From contig DCVM01000012.1 in the NCBI GenBank assembly GCA_002327985.1, forward strand, positions 29-64,028: a stretch of DNA of 64,000 nt. Reading direction: 5' to 3'. The notes beneath the pieces were generated by a model. The model made no database searches. It was not told the DNA's origin and worked only from the letters and a program-made list of their open reading frames with translations. The stretch is from Syntrophaceae bacterium UBA2188. Lineage in GTDB: Bacteria > Desulfobacterota > BSN033 > UBA1163. This document shows positions 1-64,000 of the stretch, piece after piece. The stretch's first letter is position 1. Each line of letters begins with the position of its first letter. The position numbers were made by a program, and so were the translations under genes.

Positions 1-127
1 AAAAGGTGCTATATATCAAATTTTTGAGATGCCCCTATATACCCTATCCAGTCTTGGGTTAGGTGGGATATTGGGAATTGAAGGAAGGTATATAGGGGCT
101 TAAGCCTATTTCCAAAGCGGAAAATAA

Positions 128-973
128 TTATTTATTCCCAATGGAGGAAATAATTTCTTTAAAATTATAGACGAATTTCCCTGACATGATGCCTCCGTCG
201 ATAGGTATAGCTGCGCCATTGATAAAAGCTGCTTCATCCGAAGCTAAAAAGAGAGCAAGGTTAGCCACTTCTTCGGGCCTTCCTATTCTTCCAATAGGAA
301 TCATGTTTTGGCGCATTTTTTTGAAAGGATGTTCAGAAGTAAAGAATTTGGCAATGGCCTCTGTCTCAATGGTCCCAGGGCAAATACAAACTGTTCTTAT
401 ATTTTGTCTCGAATAATCAAGCGCAACATTTTTAGTAAGGTTTATAATCGCGGCTTTAACACAGTTATAATGGCTGTACCAATGGGCCCCTTCCATTCCA
501 CCCACAGAAGAGATGTTGATGATTACACCTCCTCCGTTCTTCAACATGGCAGGAATTGCAAATTTGTAACCGAGGAAATAACTCCGAAGACCTACGGCAA
601 TAGCTCGATCCCATATTTCAATAGAAACTTCGGTTAAGGGACGGGCCCCCTGGAAATCAAGATAAGCAGCATTGTTAAGGAGGATGTCGAGTCGTCCAAA
701 ATTGGCCAATGTAAAATGAACCATTTCCTCCATTTTAGTAGCATCGGAAACATCGGCTTCGAAGAACAGGCCTTCTCCTCCTTCCTCTTTGATTAGATCA
801 ACTGTCTTTTGCCCGCCTTCCACATTAATATCATTGACTACTACCTTGGCTCCCTCCCGGGCAAAGCGTTTGGATATGGCCCGCCCTATACCCGAACCAG
901 AGGCTGTCAGGAGGGCAACTCGATTCATCAATCTCATATTTTCTTCTCCATCCTTTTCGTTTATTATTAACAA
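128..973 (-). CDS. short-chain dehydrogenase/reductase (SDR) family NAD(P)-dependent oxidoreductase
   Basis: N-terminal Rossmann motif TASGSGIGRA, SDR-length (281 aa), catalytic YxxxK region (YSHYNCVKAA). Confidence 0.85.
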   Translation of the reverse strand: MLIINEKDGEENMRLMNRVALLTASGSGIGRAISKRFAREGAKVVVNDINVEGGQKTVDLIKEEGGEGLFFEADVSDATKMEEMVHFTLANFGRLDILLNNAAYLDFQGARPLTEVSIEIWDRAIAVGLRSYFLGYKFAIPAMLKNGGGVIINISSVGGMEGAHWYSHYNCVKAAIINLTKNVALDYSRQNIRTVCICPGTIETEAIAKFFTSEHPFKKMRQNMIPIGRIGRPEEVANLALFLASDEAAFINGAAIPIDGGIMSGKFVYNFKEIISSIGNK

Positions 974-1030
974 AAGTCAATTCTATATACCCACTCCAAT
1001 ATATTTCTTCACTCAAACTATATCTGCTGA

Positions 1031-2986
1031 CTAAATTTGCCAGCCGGCGACATATCCTTCATGCAAGGCATCGCCAATCTTGCGGGGGCTCACACAGTCC
1101 CCAACTATATATAATTCATTAATTTTATTTTCTAATATTCCGGCAAGTTTGTTTTTAGGTTTAGCACCTAAGGCAAGGACGATCGTATCAGCCTTAAGGA
1201 TTCGGTCTATTCCCTCTTTGTCTGAAACCACCAAACCCTTGGCATTGAACTCCTTGATAGTATGGTTAAAAAGGAAGCTGACTCTATTTTTAGCAAGCTC
1301 TGTTAGAATGGACCGCCGACTTATCGAATTCAAATCCTCGGCAACCTTAGTGCCGGGCCGCACCTTAATAATAGTAACCTTCTTTCCCTTCTGAGCAAGG
1401 TAAAGGGCAGTTTCACAGCCAATAAGCCCTGCACCGACTACAATGATTTCACTCCCTAATTTCTTCTTACTCAAAAAGAGGTCTACTGCACTGACTTTTT
1501 TTTCTTGTTTAATTCCTGGAATGACAGAGACCAGTGGATTCGCTCCAGTGGCTACGATTACCGCTTGGGGTTTCACCTGATCAACTAATTGGGAAGTGAC
1601 TTCTTTTCCCTTTTCGACCCGCACTCCAAATTTGTCCAATTGAACCCGGAGGAATTTCAACAACTCCCCAAGAGAACCCTTGAAAGAAGGTTGTGATGCA
1701 GCCCTCAGTTGTCCCCCCAATTCATTTTCTTTCTCATAAAGGGTAACTTTATGCCCTTTCAGTGCTGCTACTCGTGCTGCTTCCATCCCTGCCGGGCCTC
1801 CCCCAATTACCATAACTTTCTTTGGTTTTTTAGTACGGTGAATCGCATAATATCGTTCTTTGCAAACAGTGGGATTGACCGAGCAAGAAATAGACTTCAT
1901 GAGGAATAAGTTTCCTATACAACGTTCGTTACATCTTATGCAGGGCCGTATGTCTTCCACCCGACCCTCTCTTGCTTTGTTAGGCCAATCGGGGTCGGCA
2001 AACAACGCTCTCCCCAAACAAATAAAGTCTGCTCTCCCTTCATTGAGAATTTGCTCCGCAAGTTCAGGGGTCATAATGCTACCCACTGTGATCACAGGAA
2101 TGTTGACCACTCTTTTGATTGCCCTTGCAAATTCGACCAAGCAACCTTGCGGAAGATAAGTTGGTGGTATGATCAAAGAATCGGCCTCATAGCATCCAGC
2201 ATCGATATGAAGAACGTCTAGCCCTGCAGCCTCCAAACGTCTGGCAATCTCCTGTGATTCTGTCAGGGCACGTCCACCTTCTATTCCATGTTCTGCTGAA
2301 TACCGAAAACTCAGAGGAATTTGCAGTCCTACCTTAGCTCTTATCGTATCGATCATCTCTATGGGGAATCTCATTCTCCCCTCAATGCCTCCGCCGTATT
2401 CGTCGTTGCGTTTATTCCAGAGGGGAGTCATAAACTGATCGATAAGGTAACCAGTATGAGCGTGAAGCTCAATGAGGTCAAAACCAGCTATGGCTGCACG
2501 CAGGGCAGCATCACTACAGGAATAAACTATCCTTTTTATTTCATCCACTGTCAGCTCATGACACAAAATATTAGGATTTACAAAGGAAGGTAATGGTGAT
2601 GCCGATATAGGAACCCTCCCGGGTGTAGCTCCAACCATATATCTTCCAGGGCCAGGGCTAAGTTGTATGCCAATTTTAACTCCAAAGTCGTGAACGGCAT
2701 CTACCAACTCAGCCGCTCTCGGGATATGCCAAGGGGAATCTATGAAAGCCGTTGGGATGTCAGATGGAGGGCTTACCTCCCTCTCCACCATTGTCGCCTC
2801 TGTCAGAATGAGGCCTACGCCTCCCTTCGCCCTTGCAACAAAATAATCGATCTGACGCTCAGAATAACGTCCATCTGGCTCAGCCAATAAGGTCGCCATG
2901 GGAGCCATAACAATTCGGTTTCTCAATGCTAACCTCCCAATATGTCCCGGCTGGAACAACTTAGGGAATCGCTGTTTTTTTGCCAC
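1031..2986 (-). CDS. Old-yellow-enzyme-like NADH:flavin oxidoreductase fused to FAD/NAD(P)-binding domain (2,4-dienoyl-CoA reductase / 2-enoate reductase family)
   Basis: 651 aa; N-terminal OYE TIM-barrel signature (GLILTEATMV, HAHTGYLIDQF), Cys cluster CIRCNERC typical of FadH-like Fe-S site, C-terminal dinucleotide fold VMVIGGGPAGMEAA and second GxGxxG. Confidence 0.8.
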   Translation of the reverse strand: MAKKQRFPKLFQPGHIGRLALRNRIVMAPMATLLAEPDGRYSERQIDYFVARAKGGVGLILTEATMVEREVSPPSDIPTAFIDSPWHIPRAAELVDAVHDFGVKIGIQLSPGPGRYMVGATPGRVPISASPLPSFVNPNILCHELTVDEIKRIVYSCSDAALRAAIAGFDLIELHAHTGYLIDQFMTPLWNKRNDEYGGGIEGRMRFPIEMIDTIRAKVGLQIPLSFRYSAEHGIEGGRALTESQEIARRLEAAGLDVLHIDAGCYEADSLIIPPTYLPQGCLVEFARAIKRVVNIPVITVGSIMTPELAEQILNEGRADFICLGRALFADPDWPNKAREGRVEDIRPCIRCNERCIGNLFLMKSISCSVNPTVCKERYYAIHRTKKPKKVMVIGGGPAGMEAARVAALKGHKVTLYEKENELGGQLRAASQPSFKGSLGELLKFLRVQLDKFGVRVEKGKEVTSQLVDQVKPQAVIVATGANPLVSVIPGIKQEKKVSAVDLFLSKKKLGSEIIVVGAGLIGCETALYLAQKGKKVTIIKVRPGTKVAEDLNSISRRSILTELAKNRVSFLFNHTIKEFNAKGLVVSDKEGIDRILKADTIVLALGAKPKNKLAGILENKINELYIVGDCVSPRKIGDALHEGYVAGWQI

Positions 2987-3225
2987 TCTGATTTCCTTGT
3001 TTAAATAGAAACACTACCTCATTGGCACTATGACCTTGATCAAATCCGTTGTTAAAATCTTGGTATAATTATCGCTTTCTTCTCCTTGGATCATCAGGTC
3101 TTCGCAATCAAAACAGATAAGATCGTGAGGAAGTAGTAAGAGATTAAAAAATTTGCCCGCAGAGCTTTTTTATAAGGATACTCTATTACATGGACAGTTT
3201 CATCGATTAATTGACCATCATCCGT

Positions 3226-4839
3226 TTATTTTTTTGTTTCTCTTATTTTCCAGTCTTTCAATATCTCTTCTCGAAGGATATTCTTTTTGATTTTTCCAAC
3301 CGATGTTTTTGGAAAATCTTCTTTTCTAAAAACCCAAAACCCGGGAACCTTAAACTTAGCCATTTTTTCGTTACAGAATTCTATCAGCTCTTCTTCCGTG
3401 GCAGTCTTACCCTCCTTAAACCTGATGATAGCCAGCACAGCCTCGTCTCTAATGGGGTCGGGGACGCCTAGGATGGTTGACTCTTCGACAGCCGGATGTG
3501 TATTTAGAACACGCTCGACTTCTGCGGAGGCAATATTTTCTCCTGCTCTTTTAATCATATCTTTTTTTCGATCCAACATGTAGAGGTAACCATCCTCATC
3601 CATTCTTCCATAGTCCTCAGAGTAAAACCATCCATCGACAAGGGATTCCGCCGTAGCTCCAGGATTTTTATAATATTCCTTAAATAAGGATATTCCAGGC
3701 TGGCCCTTAATCGCAATTTCCCCTTTTTCGCCAATGGGCATTTCGTTACGATCATCGTCCACAATTTTTACCTCAGTACCAAAGTGTGGCAATCCTACAG
3801 ATCTTCTTGGTCTCTCGCCCCAAATGGGCACCATCGTTGCTGGACCCAGTGTCTCCGTGGATCCATATCCCTCGACCAATATCGTATTAAAACGCCTCTC
3901 AAAGGTATCCCATTCTTCCTCCGAAATAGGGAAGGCATAAGGACCTCTCCACATTTTATTTTCTTTGTCCAAGGGATTTTCAAGTTGGGCTAAAACCATC
4001 CTGACAATAGGTGCAGCAGTAGTACATATCGTACAATGGTAGTTTCTAAGCCATGAGCTGAAACGACTGGCACTGAATCGCTCACAGAGAACAAGACTTC
4101 CCCCGGCTGTCAGACATGCAAAATACAGGACGCATTGAGCGTGAATATGAAAAAGGGGGAGGTAAATCAGATAGCGATCATCTGGGGTAACGATAAAATG
4201 TTTGCAACAAATCTCTCCAATATAGAGAAAATTGGCGTTTGTCAAAATAACCCCTTTCGGGCGAGCGGTTGTTCCTGACGTAAAAAGCATTTCAGCATTA
4301 TCCATCGGATCGATGTCCACCGGAACAAGCTCTGGGGAAGAGCCTGCAAGGATGTCCTCCCAGCAATGGGTCCCAGGGATTTTCTCTGCGGACCGATAAA
4401 TTACAATATCCTTGACAGAGGGACATTTTGAGTGAATGCTGTTAAAAATCGGATAATACTTCCCATCTGTGATGACCAACTTGGCCTCCGAAAAGTTGAG
4501 TTTATACTCCAAATCTTCAGTAACGTCAAAAATAATGGATGGGATCATGACGGCGCCGATTTTTGTGCAAGCATGCAAAGAAACAAGAAATCCTATCGAG
4601 TTGGGTAAATGGGTCAGCACGAAATCCCCCTTCTGAATACCCCGTTGAAGGAGCCAGTTGGCGAATCGATTTACTTTATCGTCAAATTGCCTGTAGGTTA
4701 ATATCTCCTCTTGTTGATCTTCACTCAAAAAAATAATAAAGGGTTTGTCACGGTGCTGACGAACCTTCCTTTCAAGCAGCTTCCTTATATTCATCTTTCT
4801 ACCCATAACAGTTGCATGGTTGAAATTTAACATATCCAT
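3226..4839 (-). CDS. AMP-dependent acyl-CoA synthetase/ligase (CaiC-like)
   Basis: AMP-binding motif LFTSGTTARPKGV, 537 aa, C-terminal conserved GKIKK lysine; RBS GAGGAGG upstream of ATG. Confidence 0.85.
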   Translation of the reverse strand: MDMLNFNHATVMGRKMNIRKLLERKVRQHRDKPFIIFLSEDQQEEILTYRQFDDKVNRFANWLLQRGIQKGDFVLTHLPNSIGFLVSLHACTKIGAVMIPSIIFDVTEDLEYKLNFSEAKLVITDGKYYPIFNSIHSKCPSVKDIVIYRSAEKIPGTHCWEDILAGSSPELVPVDIDPMDNAEMLFTSGTTARPKGVILTNANFLYIGEICCKHFIVTPDDRYLIYLPLFHIHAQCVLYFACLTAGGSLVLCERFSASRFSSWLRNYHCTICTTAAPIVRMVLAQLENPLDKENKMWRGPYAFPISEEEWDTFERRFNTILVEGYGSTETLGPATMVPIWGERPRRSVGLPHFGTEVKIVDDDRNEMPIGEKGEIAIKGQPGISLFKEYYKNPGATAESLVDGWFYSEDYGRMDEDGYLYMLDRKKDMIKRAGENIASAEVERVLNTHPAVEESTILGVPDPIRDEAVLAIIRFKEGKTATEEELIEFCNEKMAKFKVPGFWVFRKEDFPKTSVGKIKKNILREEILKDWKIRETKK

Positions 4840-5065
4840 ATTTGAACCTCCTCAAAGGCTCCATTGAAAAGTGAAAGGCTGACCATCGCGTTGCCGCTTC
4901 CCTTGAATTCGCCCAATATGTAAACCGGTCATGGAGACAACTTATTTGGATTGATTATTTAACAGCCTTATCGAAGTATTGTGTCAGTCTCTATACTGCT
5001 TGCCAACCTTATCATGCCATCAGACGATGAAGATTTCTTTCGTTTCCTTTATACATAAAGGGGGT

Positions 5066-6673
5066 TTACCTTTTTGCCTCACGTTCTTTCCAATATTCCA
5101 AAATATCTCTTCGTAGAATATTCTTCTGGATCTTTCCAACCGAGCTTTTTGGAAAATCTTCCTTTCTGAAAATCCAGAATTGCGGTACCTTAAATTTGGC
5201 CATTCTCTCCTTACAAAATTCTGTCAGTTCCTGCTCGTTCACCCTTTCCTTTAATCTTATCACCGCACATACCGCCTCGTCCCTAACGGGGTCAGGAACG
5301 CCGATGATTGCTGACTCCTCAATCGCTGGATGTAGATTTAGAACACGTTCAACTTCAGCAGAAGAGATGTTCTCGCCCGCTCTCTTGATAATGTCTTTTT
5401 TACGATCTACAAAATAGACATAACCATCTTCATCCATTCTTCCATAATCCTCAGAGTAAAACCATCCATCGACAAGAAACTCCGCTGTCGCCCCAGGATT
5501 TTTATAATATTCCTTAAATAACGAGATCCCAGGCTGGCCCTTAATCGCAATCTCCCCTTTTTCGCCAATGGGCACTTCATTACGGTCATCATCCACAATT
5601 TTTACTTCGGTACCAAAATGTGGGAATCCTACAGACCCTCTTCGCCTTTCACCCCAAATCGGCATAATGGTGGCCGGGCCTAATGTCTCAGTTAAACCAT
5701 ATCCATCGATCAAAATAGTATTGAACCGCCTCTCAAAAGAATTCCATTCCTCGTCTGAAACAGCAATTCCGTAAGGGCTTCTCCACATCCTATTCTCTTT
5801 GTCGAGAGGATGCTCAGGTTGAGGTAAAATCATACGTACAATCGGTGCTCCGGTAGAACATATTGTACAATTATAATTTCTGAGTAAAGAGCTGAACCGG
5901 CTCGCACTGAATCGTTCGCAAATGACGATACTTGCCCCAACGGTCAAACACGGAAAATAGGATATGCACTGAGCATTCACATGGAAAAAAGGTAATATTA
6001 AAAGGAAACGATCATCCGGGATGACGGCAAAGCTCTTAGAGCAAATCTCCCCCATATAGAGAAAATTAGCGTGTGTTAAAATAACTCCTTTCGGGCGAGC
6101 GGTTGTCCCTGACGTAAAAAGCATTTCAGCATTATCCAGTGGTTCGATGTCAAAAAATGGAAGCTCCGGAGAAGAATTTGCAAGGAGATCTTCCCAACGT
6201 TCGGCTCCACGAATTTTCTCCTCGGAGCGATAAATGACAATATCTTTTACCGATGGACATGCAGGCTGAATTTTATCAAATATCGGATAATATTTTCCGT
6301 CTGTAATGACCATTTTGACATCCGAGAAATTTATTTTGTATTTTAGATCCTCGGCCACATCGGAAATGATCGAAGGGATCATAACTGCGCCGATTTTTGT
6401 GCAAGCATGCAAGGAAACAAGAAATCCTATCGAGTTGGGTAAATGGGTCAGCACGAAATCACCCTTCTGAATACCCTGCTTAAGGAGCCAATTGGCAAAT
6501 CGATTTACTTTTTCGTTAAATTGCTTATACGTTAATATTTCTTCATTGAAATTTTCATCCACAAAAATAATGAACGGTTTGTCAGCATGTTGCCGAACTT
6601 TCATCTCAAGCAGTTTCCTTATATTCATCTTTCTGCCAATCACCGTTGCGTTTTGGGGATTGAGAAAATCCAT
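5066..6673 (-). CDS. AMP-dependent acyl-CoA synthetase/ligase, tandem paralog of 3226-4839
   Basis: About 80% aa identity to upstream ligase by eye, same motifs (FTSGTTARPKGV); start placed at internal MDFL with RBS GGGAAGGA (track start 6709 less likely). Confidence 0.85.
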   Translation of the reverse strand: MDFLNPQNATVIGRKMNIRKLLEMKVRQHADKPFIIFVDENFNEEILTYKQFNEKVNRFANWLLKQGIQKGDFVLTHLPNSIGFLVSLHACTKIGAVMIPSIISDVAEDLKYKINFSDVKMVITDGKYYPIFDKIQPACPSVKDIVIYRSEEKIRGAERWEDLLANSSPELPFFDIEPLDNAEMLFTSGTTARPKGVILTHANFLYMGEICSKSFAVIPDDRFLLILPFFHVNAQCISYFPCLTVGASIVICERFSASRFSSLLRNYNCTICSTGAPIVRMILPQPEHPLDKENRMWRSPYGIAVSDEEWNSFERRFNTILIDGYGLTETLGPATIMPIWGERRRGSVGFPHFGTEVKIVDDDRNEVPIGEKGEIAIKGQPGISLFKEYYKNPGATAEFLVDGWFYSEDYGRMDEDGYVYFVDRKKDIIKRAGENISSAEVERVLNLHPAIEESAIIGVPDPVRDEAVCAVIRLKERVNEQELTEFCKERMAKFKVPQFWIFRKEDFPKSSVGKIQKNILRRDILEYWKEREAKR

Positions 6674-6801
6674 ATTCGATCCTTCCCAAATATTACATAG
6701 AAAAGTCACCCTTTAATAATACTTTTGGCACTTTTCCTGAATTTGATAAAACTGTAAAACAATGACGGATGTAACTGATCTAAAATAGGGGCCTTGCCGG
6801 C

Positions 6802-7563
6802 TCATCGGAGCATGATCCCACCATCTATCACGATTGCAGAACCTACCATATAATCGCTGGCTGCTGAAGCAAGAAAAACAGCTAATCCCTTTATTTCTTC
6901 TGGGTTAGCTATCCTGCCGATCGGGACGAGTTTCTTCACCTCTTTTTCGAATCTCTCTCGGCCTTTAGGGTTTAGCTGGGTATCAAAGAGGCCAGGACAT
7001 ATCGCATTGACTTGAATGTTATATGGAATGAGTTCTAAGGCCATCACTCTTGTTAGCATAAGGCCACCCCCTTTGCTAGCACAATAATCCCCACTATGGG
7101 GTAATGGCCTAAATGACCCAATCGAGGTAACATTGATTATCTTTCCTTTCTTTTCTTTGATCATCTCCTTGGCAGCAGCTCTTGAACATAAAAATATTCC
7201 TTTCAAATTGATGGCCTGGGTCTCATCCCATTCTTCGATACTCATCTCTGTCACAGCTTTTGCGCTTCCCGTGATCCCCGCATTATTAACCAATATATCC
7301 ACCTTCCCAAACTTCTTAACCGTGATAGCGATCAAATCTTCAACCTGTTGAGGATGACTGACATCGCAACGGACGGCTAACGTTTTTACACCAAGCTTTT
7401 CTATCTCTAAGCCGACCTCTTCACAAGCGTCTAAATGACGAGCACAAAGAACAATATTTGCCCCTGCTTCAGCCAGCCCTTTAGAAATTCCCAGGCCTAT
7501 CCCCCGATATCCTCCTGTGACCACTGCCACTTTCCCTGTCAGATCAAACATCTGTAATTTCAT
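6802..7563 (-). CDS. SDR family oxidoreductase (3-oxoacyl-ACP reductase-like)
   Basis: VVTGGYRGIGLG Rossmann motif, 253 aa, NNAG and Y..K catalytic elements (YCASKGG). Confidence 0.85.
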   Translation of the reverse strand: MKLQMFDLTGKVAVVTGGYRGIGLGISKGLAEAGANIVLCARHLDACEEVGLEIEKLGVKTLAVRCDVSHPQQVEDLIAITVKKFGKVDILVNNAGITGSAKAVTEMSIEEWDETQAINLKGIFLCSRAAAKEMIKEKKGKIINVTSIGSFRPLPHSGDYCASKGGGLMLTRVMALELIPYNIQVNAICPGLFDTQLNPKGRERFEKEVKKLVPIGRIANPEEIKGLAVFLASAASDYMVGSAIVIDGGIMLR

Positions 7564-7618
7564 AACCTATCCCATTCTATTCTCATTTTAGTTATTAAGA
7601 TAAAATTAGAATCATTCT

Positions 7619-8248
7619 TCATTTATAAACATAACAGCGGCAAGGTTCCTCCCCAATTTTCTCCGGGGGATCCGTGATCATTAATGCTTTCCCTCCTGGT
7701 TCAGTGGGGCAGGTTCCCATGACATAACAGTGGGCGCAGTACACTGGAAAATTTGGCCTATTAAACGTCATAGGCTGGGGTTTCTTAATTCTCAAAAAGC
7801 TACCAGGTGGATCATAGGCACCCTCTAAGACAAGACGACCGCCGCTCCCACAACATGGTTGAGTATGAATAACAAATTTTTCATCATCTTCTTCTATTTT
7901 AATCGGATGGAGGTGCCCCCTCAATCCGGCTGCCAATATCTCAATTTTCTCTCGAGTACTCTTGTTGGCATATCGCTTGCCTAATCGGAGTGATAAGTCA
8001 CCCACTGTTTCTTTCATCGCCTCATACAAAACCTCATCTCCATAATTTTTTCCAATAAACGTTAATAGGCCTGTAATCCAATCTCGATATAAGTCATGCA
8101 TTCCTAAAAATTCATTGTACATCCTCTTACTTAACTTCTTAGCGGTCTTCTTATCCCCAGCCTCGATAGCGGCTTGGAGGAGATCTAATGTCCGTTCTCC
8201 CATCATTCTTAACTCTTCTTCTGTGAAGACTCTTTTCTCCTCCATGTT
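7619..8248 (-). CDS. hypothetical protein with C-terminal Cys-rich motif (CCGSGG...CAHC...C...C.C)
   Basis: ORF embedded in operon; likely true start at MEEKRVF with strong RBS GGGGAG (track ORF extends to 8371 and would overlap the crotonase gene); no recognisable family. Confidence 0.4.
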   Translation of the reverse strand, partial: NMEEKRVFTEEELRMMGERTLDLLQAAIEAGDKKTAKKLSKRMYNEFLGMHDLYRDWITGLLTFIGKNYGDEVLYEAMKETVGDLSLRLGKRYANKSTREKIEILAAGLRGHLHPIKIEEDDEKFVIHTQPCCGSGGRLVLEGAYDPPGSFLRIKKPQPMTFNRPNFPVYCAHCYVMGTCPTEPGGKALMITDPPEKIGEEPCRCYVYK

Positions 8249-8355
8249 CAATTCTCCCCTTTCATGGTTCCGACCTAAATCGTAGGATCTCTTTTCTAAC
8301 TTCCTCGAGGCCTGTTTGTTTCCATAAGAGATAAACGGAGAGCAGTTCTTATCTA

Positions 8356-9144
8356 TTATTTCCCTTGCCAAAGAGGCTTGCGCTTTTCAAGGAAAGCGTT
8401 TATTCCCTCTTTGGAGTCCTTCGTCACAGAAAGCATCAGCGCGGACAATTGGCAGTACTCCATCGCCCCCTCAAGCGGCATGTCTGTCCCTACCTGGATA
8501 GCACGTTTGATATGGGCTATTGATGCAGGTGCGTTTCTCAAAATTCGGCCGGCGAGTTCCTCAGCCGCCTGCAAGACTTCTCCATCCTGGACGATTTTGC
8601 TCACCAAACCGACCCTATAGGCTTCCTGGGCATCAATAGGGTCTCCGGTTAATTCTATATATAGCGCCATCTCTCTCCCGATTAAGCGGGCCAACCTGGC
8701 CGTTGCCCCAGCGCCTGGCATGATACCCAAACCCACCTCTGGCAATCCCAGCTTTGTTTTCTCCGATGCGATACGGAAGTCACAGGCTGTTGCAATCTCA
8801 AGCCCACCACCAAAGGCAATCCCATTGATGGCAGCGATGACTGGTATTCGAAGCCTCTCCAATCGGAAATTAAACCTTGTTAACTTGTCGTGGAGCAGAA
8901 AAAATTCATAAGGTGTCTCTAATGCTTTGTGAATCATCTTTATATCCCCGCCCGATATAAAAGATTTACCTGAACCGGTGAGAATAAGGGCTCCTAACTC
9001 CGCATCCCCTTCAATGTTGGCCAACACACTATCCAATTCAAGAATCATCTGCTCGTTTAAGGCGTTATGAACTTCGGGTCGGTTAAATAGAATGTACCCC
9101 ACCTTACCTTTCTTCTCATAAATAATAGTTTCGTAAGCCATCAT
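8356..9144 (-). CDS. enoyl-CoA hydratase/isomerase (crotonase family)
   Basis: 262 aa; crotonase signatures FISGGDIK, AAINGIAFGGGLEIA, oxyanion-hole region. Confidence 0.85.
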   Translation of the reverse strand: MMAYETIIYEKKGKVGYILFNRPEVHNALNEQMILELDSVLANIEGDAELGALILTGSGKSFISGGDIKMIHKALETPYEFFLLHDKLTRFNFRLERLRIPVIAAINGIAFGGGLEIATACDFRIASEKTKLGLPEVGLGIMPGAGATARLARLIGREMALYIELTGDPIDAQEAYRVGLVSKIVQDGEVLQAAEELAGRILRNAPASIAHIKRAIQVGTDMPLEGAMEYCQLSALMLSVTKDSKEGINAFLEKRKPLWQGK

Positions 9145-9168
9145 TTTTCCCCTTTCAGGAATTGATCC

Positions 9169-10233
9169 TTATAACTCTGGAGAGACCAAAATCTTACAAT
9201 GCTCCAATTTACGCTCTCCCATCAATTCTTTTATCCCTTTTTCCAAAATATCATCCAGTTTTATCTTTGCACTGATCAATTCAGGATCACACCTAACTTT
9301 TTTACTGGTCAAGAGAGAGATCGCGGGAGGGAATTCATCCACATAACCTTGACTTGCGATGATTGTTTTCTCACGGAAAAATAGATTGAAGAATGGGAAA
9401 TCACAGGTAGTTGGCATGGTCCCTACTTCCACAATGGTTGAAGCTTTTCCAGAAACAGTTTCAGACAACAACATTGCATCACTCTTGCCAGCACATTCAA
9501 ACACCACATCAGCTCTCCTTCCTTCAGTCAGTTCAGCAATAGCTCTCCCTGGATCGACCCCTTTTGGATTGATCACTTCCGTTGCACCCAGTTCTTTAGC
9601 CATTTGACCTCTATTAGAAAGCATCTCAAAAACAATGATCTTACCCGCTCCGCAAGCGTTTGCAACCTGCATGGTCAATAAACCAATGGGCCCGGCACCT
9701 ACGATCGCTACGTTAGCCCCGAGTTCCATGCGGCTTCTTTTTACAGCACGGACAGCGCAAGCCAGAGGTTCGGTAAAGGCCCCCATTTCATATGTAACCT
9801 CATTAGGCAATCTATAAACATTGTCATTGGACACGACAATAAATTCAGCAAACGCCCCATCTGCTGCCCCTCCGATACTGCCAAGGATGGCACATTGAAT
9901 ATGTTGACCTTTTTTGCAGTAGTAACACTTGTAGCATGGAATCGTAGGCCTTACCGTCGCTTTATCACCGACTTGGACCCCATGGACATTATCTCCAATT
10001 TTAACCACTTGGCCAGAGAATTCATGACCTCCGGTAATAGGAGCCATCTTCCCTGTGCCAGGATGGGGCTTTTTGACCGGCAAGAGGCCAGCTCCTCCCT
10101 GATACTCTTGAACATCAGCACCGCAAATGCCGCACCATTTCACTTTTATCTTAACCTCCCCTGGACCTGGTTCTGGTTCTGGGATGTTTTCTAATCTCAT
10201 ATCCTTGCCGCCATAATAACGTAACGCCTTCAT
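9169..10233 (-). CDS. Zn-dependent alcohol dehydrogenase, MDR family (butanediol/sorbitol dehydrogenase-like)
   Basis: GICGADV / GHEFSG zinc-ligand motifs, structural-Zn Cys cluster CYKCYYC, NAD fold VAIVGAGPIG. Confidence 0.8.
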   Translation of the reverse strand: MKALRYYGGKDMRLENIPEPEPGPGEVKIKVKWCGICGADVQEYQGGAGLLPVKKPHPGTGKMAPITGGHEFSGQVVKIGDNVHGVQVGDKATVRPTIPCYKCYYCKKGQHIQCAILGSIGGAADGAFAEFIVVSNDNVYRLPNEVTYEMGAFTEPLACAVRAVKRSRMELGANVAIVGAGPIGLLTMQVANACGAGKIIVFEMLSNRGQMAKELGATEVINPKGVDPGRAIAELTEGRRADVVFECAGKSDAMLLSETVSGKASTIVEVGTMPTTCDFPFFNLFFREKTIIASQGYVDEFPPAISLLTSKKVRCDPELISAKIKLDDILEKGIKELMGERKLEHCKILVSPEL

Positions 10234-10282
10234 TTCAACCTCCCTCTGTTTGATTCCCTTTCAAGAATCTGAGTATCCCCCA

Positions 10283-11272
10283 TCAATTCTTAGCTTGTCT
10301 TGATCTAACGATATCTTTGACAGCAGAAATGATGTCAGCCTCCTGTGGTAGGACAGCATTCTCCACAACTGTCCCCCAGGGGATTGGCGTAAATGCCGCT
10401 CCAATACGTCTTATCGGAGCATCTAAATAATCAAATAAATGTTCCACAACGCTCGCCGCTATCTCAGCCCCAAACCCACTTATCTTCACCGCCTCGTGGG
10501 CAATTACCAATTTCCCCGTTTTTTTGACAGAGCTTTCAATCGTCTTCATATCTAAAGGAATTAACGTCCGAAGATCGATAATTTCAATGTTGATTCCCTC
10601 CCTGGCAAGTTTCTCAGCGCTCGTTGCAACTTTAAAAAACAACTGCCCCCATGTAACAACAGTGACATCGGACCCCTCTCTCTTGACATCCGCTTGACCT
10701 AACGGAAGAGTATATTCTTCTTCGGGAATTTCCCCTTTTGCCCGTAAAAACTTATGTTCAATAAAAATGATCGGGTTGTCATCCCTAATGGAAGATTTGA
10801 GAAGGCCTTTCACATCATATGGGGTGCTTGGATATACGACTTTTAAACCAGGAACATGACAAAACCAGGATTCTAAACTCTGCGAGTGACCAGGACCAGC
10901 GCTTACTCCACCCCCCCCCAATGTACGGAAAACAACAGGTGCTTTACACTGACCGGCAGACATGTATCGCATTTTTGCCGCTGAATTTACAATAGAATCC
11001 ATAGCCAAGGCTGTAAAATCCATAAACATGATTTCTGCCACCGGTCTCAGTCCAGAAATCGCTGCCCCAACTGCGATACCGGCGATAGCTGACTCACTAA
11101 TAGGAGTATCTATTATTCTTTTACTGCCAAATGCTTCAAACAAACCCTTGGTAGCGTTAAAACTTCCGCCTGAGATTCCAACATCTTCACCCATGACGAT
11201 AACGCTATCGTCTCTTGCCAACTCCTCTCTTAATGCCTCATTGATCGCTTTAACATATGTAATTTCTTTCAT
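10283..11272 (-). CDS. TPP-dependent 2-oxoacid/acetoin dehydrogenase E1 component beta subunit (AcoB-like), copy 1
   Basis: Transketolase-like pyrimidine-binding N-terminus MKEITYVKAINEALREEL...VIVMGEDVG, 329 aa. Confidence 0.85.
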   Translation of the reverse strand: MKEITYVKAINEALREELARDDSVIVMGEDVGISGGSFNATKGLFEAFGSKRIIDTPISESAIAGIAVGAAISGLRPVAEIMFMDFTALAMDSIVNSAAKMRYMSAGQCKAPVVFRTLGGGGVSAGPGHSQSLESWFCHVPGLKVVYPSTPYDVKGLLKSSIRDDNPIIFIEHKFLRAKGEIPEEEYTLPLGQADVKREGSDVTVVTWGQLFFKVATSAEKLAREGINIEIIDLRTLIPLDMKTIESSVKKTGKLVIAHEAVKISGFGAEIAASVVEHLFDYLDAPIRRIGAAFTPIPWGTVVENAVLPQEADIISAVKDIVRSRQAKN

Positions 11273-11289
11273 TTAGATACCCCAGGTTA

Positions 11290-12252
11290 TTAAACATACA
11301 CATTCTGAAATGCTTGCTCCCTACTTGCCACCGGACTGCTTTTTGCAAATTGAATGGCCTCTTCGATCTCTCTCTTTACGGATTCATCCAACTCATTCAT
11401 TGATTCAAGGGTTAGAATTTTTTCATCCATGAGTCGCTTTTGAAACTTACTCAAAGGATCGACCCTACGTGCCTCTTCGATGTCTTTTGGGTCTCGATAT
11501 TTTTGGGGATCGCCGATATAGTGTCCCTCCCAACGCCTTACCTTACATTCTATTAATGTTGGACCATCCCCTTTTCTCGCCCTCGCTATTGCCTCTCTTG
11601 CTACCTCATAAACTTCCAAAATATCCGTGCCATCCACGACTTTCCCTAACATGTTGTATCCTTCGGCCTTCCGCCATATGTCAACTTGGGACGCGGTCGC
11701 TTTTTGGGGGGTAAATTGTGCCCAACCATTATTTTCAACGACAAAGACGATAGGTAATTTCCATAGCGAAGCGATATTCAAGCTTTCGTGGAAATTTCCT
11801 TCATCCACAGTACCGTCCCCGAAAATACAGATAACCACCTGATCGGACTTTCTGTATTGGCAAGCAAGCGCTACTCCAACAGCAACAGGAATTTGACCCC
11901 CAAGAGTTCCACTTTGTCCAAGTATCCCATATTTCAAATCGAAATAGTGCATCTCACCAGATATCCCTTCACAGGGGCCATTCTTTCTCCCTAACGCCTC
12001 AGCCATAAATCGCTTTAGGGGGACCCTTTTTCCAATGATTATTGCGCGCCCCCGGTGAGTGTTATTGATGTAGTCTTCTGGTTCAAGATATGCAGTGACG
12101 CCCACACCAACGGCCTCTTGCCCGAGATTAGAGTGAAACCAACCCGCAACTTCACCCGTAGTCATTAACTCAATGAGCTTTTCCTCTAATCTCCTTGTTT
12201 TCAACAAGAGTGTAAAAAGTTCCTTTTTCTTCTCATTGCTGACTTCACCCAT
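11290..12252 (-). CDS. TPP-dependent acetoin/2-oxoacid dehydrogenase E1 component alpha subunit (AcoA-like), copy 1
   Basis: TPP-binding GDGTVDEGNFHESLN...VENNGWA motif, 320 aa (AcoA-sized, shorter than BCKDH/PDH E1alpha). Confidence 0.85.
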   Translation of the reverse strand: MGEVSNEKKKELFTLLLKTRRLEEKLIELMTTGEVAGWFHSNLGQEAVGVGVTAYLEPEDYINNTHRGRAIIIGKRVPLKRFMAEALGRKNGPCEGISGEMHYFDLKYGILGQSGTLGGQIPVAVGVALACQYRKSDQVVICIFGDGTVDEGNFHESLNIASLWKLPIVFVVENNGWAQFTPQKATASQVDIWRKAEGYNMLGKVVDGTDILEVYEVAREAIARARKGDGPTLIECKVRRWEGHYIGDPQKYRDPKDIEEARRVDPLSKFQKRLMDEKILTLESMNELDESVKREIEEAIQFAKSSPVASREQAFQNVYV

Positions 12253-12274
12253 ATCGAACCTCTCTTCACCATTT

Positions 12275-13414
12275 TTATCCTGCAGAAAAAAGTTGTTTCG
12301 CTACTATCTCCCGATGGAAATCACTATCGCCAAACGTAATTTCAGCCATTCTACCCATTCTGAAATAAAGGGGCATGTCATGATCCTCGCAATATCCCAC
12401 TCCACCGATGACCTGATGCCCTAAAGCGACAATTCTTCTAAATGCATCATTGCACCAAGCCTTTGCAATCGACACTTCCTTTTCGTAGGGGATGTCCTCA
12501 TCAATCATCCAAGCCCCCTTGTAGGTGACCCACCTACAACCATCAAGGTCAACCAACATATTGCTACAATGATGCTGGATGGCCTGAAAACTACCTATGG
12601 GCTTTCCAAACTGAACCCTTTTCTTTGCATAGGAAACAGCCATATCCAGAACCTGTTGGCCTCCCCCAACCATCTCAGCACATTTGGCCAGGGCTGCTTT
12701 TTGCAGAATTTTTTTTAAGAGTCCCCAACCTTTATTTAATTCACCAAGCACATTTTCCTTGGGTACTCTTACTTTGTTAAAGAAAATTTCATATTGTTTA
12801 TCTTTTGCCATGGTATTAAGAAGCGTATATTTTATTCCTTCGGCTTTTCCATCTATGACAAAAAGTGTAATTCCATCTTCCGGATCTTTTCCCTTTTCGG
12901 TTCTGGCGACACATAACAGGTAATCCGCAACATGGGCATTCGGAACGAACAATTTAGTCCCATGAACGATGAAGCTTTCTCCTTTGGCTTTGGCAGTTAC
13001 TGTAATTGAAGATGGATCATAATCACTTTCGGATTCGGTTATGGCCAAAGTGGCGATTAATTCTCCTTTAGCTATTTTAGGCAACAGCTCTTGCTTTTGT
13101 TGTTTGGTACCAGCTTCTAATATGGTTAATCCTCCTAAAACAACTGTTGAGAAAAAGGGACCTGGAAGGCAGGCACGCCCCATCTCCTCAAGTAACAAAA
13201 TCAATTCCATGAAGTTTCCACCTGTGCCACCAAACTCCTCTGGGAAGATGAGTGCCATCCAACCTAACTCTGCCATTTGGCGCCACAACTCATCTGAATA
13301 ACCTTTCGTGCCTTCAACCATCTCCCTTAATAAGGAACTAGGACATTTATCCATTAAAAATTGTCGAGCACTTTTTCGTATTAATTGTTGCTCTTCGGTA
13401 AATTTAATATCCAT
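12275..13414 (-). CDS. acyl-CoA dehydrogenase
   Basis: 379 aa ACAD fold; N-terminal MDIKFTEEQQLIRKSARQFL, C-terminal FGDSDFHREIVAKQL typical of ACAD. Confidence 0.85.
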   Translation of the reverse strand: MDIKFTEEQQLIRKSARQFLMDKCPSSLLREMVEGTKGYSDELWRQMAELGWMALIFPEEFGGTGGNFMELILLLEEMGRACLPGPFFSTVVLGGLTILEAGTKQQKQELLPKIAKGELIATLAITESESDYDPSSITVTAKAKGESFIVHGTKLFVPNAHVADYLLCVARTEKGKDPEDGITLFVIDGKAEGIKYTLLNTMAKDKQYEIFFNKVRVPKENVLGELNKGWGLLKKILQKAALAKCAEMVGGGQQVLDMAVSYAKKRVQFGKPIGSFQAIQHHCSNMLVDLDGCRWVTYKGAWMIDEDIPYEKEVSIAKAWCNDAFRRIVALGHQVIGGVGYCEDHDMPLYFRMGRMAEITFGDSDFHREIVAKQLFSAG

Positions 13415-13461
13415 TTCTTAACACCTCATGTAAACTGTATAAGTTGAAAAATTAGCCACAT

Positions 13462-14637
13462 TTAATTCCTCGGCAACCCAAGACCTCGTGTAGCCGTGAG
13501 ATTTCTAATAATTTCACTGGTACCTCCACCGATGGTATAGACGACAGACATCCGGCATAATCTTGATATCTCACCTCTCAGTGGAACCCACTTAGAATCC
13601 TCATCTAAACGACCAAAGAACCCCAAAATCTCCATGCCGGTATATGCAAGACGCTGGTACAACTCACTTATAAATAGCTTGCTGATTCCTGACTCGTAGT
13701 CCGGAGATCGCCCTTCAAACAACATTGCGAATGCGCGATATTCAAGGCATTTTGAAACTTCGATCTCAATCGCCATTTGAGCTAACTTGTTTCTCACCAA
13801 GGGATCTTCAGTCATCAACTTTCCATTTCTTCGCGTTTGCCTGGTATATTCAATAATTCTATTTAAGATGGGTACGAGCCTTTCTGTCTGAGACATCATT
13901 AAACGTTCATAATTTAACGCCTCTATCATGTAGTAAAATCCTCTGTTCTTTTCACCCACTAATCGGTTTTTAGGGACTCTTACATCGTCATAGAATACCT
14001 CATTGGTTCTTTCACCCCCCAGTGTCCATATTGGTGTAATGGTGATACCTGGACTCCGTTGATCCACGACAAATAGACTGATGGACTCATGTTTAGGTGC
14101 ATTCAAATCAGTTTTTGCTGCTAACCAATGATAGTCTGCGTAATGAGACTCTGTATTAAATGTTTTTTGTCCGGTGATTAGATAACAATCCTCTTTTTCT
14201 ACAGCGACCATTTGCATAGCTAACAAATCAGACCCAGCCGGAGGTTCAGTATACCCTAAGCCAAATTCTATCTCCCCTCTTGCAATTCGAGGTAGAAATT
14301 CTCTTTTCATCTCTTCAGAGCCATGGTGAAGGATGGTGGGTCCAGACATAAACCGGGCCACTTCATTGGGTATATGGACCTCATGCCGAGCAAACTCCTG
14401 TACAAGAATGAAATCGTGGATGATCGAGCCGTCACTCCCACCGTACTCCTTAGGCCAGCCCAATCCCAACCAACCTTTCGCCCCTAACTTAAGAGCAAAG
14501 GCTCGGCCTTCTGGCCCTAAGCCTTTATCGATTGCATACTGCCGGCGAATTTCGTCGGTTAATTCTTTATCTAAGAAATCGCTCACTTCCTGTCGAAACT
14601 TCTCTTCTTCCGGTGTCGACGTCAAATTGAAATTCAT
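13462..14637 (-). CDS. acyl-CoA dehydrogenase
   Basis: 391 aa; ACAD N-terminal helical domain MNFNLTSTPEEEKFRQEVSDFL, C-terminal IGGGTSEIIRN. Confidence 0.85.
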   Translation of the reverse strand: MNFNLTSTPEEEKFRQEVSDFLDKELTDEIRRQYAIDKGLGPEGRAFALKLGAKGWLGLGWPKEYGGSDGSIIHDFILVQEFARHEVHIPNEVARFMSGPTILHHGSEEMKREFLPRIARGEIEFGLGYTEPPAGSDLLAMQMVAVEKEDCYLITGQKTFNTESHYADYHWLAAKTDLNAPKHESISLFVVDQRSPGITITPIWTLGGERTNEVFYDDVRVPKNRLVGEKNRGFYYMIEALNYERLMMSQTERLVPILNRIIEYTRQTRRNGKLMTEDPLVRNKLAQMAIEIEVSKCLEYRAFAMLFEGRSPDYESGISKLFISELYQRLAYTGMEILGFFGRLDEDSKWVPLRGEISRLCRMSVVYTIGGGTSEIIRNLTATRGLGLPRN

Positions 14638-14734
14638 AAACTCCCCTCAACCCTTTCATATTTTTTTAAAATCAATAAATTTCTTTACTTTTTTCCCATT
14701 TTTACCGATCTCTTCCCCTTTCTCTAAATCATTT

Positions 14735-15406
14735 TTATCCAACGATGCCCAACCCCCTTAAGATAAAATCCATCAAAAAATCAATATTTTTCTTGTTTGA
14801 TCTTTTCTTAAGATTCCATCCCCTTAAGGCAAGGAAGACTGAAAGAAAAGCAATAAGATTTGCTGAAAAATCTTTATCTGTTTTGATTTTTTTCTTCTCA
14901 TATGCCTTTTCCAATACCTGGCGCCAAAAGCCAACGATAAGCTTGTCGTCGAGTGACAGGACCTCATGCAAATATCTCTTTTCCATATATTTGCTCTCGG
15001 TGTAAACAAATAACAATAATTTTTTGTTCTTCGTTATAAACTCAATGGTTCGACGCAGGGCAATTTCCAATAATTTCAAAGGGTCCTTGATTTTCTCAAC
15101 ACCAGACCGTTCGATATTTTCATACCATTTCATTGCAATATATTTGTTCACCAGAAATAAGACATCATCTTTTGAGGATATATAATGGTACAATTTCCCC
15201 ATTGACATCCCACATTCTTGCGCTATTTCACGTATCGTTGTAGGATGAAATCCCTTCTTAAAAAATAATCTACAGGCCCCTTCGATGATCTGCTCATGTC
15301 TGATATCAATCAGTTTTTCATTTTTAGCAGATAATTTAACCAAACCTCTTTGGTGGGACGCTTTAGTGTGTTTGCTACTGACCGATTTTCCTCCAGACGT
15401 TTCCAT
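14735..15406 (-). CDS. TetR family transcriptional regulator
   Basis: HTH region FFKKGFHPTTIREIAQECGMSMGKLYHYISSKDDVLF; embedded between lipB and the ACAD genes; start uncertain (overlaps lipB by about 30 nt). Confidence 0.75.
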   Translation of the reverse strand: METSGGKSVSSKHTKASHQRGLVKLSAKNEKLIDIRHEQIIEGACRLFFKKGFHPTTIREIAQECGMSMGKLYHYISSKDDVLFLVNKYIAMKWYENIERSGVEKIKDPLKLLEIALRRTIEFITKNKKLLLFVYTESKYMEKRYLHEVLSLDDKLIVGFWRQVLEKAYEKKKIKTDKDFSANLIAFLSVFLALRGWNLKKRSNKKNIDFLMDFILRGLGIVG

Positions 15407-16103
15407 AGAAATCTCCTATCGTTGTTTCATATGGCCCTGCCCATTCTCTTCTCTCTCCGACAAGCTCCACCTGGACATCGAAAACTTCCGAAAAAAAGTT
15501 TATTAATTTCTTTGTTACTGTTTCCATCGATATATTTTTTGCAAGAATCTCAACAATAGAGGTCGCTTTTTGCCCAAGAATGCCACAGGGATTGATGTTT
15601 AGGAAATGTCCCAATTTAGGTTTTACGTTGAGGGCAAACCCATGCATCGTAATCCATTTTCTTATGCTCAGTCCGATGGAAGCTATCTGTTCTTCATTTA
15701 CCCAGATCCCGGCATGGTCGTTTTTTCGGTTGGCAGGGATACAGAAACTGTTTAAGGTTCTTAGGATGACTTCCTCAAGATCTCGAACGTATTGATGAAT
15801 ATCTCTATTCCTTTCTTTCAGGTTTAAAATCGGATAACCCACCAATTGCCCAGGACCATGGTAGGTCACATCGCCCCCTCTATCAGTGAAAAACAAAGAA
15901 ATATGCTCTTTGGAAAGTTCTTCTTGGGGGACAAGGACATGATCTAAGTCGCCGGATTTACCGACGGTAATGGTCGGTGGATGCTCCAAAAGGAGAAGCA
16001 TATCTGACATCTTTCCATCCATTCTTTCACGATGAAGCTTTCTCTGTAAGAACGTGGCGGCTTGATACTCTATTAATCCGAGCTGATAAACAATGCATTT
16101 CAT
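15375..16103 (-). CDS. lipB: octanoyltransferase (lipoyl(octanoyl) transferase)
   Basis: LipB motifs LLLEHPPTITVG, GGDVTYHGPGQLVGYPI; likely start at MKCIVYQLG. Confidence 0.75.
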   Translation of the reverse strand: MKCIVYQLGLIEYQAATFLQRKLHRERMDGKMSDMLLLLEHPPTITVGKSGDLDHVLVPQEELSKEHISLFFTDRGGDVTYHGPGQLVGYPILNLKERNRDIHQYVRDLEEVILRTLNSFCIPANRKNDHAGIWVNEEQIASIGLSIRKWITMHGFALNVKPKLGHFLNINPCGILGQKATSIVEILAKNISMETVTKKLINFFSEVFDVQVELVGERREWAGPYETTIGDFYGNVWRKIGQ

Positions 16104-16135
16104 AGATGGACGATTACTCCGTTGTCCCCTCTTCT

Positions 16136-17515
16136 TCAGGGAATAGCGCCTCTTGCCACTTCCCAAAATATTTCTGATAAAGTCGGATGAAGATGCAAGA
16201 CACTACTGAGGTCCTCAAGGGTCATCTCTAATTTCATTGCCACCGTTGCCTCTGCAATCAGTTCATTCGCCTGGGGTCCTATCATATGCACCCCTAATAT
16301 CTGCCCATATTTAGTATCGGTAATGATCTTAACCATCCCAATTCTTTGCCCAAGGATCGTCGCAAGGCTGTTGCCAGCAAATGGATACTTTTCGACTTTT
16401 ACCTGGCGCCCTTGCACAATGGCCTCCTCTTCTGTCAAGCCCACACCCGAAATTTCGGGAAAGGTATGGGTCCCGTATGGAATAGCTTTGTAATCCACTT
16501 CTGTATATTTGCCCATAGCATTTTCTGCAGCCACCATTCCTTCAACATAAGCGACATGGGTCCACATTTGCTGCATGGTCACATCACCTGCGGCAAGTAT
16601 GGTCGGAACGTTTGTCTGCATGCGTCTGTTCACAGCGATACCTTTTTTGTCATTTAGGGTAATCCCCACTTTATTCAAATCAATTTCTTTGAGGTTGGAC
16701 ACCCTTTCTTCTGCAACCGCCAGATGTTGAGTGTCTAATTGTATCTCTTTGCCTTTAACGCTCACTCCCACACTCTTTTCCTCTGATCCCTTATCTTCTA
16801 CTTTATCTACATGTGCTTCCGTGTAGGTCTTAATCTTGCTATTCTCTAACTCCTTCTCAAAAATAGAGACTATCTCTCGATCAAGTTGATGGAGTATCTT
16901 TGGAGACTCTTCAAGGAGGGTGATTTGGGTTCCCAATTTAGAGAAGATGGTTGCAATAGAAGCCCCTATGAAGCCGCCCCCGATGATTATCATGGATTTA
17001 GGAACCACTTTAAATTCAAGCAATTCATTTGGAGTGATGATTTTTTCTCCACCGGGAATCGAAGGTTTCTTCCATTCTGACCCTGTCGCAATGATAATCT
17101 TTCGGGCCGTGATTTCCTTCCTACCTCCATCCTTCAATTGCACCTCAAGCTTTGATGGTGAAAGAAGTCTCCCAATACCTTCAATGACCTCCACCCCATT
17201 GGCTGAAAAACTTTGTTTTAGCCCTGTTAATAAGGTCCTAATGATGATATTCTTGCGTGAGATCATTTTCGAAAGGTCAATTTCTGTCTCTTTGTAATTT
17301 ACCCCATAGTCTTTGGCATATCTGGTTAAATCAACCATCTCCGCCATCCTTAATAGGGCCCTGACAGGGATACAGCCCCTGTTTATACAAGTTCCCCCCA
17401 AAGCATCGTTTTCTATAAGCGTAGCCTTTCCACCGAGCTGAGATACTTTTAACGCAGCCTGATATCCAGCGGATCCACCACCAAGTATGACGACATCTCT
17501 TTCTTCCATCTTCAA
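16136..17515 (-). CDS. lpdA: dihydrolipoyl dehydrogenase (E3)
   Basis: FAD fold VVILGGGSAGY, redox-active disulfide GGTCINRGCIP, 459 aa, C-terminal HAHPTLSE. Confidence 0.9.
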   Translation of the reverse strand: MKMEERDVVILGGGSAGYQAALKVSQLGGKATLIENDALGGTCINRGCIPVRALLRMAEMVDLTRYAKDYGVNYKETEIDLSKMISRKNIIIRTLLTGLKQSFSANGVEVIEGIGRLLSPSKLEVQLKDGGRKEITARKIIIATGSEWKKPSIPGGEKIITPNELLEFKVVPKSMIIIGGGFIGASIATIFSKLGTQITLLEESPKILHQLDREIVSIFEKELENSKIKTYTEAHVDKVEDKGSEEKSVGVSVKGKEIQLDTQHLAVAEERVSNLKEIDLNKVGITLNDKKGIAVNRRMQTNVPTILAAGDVTMQQMWTHVAYVEGMVAAENAMGKYTEVDYKAIPYGTHTFPEISGVGLTEEEAIVQGRQVKVEKYPFAGNSLATILGQRIGMVKIITDTKYGQILGVHMIGPQANELIAEATVAMKLEMTLEDLSSVLHLHPTLSEIFWEVARGAIP

Positions 17516-17548
17516 TTCCCTTCCATTTTCTTCTGATTCCTATTTATG

Positions 17549-18862
17549 TTAAACCAGCAGGAGACCGGATGTTGCTATGAGTTCTTTAAGCCTAAACAAG
17601 AAATTCTCCGCCACAGCACCATCAATCACTCTATGATCAAAGGTTAAACTGAAAGGTATCATCCGCGCGATCACAATCTGCCCATCTCTCACCAAAGGCC
17701 TCTCTATAATCGGACCAGCTCCTAAAATCGCTGATTCTGGCTGATTGATGATTGGGGTCTGAAAATAGCTAACCCCCCTCCCCCCAATACTCGTCAGTGT
17801 AAATGTCCCCCCTGTCACATCGTCAGGCATAAGCTTACCCGCTTGCGCCTTCTCAACCATCTCTTTGATCATCTTCGATATCTCGACAAGACTCTTCTGA
17901 TCGGCATTCTTGATCACCGGCACAATTAACCCCTTCTCCCCTTTTTCACCGAGGCTGACAGCCACCCCAATGTTGATATCTTCCCAAACCTTTATTTCGT
18001 TATCAATCAGACTGCTATTTAACAAAGGATGATCTTTAAGGGCTTTGGCAATGGCAAAGACCAGTAAATCCGTATAGGTGATTCTCACCCCAACGGTTCT
18101 CTCCTGGCTTAATAAATTCTCCCGAAGTTTCACAAAATCCGTCGCATCAAACTCACCCATCACTGTAAGTTGAGCGGAAACGGATAAACTCCGAACCATA
18201 TGCTCAGAAATCGATTTTCTCATCCCTTTCAGGGGTATCGTGGCTTTCACTCTTTTACCTAAAGAAACCTCGGGAGGTAATTGGATCGGTTCCACCTTTT
18301 TCTTTTCTTCTATTGCTTTCTCGACATCCTCCCTTGTAATCCTTCCCCCAGGACCCGTCCCCAGCACTTTCGATATATCGATCATGTGCTCCTCTGCCAT
18401 TTTACGGGCAACTGGAGATATCCGAATACGCTCTCCTTCGCTAGGCATCTCTTTGGACGCTCCCCCAGTAGCTATTTGTGTTGAAAATTGAGCGACTTCA
18501 CCGGAGGGAGCTTCTTGCCCTTTCACTCCGCTTGCGTATATTTCTTTTGGTGGCTCCTTCTGAAGCCTTTCAAATTCATCCTTTGTTTCGACGATTAGGC
18601 CAACAATCCTGGCTACTTCTACTTGAATCCCTTCTTCCACAAGAATGTGTAAAAATCCCGAACCTTCAGCGACAACATCCCAACCTGTCTTCTCTGTCTC
18701 AATCGCTAAAACCACACTCCCTTTTTCCACCCAATCCCCTTCTTTTGCCTTCCATTCAATCATTGTTGCATAAACCATATTCATCCCAAGTTTAGGTATC
18801 ACTATTTGAGCTGCCACGTTCATTCCTCCTGATTTGATAGTGGGGACCAGTCCATAATCCAA
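17549..18862 (-). CDS. dihydrolipoamide acyltransferase (E2, AcoC-like)
   Basis: Lipoyl domain with ETEKTGWDV, peripheral subunit-binding domain, catalytic DHRVIDGA; exact start uncertain (a GTG 15 codons in has an AGGAGG RBS). Confidence 0.85.
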   Translation of the reverse strand: MDYGLVPTIKSGGMNVAAQIVIPKLGMNMVYATMIEWKAKEGDWVEKGSVVLAIETEKTGWDVVAEGSGFLHILVEEGIQVEVARIVGLIVETKDEFERLQKEPPKEIYASGVKGQEAPSGEVAQFSTQIATGGASKEMPSEGERIRISPVARKMAEEHMIDISKVLGTGPGGRITREDVEKAIEEKKKVEPIQLPPEVSLGKRVKATIPLKGMRKSISEHMVRSLSVSAQLTVMGEFDATDFVKLRENLLSQERTVGVRITYTDLLVFAIAKALKDHPLLNSSLIDNEIKVWEDINIGVAVSLGEKGEKGLIVPVIKNADQKSLVEISKMIKEMVEKAQAGKLMPDDVTGGTFTLTSIGGRGVSYFQTPIINQPESAILGAGPIIERPLVRDGQIVIARMIPFSLTFDHRVIDGAVAENFLFRLKELIATSGLLLV

Positions 18863-18914
18863 ACTTACACAAAAAATGGCTCGCTATGCTTGCGAGGCAC
18901 AATAGGGTGGATCA

Positions 18915-19979
18915 TCAATTTTCCTTTTTGCCGTAACCAAGCCTTTCTCCCATGTGCCGACCTGGTTTGAGTAATTCTAACGGTTTCACTTGAAAAGACT
19001 CCTTTATCCCCAAGACTTCTGTGATAGCATCTGCTATATCCTGGGGTTGTGGTAAAGCATAGCACTCCATGAAACCGCCGGGGATCGGGGAATTCGCAGC
19101 CCCAACCCTTTTAATTGGCGCATCCAGGTAATCGAAACCTTTTTCCATAAACTGCATTCCGATCTCAGCTCCCACACTACAGCGCAGCGTGTCTTCGTCA
19201 ACAATAACCAATCGATGCGTCTTTTTAACAGACGATAGGATGGTCTCGATGTCAAGGGGTTCAAGCGTTCTTGGGTCAAGAACCTCCACATCCAGACCTT
19301 TCTCCTGTAATTGGTCAGCCACTTGCAGTGTCATAAAGACCATTAGCCCTGTGGCAACAACAGTCACATCTTTCCCCTCTCTCTTGATATCTGCCTGTCC
19401 GAAGGGGATGGTGTACTCCTCCTCAGGCACAAGGCCCGATGTCCCTGCGCCTACAAGAATCCGATGATAAAGGACGACAGTAGGGTTATTATCTCTGATT
19501 GCCGTCTTTAAAAGTCCTTTGAGGTCATAGGGAGTGGTGGGGATGGCAAGCTTCAATCCCGGGGTATGCATGATATAGCCCTCAAGGCATTGGGAATGCT
19601 CTGGGCCACCACCTCCGAGATATCCCCCAATTCCGGCCAAGAAAGTGACAGGAATGGTAACCTTACCCCCATGGATGTAACGCCACTTGGCTGCTTTATG
19701 AAACAGTTCATCAGCAGCAGGCATGAAGAAATCAACAAATCGGGAGTGGACGATCGGTCGATAACCAGCCAACGCCGCCCCCACACCACAACCCAGGATT
19801 CCCGGTTCGGCTATGGGCACCTCTCTTAACCTCTTCGTACCGAACTTTTCTACCAAACGCACGGGCGTTAATATTGGATCAGCCTGGACATTCAAGCCGA
19901 TGATGAATACTGTTTCATCCCTCGTCATTTCTTCTTCAAGAGCTTCAATAATGGCCTGTACGAATTTAATCTCTCGCAT
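18915..19979 (-). CDS. acetoin-dehydrogenase-type E1 beta subunit, copy 2
   Basis: MREIKFVQAIIEALEEEM... transketolase-like beta subunit, 354 aa. Confidence 0.85.
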   Translation of the reverse strand: MREIKFVQAIIEALEEEMTRDETVFIIGLNVQADPILTPVRLVEKFGTKRLREVPIAEPGILGCGVGAALAGYRPIVHSRFVDFFMPAADELFHKAAKWRYIHGGKVTIPVTFLAGIGGYLGGGGPEHSQCLEGYIMHTPGLKLAIPTTPYDLKGLLKTAIRDNNPTVVLYHRILVGAGTSGLVPEEEYTIPFGQADIKREGKDVTVVATGLMVFMTLQVADQLQEKGLDVEVLDPRTLEPLDIETILSSVKKTHRLVIVDEDTLRCSVGAEIGMQFMEKGFDYLDAPIKRVGAANSPIPGGFMECYALPQPQDIADAITEVLGIKESFQVKPLELLKPGRHMGERLGYGKKEN

Positions 19980-19999
19980 TTTTTCAATCTTCCTTTCTA

Positions 20000-20983
20000 T
20001 TATTCAGCATAGAGAGCTTTCTTTAATATTTCCTTCGGATCGGTCGGCATTGGATCTGCCCAAGCCAAACGATCTGCCTCCTCCATCTCGTTTGCTGCCC
20101 CACCATCGATCTTTTCTATATCCACCTGGGTGAGAACTCCTTCTTTCAGTAACCGTTTTTGCGCCAGTTTAATCGGATCCCTTTTTCTCCAAACCTCGAT
20201 TTCCTCTTGAGTACGAGGCCTTCCTAATAAGGTATCGGGAAGGCCTACGGCGTGAGGCTGAATGCGATAGGTCTTGCATTCAATCAGGCTAGGCCCTTCG
20301 TCCGCTCTCGCCCGATCTATCGCGGTCTGGACTTCCTTGTGGACTGCAAAAACATCCTGCCCATCCACGACTTTTGCAGGGACACCATAACCAAAGCCTA
20401 AATCAGCAAAATCGTCTTTTGGATGAATTATTTTAACAGGTGTATTTCCCATAATTTGATTGTTCTCGACAATAAATAGATTAGGAAGCTTCCACGTTGC
20501 AGCCATGATCATTGATTCATGGAAAGTCCCCCGTGCATAGGTCCCCTCTCCTTCGATCACCATGACTACCTGCTTTTTTCCCCGCAATTGCGCCGCAAGC
20601 CCCATTCCGACAGCAAGGGGAAAATGCCCACCGAGTGTCCCGCTCATGCCCGGAATGCCCAGCTTCATATCACACGTATGAAATCCACTAACACCATCGC
20701 AGCAGCCGGTAATTCTACCATAATGTTCTGCCAAGATGATCCTGGCAGGGAGGCCCTTAATCAGAGTCTTACTGATGGCGTGCCCCCGGTGAGAAGGAAA
20801 AAGATAGTCATCCTCCCTTAGAAAACTACATGCACCGACTCCTACAGCCTCCTGACCCTCACCACTATGAAAAAAGGTTGAAATTTTACCCGTCAGCAAG
20901 GCTTTCACCATCGTCTCATCCAGCTTCCGGACCCGCACCAGATTTGTGTAGAGTCGTATCTTTTGCTCCTTGGTCAGATCCAT
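20000..20983 (-). CDS. acetoin-dehydrogenase-type E1 alpha subunit, copy 2
   Basis: TPP motif GEGTYARGTFHES...VENNQ; start placed at MDLTKEQ (RBS AAGGAGGGG) by homology with copy 3. Confidence 0.8.
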   Translation of the reverse strand: MDLTKEQKIRLYTNLVRVRKLDETMVKALLTGKISTFFHSGEGQEAVGVGACSFLREDDYLFPSHRGHAISKTLIKGLPARIILAEHYGRITGCCDGVSGFHTCDMKLGIPGMSGTLGGHFPLAVGMGLAAQLRGKKQVVMVIEGEGTYARGTFHESMIMAATWKLPNLFIVENNQIMGNTPVKIIHPKDDFADLGFGYGVPAKVVDGQDVFAVHKEVQTAIDRARADEGPSLIECKTYRIQPHAVGLPDTLLGRPRTQEEIEVWRKRDPIKLAQKRLLKEGVLTQVDIEKIDGGAANEMEEADRLAWADPMPTDPKEILKKALYAE

Positions 20984-21152
20984 AGCCCCTCCTTTTATGC
21001 GTTTTTTGTCCCTAATCATTTTAAATAAACTTTTGTACGAAATATCTTAATCCACACCTTGAATATCAAGGAACTTTGTTCACCTTTTCCGCAATGTCCT
21101 TGTAGTCATGGATGCGGAGGATGATATCTCCCATCCGCTTTATCTCCGTACT

Positions 21153-22217
21153 CTAATTTTGTTTTACCTTTGTGATCCCTAAATCACCGAATGCTTTAAC
21201 AGCGTCAAATCCAACTTTTTCTTTCTTCATATCACTAATATCCATATCTTTGCCCAAGACTTTCAGAATAGCAGCAGCGATGTCTGGGGGTTGAGGTAAA
21301 ACATGTTCCTCTAAGTACCATCCTGCGGGAATGGGACAATTGGCGGCAGCCACCCTCTGGATCGGAGCGTCAAGGTAATCGAAAGCCTTCTCCATAATTT
21401 GCATGCCGATCTCCCCAGTCACACCGCATCGCAAGGTATCTTCATCGACGATCACCACTCGCTTCGTCTTTTTTACAGAAGTGACGATCGTGTCAATATC
21501 AAATGGCTCAAGCGTCCGTGGGTCAATGACCTCTACACTAATTCCCCTCTCCTGGAGTTTATTCGCCACCCCAAGACTCAAATCAACCATAAATCCTACT
21601 GCAACCACCGTGACATCTTTTCCTTCTTTTTTAACATCCGCCAAACCAAACGGGATCGTATACTCTTCATCAGGGATCTCACCTTTTTTAGTTAATAAAA
21701 GCTTATGATAAAGGTAAACTACAGGATCATCATCTCGAATGGCTGTTTTTAAGAGGCCCTTCGCATCATAGGGTGTCGTCGGAATAGCAATCCTCAATCC
21801 TGGTGTATGCATGATGAGGGATTCTACGGACTGTGAATGTTCCGAATCAGACCGTATATACCCGCCGGTGGATGCCATATAAACAATGGGCATTTTCAAC
21901 TTCATACCATGAGTAAACCGCCATTTGGCTGCCTTGTTACATATTTCATCTCCTGCGATGAGAAAGAAGTCGCTAAACATCAGCTCAGCAATGGGGCGAT
22001 ACCCCGCTAAGGCTGCTCCTACAGCTGCCCCTGCAATAGCATTTTCACTTATTGAGGTATCTAATACTCTGTCTTTACCAAATTTCTCAAATAAACCGTT
22101 TGTATGGGGAAACGTCCCTCCCCTCACACATTCTCCAAAGATAAAAACAGTCTCGTCTCTTTTCATCTCTTCCAAAAGAGCCTCATTAATGGCCTGAATA
22201 AATCTAACCTCTCTCAT
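21153..22217 (-). CDS. acetoin-dehydrogenase-type E1 beta subunit, copy 3
   Basis: MREVRFIQAINEALLEEMKRDETVFIFG; roughly 65% identical to copy 2 by eye. Confidence 0.85.
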   Translation of the reverse strand: MREVRFIQAINEALLEEMKRDETVFIFGECVRGGTFPHTNGLFEKFGKDRVLDTSISENAIAGAAVGAALAGYRPIAELMFSDFFLIAGDEICNKAAKWRFTHGMKLKMPIVYMASTGGYIRSDSEHSQSVESLIMHTPGLRIAIPTTPYDAKGLLKTAIRDDDPVVYLYHKLLLTKKGEIPDEEYTIPFGLADVKKEGKDVTVVAVGFMVDLSLGVANKLQERGISVEVIDPRTLEPFDIDTIVTSVKKTKRVVIVDEDTLRCGVTGEIGMQIMEKAFDYLDAPIQRVAAANCPIPAGWYLEEHVLPQPPDIAAAILKVLGKDMDISDMKKEKVGFDAVKAFGDLGITKVKQN

Positions 22218-22236
22218 TTTGGCTCCCCCTTTCTTT

Positions 22237-23211
22237 TCATTTCCAATAGAGAACCTGCTTCAATATCTGAGGATCGGGTGCTGGACTCTCAGTCGCAAAT
22301 CTCTCTGCCTCCTCCATCTCCTCTATTGCTTCTCGATCGATCCGGTCTACATCTGCCTGGGTTAGGACACCCTCTTTGAGGAGTCGCTCCTGAAAAAGGT
22401 TTACCGGATCCTTTTTCACCCAAGGTTCGATTTCCTCCGGAGACCTGAGTCCTGCACATCTTTTATCCACCATGCCATAGGTATGGGGTTCGATACGATA
22501 AGTCTTGCATTCTATCAAGCTCGGCCCTTCTCCAGCTCTCGCTCTCTCTATAGCAGTTTGAAATGCTTCAAAGACTGCAACGACATCCTGTCCGTCAACC
22601 ACTACTCCAGGCATTCCATAACCAAAAGCTAAATCCGCCATGTTCTCTTTTGGAAAAATATCGCTGGTCGGGGTGAAAACCATATACTGATTGTTTTCAA
22701 CTCCCCACACAATAGGAAGCTTCCAATTTGCCGCCATCAGTGCAGCTTCATGGAAAGTCCCCCGACCATAAGTCCCGTCTCCCTGTATACAAACTACCAC
22801 CTGTCCTTTAGCTCGCATCTTGGCAGCAATACCCATTCCGGCAGCCAGGACAAAGTCACCTCCTAATGATCCGCTTAGACCAGGGGCACCATATTCCATA
22901 TCCGCAACATGAAGACAGCCCATACCCTGGCATGCACCGCTATTTTTGCTGAAGTGCTCTGCGATAAAGGCCCTGGGTGAGATACCTTTTGGGATTACCG
23001 TAGTAATACCGTGCCCTCGATGACAAAAAAAGATATAGTCATCCTTTCTTAAAAAAGTGGTAGCTCCAACACCAACCGCTTCTTGACCTTTTTGGCTACT
23101 CCAGTGCCCGCAAACCTTCCCAGACAAAACGCCTTTCACCATTATTTCATCAAGCTTCCGGACTCGCACCAGATTCGTATAGAGCTTCATTTTCTGTTCC
23201 TTTGTTAGCAT
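22237..23211 (-). CDS. acetoin-dehydrogenase-type E1 alpha subunit, copy 3
   Basis: GDGTYGRGTFHEA...VENNQ TPP motif; start at MLTKEQ with RBS AGGAGG 8 nt upstream. Confidence 0.8.
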   Translation of the reverse strand: MLTKEQKMKLYTNLVRVRKLDEIMVKGVLSGKVCGHWSSQKGQEAVGVGATTFLRKDDYIFFCHRGHGITTVIPKGISPRAFIAEHFSKNSGACQGMGCLHVADMEYGAPGLSGSLGGDFVLAAGMGIAAKMRAKGQVVVCIQGDGTYGRGTFHEAALMAANWKLPIVWGVENNQYMVFTPTSDIFPKENMADLAFGYGMPGVVVDGQDVVAVFEAFQTAIERARAGEGPSLIECKTYRIEPHTYGMVDKRCAGLRSPEEIEPWVKKDPVNLFQERLLKEGVLTQADVDRIDREAIEEMEEAERFATESPAPDPQILKQVLYWK

Positions 23212-23260
23212 ATATCTACCTCCTAACCACATTTCTCTAAAAATTAGTTTCGATTTATAA

Positions 23261-24220
23261 TCATGTGTGTGAAAAGAGTTTTAATCCCTTCGCCAACCCA
23301 TGGAATCTATAAATCCAACCTCCGTCTAAACCGCCAACGGTTATATAGCCCTCATCTGTTTCTGGCTTGAATGCTAAATTGGTAGTCAGAAGGTTCTTTC
23401 CTTCATCTCGACCTGGTATTAAAACCTGAGCCACCGGAATAGCTGCTTTATTTAGGACCAGAATTCTTCCATGCCCTGCAAGAGTTTGATAGACGTTACC
23501 CTCTGAATCGACAGCGTTCGAGTCAGGCATTCCATCTCCCATAAAATTGTAAGCAACCGTAGCCGGAGGGTGAGCAAGCGATATTCCATCTTGCTGTATT
23601 TTTATATGAATTAATCGATTCAAAGCTGACTCAGCCACCCAGAGTTCATACCCAAAGGGAATGATGCTTGGCATTGAAACTCCTTTTGGGACTAGAGAAA
23701 TTCCATTGGCCGTCACAAGATTTGTAACAATCGGGTGGACTGTCTTTAGATCTGCCGAAAAACGGTAAACACCACCCGTTAGACTGAAGGCGTTTTTAAA
23801 GTCTCCGAGATCGGTGACGTAGAAGTTCCCATCATAGTCAAAGACAATATCATCCGGAGCTATGGGTTTACCTTCGTACCTTACTTTTATTTCCCTCATA
23901 TTACTCCCATCCGGATTCATCGCCATCACTTGCCCTGAAGGACAAACCAAATACAACCTTCCATCCTTATGGATAGCACATCCAGCAGCCATGTAGGCTG
24001 GGTTGCTGAAGATTGTACTCATCTTTTTATCTGGTGTGATCTTAATGACACGGCCTTCAACGACCGAAGTGATGAAGAGGTTTCCTTCTCGGTCGAATGC
24101 AGGAGCTTCAAGAATGGATGGATAGGGATTGATTTGTAACCAACATTCCGCCATGATTGTATAAATACTTTCTTCGGATGGTGGGATAAGAACTAAATCT
24201 TTTTTCGCTTTTTCTCCCAT
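23261..24220 (-). CDS. SMP-30/gluconolactonase/LRE-like beta-propeller protein (putative lactonase)
   Basis: 319 aa; repeated hydrophobic-G-D/N blade pattern (DREGNLFIT, DYDGNFYVTD, DSEGNVYQT) typical of SMP-30/strictosidine-synthase-like 6-blade propellers. Confidence 0.6.
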   Translation of the reverse strand: MGEKAKKDLVLIPPSEESIYTIMAECWLQINPYPSILEAPAFDREGNLFITSVVEGRVIKITPDKKMSTIFSNPAYMAAGCAIHKDGRLYLVCPSGQVMAMNPDGSNMREIKVRYEGKPIAPDDIVFDYDGNFYVTDLGDFKNAFSLTGGVYRFSADLKTVHPIVTNLVTANGISLVPKGVSMPSIIPFGYELWVAESALNRLIHIKIQQDGISLAHPPATVAYNFMGDGMPDSNAVDSEGNVYQTLAGHGRILVLNKAAIPVAQVLIPGRDEGKNLLTTNLAFKPETDEGYITVGGLDGGWIYRFHGLAKGLKLFSHT

Positions 24221-24274
24221 TTTCGCTCTCCTTTATTTAACGTTTAAATCAATGTTATAATGATGAAATAATAA

Positions 24275-25063
24275 TTAGGCAATGAAGCCTCCATCCTGGA
24301 CAAATGTTTGCCCTGTCACATAACTCGACGCATCAGAGGCTAACCAAATAGCTAATCCCTTAATTTCATTTGGCTCAGCTACCCGTCCCATGGGTGTAAA
24401 TTTAGCGAATCTTTGAAGGTAAGGTTCTGCTACCTCTCGGGGTATAAACGTGGACTTGGTATCATGAGTCCCTGGTGCAATCGCATTGATTCGAATCCCA
24501 TCCTTAGCATAGGCAACTGCCGCATGCCTTGTGAGAGCAATAATACCAGCCTTAGACGCCCCATAAGCATATATATTGGGGGCAGACCATTCCCAACACC
24601 CAGCCATCAGCCCGGCTACAGAAGCCGTGCTAATGATAGACCCTCTTTTCTGCTTTAGCATCACGGGTAAAACGGCGCGCATGCAGAGAAATGTCCCCTT
24701 CAAATTAATGTTAATGCATGCATCCCAATCTTCAATCACAAGTTCATGAAGTCTTTTTTCAATGGAATGGCACCAACCGGCATTATTGAACAAAATATCG
24801 ATGGTTCCGAATCCTGATACCGTCTGATTGACCATGCGCTCGATCTGGTCCGGTTTGGATACATCCGCCTCAATGGCTATGGCACGATGTCCAAACCTCT
24901 TTATGTCATCAACGGTTTCATCGGCAAACTTTTTGTTGATATCAGCACAGGCAACATCCGCCCCAAACTCAGCCATGGCCTCGCAATATGCCCGGCCAAG
25001 CCCGTGACCTCCTGCTGTAATCAGGGCAACCCTTCCTGAAAGATCAAAAATGTTCTTTTCCAT
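24275..25063 (-). CDS. SDR family oxidoreductase
   Basis: ITAGGHGLGRA Rossmann motif, YGASKAG catalytic Tyr/Lys. Confidence 0.85.
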   Translation of the reverse strand: MEKNIFDLSGRVALITAGGHGLGRAYCEAMAEFGADVACADINKKFADETVDDIKRFGHRAIAIEADVSKPDQIERMVNQTVSGFGTIDILFNNAGWCHSIEKRLHELVIEDWDACININLKGTFLCMRAVLPVMLKQKRGSIISTASVAGLMAGCWEWSAPNIYAYGASKAGIIALTRHAAVAYAKDGIRINAIAPGTHDTKSTFIPREVAEPYLQRFAKFTPMGRVAEPNEIKGLAIWLASDASSYVTGQTFVQDGGFIA

Positions 25064-25081
25064 AACGAGACTCTCCTTATC

Positions 25082-25852
25082 TCAGCAGAGTGTAAAACCT
25101 CCGTCTACAGCCAAGTGACAACCCACAACGAATGAAGCCGAATCGGAGCACAACCACACCACTGCTTCAGCGATTTCTTCTGGTAAGGCTATCCGTCCGA
25201 TCGGTGTTGCCATTGCCATTTTTTCGAGGTCTGGATTCAAAGCTGCCAGACGCTCTACCCCTGGCGTTTTAGTAGCACCTGGCTGAACAGCATTAACACG
25301 GATGCCAAACCTGGCATATTCCAGGGCTGCTGTTCGTGTCAGTTGCAATACACCTGCTTTTGCAGCATTGTACGGAGCATTTCCAATACCAGCTTTTACA
25401 GCAGCCCCTGAAGTGGTATTAACAATGACTCCAAATTTCTGCCGGAGCATCAATGGAATCTCATATTTCATGCATAGCCATACACCTTTCAAGTTGACAC
25501 CTATGGAGCGATCCCAAAACTCCTCCGCGATATCAGCAGTAGGAACAATATCCTGAAGGGATGGAGGTATCAGTCCGGCATTATTGTGTGCAAAATCTAA
25601 ACGTCCATAGGTGTCAACGATTTGTTTAATCATTTCTTCCACATCTCTTGCTTTAGAGACGTCACATTTAATAAACAATGCTGTTCCACCAGCTTCTTTG
25701 ATTTGGTGGACCGTTTCTTCGCCACCCTCTACAACAACATCGGCCACAACCACTCTTGCTCCTTCCCTGGCAAACAGCAACGCAGTGGCTCTCCCTATTC
25801 CCGAGCCTGCACCTGTGATGAGAGCCACTTTGTCTTTGAACCTTGGGGTCAT
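25082..25852 (-). CDS. SDR family oxidoreductase
   Basis: ITGAGSGIGRA, NNAG, YNAAKAG motifs. Confidence 0.85.
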   Translation of the reverse strand: MTPRFKDKVALITGAGSGIGRATALLFAREGARVVVADVVVEGGEETVHQIKEAGGTALFIKCDVSKARDVEEMIKQIVDTYGRLDFAHNNAGLIPPSLQDIVPTADIAEEFWDRSIGVNLKGVWLCMKYEIPLMLRQKFGVIVNTTSGAAVKAGIGNAPYNAAKAGVLQLTRTAALEYARFGIRVNAVQPGATKTPGVERLAALNPDLEKMAMATPIGRIALPEEIAEAVVWLCSDSASFVVGCHLAVDGGFTLC

Positions 25853-25913
25853 AATTCCTCCTCAGAATAAGCACTCACGTTTATGCTTCACCACTGCAAC
25901 CTTTCAAGTTTTT

Positions 25914-27356
25914 CTATTTCGCCTTTTTTGCGAAACTATAGATGTCAATGTCATCGCGCTTCATTGTTGGCGACGGCACGACTAACATCCTATTAAATGT
26001 AGAATGAAGATCCACGTAGTCTCTTTGAACACCCGAAGCCATACAGACAAGGCCGATATCGGGGTGAAAAGTTGGTATATTGGTACTGTCGCGGTACAAG
26101 CGCCCCTTCCTGTCATAGTTTTCAGCATACAAGAGGAATAATGTTTCTTTATCAAAATAGAGGATTCGTTTGCTATAGACATAGTTTTTATCCAATTGAG
26201 TTAACTTAACCACATAGACAGGCCGTCGCTCGAACTCCATGTTCGCCCATTCATATCCTTTCTTCGAATTAAGATAGTATGCCCCATCCATATCAGAGGC
26301 TATAAACAGGTATTCTCTTTCACCAACCAGCTCATACTGGTATGGGTAATGGTTGGGAGATATTTTTTGATCAAAGCCCTCATTATCATCCGTGATGCCA
26401 TCCTGTCCTCCCACCACATCCTGGGTATCTGTTGCCGACATCTTTCGAATACGCCTGATCGCACTAACGTATAGCATCGCACCATCTATCTTGTCGGCAT
26501 CTAAGTAATAGGTGAGTCCAATGGCACTTCCATATAAATCTCTCGGAGCAAGATATGCATATATGGCACCTTTATCCTCCCGCATATCCTTGGCTCGTTT
26601 ATCATACCATCCATAAGGTTCAACAAAAACCCGCCCTTTAAGCTTAATCTGCGTCATCAGTCCCGTACCATCGCTATCTATCTTCAGATTCTTGTTAAAT
26701 CCAATCGGTATGGTGTACCCATACATACCGTCCGCATAGGTGTAACGTTTCTTCCAATTGTAGATGATCTGCTGGGCTGCAAATTTTCCGGATGGCCTTG
26801 GAAATGGATAGCCGCTGATGTAGCTATCTTCAATAATGTAACCCTTATCGTCAAGCTTGGTACGTCCCATATTCTCTTTCGTCGCCTTAGCGAGAGGAAG
26901 GGTCCAAAAATACTGCCGCGTGGGAATCACCTTAAACTCCGAAAAATTCCCAACATGAGGCGGTCCACCAGGTTTAAAAAAGCGCTCATATAATGGGGGT
27001 AACATTAGCTCCTTAAGGCCAGGGTATTTGTCCCTGTCTTGATAGGTGTAGGTGCCCGGTTTAATCTCCGGGGCAATCTTGCCCACCATATCCGGAGCCC
27101 TAAACCCAACCACATCCGCCCAGGCTCTTTTCATCGCCTCTATGTCATGGGTCATCTTCGAATAGTATTCAGGTGGGATGAGTTTATTCATGGGCAAAGC
27201 TTTGTAAAGTGGGCGCGGGTCATCAAAAATGGCCTTTGCCCCTTTAAGTCCATCGTGGGTGACGGTGATTTTTTGGCACCATGCACTGGGTGCCAGGATA
27301 AACAGTCCTAACAAGAGGACCAAAGTCACGATGAAAAACATCTTCGTCTTTTCCAT
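25914..27356 (-). CDS. DUF1329 family secreted protein (LolA-like lipoprotein-sorting-like fold), signal peptide
   Basis: 480 aa, N-terminal signal peptide MFFIVTLVLLLGLFILAPSAWC; size, composition and genomic pairing with a DUF1302-like gene and an SSD-RND transporter match the DUF1329 family. Confidence 0.65.
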   Translation of the reverse strand: MEKTKMFFIVTLVLLLGLFILAPSAWCQKITVTHDGLKGAKAIFDDPRPLYKALPMNKLIPPEYYSKMTHDIEAMKRAWADVVGFRAPDMVGKIAPEIKPGTYTYQDRDKYPGLKELMLPPLYERFFKPGGPPHVGNFSEFKVIPTRQYFWTLPLAKATKENMGRTKLDDKGYIIEDSYISGYPFPRPSGKFAAQQIIYNWKKRYTYADGMYGYTIPIGFNKNLKIDSDGTGLMTQIKLKGRVFVEPYGWYDKRAKDMREDKGAIYAYLAPRDLYGSAIGLTYYLDADKIDGAMLYVSAIRRIRKMSATDTQDVVGGQDGITDDNEGFDQKISPNHYPYQYELVGEREYLFIASDMDGAYYLNSKKGYEWANMEFERRPVYVVKLTQLDKNYVYSKRILYFDKETLFLLYAENYDRKGRLYRDSTNIPTFHPDIGLVCMASGVQRDYVDLHSTFNRMLVVPSPTMKRDDIDIYSFAKKAK

Positions 27357-27413
27357 CTTTATCTCCTTTCTTTCAGCTTGGATTCATCTATGGTTAAACC
27401 TGTGATGGAGCCT

Positions 27414-28937
27414 TTAGCCCCACTTGTAACTGACCTTGAAATAGATATAATCCTTGTTTTCAAACAACTCGAACCCTTGCCCTTCCTTCTTTCCATACAG
27501 GAAACATGATCCCAAAGTGAAATGCCATTTGTTACTATAGTCATAGACCAATTGCAGACGGAAGAAGTCTGACTTGGAGTTGACATCGTGTAGCCAGAAG
27601 AACGACGGGGTCAATTTGTTGTGAAAGTAGGATGTATTGATCATCAAGGTCGTCTGGTAGTTGTTTTTCTTTAAACCCGAAATCTCTTCGATGGATGGAT
27701 AATCATTTATTCTCCGATAGTAGAATTGTGGCGAGATCATGAAATAGGTATTCGGGTTCAAGAAGGGAATTCTCACTTTCCAATCCACCCCAATAGCCCC
27801 ACGAAACTCATCTGATTTTTTAAATCTGGAGATGGGTGTTCCCGGTGTTCCAAAAGCAAACGTGCTATCAAAGGCGTACAAAGTCTCCAAACGCACAACC
27901 GGAGAAACACCTCCCAAGAAGGAGGCCCTCAAGGGGGTAATATCCCTGGAAAAGGTAGCCCCCACAAAACGAAAAAGTGGATACTTGCCTTCCATGAGGG
28001 GGTGAAGGATCAAGTTCCCATCGGAGGCAAAAATATCTGGCGGAAGCGGGGAAAGATAAGGAGGAATAAGATTTGTCACCGGGTCATTATCCCGACCATA
28101 AAACGCATTCAATGTAATGACGGAGTCGTATACGACCCCTTTAATTCTGAATGCGAATTCATTCCCTTCTCTCCATCTCTTTGGCTTATCAATCATCCCT
28201 GTTCTAATCATTGAACCCATATGGGGTCCAGAAAGCGGAATATCCGGTGCCCAAATCCCTCCATCATCGTTGCCAATCATGATCCCCTGATTAGGAATGA
28301 AATCTGGGTTGGGGTTATAGACAAATTCGAGGTTCAGACTCTGGATCCAGGTCGGCTTGATGGGCAAATTGTACTCAGTTCTAATGAGCCAGATCGGAAT
28401 GATATTTGTCTCAAATTCTACATCGGCAAACCCTCGACGCTGGTCCCAAGGATTAATCTGATCCATGAGCCGGAAACCGTCTGTCTCACCCCAGTTAACA
28501 ATTTGCTTTCCTATTCGGAACATGAAATCTCCTGGGGTCCAGGTAACATGGGCCTCTTTCAATAATTGCCAGTACTTATCATCCACATTTAAGTTCTTAT
28601 AGGATTTGTTAAACAATTTTTCATTCCATGAACTGTCCTTATGTTTCAACTGGTAAATCCAATCCACGGTGAGCATGCCTGAGGCATAGAATTTAAGACT
28701 CTTCATAGGCGTATAATCGCCTTCCACAAAAAGGTTCATCAGGGCAGAATTTAAACCTTTTTCAGTATCATATTTGTCCCTATCGAGCAGACTAAAGGAT
28801 GCCCCCTGAGTCGCATATCCAAACAAGTTGAGAGGCTTTCCGAGCACTGTAAACTGCTCGGCCATAACAGGAAAACTTGATAAGGCCATGGTCAGTACGA
28901 CTATCCAAAATAAAATTAAAAATCTTTTCTTTTTCAT
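27414..28937 (-). CDS. DUF1302 family outer-membrane protein (putative beta-barrel)
   Basis: Signal peptide MKKKRFLILFWIVVLTMALSSFPVMA, about 500 aa, aromatic-rich, ends in Y-K-W-G-stop beta-barrel-like terminus; start at MKKKRF with RBS GAAGGAGGGAGGGG. Confidence 0.65.
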   Translation of the reverse strand: MKKKRFLILFWIVVLTMALSSFPVMAEQFTVLGKPLNLFGYATQGASFSLLDRDKYDTEKGLNSALMNLFVEGDYTPMKSLKFYASGMLTVDWIYQLKHKDSSWNEKLFNKSYKNLNVDDKYWQLLKEAHVTWTPGDFMFRIGKQIVNWGETDGFRLMDQINPWDQRRGFADVEFETNIIPIWLIRTEYNLPIKPTWIQSLNLEFVYNPNPDFIPNQGIMIGNDDGGIWAPDIPLSGPHMGSMIRTGMIDKPKRWREGNEFAFRIKGVVYDSVITLNAFYGRDNDPVTNLIPPYLSPLPPDIFASDGNLILHPLMEGKYPLFRFVGATFSRDITPLRASFLGGVSPVVRLETLYAFDSTFAFGTPGTPISRFKKSDEFRGAIGVDWKVRIPFLNPNTYFMISPQFYYRRINDYPSIEEISGLKKNNYQTTLMINTSYFHNKLTPSFFWLHDVNSKSDFFRLQLVYDYSNKWHFTLGSCFLYGKKEGQGFELFENKDYIYFKVSYKWG

Positions 28938-29107
28938 AACCCCTCCCTCCTTCTTTTTTCTCTCCATGGTTTGATAAAAAAACAATAATCTCTTCCTCTT
29001 CCCTATCCCAATTCGACCCTCAATAATTCCACTTCACCCCCTTTCCTAAAATAAACTTGCCCGTGTAGCGTGCCCGTAAATCCTCTATAGCCTCAATCTC
29101 TTTCTTT

Positions 29108-29195
29108 CACCCCACCCTCATCCTCACTCCATCAAGGGGGAGAGGGATCTTTGGCCTCTCCCCCCTCTGGAGTGGGTTAGGGGTGAGGAAATGAG
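29108..29195. repeat. long imperfect inverted repeat / GC-rich stem-loop in the RND-DUF1302 intergenic spacer
   Basis: Core 10-bp perfect stem GGGGGAGAGG (29136-29145) / CCTCTCCCCC (29155-29164) around a 9-nt loop, flanked by further imperfect complementarity (cactcca / tggagtg; cctcatcctcac / gtgaggaaatgagg). Confidence 0.5.
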
Positions 29196-29211
29196 GAAAG
29201 AGACGAAATGT

Positions 29212-31629
29212 TTATGAAGAGGTTTGTGCAATGGCTACTCCTGCCTCGGCTGTATTGTCTGCCGTTAATGCAGCCTTTCTTATAAACTTCGGCTTGATGA
29301 TATAAATCAATAAAGGATGAAGGGTTAAGGTGAGAAGGACGTTTGCCCCTAAGATGATGGCAAGAAAAAAACCCATCTCCCCTTGAAACTTCATATCTGA
29401 AAATACATACCACGTCAGGACTGGTAAAATGATCGTCAACCCGGTATAGACCACTGCCTTGCCGGTCGTACAGACGGACTGGATAATGGCTTGTTTCCAA
29501 TCGCCCCCTTGAAGAGTGTATTCTTCCATGCAACGGCTATAGAGGTAGATACAGAAATTGTCTCCCACCCCCACTCCTACTGCAGCAATAGGAAGCGTAT
29601 TGATTGAAAGACCAATATCCATTAAGGCCATATAGGCAAAGGCCATACTATTAGCAAAAATCAAGGGAAGGGTCACCATGAGACCACCCGTAATAGACCT
29701 AAAAGAAATACAGATGAGGATAAAGATGGCGGCAAGGACGCTTGAATCAATCAGGGCATGGGCTCGTTTCATCTCCTCATTGACGCCGATTTCCATCCCA
29801 ATTCTCCCACCCGCTAACTTAAATTCTCCCTTCTCGATATTCATGGGACGGTCCTTAAAAAACTCATAGGCAGCATCACGAATACGAAGCAGATTCTCCG
29901 AGGTATGATCCGAAAAGTAGAGAATGACTTGAGCTCGCTCCAGATCTTCATCAACAAAACGACGCAAGACAAACGGATCAATGTCTTTACGGACATAGCC
30001 CATGAGTCCTTTAAACATCAAAGCATTTTGCGGCATCTGGTACCAAAGCTGATCCCCGTCGTGTAGCATCAGATTCACCATGTTCACGGTGTTGGCCAAA
30101 GTATTCGAAGACTTGTAAATATCGGGCAGCCTCTCTTGCATGTGCCTTGAAAACGCATCAAAGGTCGTCAACACCGCCGGGTTATAAACCGACTCTTTCT
30201 CTCCCTCGTAGAAAAGCATCAAGTTCTCCGACGATGCATCAAAGAGATGGTTGATGAGCTTCTGATCTTGATTATAAGGATGGCTTGGCCATAGAAGAGG
30301 GGAACCAGGAGTAGGATCTCCAATTTTTAGCCCGCTTATCGCCCAGCTAAAAAAGATCATCGCCCCAACGATCAATCCCCCAACGGCATACCGGCCCGAC
30401 CCGATGGAAAAACTGGTCACCTTGGTAATGGCCCGAGCCTGCCAATCCATTTGACACTTTTCTTTTGCATACCGATCGCTTGCCACTTTTAGCGGGAGCA
30501 CACTACAAATAATGGGAACCATAATGCCCGTCAACCCTGTGCTGAATATCCAAAACCCCATGATGATGGCCAGATGCTGCATCAGGACAATCTTGGCAAA
30601 ACTCAATACCAGGAAACCAGCTGCATCCGTAAAGACCCCTGTCCAGTTGGGAAAGAGCATGGTCCGCATGGTCTCATAACTGGCACGGAGCCGATCCCCG
30701 CCACTCGCATTAAGTTCTTCAAAATAACGATGGGTGATCTGAACGGAGTTGCTAATGAATCGGGCCCCTACAAAAAAGGCCAGAACATAGAGGAGGGGAC
30801 TGAAGTTGATTCCTGTAAAACCCACAAATCCCAGCCCTATTACAGTAAGAATCGCCGCATCCATGATCGGAACAATCATCCCCATTACATTGCGAAAGAT
30901 GATGTAGAGGATCAAGATCATCAACGCAATACTGATACCAAAAACAAGGTAGGTCTGGTACTTCAGGCTGTAAATCCAGCCCATCAACATGGGAAACCCA
31001 ACAATATGAACGGAGGTCTCCTCGTCGGTATATTCTTTGACTAATTTTCTTAAAAGGCTGAAGGCTTTCCCATAAGAGATGTTTTCCTTAAAATCGGTCA
31101 ACAACAGGGCAGCGGTTCCATCGCTTGACACCAGGGTGCCGTTATAGGCAGGATTGGAAAAGATGTTTTGCTTCAATAAGGCCATTTCTTCTGGGCTGTT
31201 AGGAGGATCTGGCCACATCAGGGGCTCAATTTTTATCTCACCTTTTCCTAATGTCCTCACCACTTTGGTCGACCGGCTTGCAATCGATACGGTCAAACTC
31301 CGATACACTTCATCCCACAGCACCACCTCCTCGGTCATCTTCGAAATCTTGTCCAGAACCCCCCGGGTAAAGATATCCCCCTTCTTCGTCTTAATCGCGA
31401 TGGCTACCGTCGAACCCCCACTCCCAAACACTTCTGAAAACCGAGCATGAAGTTTAAGATAAGGATGATCATAGGGAAACAACTCATGCAGAAGAACCTC
31501 CCCCCGAATCTTGAAAACCCCATACAAAAAGACCCCTGTGATCACCAAAATAGTTATCAAAACAACCCATTTGCGACTTACCAAGTACCAACAAATGCGG
31601 TCCAGTCTTGTTTTATTGTGGCCAACCAT
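29212..31629 (-). CDS. RND superfamily exporter, MMPL/SSD-type (12-TM, two large periplasmic loops)
   Basis: About 805 aa; two hydrophobic 6-TM bundles each following a large soluble loop; resembles HpnN/MMPL-type RND transporters rather than AcrB. Confidence 0.75.
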   Translation of the reverse strand: MVGHNKTRLDRICWYLVSRKWVVLITILVITGVFLYGVFKIRGEVLLHELFPYDHPYLKLHARFSEVFGSGGSTVAIAIKTKKGDIFTRGVLDKISKMTEEVVLWDEVYRSLTVSIASRSTKVVRTLGKGEIKIEPLMWPDPPNSPEEMALLKQNIFSNPAYNGTLVSSDGTAALLLTDFKENISYGKAFSLLRKLVKEYTDEETSVHIVGFPMLMGWIYSLKYQTYLVFGISIALMILILYIIFRNVMGMIVPIMDAAILTVIGLGFVGFTGINFSPLLYVLAFFVGARFISNSVQITHRYFEELNASGGDRLRASYETMRTMLFPNWTGVFTDAAGFLVLSFAKIVLMQHLAIIMGFWIFSTGLTGIMVPIICSVLPLKVASDRYAKEKCQMDWQARAITKVTSFSIGSGRYAVGGLIVGAMIFFSWAISGLKIGDPTPGSPLLWPSHPYNQDQKLINHLFDASSENLMLFYEGEKESVYNPAVLTTFDAFSRHMQERLPDIYKSSNTLANTVNMVNLMLHDGDQLWYQMPQNALMFKGLMGYVRKDIDPFVLRRFVDEDLERAQVILYFSDHTSENLLRIRDAAYEFFKDRPMNIEKGEFKLAGGRIGMEIGVNEEMKRAHALIDSSVLAAIFILICISFRSITGGLMVTLPLIFANSMAFAYMALMDIGLSINTLPIAAVGVGVGDNFCIYLYSRCMEEYTLQGGDWKQAIIQSVCTTGKAVVYTGLTIILPVLTWYVFSDMKFQGEMGFFLAIILGANVLLTLTLHPLLIYIIKPKFIRKAALTADNTAEAGVAIAQTSS

Positions 31630-31646
31630 CGACATCTCCCTTACGC

Positions 31647-32669
31647 TTAATACTTAATCCGCTCCCAGGTCGTTGAAGAATTAAGGTAGATAGCCCCTCT
31701 CCACCCCACTGCTACAAATCCAGAATTACCCCGCGGAGCAAGTCCATAAATCCAACCATACTTAATAGATGGCCTAAATTCTGGAGTCTGCCAGGTCTTC
31801 CCACTATCCTCAGAAGATAAAAACGTCCCACTCCCCCCAACGAAAATTTTATCTTTCTTGTCAGAAGTGATACTAAAAAGCTGGGTCCTCCGTGCCCCTG
31901 TCACCACAGGCTCCCACGTCTTCCCCCCATCCAACGTCTTGGTCACATACCCATCTATCCCCACCGCCCACGCCGTCTTCGGATCCAAAACCACAACGTC
32001 AAAAAGATAGGTTCCCCCTATAATCTCCCCCGTCTCCCTCGATATCCTAAACTCCCCCGCCTGCTTCTCCCATGTCACCCCTCCATTACTGGTATGGTAA
32101 ATATACCCATACTCCCCAACCGCCCATCCATGAAGGGCATCACAGAATGAAATAGCCTTAAGGATATAGTCCTCACCACTGAATTGTTTGCTCCAGCTCT
32201 TACCCCCATCATTCGTAAATAAAATCGTGGTCCGCTCAGTAACAATCCATCCTTTTAAGACATCTACAAAAAATACATCCATCAGAAAGTCGGATATGGG
32301 AGATTTCTGCTTCTCCCATGTTCTACCCCCATCTACCGTACGTATGATCGTCCCCTGATCCCCCACAGCCCAACCCTGTTTTGAATCCACAAAATGAATT
32401 GAGCTCAACGCAAAACGCGTGCCGCTGCTCTGACGTTCCCAAGTCTTCCCCCCATCCCTGCTATAAAGAATAGTCCCCCAACGCCCGCAAACCCACCCCT
32501 CTCTCTCATCTGGGAAACTCACCGAAAAAAGATCATCATATAATTTGTTGGGCTGCCCTCTAAGGTTTCCAAATAATAGAAAACAAAATATAAAATTCAT
32601 TCCCAGAAATACATGGAATACATATATAAAGCGTTTAAAAAAAACCCTATAATAAATTGTCCTTTTCAT
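31647..32669 (-). CDS. BNR/Ycf48-like beta-propeller repeat protein, N-terminal TM/signal
   Basis: Repeated S/TxDGGKTW motifs (RDGGKTWERQ, VDGGRTWEKQ, NDGGKSWSKQ, SNGGVTWEKQ, LDGGKTWEP, EDSGKTWQT). Confidence 0.75.
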   Translation of the reverse strand: MKRTIYYRVFFKRFIYVFHVFLGMNFIFCFLLFGNLRGQPNKLYDDLFSVSFPDEREGWVCGRWGTILYSRDGGKTWERQSSGTRFALSSIHFVDSKQGWAVGDQGTIIRTVDGGRTWEKQKSPISDFLMDVFFVDVLKGWIVTERTTILFTNDGGKSWSKQFSGEDYILKAISFCDALHGWAVGEYGYIYHTSNGGVTWEKQAGEFRISRETGEIIGGTYLFDVVVLDPKTAWAVGIDGYVTKTLDGGKTWEPVVTGARRTQLFSITSDKKDKIFVGGSGTFLSSEDSGKTWQTPEFRPSIKYGWIYGLAPRGNSGFVAVGWRGAIYLNSSTTWERIKY

Positions 32670-33062
32670 TTTTCCCTTTTCCTCTTCAAAGAAGAATGTT
32701 GCTTATATCAGATGCCACGTTTGCCGGGAATTTAGTTTATCATAATCTTAAAAAATATATTTAGAGCAAGCGCTCGATTTATCTGCTACCATATCTCAAA
32801 AAGTTTGTCAAGAAAAAAATTAGGCTGTGTTAACCAATGAAAAACGTACCTGCCAGAGTGTACGGGATAGTTTTAATTAAGGCACTAAAGGATTAATTTA
32901 GGGGGGATATAAAAGAATTTGGCCTATTTAGTAAGCTGAAAGGGTACAAGAATCAATTGAATTGAGGAAAAAAGGGTTGATCGATTAGAATACTGAAATA
33001 CCCTCTGCCTCATCTTTTAAAGAAGTCTCCAGAATAAATTTATGGGTATCTAGCTTGAATCG

Positions 33063-36000
33063 CTATTTAAAAGGCTGAGAAGACCTTTTTGTCGAGCTAT
33101 TTTCTTTCTTCAACAGACCTTTCATTTTTTCCTGAAGATCATCGAGCAGCGTGTAGGCCACTGGAACGACAAAGAGGGTGAGCAGCGTCGAGGCAAACAT
33201 CCCCCCAAAGGTTGCTCTGCCCATCCCCGCTCTTGCCTCACCCCCTGCACTATAGCCCAAGGCCACCGGAAGAACTCCCAACATGGTCGTCACAGCCGTC
33301 ATTAAAATGGGCCGAAGTCTGACAGGAGAGGCCTGAAGGACAGCCTGATCCCTTTCTGTTCCACGTTCTCTTAACGTATTGGTATAATCAACCAACAAGA
33401 TGGAATTCTTCACCACCAGGGCGGTCAGAGTGATCATACCGATCATACTCATTATGGAAATGGTATCGCCCGTCAGATAGAGGGCACCGAAAGCCCCTGC
33501 CGTACTTAAGGGCAACGCCAACATCACTGACAGGGGATGAAGGAAGCTGTTGAACTGCATGGCCAGGACCATGTAGATGATCACGACAGCCTGGATCAGG
33601 GCAATGATCATATATCGAAAGGATTCTTTGAAAACCTCTGCTTGCCCAGTGAAAGCGTAAGAATACCCTTCTGGAATATATTTCTTAGATAGAGCCTCCA
33701 TCTCCAAAATGGCCTCTCCCAGGGCCTTGCCTCCTGCTGTATCAGCGTAGATCGTTGCACTCCTCTGCCGGTCCTTCCGGTTGACGAGATTGGGACCGAT
33801 CCCTTCTTCGACCTTCACGACCTGGGCAAGTTTAATCAGACCTCCTTTGGGGGTTCTAATAGAGATCTGAGAAATGTCTTGCGGATTCATTCTCTGATCT
33901 CTGATCAGCCGGACTCTTACATCATAGCGTTTCGCCCTTTCCACATCCTTAAACTTTGAGACCTCTTGACCACCTATCAACTGCTGAACGGCGGATGAAA
34001 TCTCACGAATATCCAGTCCCACATCAGCAGCCCTATTCCGGTCGATCAGCACCCTCACCTCGGGCTTTGTAAGTTCAAGATCAGAGCTGATATCGACCAT
34101 GCCCGGACTCCTCATCATTTCTTCCATAATTTGGCCGGAGATCTTCTCAATCGTCTCCATTTCCGCTCCTTTAATATCCAACTGCAAAGGCGCCCCTCTT
34201 TTGCCTCCTGAACCAACGGGCGAAATATCTTCTACGTAGGCTTTGAACCCGGGCATTTCCTGTAACTTCTTTCGCAGATCACCCATAATTTGCTGCTGGG
34301 ACCGTTTCCTTTCTTTTCGGTCTTTCAAACTGACAACGACAATCCCTTTATTGACCTCTTTACGTTCTCCAATTCCAATGGCGGCAAAGACTGCTTCAGC
34401 CTCTGGCAGGGAAAGTGTAAGATCTTCCAGCCTTTGCAGACTTTCATCTGTATCGTACAATGTTGAACCGGTCGGCATCTCAAGACGGATGATAAAACGA
34501 CCTTCATCGGACTTGGGGATGAATTCACTCTTCAAATTTATTAAAAGCGCAATACTTCCTAAGAAGATCCCGGTTGCAATAACGATGACTAACCAGCGGT
34601 GTCTTAGAGAGAAGGCCAACGCCTTTCGGTAGCGATCTTCAAGTCTCCCATAAGATTGATCAAAAAATTGATAAACCCTTCCGTGTTTCGATTCCAGCTT
34701 CAAGAACTTTGAACAGAGCATGGGGATAAGGATGAGGGCAACAACCAGAGAAGCGATTACAGAAGCGGCTACTGTGACGCCAAACTGGTAGAAGAATCTT
34801 CCGATGATTCCTCCCATGAAGGCTACCGGAAGAAACACCGCTGCGATGGAAAAAGTTGCGGCCATGGCCGCAAAGGCAATTTCTGAAGTTCCCTTTTTCG
34901 CCGCCCCGACTGGATCAGCCCCTTCCTCCATATGCCGATAGATATTCTCCAGGACAATAATGGCATCGTCGCAAACCACCCCGACCATCATCGAAAGGGC
35001 AAGCATGGTAAAATAGTTCATGGTAAATCCCATGAAATGCATGATGCCAAAACTGGTGATGAGAGATGTAGGGATGGAGACAGCCGTGATGATAGTGCTC
35101 CGAACGTTCAGTAGGAAGATGAACATAATCACTGCGGCAAGGAGCCCTCCGATGAAAACATCCTCTGTGACCCCCCCGATAGCCTCTTCAATGAATTTGG
35201 AGGAATCAAAGGAGATATGGATATCAACTCCCGGGGGAAGAGTCTTCTTGATTTCAGCAAGCTTTGCCTTAACGGCTCCCGCCACTTCTACGACATTGGC
35301 GCCCGATCTTGGGATCACCCCCATTCCTATCGCCTGAATCCGATCATACCGGGCAATGGTTCTCACGGGCTCGGTTCCATCCTCTGCCCATCCCACATCG
35401 TTTAAACGAATGGGAGCCCCATTCTGATAGGTGATGATCAAGTTATTGAACTCTTCGATATTTCGTAATTCACCCAGATTTCTAACCGTGAACTCACGAC
35501 GAACGCTTTCAATGATTCCGCCCGGTAATTCAATATTTTTTGCAAGGAGCGCTCTCGATATATCGGCCGATGTTAATCGATGGGCCTCCAGTTTCTTTCC
35601 ATCCAGCCATATCCTGATCTCCCTTTTCGCGAAGCCCCCTAACATAATTGATCCAACACCTCTGATGGATTCAATTTGGGGTCTCAACACCTCATCAGCC
35701 AACATGCCCAGTTTTGAAGAAGGTTGATTTCCTGCCACCGAGAGCCAGAGAATGGGTCTTGCATTGATGTCGAGCTTGTCGATAATGGGAGGGTCGATAT
35801 CCATGGGCAATCTTTTCTTCGCCACATCCACTTTCGCTCTGACATCCTGAACAGCGGAATCAATATCGCGGTAAAGTTCAAACTCCACAACAACCTGCGA
35901 AAACCCATAACCGCTCGTGGAGGCAATATGCTTCACCCCTTCGATGGTGTTGACCTGCTCTTCAATCGGGTCTGTGACATCGGTATCCATGACCTCCGGC

Positions 36001-36164
36001 GCTGCGCCGAAAAGGGTCGTGGTGATCGTCACCATAGGAAAATCGACTTGGGGGTAGAGGTCGATCCCAATTCGCTGATATCCGAGGATTCCAAAAAAGA
36101 CGAGGGCCAGGGTGATGATGGTGGCTACGACGGGTCGTTTGACAGCGGTGTCTGAGAGAAACAT
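33063..36164 (-). CDS. AcrB/AcrD/AcrF-family RND multidrug efflux pump, inner-membrane subunit
   Basis: 1033 aa, HAE1 signature N-terminus MFLSDTAVKRPVVATIITLALVFFGILGY; RBS GGGAG 7 nt upstream. Confidence 0.9.
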   Translation of the reverse strand: MFLSDTAVKRPVVATIITLALVFFGILGYQRIGIDLYPQVDFPMVTITTTLFGAAPEVMDTDVTDPIEEQVNTIEGVKHIASTSGYGFSQVVVEFELYRDIDSAVQDVRAKVDVAKKRLPMDIDPPIIDKLDINARPILWLSVAGNQPSSKLGMLADEVLRPQIESIRGVGSIMLGGFAKREIRIWLDGKKLEAHRLTSADISRALLAKNIELPGGIIESVRREFTVRNLGELRNIEEFNNLIITYQNGAPIRLNDVGWAEDGTEPVRTIARYDRIQAIGMGVIPRSGANVVEVAGAVKAKLAEIKKTLPPGVDIHISFDSSKFIEEAIGGVTEDVFIGGLLAAVIMFIFLLNVRSTIITAVSIPTSLITSFGIMHFMGFTMNYFTMLALSMMVGVVCDDAIIVLENIYRHMEEGADPVGAAKKGTSEIAFAAMAATFSIAAVFLPVAFMGGIIGRFFYQFGVTVAASVIASLVVALILIPMLCSKFLKLESKHGRVYQFFDQSYGRLEDRYRKALAFSLRHRWLVIVIATGIFLGSIALLINLKSEFIPKSDEGRFIIRLEMPTGSTLYDTDESLQRLEDLTLSLPEAEAVFAAIGIGERKEVNKGIVVVSLKDRKERKRSQQQIMGDLRKKLQEMPGFKAYVEDISPVGSGGKRGAPLQLDIKGAEMETIEKISGQIMEEMMRSPGMVDISSDLELTKPEVRVLIDRNRAADVGLDIREISSAVQQLIGGQEVSKFKDVERAKRYDVRVRLIRDQRMNPQDISQISIRTPKGGLIKLAQVVKVEEGIGPNLVNRKDRQRSATIYADTAGGKALGEAILEMEALSKKYIPEGYSYAFTGQAEVFKESFRYMIIALIQAVVIIYMVLAMQFNSFLHPLSVMLALPLSTAGAFGALYLTGDTISIMSMIGMITLTALVVKNSILLVDYTNTLRERGTERDQAVLQASPVRLRPILMTAVTTMLGVLPVALGYSAGGEARAGMGRATFGGMFASTLLTLFVVPVAYTLLDDLQEKMKGLLKKENSSTKRSSQPFK

Positions 36165-36173
36165 AAAAAACTC

Positions 36174-36267
36174 CCAAAAAACTAAGTCGAATAGTCACTT
36201 AGCCTTTTAGTCATATAGTCCCTTATCTCGTCGTCTTTTCACAGACCATACGACTATCTGACTATGC
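36174..36267. repeat. cluster of short GACTA/TAGTC direct and inverted repeats in the adaptor-pump intergenic spacer
   Basis: CTAAGTcgaatagtcACTTAG inverted repeat, then tagtcatatagtc and gactatctgactatgcgacta; at least 6 copies of the pentamer in about 95 bp. Confidence 0.4.
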
Positions 36268-36306
36268 GACTAAGGAACTTTCAATCCATGAACTCTATCT
36301 CTTATA

Positions 36307-37416
36307 TTATTTTTTGACGATCTTAACTGTTATGCCATCGCTTAACTGTTCATGTCCGGCTGTGACCACTTGCTGTCCTTTTTGAATGCCCTGAACGAGT
36401 TCAACACGGCCTTCCATTCTCACGCCCGTTTCGACCTCCCGACGACGAGCAACCCCGTCCTGGATCACAAAGACAAAAAACTTCCCCTTCTCGCTGAGAA
36501 GGGCCGCCTCTGGGATAAGGAGCGCATTGGGGTTGGTTCCTGTTGGGATAGAGACCTCCGTGAAAAAGCCAGGTTTGAGTCGATGGTGAGGATTCCGAAC
36601 CAGTGCCTTCATCCTCACATTCCGGGTGGAAGGATCAGCTGTCGGGCTGATGAATTGGAGGGTGGCTGAAAACCTTTCTCCAGAGAAAGCCTTTACCGTA
36701 AACCCAAGCCTACTTCCCAATCGGACCATGGTCGCCCAATTCTCCGGGAGATAGAATTCGAGCTCGAGAGGATCCATTTGAACAATCTTTAAAATCTCAT
36801 CTTTGGGAGCCACATTCACATGCTCTCCCAAGGCAGCGATCTTCAGATTGACAACGCCATGGATGGGAGAGACGATTTGATGGTCCAGAAGGTTCTGCCT
36901 GGCCAGACTTAATTCTGCTTTAGCCAAAGTCAACCTTGCCTCGTCCAGCTTTAATTTAAGGGCGAGATCGTCATACGTCTGTTGAGGAATCACTTTTGAT
37001 TCGAGAAGCCTCTGATATCTAACAAGGGTCACCCGGCTCGTCTCTAAGGAGGCTTCTGCCTGTTGGACATTCGCTTCTGCCCTCTCCACCTGGAGCCTGG
37101 CATCCACATCATCCAGTTGAACCACCGTTTGCCCCTTTATCACCCGATCGCCCTCTTTGACATGGATCTGTTTGATGATCCCCGCTCTCTTTGGACTGAT
37201 CGTCACATCTTCAAGGGCTTTGAGACTCCCTATTGCTGAAAGGGTATAGGAAATGAATCTTGGAATCACCTCTATCACTTCCACTTTCTTTTCTTCAGCG
37301 ATGAGAACAGATGGATTGGAGCCCGTTTTGGGTGGATGAGACTCCTTCGAACCACATCCCCCAAGAAAAAGGAGCACTACACATAGACCATATAAAATAA
37401 ATTGCCGCATATTCAT
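36307..37416 (-). CDS. RND efflux periplasmic adaptor (membrane fusion protein, AcrA/HlyD-like), lipoprotein
   Basis: Lipobox LFLGGCGS, biotinyl/lipoyl-like and coiled-coil hairpin (LETSRVTLVRYQRLLES...). Confidence 0.85.
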   Translation of the reverse strand: MNMRQFILYGLCVVLLFLGGCGSKESHPPKTGSNPSVLIAEEKKVEVIEVIPRFISYTLSAIGSLKALEDVTISPKRAGIIKQIHVKEGDRVIKGQTVVQLDDVDARLQVERAEANVQQAEASLETSRVTLVRYQRLLESKVIPQQTYDDLALKLKLDEARLTLAKAELSLARQNLLDHQIVSPIHGVVNLKIAALGEHVNVAPKDEILKIVQMDPLELEFYLPENWATMVRLGSRLGFTVKAFSGERFSATLQFISPTADPSTRNVRMKALVRNPHHRLKPGFFTEVSIPTGTNPNALLIPEAALLSEKGKFFVFVIQDGVARRREVETGVRMEGRVELVQGIQKGQQVVTAGHEQLSDGITVKIVKK

Positions 37417-37487
37417 TCTCTCTCTTCTAAAAAGCTTGTCTGTTTAAGGTTCATTGTTGATCGTTCATTGTTCATCGTTCACCGTCT

Positions 37488-38807
37488 TTACGGATACATC
37501 CTCCCCATGGCTCGTTCCAATTGGGCCTTGGCAATATTGAAGTCGCTTAAGGCACCATAATAGTTGACCCTCGCCTGAGATAATAATACGACCGCATCGA
37601 GGACATCTGTTTGTGTGGCCACCTGATACTTGTATCGTTCTTCATTCATCCTTAAATTTTCTTCTGCCTGTTCAATCGATTTTTCTGCAACGCTGAGATT
37701 CTTCTCAGCCAGCGCCATATTGAGGTAGTCATTCTTGACTTCGAGGGTAATGGAGTCAATGAGTTGCGTCTTCAAGTCTTCTGCCTGAGTGACCTTCACC
37801 TTGTTCTCCCCCACTTTGAGGGCGGTATTGCCCCAATTCCAGAGAGTAAGGGTGGCTAACGCCTGAACCGTCCATCTCTCGTTTTTATAATCCCCGTTTA
37901 GCCCCAATTCTTCAGAGAAACGACCATAGTTCCCTAAGAGACTGATCGTCGGGAAAAACCCACTTCTGGCTGCCTTGACCCCCTCCTTGGCCTGGTCGAT
38001 ATTCAATTGGGCGGCCTTCACCTCCGGCCTCAGGCGGAGGCTCTCCTCAAGAGAGGCTTCAAAACTCATTGGAAAGCGTTTGTACTCAAGAATGTCAACG
38101 ACCTCAAAAGGTGTGTCGATCTCCCTCCTGAGCAATGTATTGAATGAGGCCTTGGCTGTTGCCAGATCATTCTCCACCTTTTTCGCAGCTTGTTTGGTAT
38201 TGGCCAGCCTCACTTCGGCCTGAAGAACATCATTCTTGGGAACAATGCCAACATCAAAAAAGGCTTTGGTCACTTCAAGTTGAGCTTCGAATTGCTTGAC
38301 GGCTTGTTTTGCCACATCCCAAAACTTTTCAGCCCTCAAGATATTGAAGTAGCCCACTCTCACCTGGAGAACCAAGTCCCGTTTCACAGTCTCTACATTT
38401 TCCTTGGAAAGATCAACCCCTAATTTGGCTGCTCGGTAATTCGCTAAATTAAACCCCCCTGTAAAAAGCGGCTGACTCACAGTGGTACTAAAATTATAAA
38501 CGTCCCTGCTCGTACCAATGACTACACCAGAAGCAGAGACCTGATAAGACCCTACGGTGACAGGTGAATCATACCGAGTATAGCCATATTGCCCTGTCCA
38601 CCACGGGAGAAAATTCGTGACGGCTTCCTTCCTTCGGAACTCAGAACCTAAAACCCCTATGGTAGCAGAATGAAGGGTCAGGCTCCGTTCCATTGCAATC
38701 TTTATGCTTTCTTCCAGTGTGAGAGGTTTCTGAGGTTCTTGACCCAAGACAACACCTGTAAAAACCATTGTCCCTAACATGAATCCGACGAACCATTTGA
38801 GTCTCAT
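37488..38807 (-). CDS. TolC-family outer membrane efflux protein
   Basis: Signal peptide MRLKWFVGFMLGTMVFTGVVLG, two repeated halves with long coiled-coil segments; start taken at MRLKW rather than track start 38843. Confidence 0.8.
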   Translation of the reverse strand: MRLKWFVGFMLGTMVFTGVVLGQEPQKPLTLEESIKIAMERSLTLHSATIGVLGSEFRRKEAVTNFLPWWTGQYGYTRYDSPVTVGSYQVSASGVVIGTSRDVYNFSTTVSQPLFTGGFNLANYRAAKLGVDLSKENVETVKRDLVLQVRVGYFNILRAEKFWDVAKQAVKQFEAQLEVTKAFFDVGIVPKNDVLQAEVRLANTKQAAKKVENDLATAKASFNTLLRREIDTPFEVVDILEYKRFPMSFEASLEESLRLRPEVKAAQLNIDQAKEGVKAARSGFFPTISLLGNYGRFSEELGLNGDYKNERWTVQALATLTLWNWGNTALKVGENKVKVTQAEDLKTQLIDSITLEVKNDYLNMALAEKNLSVAEKSIEQAEENLRMNEERYKYQVATQTDVLDAVVLLSQARVNYYGALSDFNIAKAQLERAMGRMYP

Positions 38808-38811
38808 TAAT

Positions 38812-39444
38812 CTATCTCCTCCTTTCCATTTGCTGTACCCCACCTAAAAAGATTTCTAAAACCGTATCCAACTTTGAAATGAGTGGATAGTATTCTGGAC
38901 TGATCAGCCATTCAAAGACAAAGGAATTGACCACTCCCACCAGGGCATGAGCTAAATCCAGAGGATTCATGGATTTGAATTCCCCTTCCTTGACCCCATG
39001 TTTCATCACCTCGGCGAGAAGGTGGATATAAATAATCATCTTGTTATGGATTCCTTTTCCTAAATCCTCTTTGACCGTCCACTCAAACCGATTTCGTTCT
39101 GAGATGTAGATCCTTAAGAAATCGCGATTCTTTTCGAAGAATTCGAACTGAAGGGCCAGCACCTTCTTGATTCGGTCTACGGCCGAGGTCTTCTGAGAGA
39201 GTTCGGTTTTAACCAGCCGATTGATCTCTTGGACCTTATCATCAATGAGGGTAAAATAAAGTTCCTCTTTCGATTTGAAATACTTATAGAGGGTCCCCGT
39301 TCCAAATTCTGCTTCCCGCGCAATATCACTCATGGTGGTGGGGAAGAATCCTTTGGCGGCAAACACCTTTTCTGCTGCCGAAAGGATTTCTCCACGATGG
39401 GCTAAATATTCCCTTTCCTTCCGGCTTATTTTCTCTCTCTCCAT
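38812..39444 (-). CDS. TetR/AcrR family transcriptional regulator (efflux operon repressor)
   Basis: HTH FFPTTMSDIAREAEFGTGTLYKYFKSKEELY; first gene of the efflux operon. Confidence 0.85.
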   Translation of the reverse strand: MEREKISRKEREYLAHRGEILSAAEKVFAAKGFFPTTMSDIAREAEFGTGTLYKYFKSKEELYFTLIDDKVQEINRLVKTELSQKTSAVDRIKKVLALQFEFFEKNRDFLRIYISERNRFEWTVKEDLGKGIHNKMIIYIHLLAEVMKHGVKEGEFKSMNPLDLAHALVGVVNSFVFEWLISPEYYPLISKLDTVLEIFLGGVQQMERRR

Positions 39445-39490
39445 TTTTAATAAACCTTTTAACGAGTCTCAAGAATAGTTATTCACTTTT

Positions 39491-39504
39491 TGAACAACAG
39501 TTCA
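39491..39504. promoter_or_regulatory. candidate TetR operator: inverted repeat TGAACaacaGTTCA about 50 bp upstream of the tetR-acrAB-tolC operon
   Basis: Perfect 5-4-5 palindrome in AT-rich promoter region upstream of 38812-39444. Confidence 0.3.
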
Positions 39505-39583
39505 TTTTTAAAATAAAAAAAAAGTGCTGTCAAGCTAAATTTTACTTAAATTTCTTTCATCCTCTTTCATTTCAAGTCCTGCC

Positions 39584-40198
39584 TTAGGCTTTGGGTGGTA
39601 GGGAAACAAGCTTCCCGCTCACCTCCAGAATATGGACCATCACCCCCTTTAAGGCTTCGAGGATACCTAAATAAATGGGTGAGGATTTGGGCACGCAGAT
39701 TCCTTGAATCAACCTCTCCTCATGTTCTTCGGAGTAGCCATTCGCAATTTTAAATATGGACCTCACCTCCTCTCCAATTCGCTGAGCCAGAAGCTTGTTC
39801 TGGGTAGTGATGAGATCCGGAAGGTTTTCCAAAAGTCTCATGGCTTCTTGAAATACATCATTCACTTCTTTGACTGCCCGATCACTAAAAAGGTTATGAT
39901 GTTGAGACTTGGCTTTGAGTCGATCAAAAATCCCCTCAATATTGTAAGTCATACGGTCCAAACTGGAGGCGATCGAGAGATAAGGCTTTGCCCACTCCCT
40001 CCCTTTTTCGCTCGACGGACTCTTTGAAATAATGAAACTGGTCAACTCTGAGGAATATTGATGAATCTTATCTTTCACTATCTCTGCCTCTGTAAAGGGT
40101 TTCTCCGAAGGTCCTCGAAATCCCTCGAAAGCCAATTCCAACATCTTCATCAGACCCTGACAAACCAGAACCATCTTCTCCATGATCTCTTTGTCCAT
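39584..40198 (-). CDS. hypothetical all-helical protein, possibly PhoU/DUF47-like
   Basis: 204 aa, predicted helical, weak PhoU-like patterning; no phosphate transporter nearby; assignment tentative. Confidence 0.3.
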   Translation of the reverse strand: MDKEIMEKMVLVCQGLMKMLELAFEGFRGPSEKPFTEAEIVKDKIHQYSSELTSFIISKSPSSEKGREWAKPYLSIASSLDRMTYNIEGIFDRLKAKSQHHNLFSDRAVKEVNDVFQEAMRLLENLPDLITTQNKLLAQRIGEEVRSIFKIANGYSEEHEERLIQGICVPKSSPIYLGILEALKGVMVHILEVSGKLVSLPPKA

Positions 40199-40262
40199 CT
40201 TTCTTCCCCTTTCTGCAACTGGAAGATCCCCACAGCCTGATTTAGATCATACAGCCTAAAAC

Positions 40263-41513
40263 CTAAAACAGGTTCAATTGATCCTTCGATGCGTCCCCTC
40301 TTTTTTTCTCAGGGAAAAGATTGATTTTCCCATAAGCCCCGTCATGGCCTGGAACAATCGAAACTTTTTCCTGCCTCATTCGGATAATTCCCTCTAAGAT
40401 AGCGGGGGAAACAAATGAAGCCAATTCGTCAGGCGTGGCATCGAGGAGGATCCTAAATTCCGGACCTCCTCGATCAATCAATCTTTCATATTCAGACTCC
40501 ACTGCCTTGGTCCCCACTCCAACATCCAATGCCTCCGCGACGATCTCCTCCAATGGAATAAGGTGAATGGAGGGGATGGCATGCTTCGGAATAAAGCTTT
40601 CTGGACGATCAGCCAATTCCTCCACCCGATGCATCACCCCAACGGTCAACTTCTTATGACAGTTCGGGCAGAGATACTGATTTGCCTTGGTTTGAGAAGG
40701 AGAAAAGATCACACCACATTGACGATGACCATCATAATGATATTTCCCCTCCTCTGGAAAGAATTCGATGGTGAAGAGTAGTTTCCTTGGGTCTTTCTTT
40801 CGAATGGCCTCCGCGATCTCTCGATAATCCAATGCACAATCGAAGGCATTGGCTTCCCTTCCCAACCGGTTTGGGGAGTGGGCATCGGAATTGGAGAGGA
40901 GGGTAATGGAATCAAGGGCTGACCATCTCCAGTTCATCTCCGGATCTGAAGAGAGGCCTGTCTCGATGGCATGGATATGAGGAGATATCTCTCCATAACA
41001 TTCTTGAATGGAATCGAATCCTGAATTGGCTCCAAAGATTGAAAACCAGGGGGTCCAGGCATGGGCAGGAATGATCAGGCAATCCGCCGAAATATCTAAA
41101 ATCATCTTTGCCAATTCTTTTGCTGAAAAACTAAAAATGGGTCTCCCATCTGACGAGAGTTTCCCAAGGTTTCCCAATTTAGAACGAATCGTCTCAACCA
41201 CTTCGAAGCTGGGGGCAAAAATGAGGGTGTGGATCCGCCTACCCTTGCCCTCCTGAGAGTAAATGTTGCTCACTTCAGCCGTCAAAATATACTGGACGCG
41301 CTCATCTCCCTTGATCAGTTTAAGAAGACCATTCCCCAAAGGTTCCAATTTTGACCGCAACTCGGCGAAATAGGTCGGATGGGTAAAGTCTCCTGTGCCG
41401 AGAAGAGCGATTCCCTTTTTCTTTGCCCATCGAGCAAGGTTCTCCACCTCCATCTCCTTGCTTGTGGCCCGACTGAACTTAGAATGAAGATGAAAATCAG
41501 CAATAAACCGCAT
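40263..41513 (-). CDS. PHP-domain protein, endonuclease Q (EndoQ/TIGR00375)-like
   Basis: N-terminal PHP metal site ADFHLHSKFSRATS, further His/Asp ligands (PAHAWTPWFS, NSDAHS), internal zinc finger CPNCHKK...HRVEE; 416 aa. Confidence 0.55.
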   Translation of the reverse strand: MRFIADFHLHSKFSRATSKEMEVENLARWAKKKGIALLGTGDFTHPTYFAELRSKLEPLGNGLLKLIKGDERVQYILTAEVSNIYSQEGKGRRIHTLIFAPSFEVVETIRSKLGNLGKLSSDGRPIFSFSAKELAKMILDISADCLIIPAHAWTPWFSIFGANSGFDSIQECYGEISPHIHAIETGLSSDPEMNWRWSALDSITLLSNSDAHSPNRLGREANAFDCALDYREIAEAIRKKDPRKLLFTIEFFPEEGKYHYDGHRQCGVIFSPSQTKANQYLCPNCHKKLTVGVMHRVEELADRPESFIPKHAIPSIHLIPLEEIVAEALDVGVGTKAVESEYERLIDRGGPEFRILLDATPDELASFVSPAILEGIIRMRQEKVSIVPGHDGAYGKINLFPEKKRGDASKDQLNLF

Positions 41514-41621
41514 ACCCTATGCACCTAAAATTCGAAGCACGAAATCCGAAATACGAAATCATCTCAAATGTCGAACAAACATTTCATGGCCTTCCCTTTT
41601 TCCTCGATTCTCTAACTCCAC

Positions 41622-41990
41622 TTACTCAATGGGTCCTTTTAATTCTTTTACCATCATACAGCTCATATTCCCCCTCTCTGACGAAACCCCCTGAAGCATT
41701 CCTTCTTTTTGAGTTCTCAGCCCGCAATAGCCCCACCCTCCTTCCAAAATTTGACATTGATTGACACAGACCTGCCAAAGGAGTCCTGATCTATTTCGAG
41801 GAGGGGTGGTTACCAAATAGAATGGTTCCCGGGAGGAACGATGCGTATTCTCAATGAAAAGTTTAATGTTCTCCTTTCCTGATCGAAGGCAATGGATACA
41901 GACCGGGAGGGCTTCAGAAAGAAGGCTCACCTCTTTCCCGCAAGTGAGGCACTCTTTTCCCCATTGGGCCTTAGCCTTTTTATAAACCAC
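41622..41990 (-). CDS. small Cys-rich protein resembling the N-terminal zinc-ribbon region of PFL-activase/AmrS-type radical SAM enzymes; lacks CxxxCxxC (possible gene remnant)
   Basis: CLTCGK...CIHC plus CVNQCQILEGGWGYCGLRTQKEGML, compared with CGLCHHRCTI...GLCGVRENREGKLY in the AmrS at 60094-61143; ORF stops before any radical SAM core. Confidence 0.35.
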   Translation of the reverse strand: MVYKKAKAQWGKECLTCGKEVSLLSEALPVCIHCLRSGKENIKLFIENTHRSSREPFYLVTTPPRNRSGLLWQVCVNQCQILEGGWGYCGLRTQKEGMLQGVSSERGNMSCMMVKELKGPIE

Positions 41991-42262
41991 TCTTTTACCC
42001 CGTTAAGAAACCCCGAACAATTACTTGGAAATTAAAGGTTCCGTTCAACGGTGACGATGCCCGTATCGTTAATAAAAGGTTACGTTTAACGTCCTCTTCA
42101 TTCTTTGGCTGGTACCTTAACCGATTACCGAAACGGGCTTCGTAGCCTTTGCCTTAACCCGAACCACTGTAGTATTTTCATGGTCCGCGCCTGTCTGCCG
42201 GTAGGCAGGGGTGACCACGTGGCCATCATGGGTAATTAATTTCCTTCCCTCACAAATGGGGT

Positions 42263-42520
42263 TTACTCCACGACTTTATAAACAACGTCGTGTTCCCTCA
42301 CTTTGTCCTTCACCTTGATCCCGATATCTGCCCCCGGCCCTGCTTCCTGAACATTGATGTTCTCAATCTGCATCGAATCGATGGTTTGTGTGACATCGGT
42401 CGTATGTCCAACAATATGGATGGTATCCCCGACCTTTAATGAACCCTCTGATAAGCGTATCGCCGCGACACTAATCTTTCCAAAATATTTGATGATTTCT
42501 CCCACTTTCTTCTCTTCCAT
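42263..42520 (-). CDS. standalone EF-Tu domain-2-like beta-barrel protein
   Basis: 85 aa; pattern G.I..AAIRLSEGSLKVGDTIHIVG...T.SMQIE...V.EAGPGADIGIKVK matches GTP_EFTU_D2 barrel (compare GTVVTGRVERGxxKVGDEVEIVG...V.SIEMF...EAxAGDNVG). Confidence 0.5.
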   Translation of the reverse strand: MEEKKVGEIIKYFGKISVAAIRLSEGSLKVGDTIHIVGHTTDVTQTIDSMQIENINVQEAGPGADIGIKVKDKVREHDVVYKVVE

Positions 42521-42535
42521 CTTTTTCCTCCTTTC

Positions 42536-43582
42536 TTAAGCGTTCATGTCAATTCCTATTCTCCTGATCGCTTCAAAAACTTCATCCATCTCTATAGCTC
42601 TCAGGCATTCAAAGTCCTTACACTGAAAAAATCGCTCTTGAGGGCAAGGAGAGCAGGGCATTCCCCTCCGAACCACAGCCGTCTTTTCCCCCCTCGGTGA
42701 CCAAACCATGTGATTCGATGGCCCGAAGATGGCAATCGTCGGAATCCCTAAGGCCGCAGCCATATGAGAAATCCCAGAATCATTTCCGATATAAAACCAG
42801 CTCCCTTCCATGACGGAGGCCAGTTGGAGAAGGGTAAGCCCCTTTGCGATGATGAGTTGATTGGAACTCACCTCTTCAAAGACCTGCTCAACTTCTCTCC
42901 CCTCAGCCGGACCAAGAACAATGAGAATTTTGGAGTTGAGGCGATCTTGTAGAGTACGAGTCAGGTTTAAAAATTGATCCAGAGGCCAAACTTTTTTTTT
43001 GCTTCCACTGCCAGGATGGAGGATGACCCCTTTCGATCGTTCTGCCTGAGTCACCCCTTTGCTTTTCCAGTAATCCCTGGCCCATTGTCGATCCGACTCT
43101 TTCAAATGAAGTCTGGGATTCGATTCCGAGTTGTGAAGCCCAAACTGGTCCAATTGTTTGAGAAGATGATCTGTTACATGAACCTGCTTATCCCAGGGTG
43201 GAAAGGAATTGATGTGAAGGAGCCGACCCTGGCAAACCCTTCTCAGGTTCGCCATGACCGCTCCTTCTCCATCTTTTCCAAACATGACAATCAGATCGAA
43301 TGTTTTGAAAAATTGAGACAGAGGAAAGTCTAAAAATCCATCTCGAACAAAAAAAGTCGCCATTCCCTTTTGATCGATAGAGAGAATTTCATCGGCATAA
43401 TGTCGCTTTTCAACCAACTCCAGAATTCTCGGGTATCCCATCATGGCGGATCGGGCATAGGGAAAGGCCTTTCGAAGGGTTTCGAGGGCAGGCAAAGCAA
43501 GGATGAAATCACCCAAGGCACCCTGGTGAATCACCAAAATGGATGACACCCCGGATGCCTGGTTCGAATGGGAAGGAATCAT
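42536..43582 (-). CDS. glycosyltransferase family 9 (ADP-heptose:LPS heptosyltransferase-like)
   Basis: ILVIHQGALGDFILALPALETLRKAFP N-terminal motif and C-terminal GNDSGISHMAAALGIPTIAIFGPS. Confidence 0.8.
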   Translation of the reverse strand: MIPSHSNQASGVSSILVIHQGALGDFILALPALETLRKAFPYARSAMMGYPRILELVEKRHYADEILSIDQKGMATFFVRDGFLDFPLSQFFKTFDLIVMFGKDGEGAVMANLRRVCQGRLLHINSFPPWDKQVHVTDHLLKQLDQFGLHNSESNPRLHLKESDRQWARDYWKSKGVTQAERSKGVILHPGSGSKKKVWPLDQFLNLTRTLQDRLNSKILIVLGPAEGREVEQVFEEVSSNQLIIAKGLTLLQLASVMEGSWFYIGNDSGISHMAAALGIPTIAIFGPSNHMVWSPRGEKTAVVRRGMPCSPCPQERFFQCKDFECLRAIEMDEVFEAIRRIGIDMNA

Positions 43583-43600
43583 CGTTTTCTTTTTCTTTGG

Positions 43601-44356
43601 TCAGGAGATGTTTTCCAATCGCTTCCGAATGTGATGATCATCGGGGGTGATCTGAAGAATCTTTCGATATTCTCTTCTTGCCTCTTTCCATCTTTTCTGA
43701 TCCTCATACAGAACACCCAAATTGATCCTGGCAAAAAGATAGTTGGGATTGATACGAAGGGCCTTCTTCAATTCAAGGATAGCCTCTCCATATCGCTTCC
43801 GATCACTGTAAAGAAGAGCTAAATGATAACGGAGATCGGCATACCGGGGGTTCAAGTGGACCGCCTTTTTCATGCAGCGAAGGGCCTCCTGGGTTCGGCT
43901 CATGAGGCCATAAGTATAACTGAGATTGGCATATCCCATTCCCGCAGAGGCATCGATCTTTAACGCTTTTTGGAATTCCTGAATGGCCTTTGGGTAAGCT
44001 CCCTGATAATAATAGACCGTCCCAAGATTCATATGAAAAATAAACGTATCGGGTTTTAACCTAACAGCCTTTCTGAGCTCTTTGATGGCCTGTGCAAATT
44101 TTCCTCTTTGAGCAAGATAGAGACCGACGAAATTGTGAAATTGGTACAAAAAACCCAAATGGAGATGGGCCTCTCGATACTTTGGGTTGAGGCGGAGGGC
44201 CTCTAACAAATGAACCTCAGCTTTTTCCATCTGTCCATGGGCCATGAGGAGGAGAGCTAACTGATTTCGGAGGTCTGCGTAATGGGGATGCATTCGGACC
44301 TCTTGTTCGATCTCCCCCAAAATTCGCTTATAGGTTGGATTCCATCTTAAGCTCAT
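43601..44356 (-). CDS. tetratricopeptide (TPR) repeat protein
   Basis: At least six 34-aa TPR units (AxxxLGxxYxxxGxYxxAIxxxxKALxLxP...); start uncertain because of overlap with 44328-44684. Confidence 0.7.
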   Translation of the reverse strand: MSLRWNPTYKRILGEIEQEVRMHPHYADLRNQLALLLMAHGQMEKAEVHLLEALRLNPKYREAHLHLGFLYQFHNFVGLYLAQRGKFAQAIKELRKAVRLKPDTFIFHMNLGTVYYYQGAYPKAIQEFQKALKIDASAGMGYANLSYTYGLMSRTQEALRCMKKAVHLNPRYADLRYHLALLYSDRKRYGEAILELKKALRINPNYLFARINLGVLYEDQKRWKEARREYRKILQITPDDHHIRKRLENIS

Positions 44357-44684
44357 CCTTTTCTTCCTTCTTTCCGCCTTTATCCTTCTTGACTTCAACG
44401 GGAATCCACTGGCCTCTTTCCTTTCTCCAATTGAGGAGCTGAAAAATAACGTCACTCACTCCTGGAATGCTCCTCACCTTCTTTTCCAAGGAAAAAAGGG
44501 TATTCATCACTAAGTTTTTTCGTTTCTCTTCATCCCAGTCTTTGGAAGAATGAGGGACCTCAAAAATCCCTCGAATGTAAACCACTCCCTTGACCGTTCC
44601 GAAATCCATTCGAGAAGAATCGATGTTGGTTCGGATTAATACTCGCCGGAGATGAGATTGAATAACAAAGTCCTCTTTTAACAC
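44328..44684 (-). CDS. hypothetical small protein (possibly BON-like), immediately downstream of a receiver domain
   Basis: 118 aa ORF 6 nt after the response-regulator gene; segments VKGVVYIRGIF and IPGVSDVIFQL are weakly reminiscent of BON domains; low-complexity K/E tail. Confidence 0.35.
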   Translation of the reverse strand: MLKEDFVIQSHLRRVLIRTNIDSSRMDFGTVKGVVYIRGIFEVPHSSKDWDEEKRKNLVMNTLFSLEKKVRSIPGVSDVIFQLLNWRKERGQWIPVEVKKDKGGKKEEKDELKMESNL

Positions 44685-44690
44685 GACCTT

Positions 44691-45101
44691 CTAATCAATG
44701 TCTTCTAATTTTAAGGATGGATCAGGACCTTCTTCCAACGCTCTCTTGATCGCATCTAACAACTCTTCAGGATCGTAAGGTTTCTTAATATAGAAACGGG
44801 CTCCCAAGGCCATGGCCTTGTCCTCTGCATTCTTTTCTGGGCTCCCGGTGAGGAAGATAACGGGAATGGTAAAGGTGTGGATGGACCGTTTTAATCTCTG
44901 CCCAACACTGAACCCATCCCCGGCGGGCATTCGAATATCGAGAATGATGAGATCGGGCTTCTCTTTATGGGCGACGAAAACACCCTGGGCCCCGTCAAAG
45001 GCGGTGACCACTTCATATCCAGCTCCTTGAAGTCGAATCATCAGTGCCTTAACGATATCTCTCTCATCATCCACAACGAGAATCTTTTTTTTCTGTCCCA
45101 T
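44691..45101 (-). CDS. single-domain response regulator (CheY-like receiver)
   Basis: KILVVDDE...DLIILDIRMP...phospho-acceptor Asp, conserved Thr/Lys (FLTGS, KKPYD). Confidence 0.85.
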   Translation of the reverse strand: MGQKKKILVVDDERDIVKALMIRLQGAGYEVVTAFDGAQGVFVAHKEKPDLIILDIRMPAGDGFSVGQRLKRSIHTFTIPVIFLTGSPEKNAEDKAMALGARFYIKKPYDPEELLDAIKRALEEGPDPSLKLEDID

Positions 45102-45121
45102 ATTTTCCTCATTCTACAGGT

Positions 45122-46426
45122 TCAATCCCTATTCTCCCCTTCTTCCATGCTCTTCCAATAAGGGGAATCCCCATCCAGCCAAGTCAACATTTCATCTCTT
45201 TTGTTTTCAAACATGGCCATCTCTTTCTTTTCGATCGGCGTCCCGGGCATGAAGGTTTCTTTCAAGGGATTCCGGAATTGACCGTCTTTGGCTAATCGAT
45301 AGTCCAGATGAGGTCCGGTGGAAAGACCGGTCGATCCGACATACCCGATGATCTGCTTCTGTTTCACCTTGACTCCTTTTCTGGTCCCAGACCCGAACCG
45401 AGAAAGATGGCCATAAGAAGTGGTATACCCATTCGTATGCCGGAGGATCACCTGGTTCCCGTATCCACCATTCCACCCGCAGAAGGTTACGGTTCCATCT
45501 GCCACAGCCCATATGGGTGTCCCAGATGGAGCCGCATAATCCACCCCATAATGAGGCCTCACCCCTCCCAGAATTGGATGTTTTCGTGCCCGGCTGAATC
45601 TCGAACTGATCCGGTTAAACCGTAAAGGGGCCTTCAAAAATGCCTTTTTCGAAGAAATTCCTTTTTCATTATAATAACCATCTTGATATCGGATCCCTCT
45701 GATCACCCTTTCTCCACTCTGATATTCGACGGCTCGAATGGTTCCATACTGAATGAACTGATCTCCTTTATAAATCTTTTCCACCACTACTTTAAATCGA
45801 TCCCCTTCACGAACATCCTTATAAAAATCAATCTCCCAGGCCAGGAGCTCAGCGAAGGCGAGGGTCAAGGGGTCCTGTTCTCCGGCGGCATCCATCGCCT
45901 CAAAAAGGGACGAACGAATTTCTCCCACCACCTTCGTCATCCGTGTTTCGAGGAGAACTTCCTTCCTTTGAGCCACATATCCGTAGGAACCTTTTTCAAT
46001 CTTATAAATCTCTACGGGGCTCGCTTCATAAATAAATTTTACCATCTCACCCTCCTCATCCGTGATGAAACGGTAAGAAACCCCGCTTTGGATCTTTTTA
46101 AAATCCACATGAGGCTTCAAGGTCGAAATGATCAAATCAATCCATTTGAGTGGAATGTTCTTCTTCGATAAGGACTGAAAAAGAGTGCCTCGTTCCTTCA
46201 CCTCCCCTTCAATGGTACAGAGTTGAGGCTCCCGGGAAACTGGAGCGCTGGGCTCTGGAGGAACCGCAGGGGGAGGTGAAAAGAAGTAAGGGAGTATCAA
46301 AAAGTAGATGAAAAGGAAAAACCCCGCCAGAAAAGCCCCTGAAAGAAGAATCCGTTTCCTCCTCTTTCTTTTGGCCTCAAAAGGTCGTCCCCTGTTGGGA
46401 TTTAGTTTTTGCAAATCAGCACTCAT
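45122..46426 (-). CDS. M23 family metallopeptidase (murein endopeptidase, MepM/NlpD-like)
   Basis: HYGVDYAAPSGTPIWAVADGTV...GYGNQVILRHTNGYTTSYGHLS catalytic LytM motifs; N-terminal TM anchor. Confidence 0.85.
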   Translation of the reverse strand: MSADLQKLNPNRGRPFEAKRKRRKRILLSGAFLAGFFLFIYFLILPYFFSPPPAVPPEPSAPVSREPQLCTIEGEVKERGTLFQSLSKKNIPLKWIDLIISTLKPHVDFKKIQSGVSYRFITDEEGEMVKFIYEASPVEIYKIEKGSYGYVAQRKEVLLETRMTKVVGEIRSSLFEAMDAAGEQDPLTLAFAELLAWEIDFYKDVREGDRFKVVVEKIYKGDQFIQYGTIRAVEYQSGERVIRGIRYQDGYYNEKGISSKKAFLKAPLRFNRISSRFSRARKHPILGGVRPHYGVDYAAPSGTPIWAVADGTVTFCGWNGGYGNQVILRHTNGYTTSYGHLSRFGSGTRKGVKVKQKQIIGYVGSTGLSTGPHLDYRLAKDGQFRNPLKETFMPGTPIEKKEMAMFENKRDEMLTWLDGDSPYWKSMEEGENRD

Positions 46427-46466
46427 CTTTTCAAACGTTCAACGCATAGCTCTGAATTCTTTCCGA

Positions 46467-47453
46467 TCATCCACTCTCCCTCAAAAAATGGGCAGCGTCT
46501 TCAGGAGGTGTCGGATTAACAAAGAAACCCGTTCCCCATTCAAAGCCTTCTCGTAACCCAATCCGTAATCGAGTCTCGATATGCCAGTGGTATTCTGGAC
46601 GATGGAATCGACTCTGAATCGGAGAAGTATGAAAGGTCAAACTATAGGGTGGATCAGAAAGGAGTTTTAAAAAACTATGGAACAACGACTGAATTCCAAT
46701 AGAAAGATCGGCCATCTCTTCTTGGGTGATGCGATGAAAATCAGGGGAGTGAACCTTTGGGACAATCCAGGCTTCAAACGGGTAGCGTGAAGCGAAGGGG
46801 GAAAAGATCAAGAAGTGGACGGTTTCCAGTATCACCCTCTTCTTCATCGAGATTTCTTCTTTGACAATGTCACAGAAAATGCATCGCTCTTTCCGTTGAT
46901 AGTAATCTAAGGTCCCCCAGATCTCTTCGTCAATTCTCTTCGGGATGACCGGCATGGCCATGATGTGGGAATGGGGATGACGGTTAAAAATGCCCGGATG
47001 ATTCTTCAGAATGAGAAACTGCTCAAATCGCTGATCCTTCTCCAGGTCGATGAGCCTTTCCTGATAGGCTAAAAGAATTTTTTCGATCTGCTTCGGTTCC
47101 ATCGTCGCAAGACCCTGATGGTGTTCAGGGGATTCCACAACAATCTCATGAGCCCCGATGGCTTCCATAAGATCGTACATCCCATTGGGTCTTCGGTCGA
47201 AGTCCCCTTCGATATGGAAAAAGGGAAATTTATTGGGAATGACTCGGACAGACCAATCTCTTTCTTGACGGCTTAAAGAAAAAGTAGGGGGGGGAGTCAT
47301 TCCCTCATTCCCTGGGCAGAAAGGGCAGGGGTCTTTTGCCTCTTGAGGTTGATAGGGGGGTTTGAAAGGGAGGTAATCCATGGGGCCTTTCGGGTGATCA
47401 TTGGTCACCACCACCCACATCCTTGTCACCGGCTCTCTTCTCAGTTCTGCCAT
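46467..47453 (-). CDS. galactose-1-phosphate uridylyltransferase family (HIT-like nucleotidyltransferase)
   Basis: CPFCPGNE zinc motif and HxHxH-type HIT histidines (HPHSHIMAMP). Confidence 0.75.
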   Translation of the reverse strand: MAELRREPVTRMWVVVTNDHPKGPMDYLPFKPPYQPQEAKDPCPFCPGNEGMTPPPTFSLSRQERDWSVRVIPNKFPFFHIEGDFDRRPNGMYDLMEAIGAHEIVVESPEHHQGLATMEPKQIEKILLAYQERLIDLEKDQRFEQFLILKNHPGIFNRHPHSHIMAMPVIPKRIDEEIWGTLDYYQRKERCIFCDIVKEEISMKKRVILETVHFLIFSPFASRYPFEAWIVPKVHSPDFHRITQEEMADLSIGIQSLFHSFLKLLSDPPYSLTFHTSPIQSRFHRPEYHWHIETRLRIGLREGFEWGTGFFVNPTPPEDAAHFLRESG

Positions 47454-47463
47454 GGCCCTCTCC

Positions 47464-48051
47464 TTAAGAAAGAAGGGATTGGTAAATATATTGCCTTCCC
47501 CGATGAGACTCTTCCTTCCCTACCATCGGCCTTTCCATTCGAACGACCAGGCGCTTCTTATAAAGATTGAGAAGCCGGGTGCCTCCTGTGTTCATTTCAA
47601 TTCCCTCTTCCTCGGAAAGTTCCCTCAGCGTCAGCTGCCTTTTCTTCATCACCTGGTTTAAGGTGTGGGACAAATAATTATTCAGAGAACCAATGATTTG
47701 CCATCCATCCGCCCCCGTGGTCAGTACCGCCAATTTTTTTCTTTCCAAGGCAACACTGATGTTTTCCGCTTGGGAGGGGTTAAGGTTTTTCAGGACAAGA
47801 AATTTCTCTCCATATTCACCGCTCCACAACCGGGAAATCATTTTGGCCACGACTTCATCAGCCCAGGAAAAATCGATAGGCCCCATTCCTGAAAAATCAA
47901 GGACGACTCGGAGCACTCCCTTCTCCTCTCCTAAAACCTTTTCAATGGCCTCTCGAATCCGCACGCCCCGGGCCCGGCCTGTCATCTCTCTCGATCCGTT
48001 CTTCAAAAGTGTGTGGGGAAGCTTCCTTAAGGTCAGGGTCCGTTTTTCCAT
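47464..48051 (-). CDS. hypothetical protein with STAS-like (DUF4325-like) N-terminal half
   Basis: VLRVVLDFSGMGPIDFSWADEVV resembles STAS/DUF4325 anti-sigma-antagonist-like fold; assignment tentative. Confidence 0.4.
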   Translation of the reverse strand: MEKRTLTLRKLPHTLLKNGSREMTGRARGVRIREAIEKVLGEEKGVLRVVLDFSGMGPIDFSWADEVVAKMISRLWSGEYGEKFLVLKNLNPSQAENISVALERKKLAVLTTGADGWQIIGSLNNYLSHTLNQVMKKRQLTLRELSEEEGIEMNTGGTRLLNLYKKRLVVRMERPMVGKEESHRGRQYIYQSLLS

Positions 48052-48164
48052 TCTTTCCCTTCAATTGATTCAGTTGAATCAACTAATCATAAATCGGATC
48101 GAATGTCAAGTCCTTTTTAAAGACCGTTTAAAAGAGCGATGAAAAACCGGGTGGAAGAATCCTT

Positions 48165-48476
48165 TCAATGGCGAATGGAGTCCGGATCTTTCCGAATTCG
48201 AAAGGGACCCTCCCAGGGGTGCTGAACCCCCTCCACAAACCGATCTCGACAACTCTTACAAAGGATCAGCGTAATCTCCTCGTAAACCTCTTTCTCTAAT
48301 TCCTTCGGATCCACGCGTTGAACTTGGTCAAGTAACTCCTTGAGCTGTTGATCCACCCCTTCGGAGGATTCCGAAAGCATCCCATCAAACCCTGAAACAA
48401 TCTTCATATGGATGACATAGAATAAACTTCCTGGCGAAAGCCCTTTTCCACACCTCCAGCAATTTCTTTCTTCCAT
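48165..48476 (-). CDS. zinc-ribbon hypothetical protein
   Basis: CWRCGKG ... CKSCRDRF: two CxxC pairs; 103 aa. Confidence 0.4.
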   Translation of the reverse strand: MEERNCWRCGKGLSPGSLFYVIHMKIVSGFDGMLSESSEGVDQQLKELLDQVQRVDPKELEKEVYEEITLILCKSCRDRFVEGVQHPWEGPFRIRKDPDSIRH

Positions 48477-48508
48477 CGGTTCCCAGCTATCCTCCCATGT
48501 TTGTTGTC

Positions 48509-49816
48509 TTATCCCTCACTTCTTTCCTTCCATGATCCCAACTCTTTCAGGGCCCGCTCTGCCAAGAGAAGCCGCTTTTCCCTCCCCCTGCTCTTCCCAG
48601 ATAAAGGAGGAAACAGACCGAAGTTAATGTTCATCGGCTGAAACGGAAGGGTGATAGAATGGGTGATATAATAGATCAATGCCCCCATGGCAGTGGTCCG
48701 AGGGGGAACCACAGGGGCCATTCCCTTCGTATAGCGATGGGCATTGATCCCGGATAACAGACCCATAGCGGTCGATTCCATATACCCTTCGACTCCTGTA
48801 ATCTGCCCAGCCAAGAAGAGGTCTGGATGATCCTTCATCTGGAGGGATTCTCTCAACCATCGAGGGGAATCGATGAAGGTATTCCGATGGGTTGATCCCA
48901 ATCGCACGAATTCTGCATGCTCAAGTCCGGGAATCATTCGAAATACCCTCTTCTGTTCCTCATGCTTTAGCCGAGTTTGAAAGCCGACCAGGTTGAAAAG
49001 TGTTTCAAACCGATCCTCCTGCCTGAGTTGGACAACAGCAAAAGGTTGCCTTCCTGTTTTTGGATCGATGAGGCCAACGGGCTTGAGGGGTCCATGCGCA
49101 AGGGTATCCTTCCCCCGGCTTGCCATCTCCTCAATGGGGAGGCATCCTTCAAAGAGGTGCCTCTTTTCAAAATGACGTGTGGGCACTTTCTCCGCCCCAT
49201 TCAATGCCTCTACAAATTGGTAATATTTCTCTTTGTCCATTGGACAATTCACATAGTCTTCTCCCCCTTTTCCATACCGAGAGAATTTGAAGGCTTTCTG
49301 AAAGTTGATCGAATCAGCCGTAACGATGGGGGAAATGGCATCATAGAAAAAGAGGTGACAGGTTCCTGTCAGTTTCTGGATCTCTTGGCTCAAAGCCTCT
49401 GAGGTAAGGGGACCGGTGGCGATAATGGTAATCCCCTCTTTAGGGATAGAGGTCACTTCCTGGCGGATCACCTCTACATTTTTTAGGTTTTCCAGAACTT
49501 GGGTAATCTCCTTTGAAAAGATCTCCCGATCTACGGCCAGAGAATCTCCCGCCGGAACCTTTGTCTCTTTCGCCACTTTTAAAATGAGAGATTCCAATTG
49601 CCTCATCTCTTCTTTCAAAATCCCCGACGCATTCTCGATGGATTCCGATTTGAAAGAATTACTGCAAACCAATTCTGCGAAGAAGGGGGACCGATGAGCT
49701 GGAGAATAGAACTCCGGTTTCATCTCATAGAGAATCACCTCCCCTCCTCTCTTAGCAATCTGCCAAGCCGCCTCGCATCCCGCCAGGCCTGCGCCAATAA
49801 TGGTGATCGGATCCAT
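48509..49816 (-). CDS. trmFO: methylenetetrahydrofolate--tRNA-(uracil54-C5)-methyltransferase (FAD-dependent)
   Basis: ITIIGAGLAGCEAAWQIAKRG FAD fold, ELVCSNSF, 435 aa; position downstream of topA as in Firmicutes. Confidence 0.9.
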   Translation of the reverse strand: MDPITIIGAGLAGCEAAWQIAKRGGEVILYEMKPEFYSPAHRSPFFAELVCSNSFKSESIENASGILKEEMRQLESLILKVAKETKVPAGDSLAVDREIFSKEITQVLENLKNVEVIRQEVTSIPKEGITIIATGPLTSEALSQEIQKLTGTCHLFFYDAISPIVTADSINFQKAFKFSRYGKGGEDYVNCPMDKEKYYQFVEALNGAEKVPTRHFEKRHLFEGCLPIEEMASRGKDTLAHGPLKPVGLIDPKTGRQPFAVVQLRQEDRFETLFNLVGFQTRLKHEEQKRVFRMIPGLEHAEFVRLGSTHRNTFIDSPRWLRESLQMKDHPDLFLAGQITGVEGYMESTAMGLLSGINAHRYTKGMAPVVPPRTTAMGALIYYITHSITLPFQPMNINFGLFPPLSGKSRGREKRLLLAERALKELGSWKERSEG

Positions 49817-49958
49817 GGTATCCTTATTTTAGGCATTCTATCTCTCCTTTGCAAATTTGAATTTTGACAATCTCAAGAAAGGTGGTTAAATAAGAGTCGA
49901 TGGGGTGACGAAAAGGGCTTTCTGGCCTTCCCCTTAAAAGGGATGACCTTGACCAGCG

Positions 49959-51275
49959 ATGAAGATTGAACTGATCGTTCCAGCCGTTGAAGAAAATGCG
50001 TCCATCCCGAACCTTGCCCTTCCGATTCTCGCTGCCCTTTCTCCACCTGACGTGGAAATTTCTTTCACGGATGACCTTCTGACTCCCATCCGTTTAGAGA
50101 AGGAATTGAAGAAGGTTGACCTCGTCGGAATCACGGTTTTATCTAAAACCGCACTAAGGGCCTACGACATCGCTGATGCCTACCGAAAAAAAGGGATCCC
50201 TGTTGTCTTAGGGGGAATTCATGCCACAGCCCTTCCGGATGAGGCCAGAGGTCATTCGGATTCGGTCGTCCTGGGAGAGGCTGAAGAAGTCTGGCCCCTC
50301 CTGATTGAAGATGCCCGAAAAGGAAACCTCCAGCCCTTTTACCATCAGGAGGGTTACACGGAATTATCAACGATCCCAATCCCTCGACGAGACATTCTAC
50401 CCAAAAGGGGGTATCTTCCTCTGGATGTGGTTCAGGTCACCCGGGGATGTCCCTTTCGCTGCGAGTTCTGTTCCGTTCAGAATTTTTTTGGAGAAACTTA
50501 TCGGTTTAGGCCTATCTCGGCGGTGGTGGAAGAGGTGCGCCAATTACGTCACCGGTGGATGATGTTCAACGACGACAATATCATCGGAAACCCTTCCTAC
50601 TCAAAGGAATTGCTGAAGGCCCTGATCCCCCTCAAGAAAAAATGGTTCGGCCAGGTCTCCTTATCTGGATTAAAGAAGGTCGAACATGTTGAGTTACTAG
50701 CCAAAAGTGGCTGTAACAGCCTCTTCATCGGTTTTGAATCCCTTTCCAAAAAAAATCTGGTGGCGTCCCAAAAATTTCAAAATGATCCGGCTGAGTATCG
50801 AGAAATCATTGATACCCTCCATCGGTATGGCATTGCCATCTGCGGATCGTTTGTCTTTGGATTTGACGAGGATGACGCTTCGGTATTTGAAGAAACGGTC
50901 TCTTTCTCCATCCAGACCAAACTCTTTTCAGCAGTCTTTATGATTCTCACTCCCTACCCAAAAACGGATTTTTATCATCGGGTGAAAAATGAGGGGCGGT
51001 TGGTTCAGGATCAATGGTGGCTTTTGGAAAAGCCTGAGGAGTGGGCTCCCTACTTCATTCCGAAGAAAATGAGCGGTGAGACTCTCCGGGAGGGTTGGAA
51101 AAGAGCCTGGAGGGAGTTTTATTCCTTCCCTTCGATATGGAAACGATTCCAGTGGAATTATTCACCGACCTTGATCAACCGATTCGTCTACTTTCCTTTC
51201 CAATGGATGCATCATCGGTTCACAAAGAAAAAGATTCTCCAAGGCAGGCGAAGATATCGAACCCGTTCACTCTGA
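49959..51275 (+). CDS. B12-binding domain radical SAM protein
   Basis: N-terminal Rossmann-like B12-binding-type domain followed by VTRGCPFRCEFCSV (CxxxCxxC); 438 aa; the only plus-strand gene in this region. Confidence 0.8.
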   Translation: MKIELIVPAVEENASIPNLALPILAALSPPDVEISFTDDLLTPIRLEKELKKVDLVGITVLSKTALRAYDIADAYRKKGIPVVLGGIHATALPDEARGHSDSVVLGEAEEVWPLLIEDARKGNLQPFYHQEGYTELSTIPIPRRDILPKRGYLPLDVVQVTRGCPFRCEFCSVQNFFGETYRFRPISAVVEEVRQLRHRWMMFNDDNIIGNPSYSKELLKALIPLKKKWFGQVSLSGLKKVEHVELLAKSGCNSLFIGFESLSKKNLVASQKFQNDPAEYREIIDTLHRYGIAICGSFVFGFDEDDASVFEETVSFSIQTKLFSAVFMILTPYPKTDFYHRVKNEGRLVQDQWWLLEKPEEWAPYFIPKKMSGETLREGWKRAWREFYSFPSIWKRFQWNYSPTLINRFVYFPFQWMHHRFTKKKILQGRRRYRTRSL

Positions 51276-53489
51276 ACTGCGATACCCACACTCCTTTTGA
51301 GGACATCGCTTGCTGATTCCTCCCTTTCCTTGCTTCTCAACCAGAAAGGGAAAACCGCACTGGGGACATTTTTCTGGAATGGGCTTATCCCATAAGGCAT
51401 AGGTACACGTGGGATAATTGGTACAGCTGTAAAAAGTTCTGCCCTTCCGGGTCCTTCTTTCAACCATCGCTCCACCACATCCCTCTTGAGGACATGGTAC
51501 CCCCATATCCAAAGACCGGGTGAATTTACAGGAGGGATAATTCGAACAGGCCAGAAATCTTCCAAATTTTCCATTCTTGATGACCATGGGGTTTCCGCAT
51601 TTTTCGCATCGGGTCTCGGTCTCCACTTGATTTTCTCCGTTTCCTTCTATCTCTCTTGTATATCGGCATTTGGGATAACTGGAGCAGGCTAAGAAATAAC
51701 CTCTTTTTCCCCATCGCTTCACCATCTTTGAACCACATCGCTCGCAGATGGCATCCGTAGGAATCATCTCCCGCTTGACATCCCTCATGGACACCTTGGC
51801 CATTTCCAGATCCTTTTCGAAAGGGGTATAAAATTCTTTCAATGTATCGACCCAATCTTTTTGACCCTCTTCAATCTGATCTAAATTCTCTTCCATCTGT
51901 GCCGTGAATTCGATATCGAAGATGTCGGGGAAATTGACAACCAGAAGATCATTCACCATGCACCCCAACTCTGTCGGGAAAAATTTCCCCTTTTCTAACC
52001 GGACATACCCTTTTTCTTTGATCGTGGTCAAGATGGTTGCATAGGTAGAGGGTCTTCCAATCCCCTTTTCTTCCAATTCCTTGATCAGCGTCGCCTCCGA
52101 AAATCGGTAAGGCGGCTGGGTAAAATGCTGTTTCGGCGTGAGGCCCAATAGCTCCAAAATTTCCCCTTCCGATAACAAGGGGAATTTCTTTTCTCCATTT
52201 CCATTCTCTTGATTATCCTCTCCCTCCACGTAGAGGGCCATAAAACCCTGAAAGATTGGAACAGTCCCCGTTGCGGTAAACAGGGCATCGTCCGCTTTGA
52301 CCTCGATGGTGGTTTGGAGAAAAACGGCTGAAGACATTTGAGAGGACACAGATCGATCCCAAATCAATTTATAAAGGGCCCTTTGATCTTTGTCTAAATA
52401 GGCCTTCACCTTGTCAGGGTCCAAGTCAATTGATGTGGGTCGAATAGCCTCATGGGCTTCCTGGGCGTTTCTGCGGCTTTTATAGATATTGGGTTTATCA
52501 GGGAGATAAGAATCTCCAAAGCGGACCTTAATCCATTCCCTGACCTGTTGAATCGCTTCGGCAGAAACCCGGACCGAGTCGGTCCTCATGTAAGTGATCA
52601 ACCCCACACTCCCTATCTCACCGAGGTCCACCCCTTCGTATAACTTCTGTGCGACTCGCATGGTCTTTTGAGCGTAGAAGGAAAGCTTCCGATAGGCCTC
52701 CTGTTGAAGACGGCTGGTAATAAAGGGAGGGAATGGATGACGTTGCTTTTCCTGTTGAGCAATTTTGGAGACGGAATATGGAACAGCCTCGAGGGTTTTT
52801 TGAATGGCCAAAGCTTCTGTCTCATTGGCCATTTTTACTTTCTTTCCCTTCCACTTTGCCAATCTTGCATCAAAGGAGATGGGCGACCCTTTTCCCTTGA
52901 GTGTCGCCGTGAGGCTCCAATACTCTTCAGAGACGAAATTTTCAATCTCTCTTTCTCTTTCACAGACAATCCGAACAGCAACGGATTGGACCCGACCGGC
53001 GCTCAATCCCCTTCGGACCTTCTCCCAAAGAATGGGGCTGACCTGATAGCCGACCAAACGATCCAAGATTCGTCTGGCCTGCTGGGCTTCATATTTTGAG
53101 GCTTGTAATTTTCCGGGGTGGCGGAGGGCATCCAAGACTGCCTTTTTCGTGATCTCATTGAAGAGAACCCGATAAATATTTTTATCCGCATCCCCAATCT
53201 CCTCGGCAATGTGCCAGGCAATCGCTTCCCCTTCTCGATCCGGATCCGGGCCGAGGTAAATATTTTTCACTTCCTTACTGGCCTTTTTCAATTCCCGGAT
53301 GACCTTCCCTTTCCCGGAGATGGGAAGATAATGGGGTTGGAAATCTTTTTTAAGATCCACTCCCAGTTCACCCTCTGGAAGGTCCTTCACATGACCCACG
53401 GAAGCCTTGATGACATAGTCCTCCCCTAAAAATTTTTGAAGGGTCTTTACCTTCGCAGGGGACTCCACAATGATCAAACCTTTTAACAT
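51267..53489 (-). CDS. topA: DNA topoisomerase I with C-terminal zinc ribbons
   Basis: TOPRIM N-terminus LIIVESPAKVKTLQKFLG...DPDREGEAIAWH, active-site Tyr region, three C4 zinc-ribbon repeats at C-terminus. Confidence 0.95.
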   Translation of the reverse strand: MLKGLIIVESPAKVKTLQKFLGEDYVIKASVGHVKDLPEGELGVDLKKDFQPHYLPISGKGKVIRELKKASKEVKNIYLGPDPDREGEAIAWHIAEEIGDADKNIYRVLFNEITKKAVLDALRHPGKLQASKYEAQQARRILDRLVGYQVSPILWEKVRRGLSAGRVQSVAVRIVCEREREIENFVSEEYWSLTATLKGKGSPISFDARLAKWKGKKVKMANETEALAIQKTLEAVPYSVSKIAQQEKQRHPFPPFITSRLQQEAYRKLSFYAQKTMRVAQKLYEGVDLGEIGSVGLITYMRTDSVRVSAEAIQQVREWIKVRFGDSYLPDKPNIYKSRRNAQEAHEAIRPTSIDLDPDKVKAYLDKDQRALYKLIWDRSVSSQMSSAVFLQTTIEVKADDALFTATGTVPIFQGFMALYVEGEDNQENGNGEKKFPLLSEGEILELLGLTPKQHFTQPPYRFSEATLIKELEEKGIGRPSTYATILTTIKEKGYVRLEKGKFFPTELGCMVNDLLVVNFPDIFDIEFTAQMEENLDQIEEGQKDWVDTLKEFYTPFEKDLEMAKVSMRDVKREMIPTDAICERCGSKMVKRWGKRGYFLACSSYPKCRYTREIEGNGENQVETETRCEKCGNPMVIKNGKFGRFLACSNYPSCKFTRSLDMGVPCPQEGCGGAMVERRTRKGRTFYSCTNYPTCTYALWDKPIPEKCPQCGFPFLVEKQGKGGISKRCPQKECGYRSSE

Positions 53490-53591
53490 TTTTCTTCGCT
53501 CCGAAAATCCATCATAAAGTATTGGTGGATCGTATTAGTGTTCAGAAAAGGTTAATGTTACAACATTTCTCTTCATGATTCACTACCCCGA

Positions 53592-54692
53592 TCACATTTT
53601 TTTACTAAAACATTTACCTGGCCACTGAGAGATCCAACCCTTCAATTCCAAATTCAAAAGGAGACTGGACACCTTCCCCGGATCCCATTGACTCTCCCGA
53701 ATGATGGCATCGATATGCAAAGGAGTCTCCCCTAAAAGACGGTAGAGGGCTTCTTCTTCCTCGGGGAGAGGAGAAAGGGACATCCCGGTTTTTTGAGTTG
53801 TCTCCTTCTCCCTTTTCCACTGAGGCAAGATCTCTTCAAGGATGTCTTCCGTGGATTCGACCAGCTTCGCCCCTTCCTTGATCAACTGATTGGTGCCCCG
53901 ACTACCCTCGGCTCCGACATTTCCGGGGACAGCAAAGACTTCCCTCCCTTGCTCCAATGCATAGCCGGCGGTGATGAGGGAACCACTCCCTGCGCTGGCT
54001 TGGACAATGACGACCCCTATGGAAAGACCACTGATGATTCGATTTCGCTTCGGAAAATGGCCTCCTTCGGGGGGCGACCCCATTGGAAATTCGGAAAGAA
54101 CAGCTCCCTGTCCGATAATTTGATGATAAAGACTTCGATTCTCAGAAGGATAGATCACATCTATACCGCTTCCTAACACCGCAACCGTCCTCCCCCCTCC
54201 CTGAAGGGCTCCCATGTGAGCCACCGAATCTATCCCTCTCGCCATTCCACTGACGACCGTGACTCCATGGCGGGCAAGATCCTGACTGATCCTTTCGGTG
54301 ACCCCTCTCCCATAAGGGGAGGTCTTTCGGCTCCCCACAATGGCAATGGCTAATTCATCTTCGCCTCGCCATTCTCCTCTCATATAAAGCACGGCAGGGG
54401 GGTCGTAAATATCTTTCAGGCGTATGGGATAACCCTCATCCTTTATAGTCAAAACCCTCCCTCCCGCTCCTTTCAAAAGAGCTAACTCCTTGGCTACCTC
54501 TTTTTCCAACGGACCTTTTTGAATTTGATGAGCCACCTTGTCTCCTAACCCTTCAATTTTCAATAATTCCTTCATCGGGGCATGGAAGACGGCTTCCGGG
54601 GTCTGGAATCGATCTAAAAGTCTTTTGATGGTTATACTCCCAACCCCAGGGGTGAGGGTTAAAGCTAACCAATAAAAAATATCCTCAGCCAT
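53592..54692 (-). CDS. dprA: DNA processing protein A (Smf)
   Basis: SAM-like N-terminus, Rossmann-fold core IVGSRKTSPYG...GMARGIDSVAH, C-terminal winged helix. Confidence 0.9.
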   Translation of the reverse strand: MAEDIFYWLALTLTPGVGSITIKRLLDRFQTPEAVFHAPMKELLKIEGLGDKVAHQIQKGPLEKEVAKELALLKGAGGRVLTIKDEGYPIRLKDIYDPPAVLYMRGEWRGEDELAIAIVGSRKTSPYGRGVTERISQDLARHGVTVVSGMARGIDSVAHMGALQGGGRTVAVLGSGIDVIYPSENRSLYHQIIGQGAVLSEFPMGSPPEGGHFPKRNRIISGLSIGVVIVQASAGSGSLITAGYALEQGREVFAVPGNVGAEGSRGTNQLIKEGAKLVESTEDILEEILPQWKREKETTQKTGMSLSPLPEEEEALYRLLGETPLHIDAIIRESQWDPGKVSSLLLNLELKGWISQWPGKCFSKKM

Positions 54693-54899
54693 AAAGATTC
54701 TCGGGGGAAAAATAATTTGCCGGATGAAGCTGTTTCAGGTGATAAAAAAAGGCTGAGGAGATGAAAGGAAATCTCCAAAGCCCGGTTAAACATTCCAATC
54801 ACCAAATTTCAAATAACGGTTTGAAGTTCGCAGGACCCCTCCCCAGCATTTTGATGATGGTGCTTGGAGTTTTGTTTACACCTCATGAACGGGTTGGTA

Positions 54900-55682
54900 T
54901 TATTTGATTAAGAGACCCTCCATCTTTTCCTTTGAATAAGGTTGAATATAATCCCCTCTCATCACGGCATCAAAGGATTCAATAATCTTTGCCGTAAAGA
55001 ATTTACCAGATTGGTCAATGATTTGAACATTCCCTACAATATTATACTTTCTTCCAATAGTTCTCCCGGTGAGGGGATGTTTGATCTCATCGGAGACACG
55101 AAAAACCGTATATTTATTTCCGATCAAAATGGATTCGGAGGTTTTGAAGGCCAGATAGACAATATCGCCTCCAGACATCAGGTTTTTCCCTTCTTTGCTC
55201 TCCAACACAAGGCCAATTCCCCGGTAGTCCATATCGCTCATAAACCCCGCACTTCGGATATCAGGAAAATTGAAAGGCTTTTCCTCCTCCTGGACAGGCT
55301 TCACTTCTGCGACCACCTCTGGTTTCTTTTCTACAGGAGGTGGCTCAGGCTTGGCTACCACTGGTTCTGCCACCGACTCTTTTGGCTTCTCCTCTGAAAC
55401 CATCTTAGGTTCTTCTTTCTTCACAGGCTCCTCAGCAGAAAAACGGATTGGGTTTCCTGGATAAATCCAATGCGGATTAGTAATGTAAGGATTTCTCTCC
55501 CACAACTTTGGCCAAAGAAAGGGATCCTTTAAAAATTTAGAAGAGATATCCCAGAGCGTGTCTCCCTTTTTAATCGTATACACCCCTTCCATCTCCTTCT
55601 TCTCTTGTGTCCATCCAGGAAGGACAATACAAAAGGAGAATATCAAAATCGTGCTAAAAAAGACGCCCATTAATCTTCTCAT
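54900..55682 (-). CDS. LysM domain peptidoglycan-binding protein, secreted
   Basis: Signal peptide, Lys[17 protein letters not shown], proline/glutamate-rich linker; start at MRRLMGVF with RBS GGAGGAGG. Confidence 0.75.
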
Positions 55683-56094
55683 AATTACCTCCTCCCTTTC
55701 ATTAGACGGGTTTATAAATTTAAAAAACAAAATTTTGTTAAAAATTACCCTCTTATCCATATTTTGTCAAGGAAAATATATAGCAATATCCATACCAAAC
55801 CTCATCCTATCTTTTTTAATTATTGAAAAATATTGGAAATCTTAAGAAATTAGAAAAATGGATGATTTGTTTTTTCAACTGAAAGTGGATAGTTTTTGTC
55901 CAAACTTTTCATATTCTTGAACAAATTTTAACCTGATTTGCCAATGGGCAGGAAAACCACGTAATTGACATATGAACTTCCCCTATGTTATTAAATTGGA
56001 CCCTTCGACTCCCTAAAATCAATTCAGGAACTTTTTCTCGCTGAATTCAAGCCGCAGTCCTGGTAACGTCGAAGGAGTCCACCTCTATTCTATC

Positions 56095-56808
56095 TTGAAA
56101 CTAGCAAAAATGATTCTTCTCCCATCATCCGATGAAACATTGGATCCCTTCTTCGAGGGAAAACTCCAAATTATTCAGAAAAAAAGGGGTTATCGGTTTT
56201 CTGTGGATGCGATTCTACTCAGCCAATTCATAAAAATCCGTAGAAATGAGAGAGTCATTGACCTGGGAACAGGCTGTGGCATTCTACCCCTGTTATTGTC
56301 ATGCTCCACCAAAGCCCATTCTTTTTTAGGCATTGAGATTCAGAAGGAATTGGCCGAATGTGCCAAAAAAAATGTAGTCCTCAACACTCTTGAAAATCGG
56401 ATATCTATTCTTCATCAGGATCTTAGAGAGTTGAAAAAGACATTGCCAGCGGGTTCTTTCGATGTCGTCCTCTCCAATCCACCCTATCGAAAACATCGAA
56501 CCGGTAGGATCAACCCTTCCATGGAAAAGGCGATCGCACGCCATGAAATTAAAGGAACGCTCCAAGAACTGATCTCCATTGCCTCCTATCTGCTTCCCCC
56601 CAAGGGGAGATGCTATCTCATCTTCCCGGCCATCAGAATGGTTGACTTATTCGTGGAATTAAGAGGTGAAAAATTGGAGCCAAAGCGATTGCAGTTTGTT
56701 TATCCCCGTATGGGAGAAGAGGCAAAGTTTCTCCTCGTGGAATCGATTAAAACCAGCGGGGTGGAATTAAAGCTCATGCCCCCTCTCTTCCTCCATGAGA
56801 CATCATAA
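56095..56808 (+). CDS. class I SAM-dependent N6-adenine methyltransferase (TrmN6-like)
   Basis: SAM motif VIDLGTGCGILPL and NPPY catalytic motif (LSNPPYRKH). Confidence 0.7.
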   Translation: MKLAKMILLPSSDETLDPFFEGKLQIIQKKRGYRFSVDAILLSQFIKIRRNERVIDLGTGCGILPLLLSCSTKAHSFLGIEIQKELAECAKKNVVLNTLENRISILHQDLRELKKTLPAGSFDVVLSNPPYRKHRTGRINPSMEKAIARHEIKGTLQELISIASYLLPPKGRCYLIFPAIRMVDLFVELRGEKLEPKRLQFVYPRMGEEAKFLLVESIKTSGVELKLMPPLFLHETS

Positions 56809-56873
56809 ATCAGGGAAGCGGAGCAGAAATATTTTTTGACAATGGGGGATGAATGGGATAATAATTTTTTAAT

Positions 56874-57893
56874 ATGAATCACGTCAACCGCTTCCGTCCG
56901 TTTACAAAAGAAAAGACCTCTGCTCTGGAGAATGCCCTCGAATGCATTCGGGATGATTTAGAAAAAGTGGATCAAGAGTTTCGGAAGAACCTGAGATCCG
57001 ATGTTCCCATCATTTCTGCAATCGGAGAACATCTCCTTCTGAGCGGAGGAAAACGGTTCCGGGCCAAACTCCTTCTCCTCTCATCCAAATTGTGTGGGGT
57101 TCAGGGAGATCTTTATATTTCCATGGCAAGCCTGATTGAATTCATTCATACCGCCACCCTGCTCCATGACGATGTGGTTGACAGGGCCGAACTCAGAAGG
57201 GGCATTGACTCTGCCAATTCCAAATGGGGAAACGAGGCGAGTGTTTTGGTTGGTGATTTCCTGTTTACCAAATGTTTTTCTCTTCTGGTGCAGAGTGGAA
57301 ACTGGAAGATTCTCCAAACCGTCGCCAAAGCAACCACAACCATGGCAGAGGGAGAATTAGAGGAACTCATCAAGACCAACGATCTCACTCTTACGGAAGG
57401 GGGATACCTTTCGATCATCACTCGTAAAACCGCTTCCCTTATCTCTGCGGCCACACAGATTGGTGCTATTCTTGGAAACGTCTCTGAAGAAAAAGAAAGG
57501 GCCTTATCCGAGTTCGGCATGAATGTCGGCATCGCCTTCCAACTGATCGATGACCATCTTGATTACACGTCTAACGAAGAGGAATTTGGAAAGAAGATTG
57601 GGATCGATTTACAAGACGGTAAGATCACCCTTCCCCTGATCATCACCCTCCATCATTGCAATCAAGAAGAAAAGGCTTTTATTCGCAAGGCGGTCGAGTC
57701 CAATCCCATTACGAAAGACGCTTTTTTCCGAGTGGTGGAAATCATCGAACGATACCATGGGATTCAATCTACCTGGGAAAAGGCAAAGGAGTATATTGAA
57801 AAGGCGAAGGATTATCTCCGTCTCTTTCCAAATTCTAAGGAAAAAGAGGCCTTGGATATCCTGGCCGATTATGTTCTGGCAAGAAGGTTATAG
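56874..57893 (+). CDS. ispB: polyprenyl diphosphate synthase (octaprenyl/heptaprenyl diphosphate synthase-like)
   Basis: First and second Asp-rich motifs LLHDDVVD and FQLIDDHLDY. Confidence 0.85.
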   Translation: MNHVNRFRPFTKEKTSALENALECIRDDLEKVDQEFRKNLRSDVPIISAIGEHLLLSGGKRFRAKLLLLSSKLCGVQGDLYISMASLIEFIHTATLLHDDVVDRAELRRGIDSANSKWGNEASVLVGDFLFTKCFSLLVQSGNWKILQTVAKATTTMAEGELEELIKTNDLTLTEGGYLSIITRKTASLISAATQIGAILGNVSEEKERALSEFGMNVGIAFQLIDDHLDYTSNEEEFGKKIGIDLQDGKITLPLIITLHHCNQEEKAFIRKAVESNPITKDAFFRVVEIIERYHGIQSTWEKAKEYIEKAKDYLRLFPNSKEKEALDILADYVLARRL

Positions 57894-57997
57894 GAGGGTT
57901 TGCCCTAACTCCCCGGGGCTTGAGATTTCAATATGGCAACTTGCATGTTCAATCAATTATAATGAAAAAAAACCATTAAACCGATAAGGAGTAGAAA

Positions 57998-58330
57998 ATG
58001 GCCGATGAGTCGAGTTTGCTTCATGTCAATGATAAGAATTTTGCCTCCGAAGTACTCCATTCAGACCTTCCAGTATTGGTCGACTTTTGGGCAACCTGGT
58101 GCGGTCCCTGCCGAAGCATCAGTCCTATTGTTGAGGAGTTGGCAAAGGAGTTTTCAGGGAAGGTGAAGGTGACCAAGCTTAATGTGGATGAGAGCCCTGC
58201 AACCCCCAGTCAGTATGGAGTAAGGGGAATTCCAACCCTGATTCTCTTCAAAGGTGGGAAGGTTCTCGATCAAATTGTCGGTGCGGTGCCAAAAACCCGT
58301 TTAAAAGCCTTGATTGAAAAGGCTCTTTAA
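57998..58330 (+). CDS. trxA: thioredoxin
   Basis: WCGPC active site, 110 aa, RBS AAGGAG. Confidence 0.9.
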   Translation: MADESSLLHVNDKNFASEVLHSDLPVLVDFWATWCGPCRSISPIVEELAKEFSGKVKVTKLNVDESPATPSQYGVRGIPTLILFKGGKVLDQIVGAVPKTRLKALIEKAL

Positions 58331-58517
58331 ACGGACGGTTCCTTTGCCAGCGATTGCCAAATGCTCATTTCTAATAAGAAACGTTTCATATTGAATGACT
58401 CCTTCATTCTCTTTGTGTGTCTGGCATGGGTATTCCTTCTTACTCATTGTGCTAAAGAAAAGAAATCCTCATCAGCTTTGGCGTCGGATTTTACGCTGAA
58501 CGCCATCCCCAGTAGGA

Positions 58518-59132
58518 TTATTTTCTCTTGGCCTCTTCCATGGAGTGGAGGTATTCTTCGATGACCTTCTGGGGGTCTAATCCCAGGGACTGAGCATAAT
58601 TTCTTAAAAACCCCTTGAGATAGACCAAGGCTGGGAGTTTGTCAAAGGCCTCTTCCTCAATCCACTCCAAAACCTTTATACTAATCTTTGTCTCCTTAGA
58701 GATGTTTTGGAGTTCAATCCCCATCCTTTCCCGAACCTGCATTAGGGTCTTTCCGTGATAAACCCCCTCTTCTACATTGAACGAAAGTCCGGTGAAAGAA
58801 AGGGAGGTCTTTTTTCCATGGGGCATCCCATGGGTTTCAGGAGGCTTTTCGGGTGGCGGGTACCCAACCATCTGGAAATGGGACTGGTCGTAACTTTTCC
58901 GTAATGCCTCGTCATTGAGAACCCGAAAAGCCTCTTCAACAGCCTCTTGTATTTCCTTCACCTCCTCATCGGAAAAGAGGGAATAGACAGCCATGGATTC
59001 GCTGTGAAACGTCTCTTTGGCATGTTCATAAGCCCTCTGTATTTCTTTGGCCGTAGCGGTCGGACTGACTTCCAAGATCTCATAATACGTCTGGTCTTTA
59101 ATACTCTTGATGCTCATATCCGGTAAAATCAA
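58518..59132 (-). CDS. RodZ-like HTH (HTH_25/XRE) protein with degenerate J-domain-like N-terminus
   Basis: C-terminal ISKETKISIKVLEWIEEEAFDKLPALVYLKGFLRNYAQSLGLD matches RodZ N-terminal HTH; N-terminal YYEILEVSPTATAKEIQRAYEHAK resembles DnaJ J-domain but lacks HPD; start overlaps (ATGA) the upstream ATPase gene. Confidence 0.5.
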   Translation of the reverse strand: MILPDMSIKSIKDQTYYEILEVSPTATAKEIQRAYEHAKETFHSESMAVYSLFSDEEVKEIQEAVEEAFRVLNDEALRKSYDQSHFQMVGYPPPEKPPETHGMPHGKKTSLSFTGLSFNVEEGVYHGKTLMQVRERMGIELQNISKETKISIKVLEWIEEEAFDKLPALVYLKGFLRNYAQSLGLDPQKVIEEYLHSMEEAKRK

Positions 59133-60091
59133 ACCCCCTTCTCATAGCTATTTGCTAATTTGGAGGCGATCTCCATCACACATTGAGCCGCCCTGGACCT
59201 CGAGTTTTCTAAAACCAGAGGCTTCCTTCGCCGGATGGAATGACTCACATCTTGGTCGTAGACGATATAGCCCAAATAGTGAAGATGAATGCCAAAATAT
59301 TTCAGACAAGCGCTTCGAATCGAAAAACCAATCTCAATATCCTTCTTTGAACGGGCTTGGTTCAGAATGAGATTCGGGTGAAAGGTTTCGGCTTCTTCGA
59401 CGATCCGTTGGGCATCCGCCTCATCGATTCGCTTCACCGCTTTAATGAGTTCATGAGGGTTTTGAATTCCCCTTTCATTCTTACGATCCATCAGACCATC
59501 GATCAGGGTCTTGACCTCTGAGGAGGAAACCGATTGTTTCAGTCTCCGATAGAACGCACTTTTGAGAAACCGATATGTATTTTCGATCGAAGTGGGTTCA
59601 GGGGTAACCACCAGAATCCCTCCATCAGACATCAAGAAGAAATCTAAAACACTCAAAGAGTTGCCCGCTCCTAAATCCACGAGGATCGTATCGCTATCCA
59701 GATTTTGAATGGAGCGAATGAGTTTTCGTTTCTGAACGCTCTTTGCATCTGCGGCATTGAGCAGGTCTTGTGCACCGGTCAGAAGTTGAACGTTGGGAAT
59801 GGGGGTGGGGATAAGAACTTCACGAAGATGGGAAACCCTCTTTTTAATAAAGTCAGAGAGGGTAAAGGCTGGAGGAGAAATACCCAGAAAGGTGTGGAGA
59901 TTGGCTCCACCTAGGTCGGCATCAATGAGAGCAACACGGATTCCAAGCTTCGAAAGACAGATACCCATATTGGCTGTGATGAAACTCTTTCCACTTCCTC
60001 CCTTGCCACCACCGATGGTCCAGATCATCTTCCGGTTGCGAAACTGATTCGACCCCACCCTGAACCCCTTCTTCATCTCCCGCCCCCCCAT
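59129..60091 (-). CDS. MinD/ParA-family P-loop ATPase
   Basis: Deviant Walker A GGGKGGSGKS, IDADLGGANL; translationally coupled on both sides. Confidence 0.8.
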   Translation of the reverse strand: MGGREMKKGFRVGSNQFRNRKMIWTIGGGKGGSGKSFITANMGICLSKLGIRVALIDADLGGANLHTFLGISPPAFTLSDFIKKRVSHLREVLIPTPIPNVQLLTGAQDLLNAADAKSVQKRKLIRSIQNLDSDTILVDLGAGNSLSVLDFFLMSDGGILVVTPEPTSIENTYRFLKSAFYRRLKQSVSSSEVKTLIDGLMDRKNERGIQNPHELIKAVKRIDEADAQRIVEEAETFHPNLILNQARSKKDIEIGFSIRSACLKYFGIHLHYLGYIVYDQDVSHSIRRRKPLVLENSRSRAAQCVMEIASKLANSYEKGV

Positions 60092-60093
60092 GA

Positions 60094-61143
60094 CTAAACG
60101 GGAGGTTGCGGGGATGATCCATTTTCTATTTCATTCCATATGCCGTCAATCTTTCCATGACAATGACGGCATGCCCCATTCACGACATCATTTTTTGTCA
60201 CTCGAAATCCAGTCCGTTCAATCAACCTAAGGCCACAGTGGGGGCAGAAGGTATCTTCACCTTCCTCTCCGGGATTATTTCCACAATAGACATATCGGAG
60301 CCCTGCCTTGATCCCAATCTTCCTGGCTCGTTGCAACGACGAAGCAGGAGTTCTTGGAAGATTCAGCATCTTGTGGGTGGGATAAAAAGCGGAGATATGC
60401 CATGGCACCTCTATCCCCAAGGAGACGATGAATTGAGCTATTTCCTCAAACTCCTGATCTGAGTCGTTGAGGGTAGGAATGACAAGGGTGGTGATCTCCA
60501 CCCAAATCCCCATCTGTTTCATCCGTTTGAGGTTCTCCAGAACTGGATTCAAGGTTGCCCCGCAGATCTCTCTATAAAATTTATCTCTGAAACTTTTTAA
60601 ATCGACATTGGCTGCATCTAAGCAAGGCTGGAGGGTTTGGAGGGCTTCCTCCGTCATATACCCATTAGTAACAAAAATATTTTTAATTTTCTCATGAGCG
60701 GCCAGACGTGCTGTCTCGTAGGCATATTCGAAATAGATGGTCGGCTCTGTATAGGTGTAGGAGATGGATTGGCATCCGTATTGTTTGGTTAAAGAAATAA
60801 TTTTAGGGGGAGAGAGGTCAGATCCCTCAATCTGACCCTCTCGACCTCTCGGCATCTGAGAAATTTCATGATTTTGACACTGGAGGCACCTGAAATTACA
60901 ACCGACAGTGGCTATAGAGAAAGAACTTGATCCTGGAAAAAGATGAAAGAGGGGTTTCTTCTCAATGGGGTCCACATTCAGCGAGATGGCACGGCCATAG
61001 ACGAGTGTATAAAGCTTTCCTTCCCGATTCTCTCGAACGCCACAGAGTCCTCTTTTCGAAAGGGAGATGGTACATCGATGATGGCAGAGTCCACATTGCA
61101 CCTTTCCATCCTTAAGAGGACTGTAAAACATCGCTTCTTTCAT
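60094..61143 (-). CDS. amrS: AmmeMemoRadiSam-system radical SAM enzyme (AmrS-type, PFL-activase-like)
   Basis: N-terminal CGLCHHRC...GLCGVREN, radical SAM GCNFRCLQCQNH, C-terminal CPHCG...CRHCHG zinc ribbon. Confidence 0.7.
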   Translation of the reverse strand: MKEAMFYSPLKDGKVQCGLCHHRCTISLSKRGLCGVRENREGKLYTLVYGRAISLNVDPIEKKPLFHLFPGSSSFSIATVGCNFRCLQCQNHEISQMPRGREGQIEGSDLSPPKIISLTKQYGCQSISYTYTEPTIYFEYAYETARLAAHEKIKNIFVTNGYMTEEALQTLQPCLDAANVDLKSFRDKFYREICGATLNPVLENLKRMKQMGIWVEITTLVIPTLNDSDQEFEEIAQFIVSLGIEVPWHISAFYPTHKMLNLPRTPASSLQRARKIGIKAGLRYVYCGNNPGEEGEDTFCPHCGLRLIERTGFRVTKNDVVNGACRHCHGKIDGIWNEIENGSSPQPPV

Positions 61144-61198
61144 ATCATCTTTCCAATCTCCGGACAGGACATGTCCTGATTAAAAAAAGAGGCGAACA

Positions 61199-62383
61199 CT
61201 AAAGATCGAAATGAGGAAGTTGCTTAAGAACGAATTCTCTGATGACCTGTGGCTTGGGAAAGCCTCCAAGGATCTTGTTGTTCTGGACAAAAGGGACGAG
61301 AAGCTCTTTAAACCGACCGCCACAAGAACATCGGTCTGCATCCGGGGTAGACCGCCTTCGGTTCTTCTTAAAAGGAACTATTTTATCTTGAAAACATTTC
61401 GAGCAACGGAGGACACTTTTTGATCCTGACATCTTCCCCCTCTTTGCCAGAGGTTTTCCATCGATTTCGACGATGTCCATTGCAAAGTCGATCACCCGTG
61501 CATTGGTGATGGATGTCCCCACCCCGTAGGCATCCACCAGAGGATTCAGGGCAAGGATTCGCTTCTCATCTAACCCACCGCTGACATAAATTTGAACATG
61601 ACCGAATCCCCTTAAATTCAGTTCCCAACGAATCTCCTCAATGATCTTCTGAAAATCACCTCGCCTCGAACTGGGGGTATCCAGCCGGATCCCAAAAAGT
61701 TTCTTCCCAAGTGCCTCAGCCACTCGAATGGATTCTATCTTTTCATCATTAAAAGTGTCAACCAGAGAAACCCGTCTCACTTTCGGCTGGATCACTTCAT
61801 CAAAAGCCTTGGTCGCCTCCACGGTATCCCCCATGATCAGGATCAATGCATGGGGCATGGTTCCCGAGGGTTCCTCGCCGATCAACTCGGCGTTCTTTAC
61901 CACCGATATCCCATCACAGCCACCGATGAAAGCATTTCGCTCTACCATGGGCGCCACGACGGGGTGGATTCGCCTCGCACCAAAGCTGATCACTTTTCGT
62001 TCCCCGGCTGCTTTTTTGCAGCGAGCAGCCTTCGTCGCCACGCCTGAGGCCTGACAGAGAAGTCCCAAGAGAGACGTCTCATAGAGGCCAAAATCTGTGT
62101 ACATCCCCTCGATCTCCATCACGGATTCAAAAGCCCGAAAGATCGTCCCCTCTTTCATCGATCGGACACTGATTTTCAAATCTTTCAGAAGATAAGCTGC
62201 TTCCTCGATCCCGGCTAAGACCCCCCATGCGTAATCCTCAGGAAACCGTTTGGCAATGAATTCAGCCTTCACCCATTTATCAATCTTTTTTGCTTTGAGG
62301 ACTTGCATCGTCCTGACAAAATAGATATCGGTCAATCTGCCTTCCTTGATTTCCTTTGGGTCCGCCGTATGGAACATGCGCAT
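61199..62383 (-). CDS. nicotinate phosphoribosyltransferase (archaeal-type) with C-terminal zinc ribbon
   Basis: NAPRTase core (SGGLDEKRI, GVGTSI) and C-terminal CSKC...CSCGG; start uncertain (track start 62434). Confidence 0.75.
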   Translation of the reverse strand: MRMFHTADPKEIKEGRLTDIYFVRTMQVLKAKKIDKWVKAEFIAKRFPEDYAWGVLAGIEEAAYLLKDLKISVRSMKEGTIFRAFESVMEIEGMYTDFGLYETSLLGLLCQASGVATKAARCKKAAGERKVISFGARRIHPVVAPMVERNAFIGGCDGISVVKNAELIGEEPSGTMPHALILIMGDTVEATKAFDEVIQPKVRRVSLVDTFNDEKIESIRVAEALGKKLFGIRLDTPSSRRGDFQKIIEEIRWELNLRGFGHVQIYVSGGLDEKRILALNPLVDAYGVGTSITNARVIDFAMDIVEIDGKPLAKRGKMSGSKSVLRCSKCFQDKIVPFKKNRRRSTPDADRCSCGGRFKELLVPFVQNNKILGGFPKPQVIREFVLKQLPHFDL

Positions 62384-62665
62384 GGCTCCAAAAATAAAAT
62401 TTGGATTTCCTTTTATATAACAGAAATTTATCAACCCTGTCTATAAAAATATTTCACTGACCCCTGTTTGAAAAATAAGAAAGGAGCAAAAAGGGAGGAG
62501 CCATCATCCCCGCGGCTCGCCCCGTTAAAAGGTGGTAAGCAAAAGAACTCCTGGTTCACAATGAAAATTTTATAACGGGATAAGGCTCTTATTCAGAATG
62601 CATTTATCAAAAAAAGCGATGGGGTTGGATGAGCGAAGGGGGCCATGGCGGGTGCTTCCCTTGGA

Positions 62666-63475
62666 TCAGAGAGAATCTGCACCCTGCCCTGCTTTGGCAT
62701 ATCCTTTTTTCTTCTGGTTCGTGTCATAGATGATTCTCAGCCCTTCCAAGGTTAAAAATTCATTGACCTCTTCAATCATTTCAGATTCATCCGCAATGAG
62801 TTTGGCCAGACCTCCTGTGGCAATCACCTTAGGATTCGATCGCACCTCTTTCTTCATTCTTCTGACGATCTCATCGACCAATCCGACATAACCAAAAAAA
62901 ATGCCAGACTGCATACTGTGGACAGTATCCTTTCCGATGACCTGTTTCGGTTTGACAATCTCAACCCGGGGCAACTTTGAAGTTCTCTGGAACAAGGCCT
63001 CTGCCGAAATCCCAATTCCTGGCGCTATGGCACCTCCCATATATTCACCTCGCGCAGTGACGTAGTCGAAGGTTGTGGCAGTTCCGAAATCGACCACGAT
63101 TAAACTCTTTTTGTATCGCTTGTAGGCAGCCACGGCATTGACAATCCGGTCTGCTCCCACCTCCGCAGGATTCTCGTAGGCAATGACTATTCCTGTATCA
63201 ATGTCAGGTCCAACAATAAGGGGTTTGACATGAAAGTATTTTTCTGCCATTCCCTGCAGCATGTCCAACACCGGAGGGACGACCGAAGAGATGATTAACC
63301 CTCGAAAATCTTCCATGTTGAGATGATCAAATAAGAAGAGATCCCGAAACAGAATGCCCCATTCATCGGCCGTCTTTCCCCTTTCTGTTGCAATCCGCCA
63401 ATGATCCACTAATACCTCCCGATCGTACACCCCCAAGACGGTATTCGTATTCCCCACATCAATGACTAGCAGCAT
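62666..63475 (-). CDS. coaX: type III pantothenate kinase
   Basis: [33 protein letters not shown] motifs. Confidence 0.9.
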
Positions 63476-63567
63476 AAAATCCCTCCTACGGATGACGCCA
63501 AATAGTCCCCAGTCTTATAGCCGTGTAGTGAAAAAATATGGAACGGTGAGGCTATTTGACGATGAGA

Positions 63568-64000
63568 CTACAAGACTTCTGTTTTCGTCTTATATTCTAC
63601 ATCTCCTGCAACCACTCTTGTTCGTTTCCCATCTTCCGTTTCCAAAATCAAGGCTCCGTCAGAATCTATTTCCACTGCCGTGCCGGTCAACACTTTCCCA
63701 AAAGAGGTGACCTTGACCTGTCTCCCCTGGATACGAGCCCGATCTCTCCATGCCTTCAGAATAACCTCACTGTCTTCTTTTAAAAATATCGAATACCACT
63801 TTTCCAATTCCAGTAAAAGGGATCGGAGAAACATCTTTCTTGAAATCGGCTGGCCCATCTCAATCTTTAATGAAGTGGAAACAGCCCGAATCTCTTTTGA
63901 AAATATCTGATGGTCCATATTGAGGTTCACACCAATCCCGAGGATGACAAAATGAATTCGGTCCATTTCCGAATGGATCTCGTTGAGGAGCCCTGCTATT
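63568..64000 (-). CDS. birA: biotin--[acetyl-CoA-carboxylase] ligase, C-terminal part (gene continues beyond window end)
   Basis: GIGVNLN catalytic-domain motif plus C-terminal SH3-like domain; birA-coaX adjacency is common; reading frame stays open to position 64000. Confidence 0.7.
   Translation of the reverse strand, partial: IAGLLNEIHSEMDRIHFVILGIGVNLNMDHQIFSKEIRAVSTSLKIEMGQPISRKMFLRSLLLELEKWYSIFLKEDSEVILKAWRDRARIQGRQVKVTSFGKVLTGTAVEIDSDGALILETEDGKRTRVVAGDVEYKTKTEVL

Follow-up and report, generated by a model that had tools for sequence, protein, structure and literature searches.

The region lies within a 64-kb window (the whole stretch of DNA analysed here, 64,000 nt) and holds three open reading frames (ORFs), all on the minus strand, of 204 aa (39584-40198), 416 aa (40263-41513) and 122 aa (41622-41990), together with a 272-nt ORF-free stretch at 41991-42262. 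These positions are those given by the original prediction. A TetR/OEP/MFP/RND efflux operon lies downstream of the group; upstream are a small protein resembling domain 2 of EF-Tu (EF-Tu_D2), a GT9 heptosyltransferase and an M23 peptidase. We distinguish the following features.

39584-40198, minus strand: predicted stand-alone, divergent PhoU-fold protein of 204 aa with about six long helices (AF2 model, Foldseek, profile search)
40263-41513, minus strand: predicted endonuclease Q (EndoQ), 416 aa, intact (phmmer to Pyrococcus furiosus EndoQ, TIGR00375, PF27218, metal ligands)
40266-40280, minus strand: C-terminal QLNLF of EndoQ, putative beta-sliding-clamp-binding pentapeptide, consensus QLxLF (motif count in homologues)
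40659-40727, minus strand: putative zinc-binding knuckle of EndoQ, H263/C266/C282/C285 (alignments)
41514-41621, no strand: non-coding stretch between the remnant and EndoQ, holding the short repeat TTTCGGATTTCGTGCTTCGAATTT at 41528-41551 (24-mer recurrence)
41622-41660, minus strand: unrelated read-through tail of the remnant ORF, about 12 codons and a stop, past the deletion junction (end of homology)
41661-41990, minus strand: predicted 5' remnant of a radical SAM gene, about 110 codons, with a Zn-ribbon N-domain and a CxxxC...GWGYCGLR stretch (BLASTP, intact copies in relatives)
41991-42262, no strand: 272-bp spacer without an ORF, only its two edges homologous to relatives
42011-42244, no strand: lineage-specific filling of the spacer, about 234 nt of dispersed repeats, without a homologue in relatives
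42046-42133, minus strand: second dispersed repeat copy, common to metagenome contig L171 (77.5% identity over 89 nt to L171 7217-7303)
42190-42209, minus strand: slightly mutated copy (CCTGCCTACCGGCAGACAGG), in the spacer, of the 20-nt near-palindrome CCTGCCTACCGGCAGGCAGG (recurrence as a precise insertion)
42263-42520, minus strand: 85-aa EF-Tu_D2-like small protein, first gene of the ancestral row, given for context (PF03144, E 4.5e-9)

The 416-residue PHP-domain protein

Its sequence identifies the 416-aa protein as a bacterial endonuclease Q of full length and not a metabolic PHP enzyme. A phmmer search aligned residues 5-402 with chain residues 5-384 of the P. furiosus EndoQ (PfuEndoQ) crystal structure 5zb8 (E 1.6e-62), at an identity of ~39%. 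The NCBIfam hypothetical equivalog TIGR00375 matched end to end (model positions 2-374 of 374, E 3.4e-61), with a score of 207.7 bits against a curated cutoff of 326.6 bits, placing the protein among the homologues outside the curated equivalog. A match to PF27218 was also recorded, and NCBI gives the name 'endonuclease Q family protein' to a protein 85% identical to it. The EndoQ-like label of the original prediction, for which TIGR00375 had been proposed as the check, is upheld by these searches.

The PHP-domain metal ligands of PfuEndoQ (H8, H10, E76, H84, H139 and D193) are essential by mutagenesis (PMC5961232). Our alignment places identical residues in the window protein at the equivalents of these and of H195 (H8, H10, E80, H95, H151, D210 and H212), and the ligands are kept in 84-85 of 85 bacterial homologues. 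The equivalents of PfuEndoQ W144 and R114 are also conserved. The zinc site of PfuEndoQ is of the C4 type (C249, C252, C268 and C271; PMC5961232), where the window protein has H-C-C-C; position one is His in all 85 bacterial homologues, and a role for this His as the first zinc ligand is plausible. The C-terminus reads ...KDQLNLF, and a peptide of the form Q[LIVM]x[LIVMF][FLYW] ends 53 of the 85 homologues. A clamp-binding motif in bacterial EndoQ was already noted in an earlier study (PMC4858679).

The closest known systems are the EndoQ enzymes of P. furiosus and Thermococcus kodakarensis (PF1551, TK0887; PDB 5zb8, 7k30) and of Bacillus pumilus and B. subtilis. The window protein shares with them the full-length three-domain layout (PHP, zinc and helical domains) and a clamp-binding peptide at the extreme C-terminus, which is of the bacterial beta-clamp type here instead of a PIP box. 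It differs in its position below the TIGR00375 cutoff and in its host, a mesophilic, syntroph-like deltaproteobacterial lineage. By analogy with PfuEndoQ and the Bacillus enzymes, we expect that a deaminated base (dU, dI or dX) or an AP site would be flipped into a pocket that the PHP and zinc domains form between them. Two metal ions, bound by the six ligands equivalent to those essential in PfuEndoQ, would then serve to nick the strand directly on the 5' side of the lesion. The C-terminal pentapeptide should hold the enzyme on the beta sliding clamp for the repair steps that follow.

The truncated radical SAM gene and the PhoU-fold neighbour

The 122-aa ORF had been described as a Cys-rich, radical-SAM-like fragment, and its homology agrees with this description. 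BLASTP aligned its residues 1-110 with residues 13-122 of an intact 386-aa gene product in a relative (L006) at 60% identity (E 2e-47). Intact copies of 360-386 aa occur in sister lineages (L006, L010, L011, L016, L018, L019 and L025), and homology to them stops at ~41652-41661. The remnant ends at about residue 122 of the 386-aa protein, in which the PF04055 match starts at residue 164. The ORF itself had no Pfam or NCBIfam match and gave nothing useful in a PDB search, and the CX3CX2C motif and PF04055 core are absent. Five relatives are truncated in the same gene, at different points; the endpoint differs among the window, L005, L077 and L014, and L015 retains no part of the gene. Because the ORF stops before CX3CX2C and the endpoints differ among truncated relatives, we regard it, on homology, as the stump of a deleted radical SAM gene and not as an enzyme. 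An internal or 3' deletion would have removed the Fe-S motif and the barrel. The DUF763 gene that comes next in relatives is wholly gone here.

The non-synonymous divergence (pN) of the remnant against L010 is 0.16, no higher than that of an intact pair (0.14, L010 against L006), and the deletion is either recent or the stump is still constrained. We dropped dN/dS as a test of pseudogene against gene, as synonymous sites are saturated (dS at least 1 or undefined). The nearest described proteins to the core of the intact orthologue are AmmeMemoRadiSam-type and glycyl-radical-activase-type enzymes (TIGR04337, PF04055), with the orthologue well under the family cutoffs (77 bits against 220 for TIGR04337). 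Unlike those enzymes, the window copy retains only the N-terminal zinc-ribbon extension and ~40 further residues, with neither CX3CX2C nor a barrel. An 81-aa ORF on the plus strand (41519-41764), present in the gene calls of NCBI and Logan, lies antisense to the remnant, begins within a repeat and was judged spurious.

The 204-aa protein carried a PhoU-like label, which its predicted fold supports. The AF2 model has 7 helices (pLDDT 80), and its best Foldseek matches are the PhoU structures 4q25, 1t8b and 1t72 (TM 0.77-0.78). Direct Pfam and NCBIfam searches gave no match, including to PF01895 and TIGR02135, and a PDB sequence search gave nothing useful. A profile search recovered 391 family representatives, nearly all of ~190-215 aa; of 50 aligned distant relatives, 25 matched PF01895 and 22 matched TIGR02135. 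The sequence link to PhoU is transitive only, as these matches come from distant family members. Based on the model, the protein is probably a divergent stand-alone PhoU-fold helical bundle with its own wider family. It resembles PhoU (PF01895, TIGR02135) in its all-helical bundle and its length of ~205 residues, with only 11-14% identity to solved PhoU proteins. The E/DxxxD metal motifs of PhoU look degenerate in it (D81-R-M-T-Y85 and E181-A-L-K-G185): the second acidic residue is absent from both sites, as read by eye from a sequence alignment rather than a structure-based one. Also unlike PhoU, the family has an invariant motif of its own, H159/R162/G166/C168 (HEERLIxGxCxPK), and the window gene has no adjoining pst (pstSCAB) or phoR genes, its neighbours being EndoQ and the TetR/efflux operon.

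A family HMM placed the PhoU-like gene beside EndoQ in only 9 of ~85 EndoQ loci, all of them close relatives, and found none within 8 kb on either side of EndoQ in ~70 other loci. A DUF72 gene takes its place in L025, whose EndoQ is 81% identical. Conservation of this pair had been proposed as a check on the gene group; since the two genes adjoin only in a narrow subclade, their pairing is best read as local synteny, and the PhoU-like neighbour should not be taken as a partner of EndoQ.

Spacers, dispersed repeats and a 20-nt near-palindrome

The spacer at 41991-42262 had been called unusually long and structured; the second description does not hold. Its 272 bp are not exceptional among the gaps that separate long ORFs in the window. 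Should the 122-aa ORF be a remnant, the true gene-free gap would be 749 bp (41514-42262). The minimum free energy of the spacer, compared with dinucleotide shuffles, gives z scores of -1.8 on the gene strand and -1.4 on the other. Rfam searches at E <= 1 over 39000-43000 returned no match in the spacer and only a chance snoRNA match inside EndoQ, and no tRNA or tmRNA was predicted in the window by ARAGORN. Nor is the spacer sequence conserved among close relatives: the filling at 42011-42244 has no homologue in L005, L006, L010, L014 or L077. The spacer is neither a riboswitch nor another kind of conserved RNA.

At the position of the spacer, relatives have a gap of 71-110 nt, giving a net gain of ~170 nt in the window. 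We propose that these extra nucleotides are small dispersed repeats that would have landed in the spacer and made its length. Three independent assemblies of the same strain all stop at 42071, inside the filling. The stretch at 41514-41621 likewise fails to align with the same position in relatives, and its 24-mer TTTCGGATTTCGTGCTTCGAATTT recurs at 92-100% identity in six contigs (L171, L165, L106, L110, L069 and L021). Repeats inside the region are short and at chance level, and no second copy of the spacer occurs in the window. A MITE with terminal inverted repeats was considered and dropped, as the 9-bp AT-rich inverted repeat seen by eye near the insertion edges (GGAAATTAA / TTAATTTCC) is about what chance gives.

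The spacer carries a mutated copy of the 20-nt near-palindrome CCTGCCTACCGGCAGGCAGG. At least 120 unrelated contigs from metagenomes hold the motif as a precise insertion, and the GC content of contigs with the identical 20-mer runs from 29 to 72%. Its insertions, some within other repeat families and some within copies of the 20-mer itself, are precise and leave no visible target duplication. On contig L171 the 20-mer lies immediately upstream of the segment homologous to 42046-42133 (22-mer match 7305-7326), within CTACGAAGCCC^ATTTCGG; the window at the matching position reads CTACGAAGCCCGTTTCGG, without the 20-mer. We identified no transposase tied to the motif. Rfam searches of 20 motif-bearing loci placed the 20-mer in no family, a literature search for the motif sequences found nothing, and there was one partial match in a plasmid collection and none in a phage collection.

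Like REP elements and other small dispersed palindromic repeats, the 20-mer is short, GC-rich, hairpin-forming, intergenic, multi-copy and assembly-breaking. It differs from REP elements in the GC range of its contigs, in precise insertion without target duplication and in having no identified transposase. We suggest, tentatively, that it may be an undescribed ultra-small element whose hosts would be widely differing uncultured bacteria and some viruses, and which would be copied precisely, without target duplication, into their intergenic hairpins. Such insertions would fit a mechanism that acts in trans on single strands and recognises hairpins, in the manner of Y1 transposases.

Inheritance of the locus and alternative readings

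The original prediction raised the possibility of a small mobile module for DNA repair or nucleic-acid surveillance, or its decayed remnants. The order GT9, EF-Tu_D2, variable slot, EndoQ, PhoU-like, TetR and efflux is kept in at least 9 species-level relatives (L006, L007, L010-L015 and L077). GC content across the region is 0.41-0.50, with no step, and PADLOC had no match for the four window proteins, the intact radical SAM protein or DUF763. Given the conserved gene order, the even GC and the absence of defence-system matches, nothing points to mobility: the stretch is probably ordinary chromosome, not a mobile repair module or a defence system. The idea of decay holds for the radical SAM stump and the lost DUF763 gene. 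Of the two outcomes that had been named as counting against the prediction, the neighbours are indeed not co-conserved, while the PHP protein is assigned to EndoQ and not to a metabolic family. We consider it probable that the locus is vertically inherited Syntrophaceae-like (Thermodesulfobacteriota) chromosome, in which a working EndoQ gene sits with a PhoU-fold neighbour by synteny, a radical SAM stump and a repeat-lengthened spacer.

Other readings give the neighbouring genes a role. Relatives carry an intact row of EF-Tu_D2, radical SAM, DUF763 and EndoQ genes, in which this genome now lacks DUF763 and the greater part of the radical SAM gene. The locus could be the decayed remnant of a real four-gene operon for nucleic-acid repair or modification, in which only EndoQ and the small protein survive. 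The row is tightly packed in L018 and L019 (6 nt from EF-Tu_D2 to radical SAM, 3 nt from DUF763 to EndoQ), and 22 of ~85 loci, drawn from Thermodesulfobacteriota, Nitrospirota and Patescibacteria, have an EF-Tu_D2 gene upstream of EndoQ and on its strand. The counts for the other two genes are 14 loci for radical SAM and 10 for DUF763. A RarA-like ATPase, recognised by eye in its N-terminal sequence, stands between DUF763 and EndoQ in L026 and L033. However, the radical SAM and DUF763 genes were lost repeatedly and independently while EndoQ stayed intact, most EndoQ loci have quite other neighbours (FabI in 12, a geranylgeranyl-reductase-like gene in 7) and DUF763 has no known function, so that we find a four-gene pathway unlikely. 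Less likely again is a functional unit of two genes in this lineage, EndoQ and PhoU-like, with the helical bundle, for example, delivering or sensing metal or phosphate for the nuclease or regulating it. PhoU proteins are known to bind metal and act as regulators. Both genes are on one strand, 64 nt apart with no predicted terminator between them, and they adjoin in all 9 species-level relatives of the subclade, even in L013, where the TetR gene is displaced by 5 kb. Their co-occurrence does not extend beyond that one narrow clade, however: in relatives whose EndoQ is 68-81% identical, a DUF72 gene takes the downstream place, and the PhoU-like family has 391 representatives of its own.

The remaining alternatives concern the 122-aa ORF and the spacer. 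Survival of the ORF as a functional small zinc-ribbon protein after loss of its catalytic domain would agree with its still being open, with the presence of both CxxC pairs in the window and in a 112-aa version in L005, and with a pN not above that between intact genes. Yet truncation endpoints vary by lineage and some relatives keep no remainder, the last 12 codons are unrelated read-through, the gene callers behind the NCBI and Logan records left the ORF uncalled, and just one homologue of similar length was found among 5.8 billion proteins; we hold such a protein to be very unlikely. A cis-regulatory or small RNA controlling EndoQ, encoded in the spacer, is the least credible reading and highly improbable: the spacer is long and has predicted hairpins, but it lacks an Rfam match, its fold z scores are only -1.8 and -1.4, the 234 extra nt are absent from relatives that carry the same genes, and its content matches dispersed repeats found elsewhere.

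With the locus read as inherited chromosome around a working EndoQ gene, a confident EndoQ call is added for a syntroph-like lineage, and otherwise little changes for the gene group. Two leads are perhaps worth more than the group itself: the recurrent EF-Tu_D2, radical SAM and DUF763 row upstream of EndoQ, which sets three uncharacterised genes beside a repair nuclease, and the 20-nt palindrome inserted precisely across unrelated genomes. EndoQ had been described as sporadic in bacteria; relatives are encoded in at least 562 species-representative genomes, a much wider spread among bacteria than was given in the founding papers. The predicted H-C-C-C zinc site and beta-clamp motif would be clade features of the bacterial enzymes.

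Endonuclease Q and its sequence features

Three minus-strand ORFs and a 272-nt ORF-free stretch are present in the window as described in the original prediction, followed by the gene of a small protein resembling domain 2 of EF-Tu (EF-Tu_D2).

39584-40198, minus strand, PhoU-like protein of 204 aa (ORF call)
40263-41513, minus strand, endonuclease Q (EndoQ) of 416 aa (ORF call)
41622-41990, minus strand, Cys-rich ORF of 122 aa (ORF call)
41991-42262, spacer of 272 nt without an ORF, ending at the stop codon of the 85-aa gene
42263-42520, EF-Tu_D2-like small protein of 85 aa

Residues 5-402 of the 416-aa protein align with EndoQ of Pyrococcus furiosus (PfuEndoQ; crystal structures 5zb8 and 7k30) at E 1.6e-62, and TIGR00375 aligns end to end (E 3.4e-61; 207.7 bits, under the curated cutoff of 326.6). 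In PfuEndoQ, two Zn2+ are bound by H8, H10, E76, H84, H139 and D193, and mutation of E76, H84, H139 or D193 nearly abolishes activity (PMC5961232). The window protein has equivalents of all these metal residues, and of H195, W144 and R114 too, and 84-85 of 85 bacterial homologues from genome loci keep them. The full-length match and the conserved metal residues bear out the predicted EndoQ-like PHP nuclease, and on this sequence evidence the protein is endonuclease Q. The zinc site is C4 in PfuEndoQ, whereas the putative site here is H-C-C-C (H263, C266, C282, C285; 40659-40727). Because His replaces the first Cys of the archaeal site in 85/85 bacterial homologues examined, it marks the clade and does not reflect damage.

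The C-terminus of the protein reads QLNLF, a bacterial beta-clamp pentapeptide. In 53 of the 85 homologues the last residues fit Q[LIVM]x[LIVMF][FLYW], and in most others they are QTxLF or QKxLL. A clamp motif in bacterial EndoQ homologues, the counterpart of the PIP box through which archaeal EndoQ is coupled to PCNA, was already noted by Shiraishi et al. (PMC4858679). By analogy with characterised enzymes, the protein would nick DNA 5' of dU, dI, dX or AP sites, and may be recruited by the sliding clamp.

The PhoU-like neighbour

The 204-aa protein gave no significant match to Pfam, NCBIfam or PDB sequences. A word search recovered 718 homologues, mostly at least 78% identical, many of which are named 'Na+/phosphate symporter' by JGI and three of which carry PF01895. 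A profile search of 1.84 billion representatives returned 391 members at E <= 1e-3 (184 at E <= 1e-10), whose length is almost always 190-215 aa. Among 50 aligned distant members, 25 matched Pfam PhoU (best E 1.2e-20) and 22 matched TIGR02135. The all-helical AlphaFold model (pLDDT 80) gives TM 0.77-0.78 when superposed on the PhoU structures from P. aeruginosa and Aquifex. The superposition and the matches of distant members agree with the description as a PhoU-like helical protein, and we consider the modelled PhoU fold and the superfamily settled. The protein is not a canonical PhoU: unlike in the latter, its gene is not adjacent to pst genes and its acidic metal motifs look degenerate by eye. 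This stand-alone family has its own invariant H159/R162/G166/C168 motif (HEERLIxGxCxPK; 39695-39724, residues 159-168), which falls in a loop modelled by AlphaFold at low confidence and could be a family-specific ligand or metal site.

ORFs were called in all fetched EndoQ loci and searched with phmmer and a family HMM. These searches placed the PhoU-like gene downstream of EndoQ in just nine distinct loci (L006, L007, L010-L015 and L077), in which EndoQ is at least 78% identical. Elsewhere, what adjoins EndoQ varies from lineage to lineage: by eye, 12 loci have FabI upstream and 7 have a geranylgeranyl-reductase-like gene. A functional link specific to this lineage might be read from the 64-nt distance between the two genes, with no predicted terminator between them. 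However, the PhoU-like gene takes this position in one group of nine loci only, and a DUF72-like gene (by eye, from N-terminal sequence) occupies it in L025, L016 and L018 (EndoQ 81%, 76% and 68% identical); we regard such a link as improbable. We conclude that the adjacency is local synteny and that the PhoU-like protein is not an EndoQ partner. The stretches concerned are L016 9269-10404, L025 9017-9506 and L018 9276-9995; in L016 and L017 a DUF488-like gene follows EndoQ too (all by eye, from N-terminal sequence only).

Radical SAM stump, spacer and dispersed repeats

In Syntrophobacterales relatives, the EF-Tu_D2 gene, a radical SAM gene whose product starts with a zinc-ribbon domain, DUF763 and EndoQ form a tightly packed row (L018 5295-9257; L019 5333-9257; L011 1390-5257), which is rather unlikely to be a functional unit. 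The radical SAM gene is intact (360-386 aa) between the EF-Tu_D2 gene and EndoQ in L006, L010, L011, L016, L018, L019 and L025. The PF04055 core of its product begins at residue 164, and the best NCBIfam match is TIGR04337 (77 bits, far under the cutoff). The 122-aa ORF is 60% identical to residues 13-122 of the L006 protein (E 2e-47), confirming the proposed radical-SAM-like Cys-rich fragment. In the protein alignment the window copy stops right before 'WYYDGLPTNCVADW...AVFYHGCS', and therefore ahead of the Fe-S motif. Its sole lookalike in a 5.8-billion-protein set is a 112-aa ORF at the same position in L005. The ORF is a gene stump.

On the L010 scale, the remnants end at 541 in the window, 510 in L005, 352 in L014 and 279 in L077, and nothing is left of the gene in L015. 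Since the end points differ among lineages, the gene was eroded independently several times. Saturation of synonymous sites prevents dating of the loss by dN/dS. At non-synonymous sites the remnant has diverged no further than intact copies have from one another, which is suggestive of a fairly recent deletion. DUF763, which has no known function and no solved structure, follows the radical SAM gene in L011, L018 and L019, stands alone in L012, L013 and L017, and is absent from the window. The suggestion of decayed remnants applies to the four-gene row, found intact in Syntrophobacterales relatives; EndoQ itself is intact here.

In 22 of about 85 loci, including Nitrospirota and several Patescibacteria (for example L024, L053, L065, L068, L071 and L076), a same-strand gene for an EF-Tu_D2-like 85-aa protein precedes EndoQ, with varying genes in between. 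A RarA-like ATPase (by eye) separates DUF763 from EndoQ in L026 and L033. The public gene calls contain an 81-aa plus-strand ORF at 41519-41764, antisense to the radical SAM remnant and beginning inside a short repeat; no Pfam family is recorded for it, and it looks spurious.

The spacer had been described as structured, a view contradicted by the lack of an Rfam match, by fold z-scores of -1.8 and -1.4 and by the absence of 42011-42244 from relatives, with which it aligns at its edges only. In relatives, 71-110 nt separate the EF-Tu_D2 gene from the start of the radical SAM gene. The gene strand of the spacer showed no sigma-70-like promoter. L002, L003 and L004, independent assemblies of one strain, all stop at position 42071, an effect expected of repeated or polymorphic sequence on an assembler. 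This position is enclosed by one dispersed repeat, at 42046-42133 (77.5% identity over 89 nt to metagenome contig L171). The motif TTTCGGATTTCGTGCTTCGAATTT at 41528-41551, 15-38 nt upstream of the EndoQ start, is found at 92-100% identity in the unrelated loci L171, L165, L106, L110 and L069, and L021 has it at 7954-7977, where the EndoQ gene that begins downstream, 24-47 nt away, is only 67% identical. The motif may represent either a dispersed repeat or a regulatory site.

The other repeat in the spacer is a 20-nt near-palindrome, CCTGCCTACCGGCAGGCAGG, present as a slightly mutated copy at 42190-42209 on the minus strand, within the 22-mer CCCTGCCTACCGGCAGACAGGC (42189-42210), which occurs once in the window. 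A metagenome scan for the 22-mer found at least 120 unrelated contigs, the host loci having 29-72% GC and unrelated flanks. Of 123 motif copies, 18 are no more than 100 nt from a locus end, and copies avoid long stop-free stretches, as 35% fall inside one compared with 85% of random positions. The motif occurs in five viral-contig stretches (three copies on one 27-kb contig), the 20-mer in several MAGs, and the palindrome family in nine copies in ~1.05 Mb of genome-derived EndoQ loci, where by our estimate far fewer than one is expected. Essentially no copies were found in plasmid and phage collections of cultured organisms, no Rfam family covers the 20-mer, and the literature searched yielded no prior description.

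Excising exactly these 20 nt restores sequences found uninterrupted elsewhere, other repeats among them: the L213 join equals L214 7087-7121 (35/35 nt), and the L184 and L107 joins equal L171 5412-5455 (44/44) and 13183-13212 (30/30). No target duplication is visible, the flanks show little conservation beyond +/-1, and the 20-mer is also nested at the centre of a perfect palindrome, between CCTGCCTGCC and GGCAGGCAGG. A single-strand mechanism of the Y1-transposase type may move the 20-mer, which would fit hairpin insertion without target duplication. An artefact of short-read assembly seems unlikely, as the 20-mer comes from several sources and from different assemblers, and a point mutation sets the window copy apart.

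Gene neighbourhood and distribution of bacterial EndoQ

Downstream of the group lie a TetR regulator and then an OEP/MFP/RND efflux operon; upstream are the EF-Tu_D2 gene, a GT9 heptosyltransferase, a response regulator and an M23 peptidase. An identical EndoQ protein is encoded on contig DHFU01000081.1 of MAG GCA_002402385.1, and matches at 85-86% identity are labelled Syntrophaceae or Thermodesulfobacteriota. The even GC content (0.41-0.50 across the region, without a step), the conserved gene order in relatives and the lack of a PADLOC match speak against the mobile or surveillance module originally proposed. Rather than such a module, the region is a conserved chromosomal neighbourhood, in which one intact and well-understood repair gene sits with a PhoU-like neighbour specific to the lineage, the stump of a pseudogene and a gap filled by repeats.

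Papers from 2015 and 2018 reported an EndoQ homologue in only a few bacterial genera, and the original prediction likewise considered the enzyme sporadic in bacteria. With two peptide patterns of EndoQ, a scan that covered a single genome of each GTDB species found at least 562 stretches of species-representative genomes that encode an EndoQ relative, across many bacterial phyla. The best 80 of these are almost all bacterial and include Thermodesulfobacteriota, Nitrospirota, Ignavibacteria, Zixibacteria, Methylomirabilota, Planctomycetota, Armatimonadota and many Patescibacteria. Bacterial EndoQ is therefore not rare, and is far commoner than those papers stated.

Follow-up and report, generated by a model that had tools for sequence, protein, structure and literature searches.

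ParA/MinD-family ATPases organize chromosomes and division sites, as well as flagella, carboxysomes and chemoreceptor arrays. With each new type of partner protein, new cargo or new logic has come to light. Their two-component systems include ParA-ParB, MinD-MinE, McdA-McdB, PomZ-PomXY and FlhG-FlhF/FliM, and the features common to A/D ATPases and the partners encoded downstream of them have been reviewed (PMC11407121). Here we analyze a 64-kb stretch of a contig from Syntrophaceae bacterium UBA2188 (the window), in which the gene for a MinD/FlhG-like ATPase lies between a gene for the radical SAM enzyme AmrS and a gene for a protein with a J-like and a RodZ-type HTH domain, which we refer to as J-HTH. 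AmrS is the radical SAM member of the AmmeMemoRadiSam system, alongside AmrA (AMMECR1) and AmrB (Memo); the key paper on Memo-AMMECR1-radical SAM is reportedly Burroughs et al. 2019 (JBC). Our reading, to which we assign a probability of roughly 0.7, is that two independent units have been packed together in this lineage: amrS by itself, and a bicistronic module made up of the ATPase and its cognate J-HTH partner.

Gene organization of the locus

The preliminary description had placed three genes here, and their coordinates agree with minus-strand open reading frames of 349, 320 and 204 aa (Table 1). It had also joined them by 4-nt (ATGA) or 2-nt junctions and proposed translational coupling. 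The tight packing stands, but neither junction is ATGA: with the longest ORFs, J-HTH starts at a TTG and overlaps the ATPase gene as TTGA, and the AmrS/ATPase junction is TAG-TC-ATG. Both of these tight junctions rest on the longest-ORF starts. For the ATPase, homologue N-termini and gene callers point instead to a GTG at 60058 (309 aa) that has AAGGGG 6 nt upstream, and for J-HTH to an ATG at 59117 (199 aa), with homologues and gene-caller models beginning MSIK/MKxIKDQ; judging from these sequence features, both are probably the true starts. With the preferred starts the gaps are 35 nt (AmrS/ATPase) and 11 nt (ATPase/J-HTH), so that coupling through codon overlap is unsupported at this locus. 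The genes remain closely spaced, and co-transcription is probable. A scan of 57900-64000 for promoters and terminators gave nothing beyond shuffle expectation; it placed no terminator at either junction of the trio, and no internal promoter was convincing. Upstream on the same strand, the gene for nicotinate phosphoribosyltransferase (NaPRT) ends 55 nt before amrS; NaPRT also precedes AmrS in most close relatives, and the two genes probably belong to one transcription unit.

Table 1. Features of the amrS, ATPase and J-HTH locus, in window positions.
Feature	Position	Strand	Basis
Nicotinate phosphoribosyltransferase (NaPRT), context	61199..62434	-	NF006415 at 519 bits
Perfect 14-bp palindrome CAGGACATGTCCTG in NaPRT-amrS spacer	61165..61178	.	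seen in sequence
amrS, AmmeMemoRadiSam-type radical SAM enzyme, 349 aa	60094..61143	-	TIGR04337 and PF04055 matches
AmrS radical SAM cluster motif C82-x3-C86-x2-C89 (CNFRCLQC)	60877..60900	-	from translation
MinD/FlhG-like deviant-Walker-A ATPase, 320 aa (longest ORF)	59129..60091	-	Pfam ParA/CbiA/AAA_31
Deviant Walker A GGGKGGSGKS, signature Lys30 and Lys35 (320-aa numbering)	59984..60013	-	ATPase alignment
J-HTH, J-like and HTH_25 partner protein, 204 aa (longest ORF, from TTG)	58518..59132	-	Pfam DnaJ and HTH_25
J-like domain without HPD, residues 5-82 (199-aa form)	58872..59105	-	AF2 pLDDT about 85-90
Disordered linker, residues 83-117	58767..58871	-	pLDDT below 50
RodZ-type HTH_25 domain, residues 118-199	58521..58766	-	pLDDT about 90

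AmrS and the AMMECR1 and Memo partners

The assignment of the first gene to AmrS was upheld by a full-length match to TIGR04337, which scored 361.7 bits where the cutoff is 220 and covered model positions 3-337 of 349, accompanied by a match of 87 bits to Radical_SAM PF04055. The three cysteines of its CxxxCxxC motif, C82, C86 and C89, are invariant in alignment A2. By sequence the nearest solved structure is a PFL-activase, 3c8f, at just 34.6 bits, and we rejected a role as a glycyl-radical-enzyme (GRE) activase, as all activase models score far under cutoff and no GRE gene lies nearby. In PADLOC, AmrS matched pVip only weakly (25.6 bits), through generic radical-SAM similarity.

Neither AMMECR1 (PF01871) nor Memo (PF01875) was matched among the 50 window ORFs of at least 150 aa, and scans for the LRGCIG and PHAGY..G motifs, run without a positive control, found none in any frame of the window or across 146 loci, in keeping with the earlier observation that AmrA and AmrB are missing from the 64-kb window. 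The Pfam listing for a further ~5 kb of the source contig contains neither family. AMMECR1 and Memo did not adjoin AmrS in any of the 80 AmrS-anchored metagenome loci, nor in any of about 100 related AmrS loci examined. For this clade, then, an “orphan” AmrS is normal: separation of amrS from amrA/amrB in its neighborhood is routine, and its position beside unrelated genes is no sign of a new radical-SAM pathway.

The ATPase and J-HTH genes form a conserved pair

In 58 of 59 genome loci, the gene directly preceding J-HTH is that of the ATPase, over a range of J-HTH identity of 28–100%. The pair occurs in two phyla, Thermodesulfobacteriota and Myxococcota. Specifically, the cultured Myxococcota Corallococcus coralloides DSM 2259 and Archangium gephyra keep the ATPase-J-HTH order with a 4-nt or 1-nt overlap, the stop and start codons of the pair overlap often in cultured Myxococcota, and the window ATPase is 42% identical to its Corallococcus orthologue over its full length (278 aa), family-specific insert included. 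In addition, three natural fusion proteins (P0271, P0340 and P0310) carry ATPase, J-like and HTH_25 domains in one chain. The family comprises 198 clusters at 50% identity (E<=1e-30), and we found no account of the pair in the searchable literature. A MinD-family system with a RodZ-like adaptor, which the preliminary description had raised as one option, is thus well supported as a conserved two-gene unit by the pairing, its spread over two phyla, the overlaps and the fusions, and it seems to be a ParA/MinD-type system with no earlier description.

The same does not apply to amrS. Among 49 J-HTH-anchored genome loci that could be judged, AmrS adjoins the pair in 23 and is missing there in 26; by J-HTH identity, it is adjacent in 21/22 loci at 55% or above, 2/6 at 41–55% and 0/21 below 41%. 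The AmrS-adjacent loci are close relatives plus one small clade, and all have a regional synteny in common that includes IspB, a methyltransferase, LysM, DprA and TopA. IspB is kept downstream in every trio-bearing clade, and shared ancestry therefore explains the adjacency of AmrS. AmrS never adjoins the pair in the Myxococcota loci examined or in a distant Desulfobacterales-like group, where the order is GroEL, a ComF-like PRTase, the pair, a cytidylyltransferase-like gene and ParA-ParB, and none of the three fusion proteins carries AmrS. Conversely, the neighbors of AmrS are highly diverse: 229 of them, drawn from 80 AmrS-anchored metagenome loci, form 167 clusters. The ATPase directly follows AmrS in 6 of these 80 loci, and neighbors elsewhere include MoaA with a methyltransferase, GatB, SelA, archease, TPM, macro, FeoA/DtxR and others.

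These distributions bear on whether AmrS, the ATPase and J-HTH might make up a three-component system, for example one that positions or delivers a substrate modified by the radical SAM enzyme. In its favor, the window has all three genes on one strand and only very short gaps between them. The trio recurs in the 23 genome loci and the 6 metagenome loci, and it persists, again with short spacers, in two fairly diverged clades (L036, L038, L039 and L100, where AmrS is about 60% and the ATPase 42–51% identical); L036 and L038 have other genes upstream, MazG and RsmI, and the J-HTH gene is present in L100. Given this retention, co-expression and some functional link to AmrS are conceivable in those lineages. 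As a general explanation a three-component system is nonetheless quite unlikely, given that AmrS is not beside the pair in all 21 of the most distant loci, in Myxococcota or in the fusions, that locus L029 lacks it at 56% J-HTH identity, that the retained IspB accounts for the adjacency, and that AmrS relatives occupy many unrelated contexts. Of the three-gene arrangement first described, then, the ATPase/J-HTH part recurs in near and distant genomes and the AmrS part only in some lineages, leaving a functional tie of AmrS to the other two genes unsupported; their link is most likely lineage-specific synteny, with the radical-SAM gene probably a mere neighbor outside the conserved pair.

The ATPase is a ParA/MinD superfamily member below the MinD cutoffs

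In Pfam the ATPase scores above the cutoffs for ParA, CbiA and AAA_31, with a match to MipZ as well, and it contains the superfamily motifs (deviant Walker A KGGxxGK[ST], switch, Walker B). Walker A, DADLGxANLHT (DADLGGANLHT), DLGxG (DLGAG) and PEPTSIENTYRF are kept in all clades of our alignment. The protein nevertheless falls under every curated MinD cutoff, including those of minD_arch (TIGR01969, 95.4 against 201.75 bits) and minD_bact (TIGR01968, 75.8 against 212.9 bits), and the MinD models align only residues 23-175. The family carries a specific insert of ~40 residues, and inspection of the alignment showed no obvious C-terminal amphipathic or membrane-targeting helix, the C-termini being short and non-conserved. 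PADLOC defense-system models matched neither the ATPase nor J-HTH, and we dropped an anti-phage defense reading.

A simpler view would make the ATPase an ordinary FlhG/FleN or MinD and the downstream gene an unrelated DnaJ-class chaperone or transcription factor. JGI annotates many homologues as ‘flagellar biosynthesis protein FlhG’, the nearest solved structures are FleN/FlhG (5j1j, 87 bits) followed by MinD, and the switch motifs resemble those of FlhG. However, the similarity to FleN and MinD is confined to the ~155 N-terminal residues, and the MinD scores are far too low. The FlhF-activating DQAxxLR motif, which marks the N terminus of FlhG/FleN, is missing from the variable N-terminal extensions in the alignment. 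The neighbors of the pair are housekeeping genes, with no flagellar, minC or minE gene adjacent to it in any clade examined, and the family occurs in Myxococcota, which are not known to be flagellated. Strict pairing and natural fusions speak against an unrelated neighbor, and the partner is not a canonical DnaJ (see below). We therefore regard this view as highly improbable.

J-HTH combines a J-like domain lacking HPD with a RodZ-type HTH domain

Both domains proposed for J-HTH were recovered by Pfam, DnaJ (PF00226) with 37.2 bits against a cutoff of 27.8 and HTH_25 with 78.7 bits against one of 24.6, and both fold confidently in an AF2 model built from a deeper alignment, which we used in place of a discarded shallow-alignment model (pLDDT 52). 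In Foldseek comparisons the predicted J-like domain resembles solved J-domains with TMt of 0.76–0.87 (2och 0.87, 5nro_B 0.84). The HPD tripeptide, which lies between helices II and III and is needed for Hsp70 stimulation, is missing family-wide, as had been reported for the window: its place is taken by FHSES here, by FHADS in close homologues and by FSSNS, YSPSS, YSTDS or YQDDS in distant ones. Because HPD is missing, J-HTH is not a canonical DnaJ. The linker that follows varies in length and sequence and reaches hundreds of residues in Myxococcota; an LSFTG motif within it was considered as a candidate interaction peptide and set aside, being conserved among close relatives only.

The predicted HTH_25 domain resembles 3fym (YmfM/RodZ; TMt 0.76, rmsd 1.6) and 2wus_R (MreB-bound RodZ; TMt 0.80, rmsd 2.0), and its sequence matches 3fym, 4gqm and 2wus_R. 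It contains a near-invariant LPALVYLKGFLxxYA helix. The second RodZ aromatic position that contacts MreB varies in Myxococcota members. J-HTH remains far under the curated RodZ cutoffs (NF041534, 48.6 against 375; PRK10856, 19.2 against 208), DUF4115 is not in its Pfam result, and the protein stops right after the HTH at residue 199.

The HTH_25 domain could bind DNA instead of MreB. The pair would then be a DNA-centered, ParABS-like module in which HTH_25 recognizes either one particular site or the nucleoid, and the ATPase works on the chromosome, whether for segregation, for organization or for transcriptional anti-activation. HTH_25 belongs to the XRE/Cro-type HTH clan, and weak HTH_19 and HTH_31 co-matches fall on the same domain; the ATPase has no evident membrane-targeting helix; the pair lies 1–2 kb from parA-parB in the Desulfobacterales-like clade; and the ability of FleN-type ATPases to regulate transcription factors offers a precedent (PMC11407121). 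On balance we consider a DNA-centered module unlikely, since the best HTH matches in both structure and sequence are RodZ domains, one of them crystallized on MreB. Moreover, the most conserved stretch, VYLKGFLxxYA, corresponds to the helix by which RodZ reportedly contacts MreB (van den Ent et al. 2010) and not to a DNA-recognition helix.

A working model for two packed units

Under the two-unit reading, amrS would be a radical-SAM gene with a housekeeping role, belonging to the AmmeMemoRadiSam family and found in many different operons, and the second unit would comprise the MinD/FlhG-like ATPase followed by its cognate J-HTH partner. The analogy of ParA-ParB, MinD-MinE and McdA-McdB suggests how this second unit may work: its ATPase would dimerize as an ATP sandwich by means of the deviant Walker A motif, and J-HTH may bind the dimer and tune the ATPase cycle, a proposal with a genetic basis in the near-universal pairing and the fusions. 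We speculate that J-HTH serves as an adaptor to a target, with the RodZ-type HTH_25 domain docking onto MreB or another actin-fold protein, or less likely onto DNA, with the HPD-less J-like domain probably acting as a protein-interaction module and not as a canonical Hsp70 activator, and with the flexible linker letting both ends act at a distance.

A more specific picture, which we offer only tentatively and think somewhat doubtful as a whole, is a new class of ParA/MinD-type spatial regulation, in which the HTH of J-HTH would link the ATPase cycle to MreB, and its J-like domain might link that cycle to DnaK or a different client. Such a system would control cell shape, division-site choice or the placement of cytoskeletal complexes in Thermodesulfobacteriota and Myxococcota, with AmrS co-expressed in the Syntrophaceae-like lineage. 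If the HTH does bind MreB, the module would join ATPase gradients to the actin-like cytoskeleton, the two major principles of positioning in bacteria. The module is present in genetically tractable Myxococcota, and its function is therefore open to direct testing.

Comparison with known systems

The pair shares with ParA/MinD two-component systems an ATPase with a deviant Walker A and signature lysine, a cognate partner encoded directly downstream, often with overlapping codons, and a partner that combines a flexible region with an adaptor domain. It differs from them in the insert of the ATPase, in the lack of a recognizable membrane-targeting helix and in the natural ATPase-partner fusions. 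To our knowledge, no ParA/MinD-family partner has both a J-like domain and an HTH of RodZ type, and this unreported architecture belongs to a module that is widespread, strictly paired and sometimes fused. AmrS, as a full-length TIGR04337 member, resembles its counterpart in the AmmeMemoRadiSam system, but here has neither AMMECR1 nor Memo in its surroundings. J-HTH resembles DnaJ/CbpA and HPD-less J-like proteins in its predicted four-helix J fold (Pfam, Foldseek), and differs from DnaJ/CbpA in lacking HPD, the G/F region, the zinc finger and a client-binding domain. Compared with RodZ, it has no transmembrane segment or DUF4115, and its HTH is C-terminal where that of RodZ is N-terminal. Its HTH_25 domain nonetheless matches RodZ in sequence and fold, and RodZ of B. 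subtilis itself interacts with MinD, giving a strong two-hybrid signal (PMC5778138).

Three adjacent genes and their junctions

ORF calling recovers exactly the three minus-strand ORFs that the preliminary description had placed in this region (see table). The amrS product is, as proposed there, a full-length AmmeMemoRadiSam radical SAM enzyme, scoring 361.7 bits against TIGR04337 (cutoff 220); every glycyl-radical activase, MoaA or NrdG model falls far below cutoff, which sets it apart from an ordinary PFL or anaerobic-RNR activase. The second product is a deviant-Walker-A P-loop ATPase that matches the Pfam families ParA, CbiA, AAA_31 and MipZ, in keeping with the label MinD/ParA-like, but reaches no cutoff of the curated MinD, ParA or other named-family models. 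Among solved structures it comes closest to FleN/FlhG (87 bits), followed by MinD, and only over its first ~155 residues. The third, J-HTH, combines a DnaJ match (37.2 bits, cutoff 27.8) with HTH_25 (78.7 bits, cutoff 24.6). Contig DHFU01000081.1 of MAG GCA_002402385.1 is 100% identical to the window, and the window's relatives are labelled Syntrophaceae or Thermodesulfobacteriota.

Coordinates of the three genes in the window and of an example methyltransferase-AmrS locus
Feature	Position	Strand	Remarks
amrS	60094-61143	minus	349 aa ORF
ATPase	59129-60091	minus	longest ORF 320 aa; likely start GTG at 60058
J-HTH	58518-59132	minus	longest ORF 204 aa; ATG at 59117 gives 199 aa
Methyltransferase-AmrS arrangement (metagenome locus)	L092:4090-7008		

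With the longest ORFs the junctions are short, as had been claimed, but neither reads ATGA: two bases (TC) separate the AmrS stop from an ATG, and the ATPase stop overlaps a TTG to give TTGA. Both tight junctions rest on this choice of ORF. The N-termini of homologues (MGQTQ.., MGWTQ..) and the 309-aa gene model of NCBI support the GTG as the ATPase start, with AAGGGG 6 nt upstream, and J-HTH starts at its internal ATG in all homologues and according to the gene callers. Because these N-termini and gene calls favour the shorter starts, the true spacers are likely 35 nt between amrS and the ATPase gene and 11 nt between the latter and J-HTH, which would be compatible with co-transcription and offers no evidence in the window genome for the proposed translational coupling by codon overlap. 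A promoter and terminator scan of the three-gene region gave nothing above chance. Between the NaPRTase and amrS genes, which are 55 nt apart from stop to start, lies a perfect 14-bp palindrome (CAGGACATGTCCTG, 61165-61178), adjoined by a T7 run (coding strand); it might serve as an operator or form a small hairpin.

AmrS is encoded apart from AmrA and AmrB

The absence of amrA and amrB from the window, noted previously, is borne out: none of 50 ORFs of at least 150 aa matches AMMECR1 (AmrA) or Memo (AmrB) in Pfam, and the LRGCIG and PHAGY..G motifs occur in none of the six frames. Nor does the Pfam listing of the next ~5 kb of source contig past the window (L001) include either family. Because AMMECR1 and Memo are likewise missing among 20 Pfam-scanned AmrS neighbours, and their motifs from all AmrS-anchored loci, separate encoding of AmrS is the rule in the window's AmrS clade, and an "orphan" AmrS within 64 kb carries little information.

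A metagenome scan anchored on AmrS provided the best 80 of at least 595 matches (51-87% identity). The 229 genes that flank AmrS there form 167 clusters. A class I methyltransferase (Methyltransf_11) directly upstream is seen most often, in 17 of the best 80 loci (including L092, L103, L114, L117, L124 and L128), and often overlaps the AmrS start. This association recurs more than that with the ATPase, which follows AmrS in 6 of the best 80, all from the window's lineage or a small L036-like clade. MoaA lies ahead of the methyltransferase in 8 of the 17 loci; in another locus it lies immediately before AmrS (-1). Further flanking genes encode, among others, GatB, SelA, archease, TPM phosphatase, a macro domain, HhH-GPD glycosylase, a DtxR/FeoA protein, a ZIP transporter and a GT2 glycosyltransferase.

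The ATPase and J-HTH form the conserved unit

Anchoring instead on J-HTH, a scan of 185,579 species genomes yielded 61 loci. The ATPase gene lies directly upstream in 58 of the 59 with a full J-HTH match (100% to 28% identity), frequently with stop/start overlap of the two ORFs. The three-gene arrangement is conserved in part only, as amrS precedes the ATPase gene in 23 of 49 judgeable loci, and its adjacency follows J-HTH identity: 21/22 at 55% or above, 2/6 at 41-55% and 0/21 below 41%. IspB lies downstream in every clade that keeps AmrS, and the closer of these also retain methyltransferase, LysM, DprA and TopA genes; amrS-ATPase adjacency is therefore conserved no better than regional synteny. 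That synteny persists with AmrS absent in L029 (56% J-HTH identity) and in the L031-L035/L037 clade. A distant Desulfobacterales-like group (L040-L065) has the order GroEL, ComF-like phosphoribosyltransferase, ATPase, J-HTH, cytidylyltransferase-like gene, ParA-ParB, where the J-HTH stop lies ~20-25 nt inside the cytidylyltransferase-like gene (166 aa; L041:8642-9142 and equivalents) and parA-parB follows 1-2 kb past the latter.

Two irregular arrangements were also seen. At L043:6980-8414 the ATPase is missing and AmrS directly precedes a J-HTH cut down to its HTH part (residues 62-190), through a deletion or as an artefact of assembly. In some close relatives, only short NaPRTase fragments lie upstream of AmrS (88-aa C-terminal, L013:5670-5936; 162-aa N-terminal, L018:5467-5955), which suggests that this gene is decaying while amrS, ATPase and J-HTH stay intact.

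Searched with a J-HTH profile, 1.84 billion cluster representatives yielded 198 clusters at E<=1e-30, mostly two-domain proteins of 190-260 aa. Three are natural fusions of ATPase, J-like and HTH_25 domains (the metagenomic proteins P0271, 496 aa; P0340, 492 aa; P0310, 428 aa), whose ATPase moiety belongs to the same subfamily as the window ATPase (39% identity over 279 residues for P0271). Many stand-alone J-HTH proteins carry the JGI tag 'FlhG', which might stem from annotation transfer off such fusions.

The family also occurs in cultured Myxococcota (Archangium, Cystobacter, Melittangium, Corallococcus, Myxococcus, Stigmatella), where the interdomain linker has lengthened into a low-complexity stretch of hundreds of residues. 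For Corallococcus coralloides DSM 2259 and Archangium gephyra, the gene directly upstream encodes a ParA-like ATPase and overlaps J-HTH by 4 nt or 1 nt, in the order SelA, HNH, ATPase, J-HTH, pseudouridine synthase, and AmrS is absent from this context. Over 278 residues, which take in a ~40-residue subfamily-typical insert, the ATPases of Corallococcus and the window share 42% identity. SelA, just upstream of the Myxococcota pair (L147:3851-8977, L148:2074-8317), also directly follows AmrS in an unrelated metagenome locus (L093:628-3291), which may be a coincidence or reflect an older synteny.

A functional tie of amrS to the ATPase and J-HTH, as first proposed, is not supported by this distribution. 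A three-component AmrS system is disfavoured on the same data, though conceivable in lineages where the trio persists, and the link of AmrS to the pair is probably incidental. The locus is most likely a housekeeping amrS set beside a conserved ParA/MinD-type two-gene module.

Domain anatomy of the pair

The AF2 model of J-HTH from a deeper alignment (pLDDT 74.8) has folded domains at residues 5-82 and 118-199 with a disordered linker between. By Foldseek, the first resembles J-domains (2och, TMt 0.87; 5nro_B, 0.84) and the second the RodZ HTH (3fym, TMt 0.76, rmsd 1.6 Å; 2wus_R, RodZ in complex with MreB, TMt 0.80, rmsd 2.0 Å), and sequence searches concur. This agrees with the RodZ-type HTH and HPD-less J-like domain of the preliminary description; a DUF4115 domain is absent, and no HPD tripeptide occurs across the family alignments, so canonical Hsp70 activation by the J-like domain is unlikely. 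The most conserved stretch, LPALVYLKGFLxxYA, appears to align with the helix of the RodZ-MreB structure that holds the MreB-contacting aromatics (E. coli F60 and Y64), a lead and not a test.

In the ATPase alignment, GGGKGGxGKS with the signature lysine, DADLGxANLHT, DLGxG, PEPTSIENTYRF and LIxNQxR are conserved family-wide, corresponding to general ParA/MinD elements for ATP-sandwich dimerisation and hydrolysis (PMC11407121). Both termini are variable, with no obvious amphipathic helix on inspection.

Other gene clusters in the window

Three E1-alpha/E1-beta 2-oxoacid dehydrogenase gene pairs, one E2, one E3 and a lipoate-protein ligase (10283-23232) lie among acyl-CoA dehydrogenases, two AMP-ligases, an enoyl-CoA hydratase and several SDRs, together a large acyl/2-oxoacid catabolic cluster (128-25852). 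Genes for DUF1329, DUF1302, MMPL/RND-type transporter and BNR/Ycf48-like proteins follow (25914-32669), then an AcrB/HlyD/OEP efflux system with TetR (33063-39444). Four minus-strand ORFs have no Pfam match at E<=1e-5: 7619-8371 (250 aa), 39584-40198 (204 aa), 40263-41513 (416 aa) and 47464-48051 (195 aa).

Discussion

The ATPase/J-HTH pair appears undescribed: the literature open to search yielded no account of it, and such a partner goes unmentioned in a recent review of these ATPases. It occurs widely, in some cases as a fusion, and lends itself to testing in model myxobacteria. An ordinary FlhG or MinD role for the ATPase, to which its nearest solved relatives might point, is disfavoured by the sub-threshold scores, the gene context and the family's occurrence in Myxococcota, which are not known to have flagella. 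A defence role is not supported.

The earlier idea of a novel MinD-family system with a RodZ-like adaptor fits the conserved pair, fusions and folds; the mechanism, regulation by the adaptor included, we infer by analogy to ParA-ParB, MinD-MinE and McdA-McdB. The ATPase would cycle between monomer and ATP-bound dimer, and J-HTH would bind it, modulate hydrolysis and connect it to a target, with MreB or another actin-fold protein the favoured HTH ligand and DNA the alternative. J-HTH is not RodZ itself: RodZ models score far below cutoff and, unlike RodZ, it lacks both a membrane segment and DUF4115. The new element is the partner type, the ParA/MinD ATPase being of a known kind, and the two-hybrid interaction of RodZ with MinD in B. 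subtilis (PMC5778138) offers a modest precedent for contact between a RodZ-type and a MinD-type protein.
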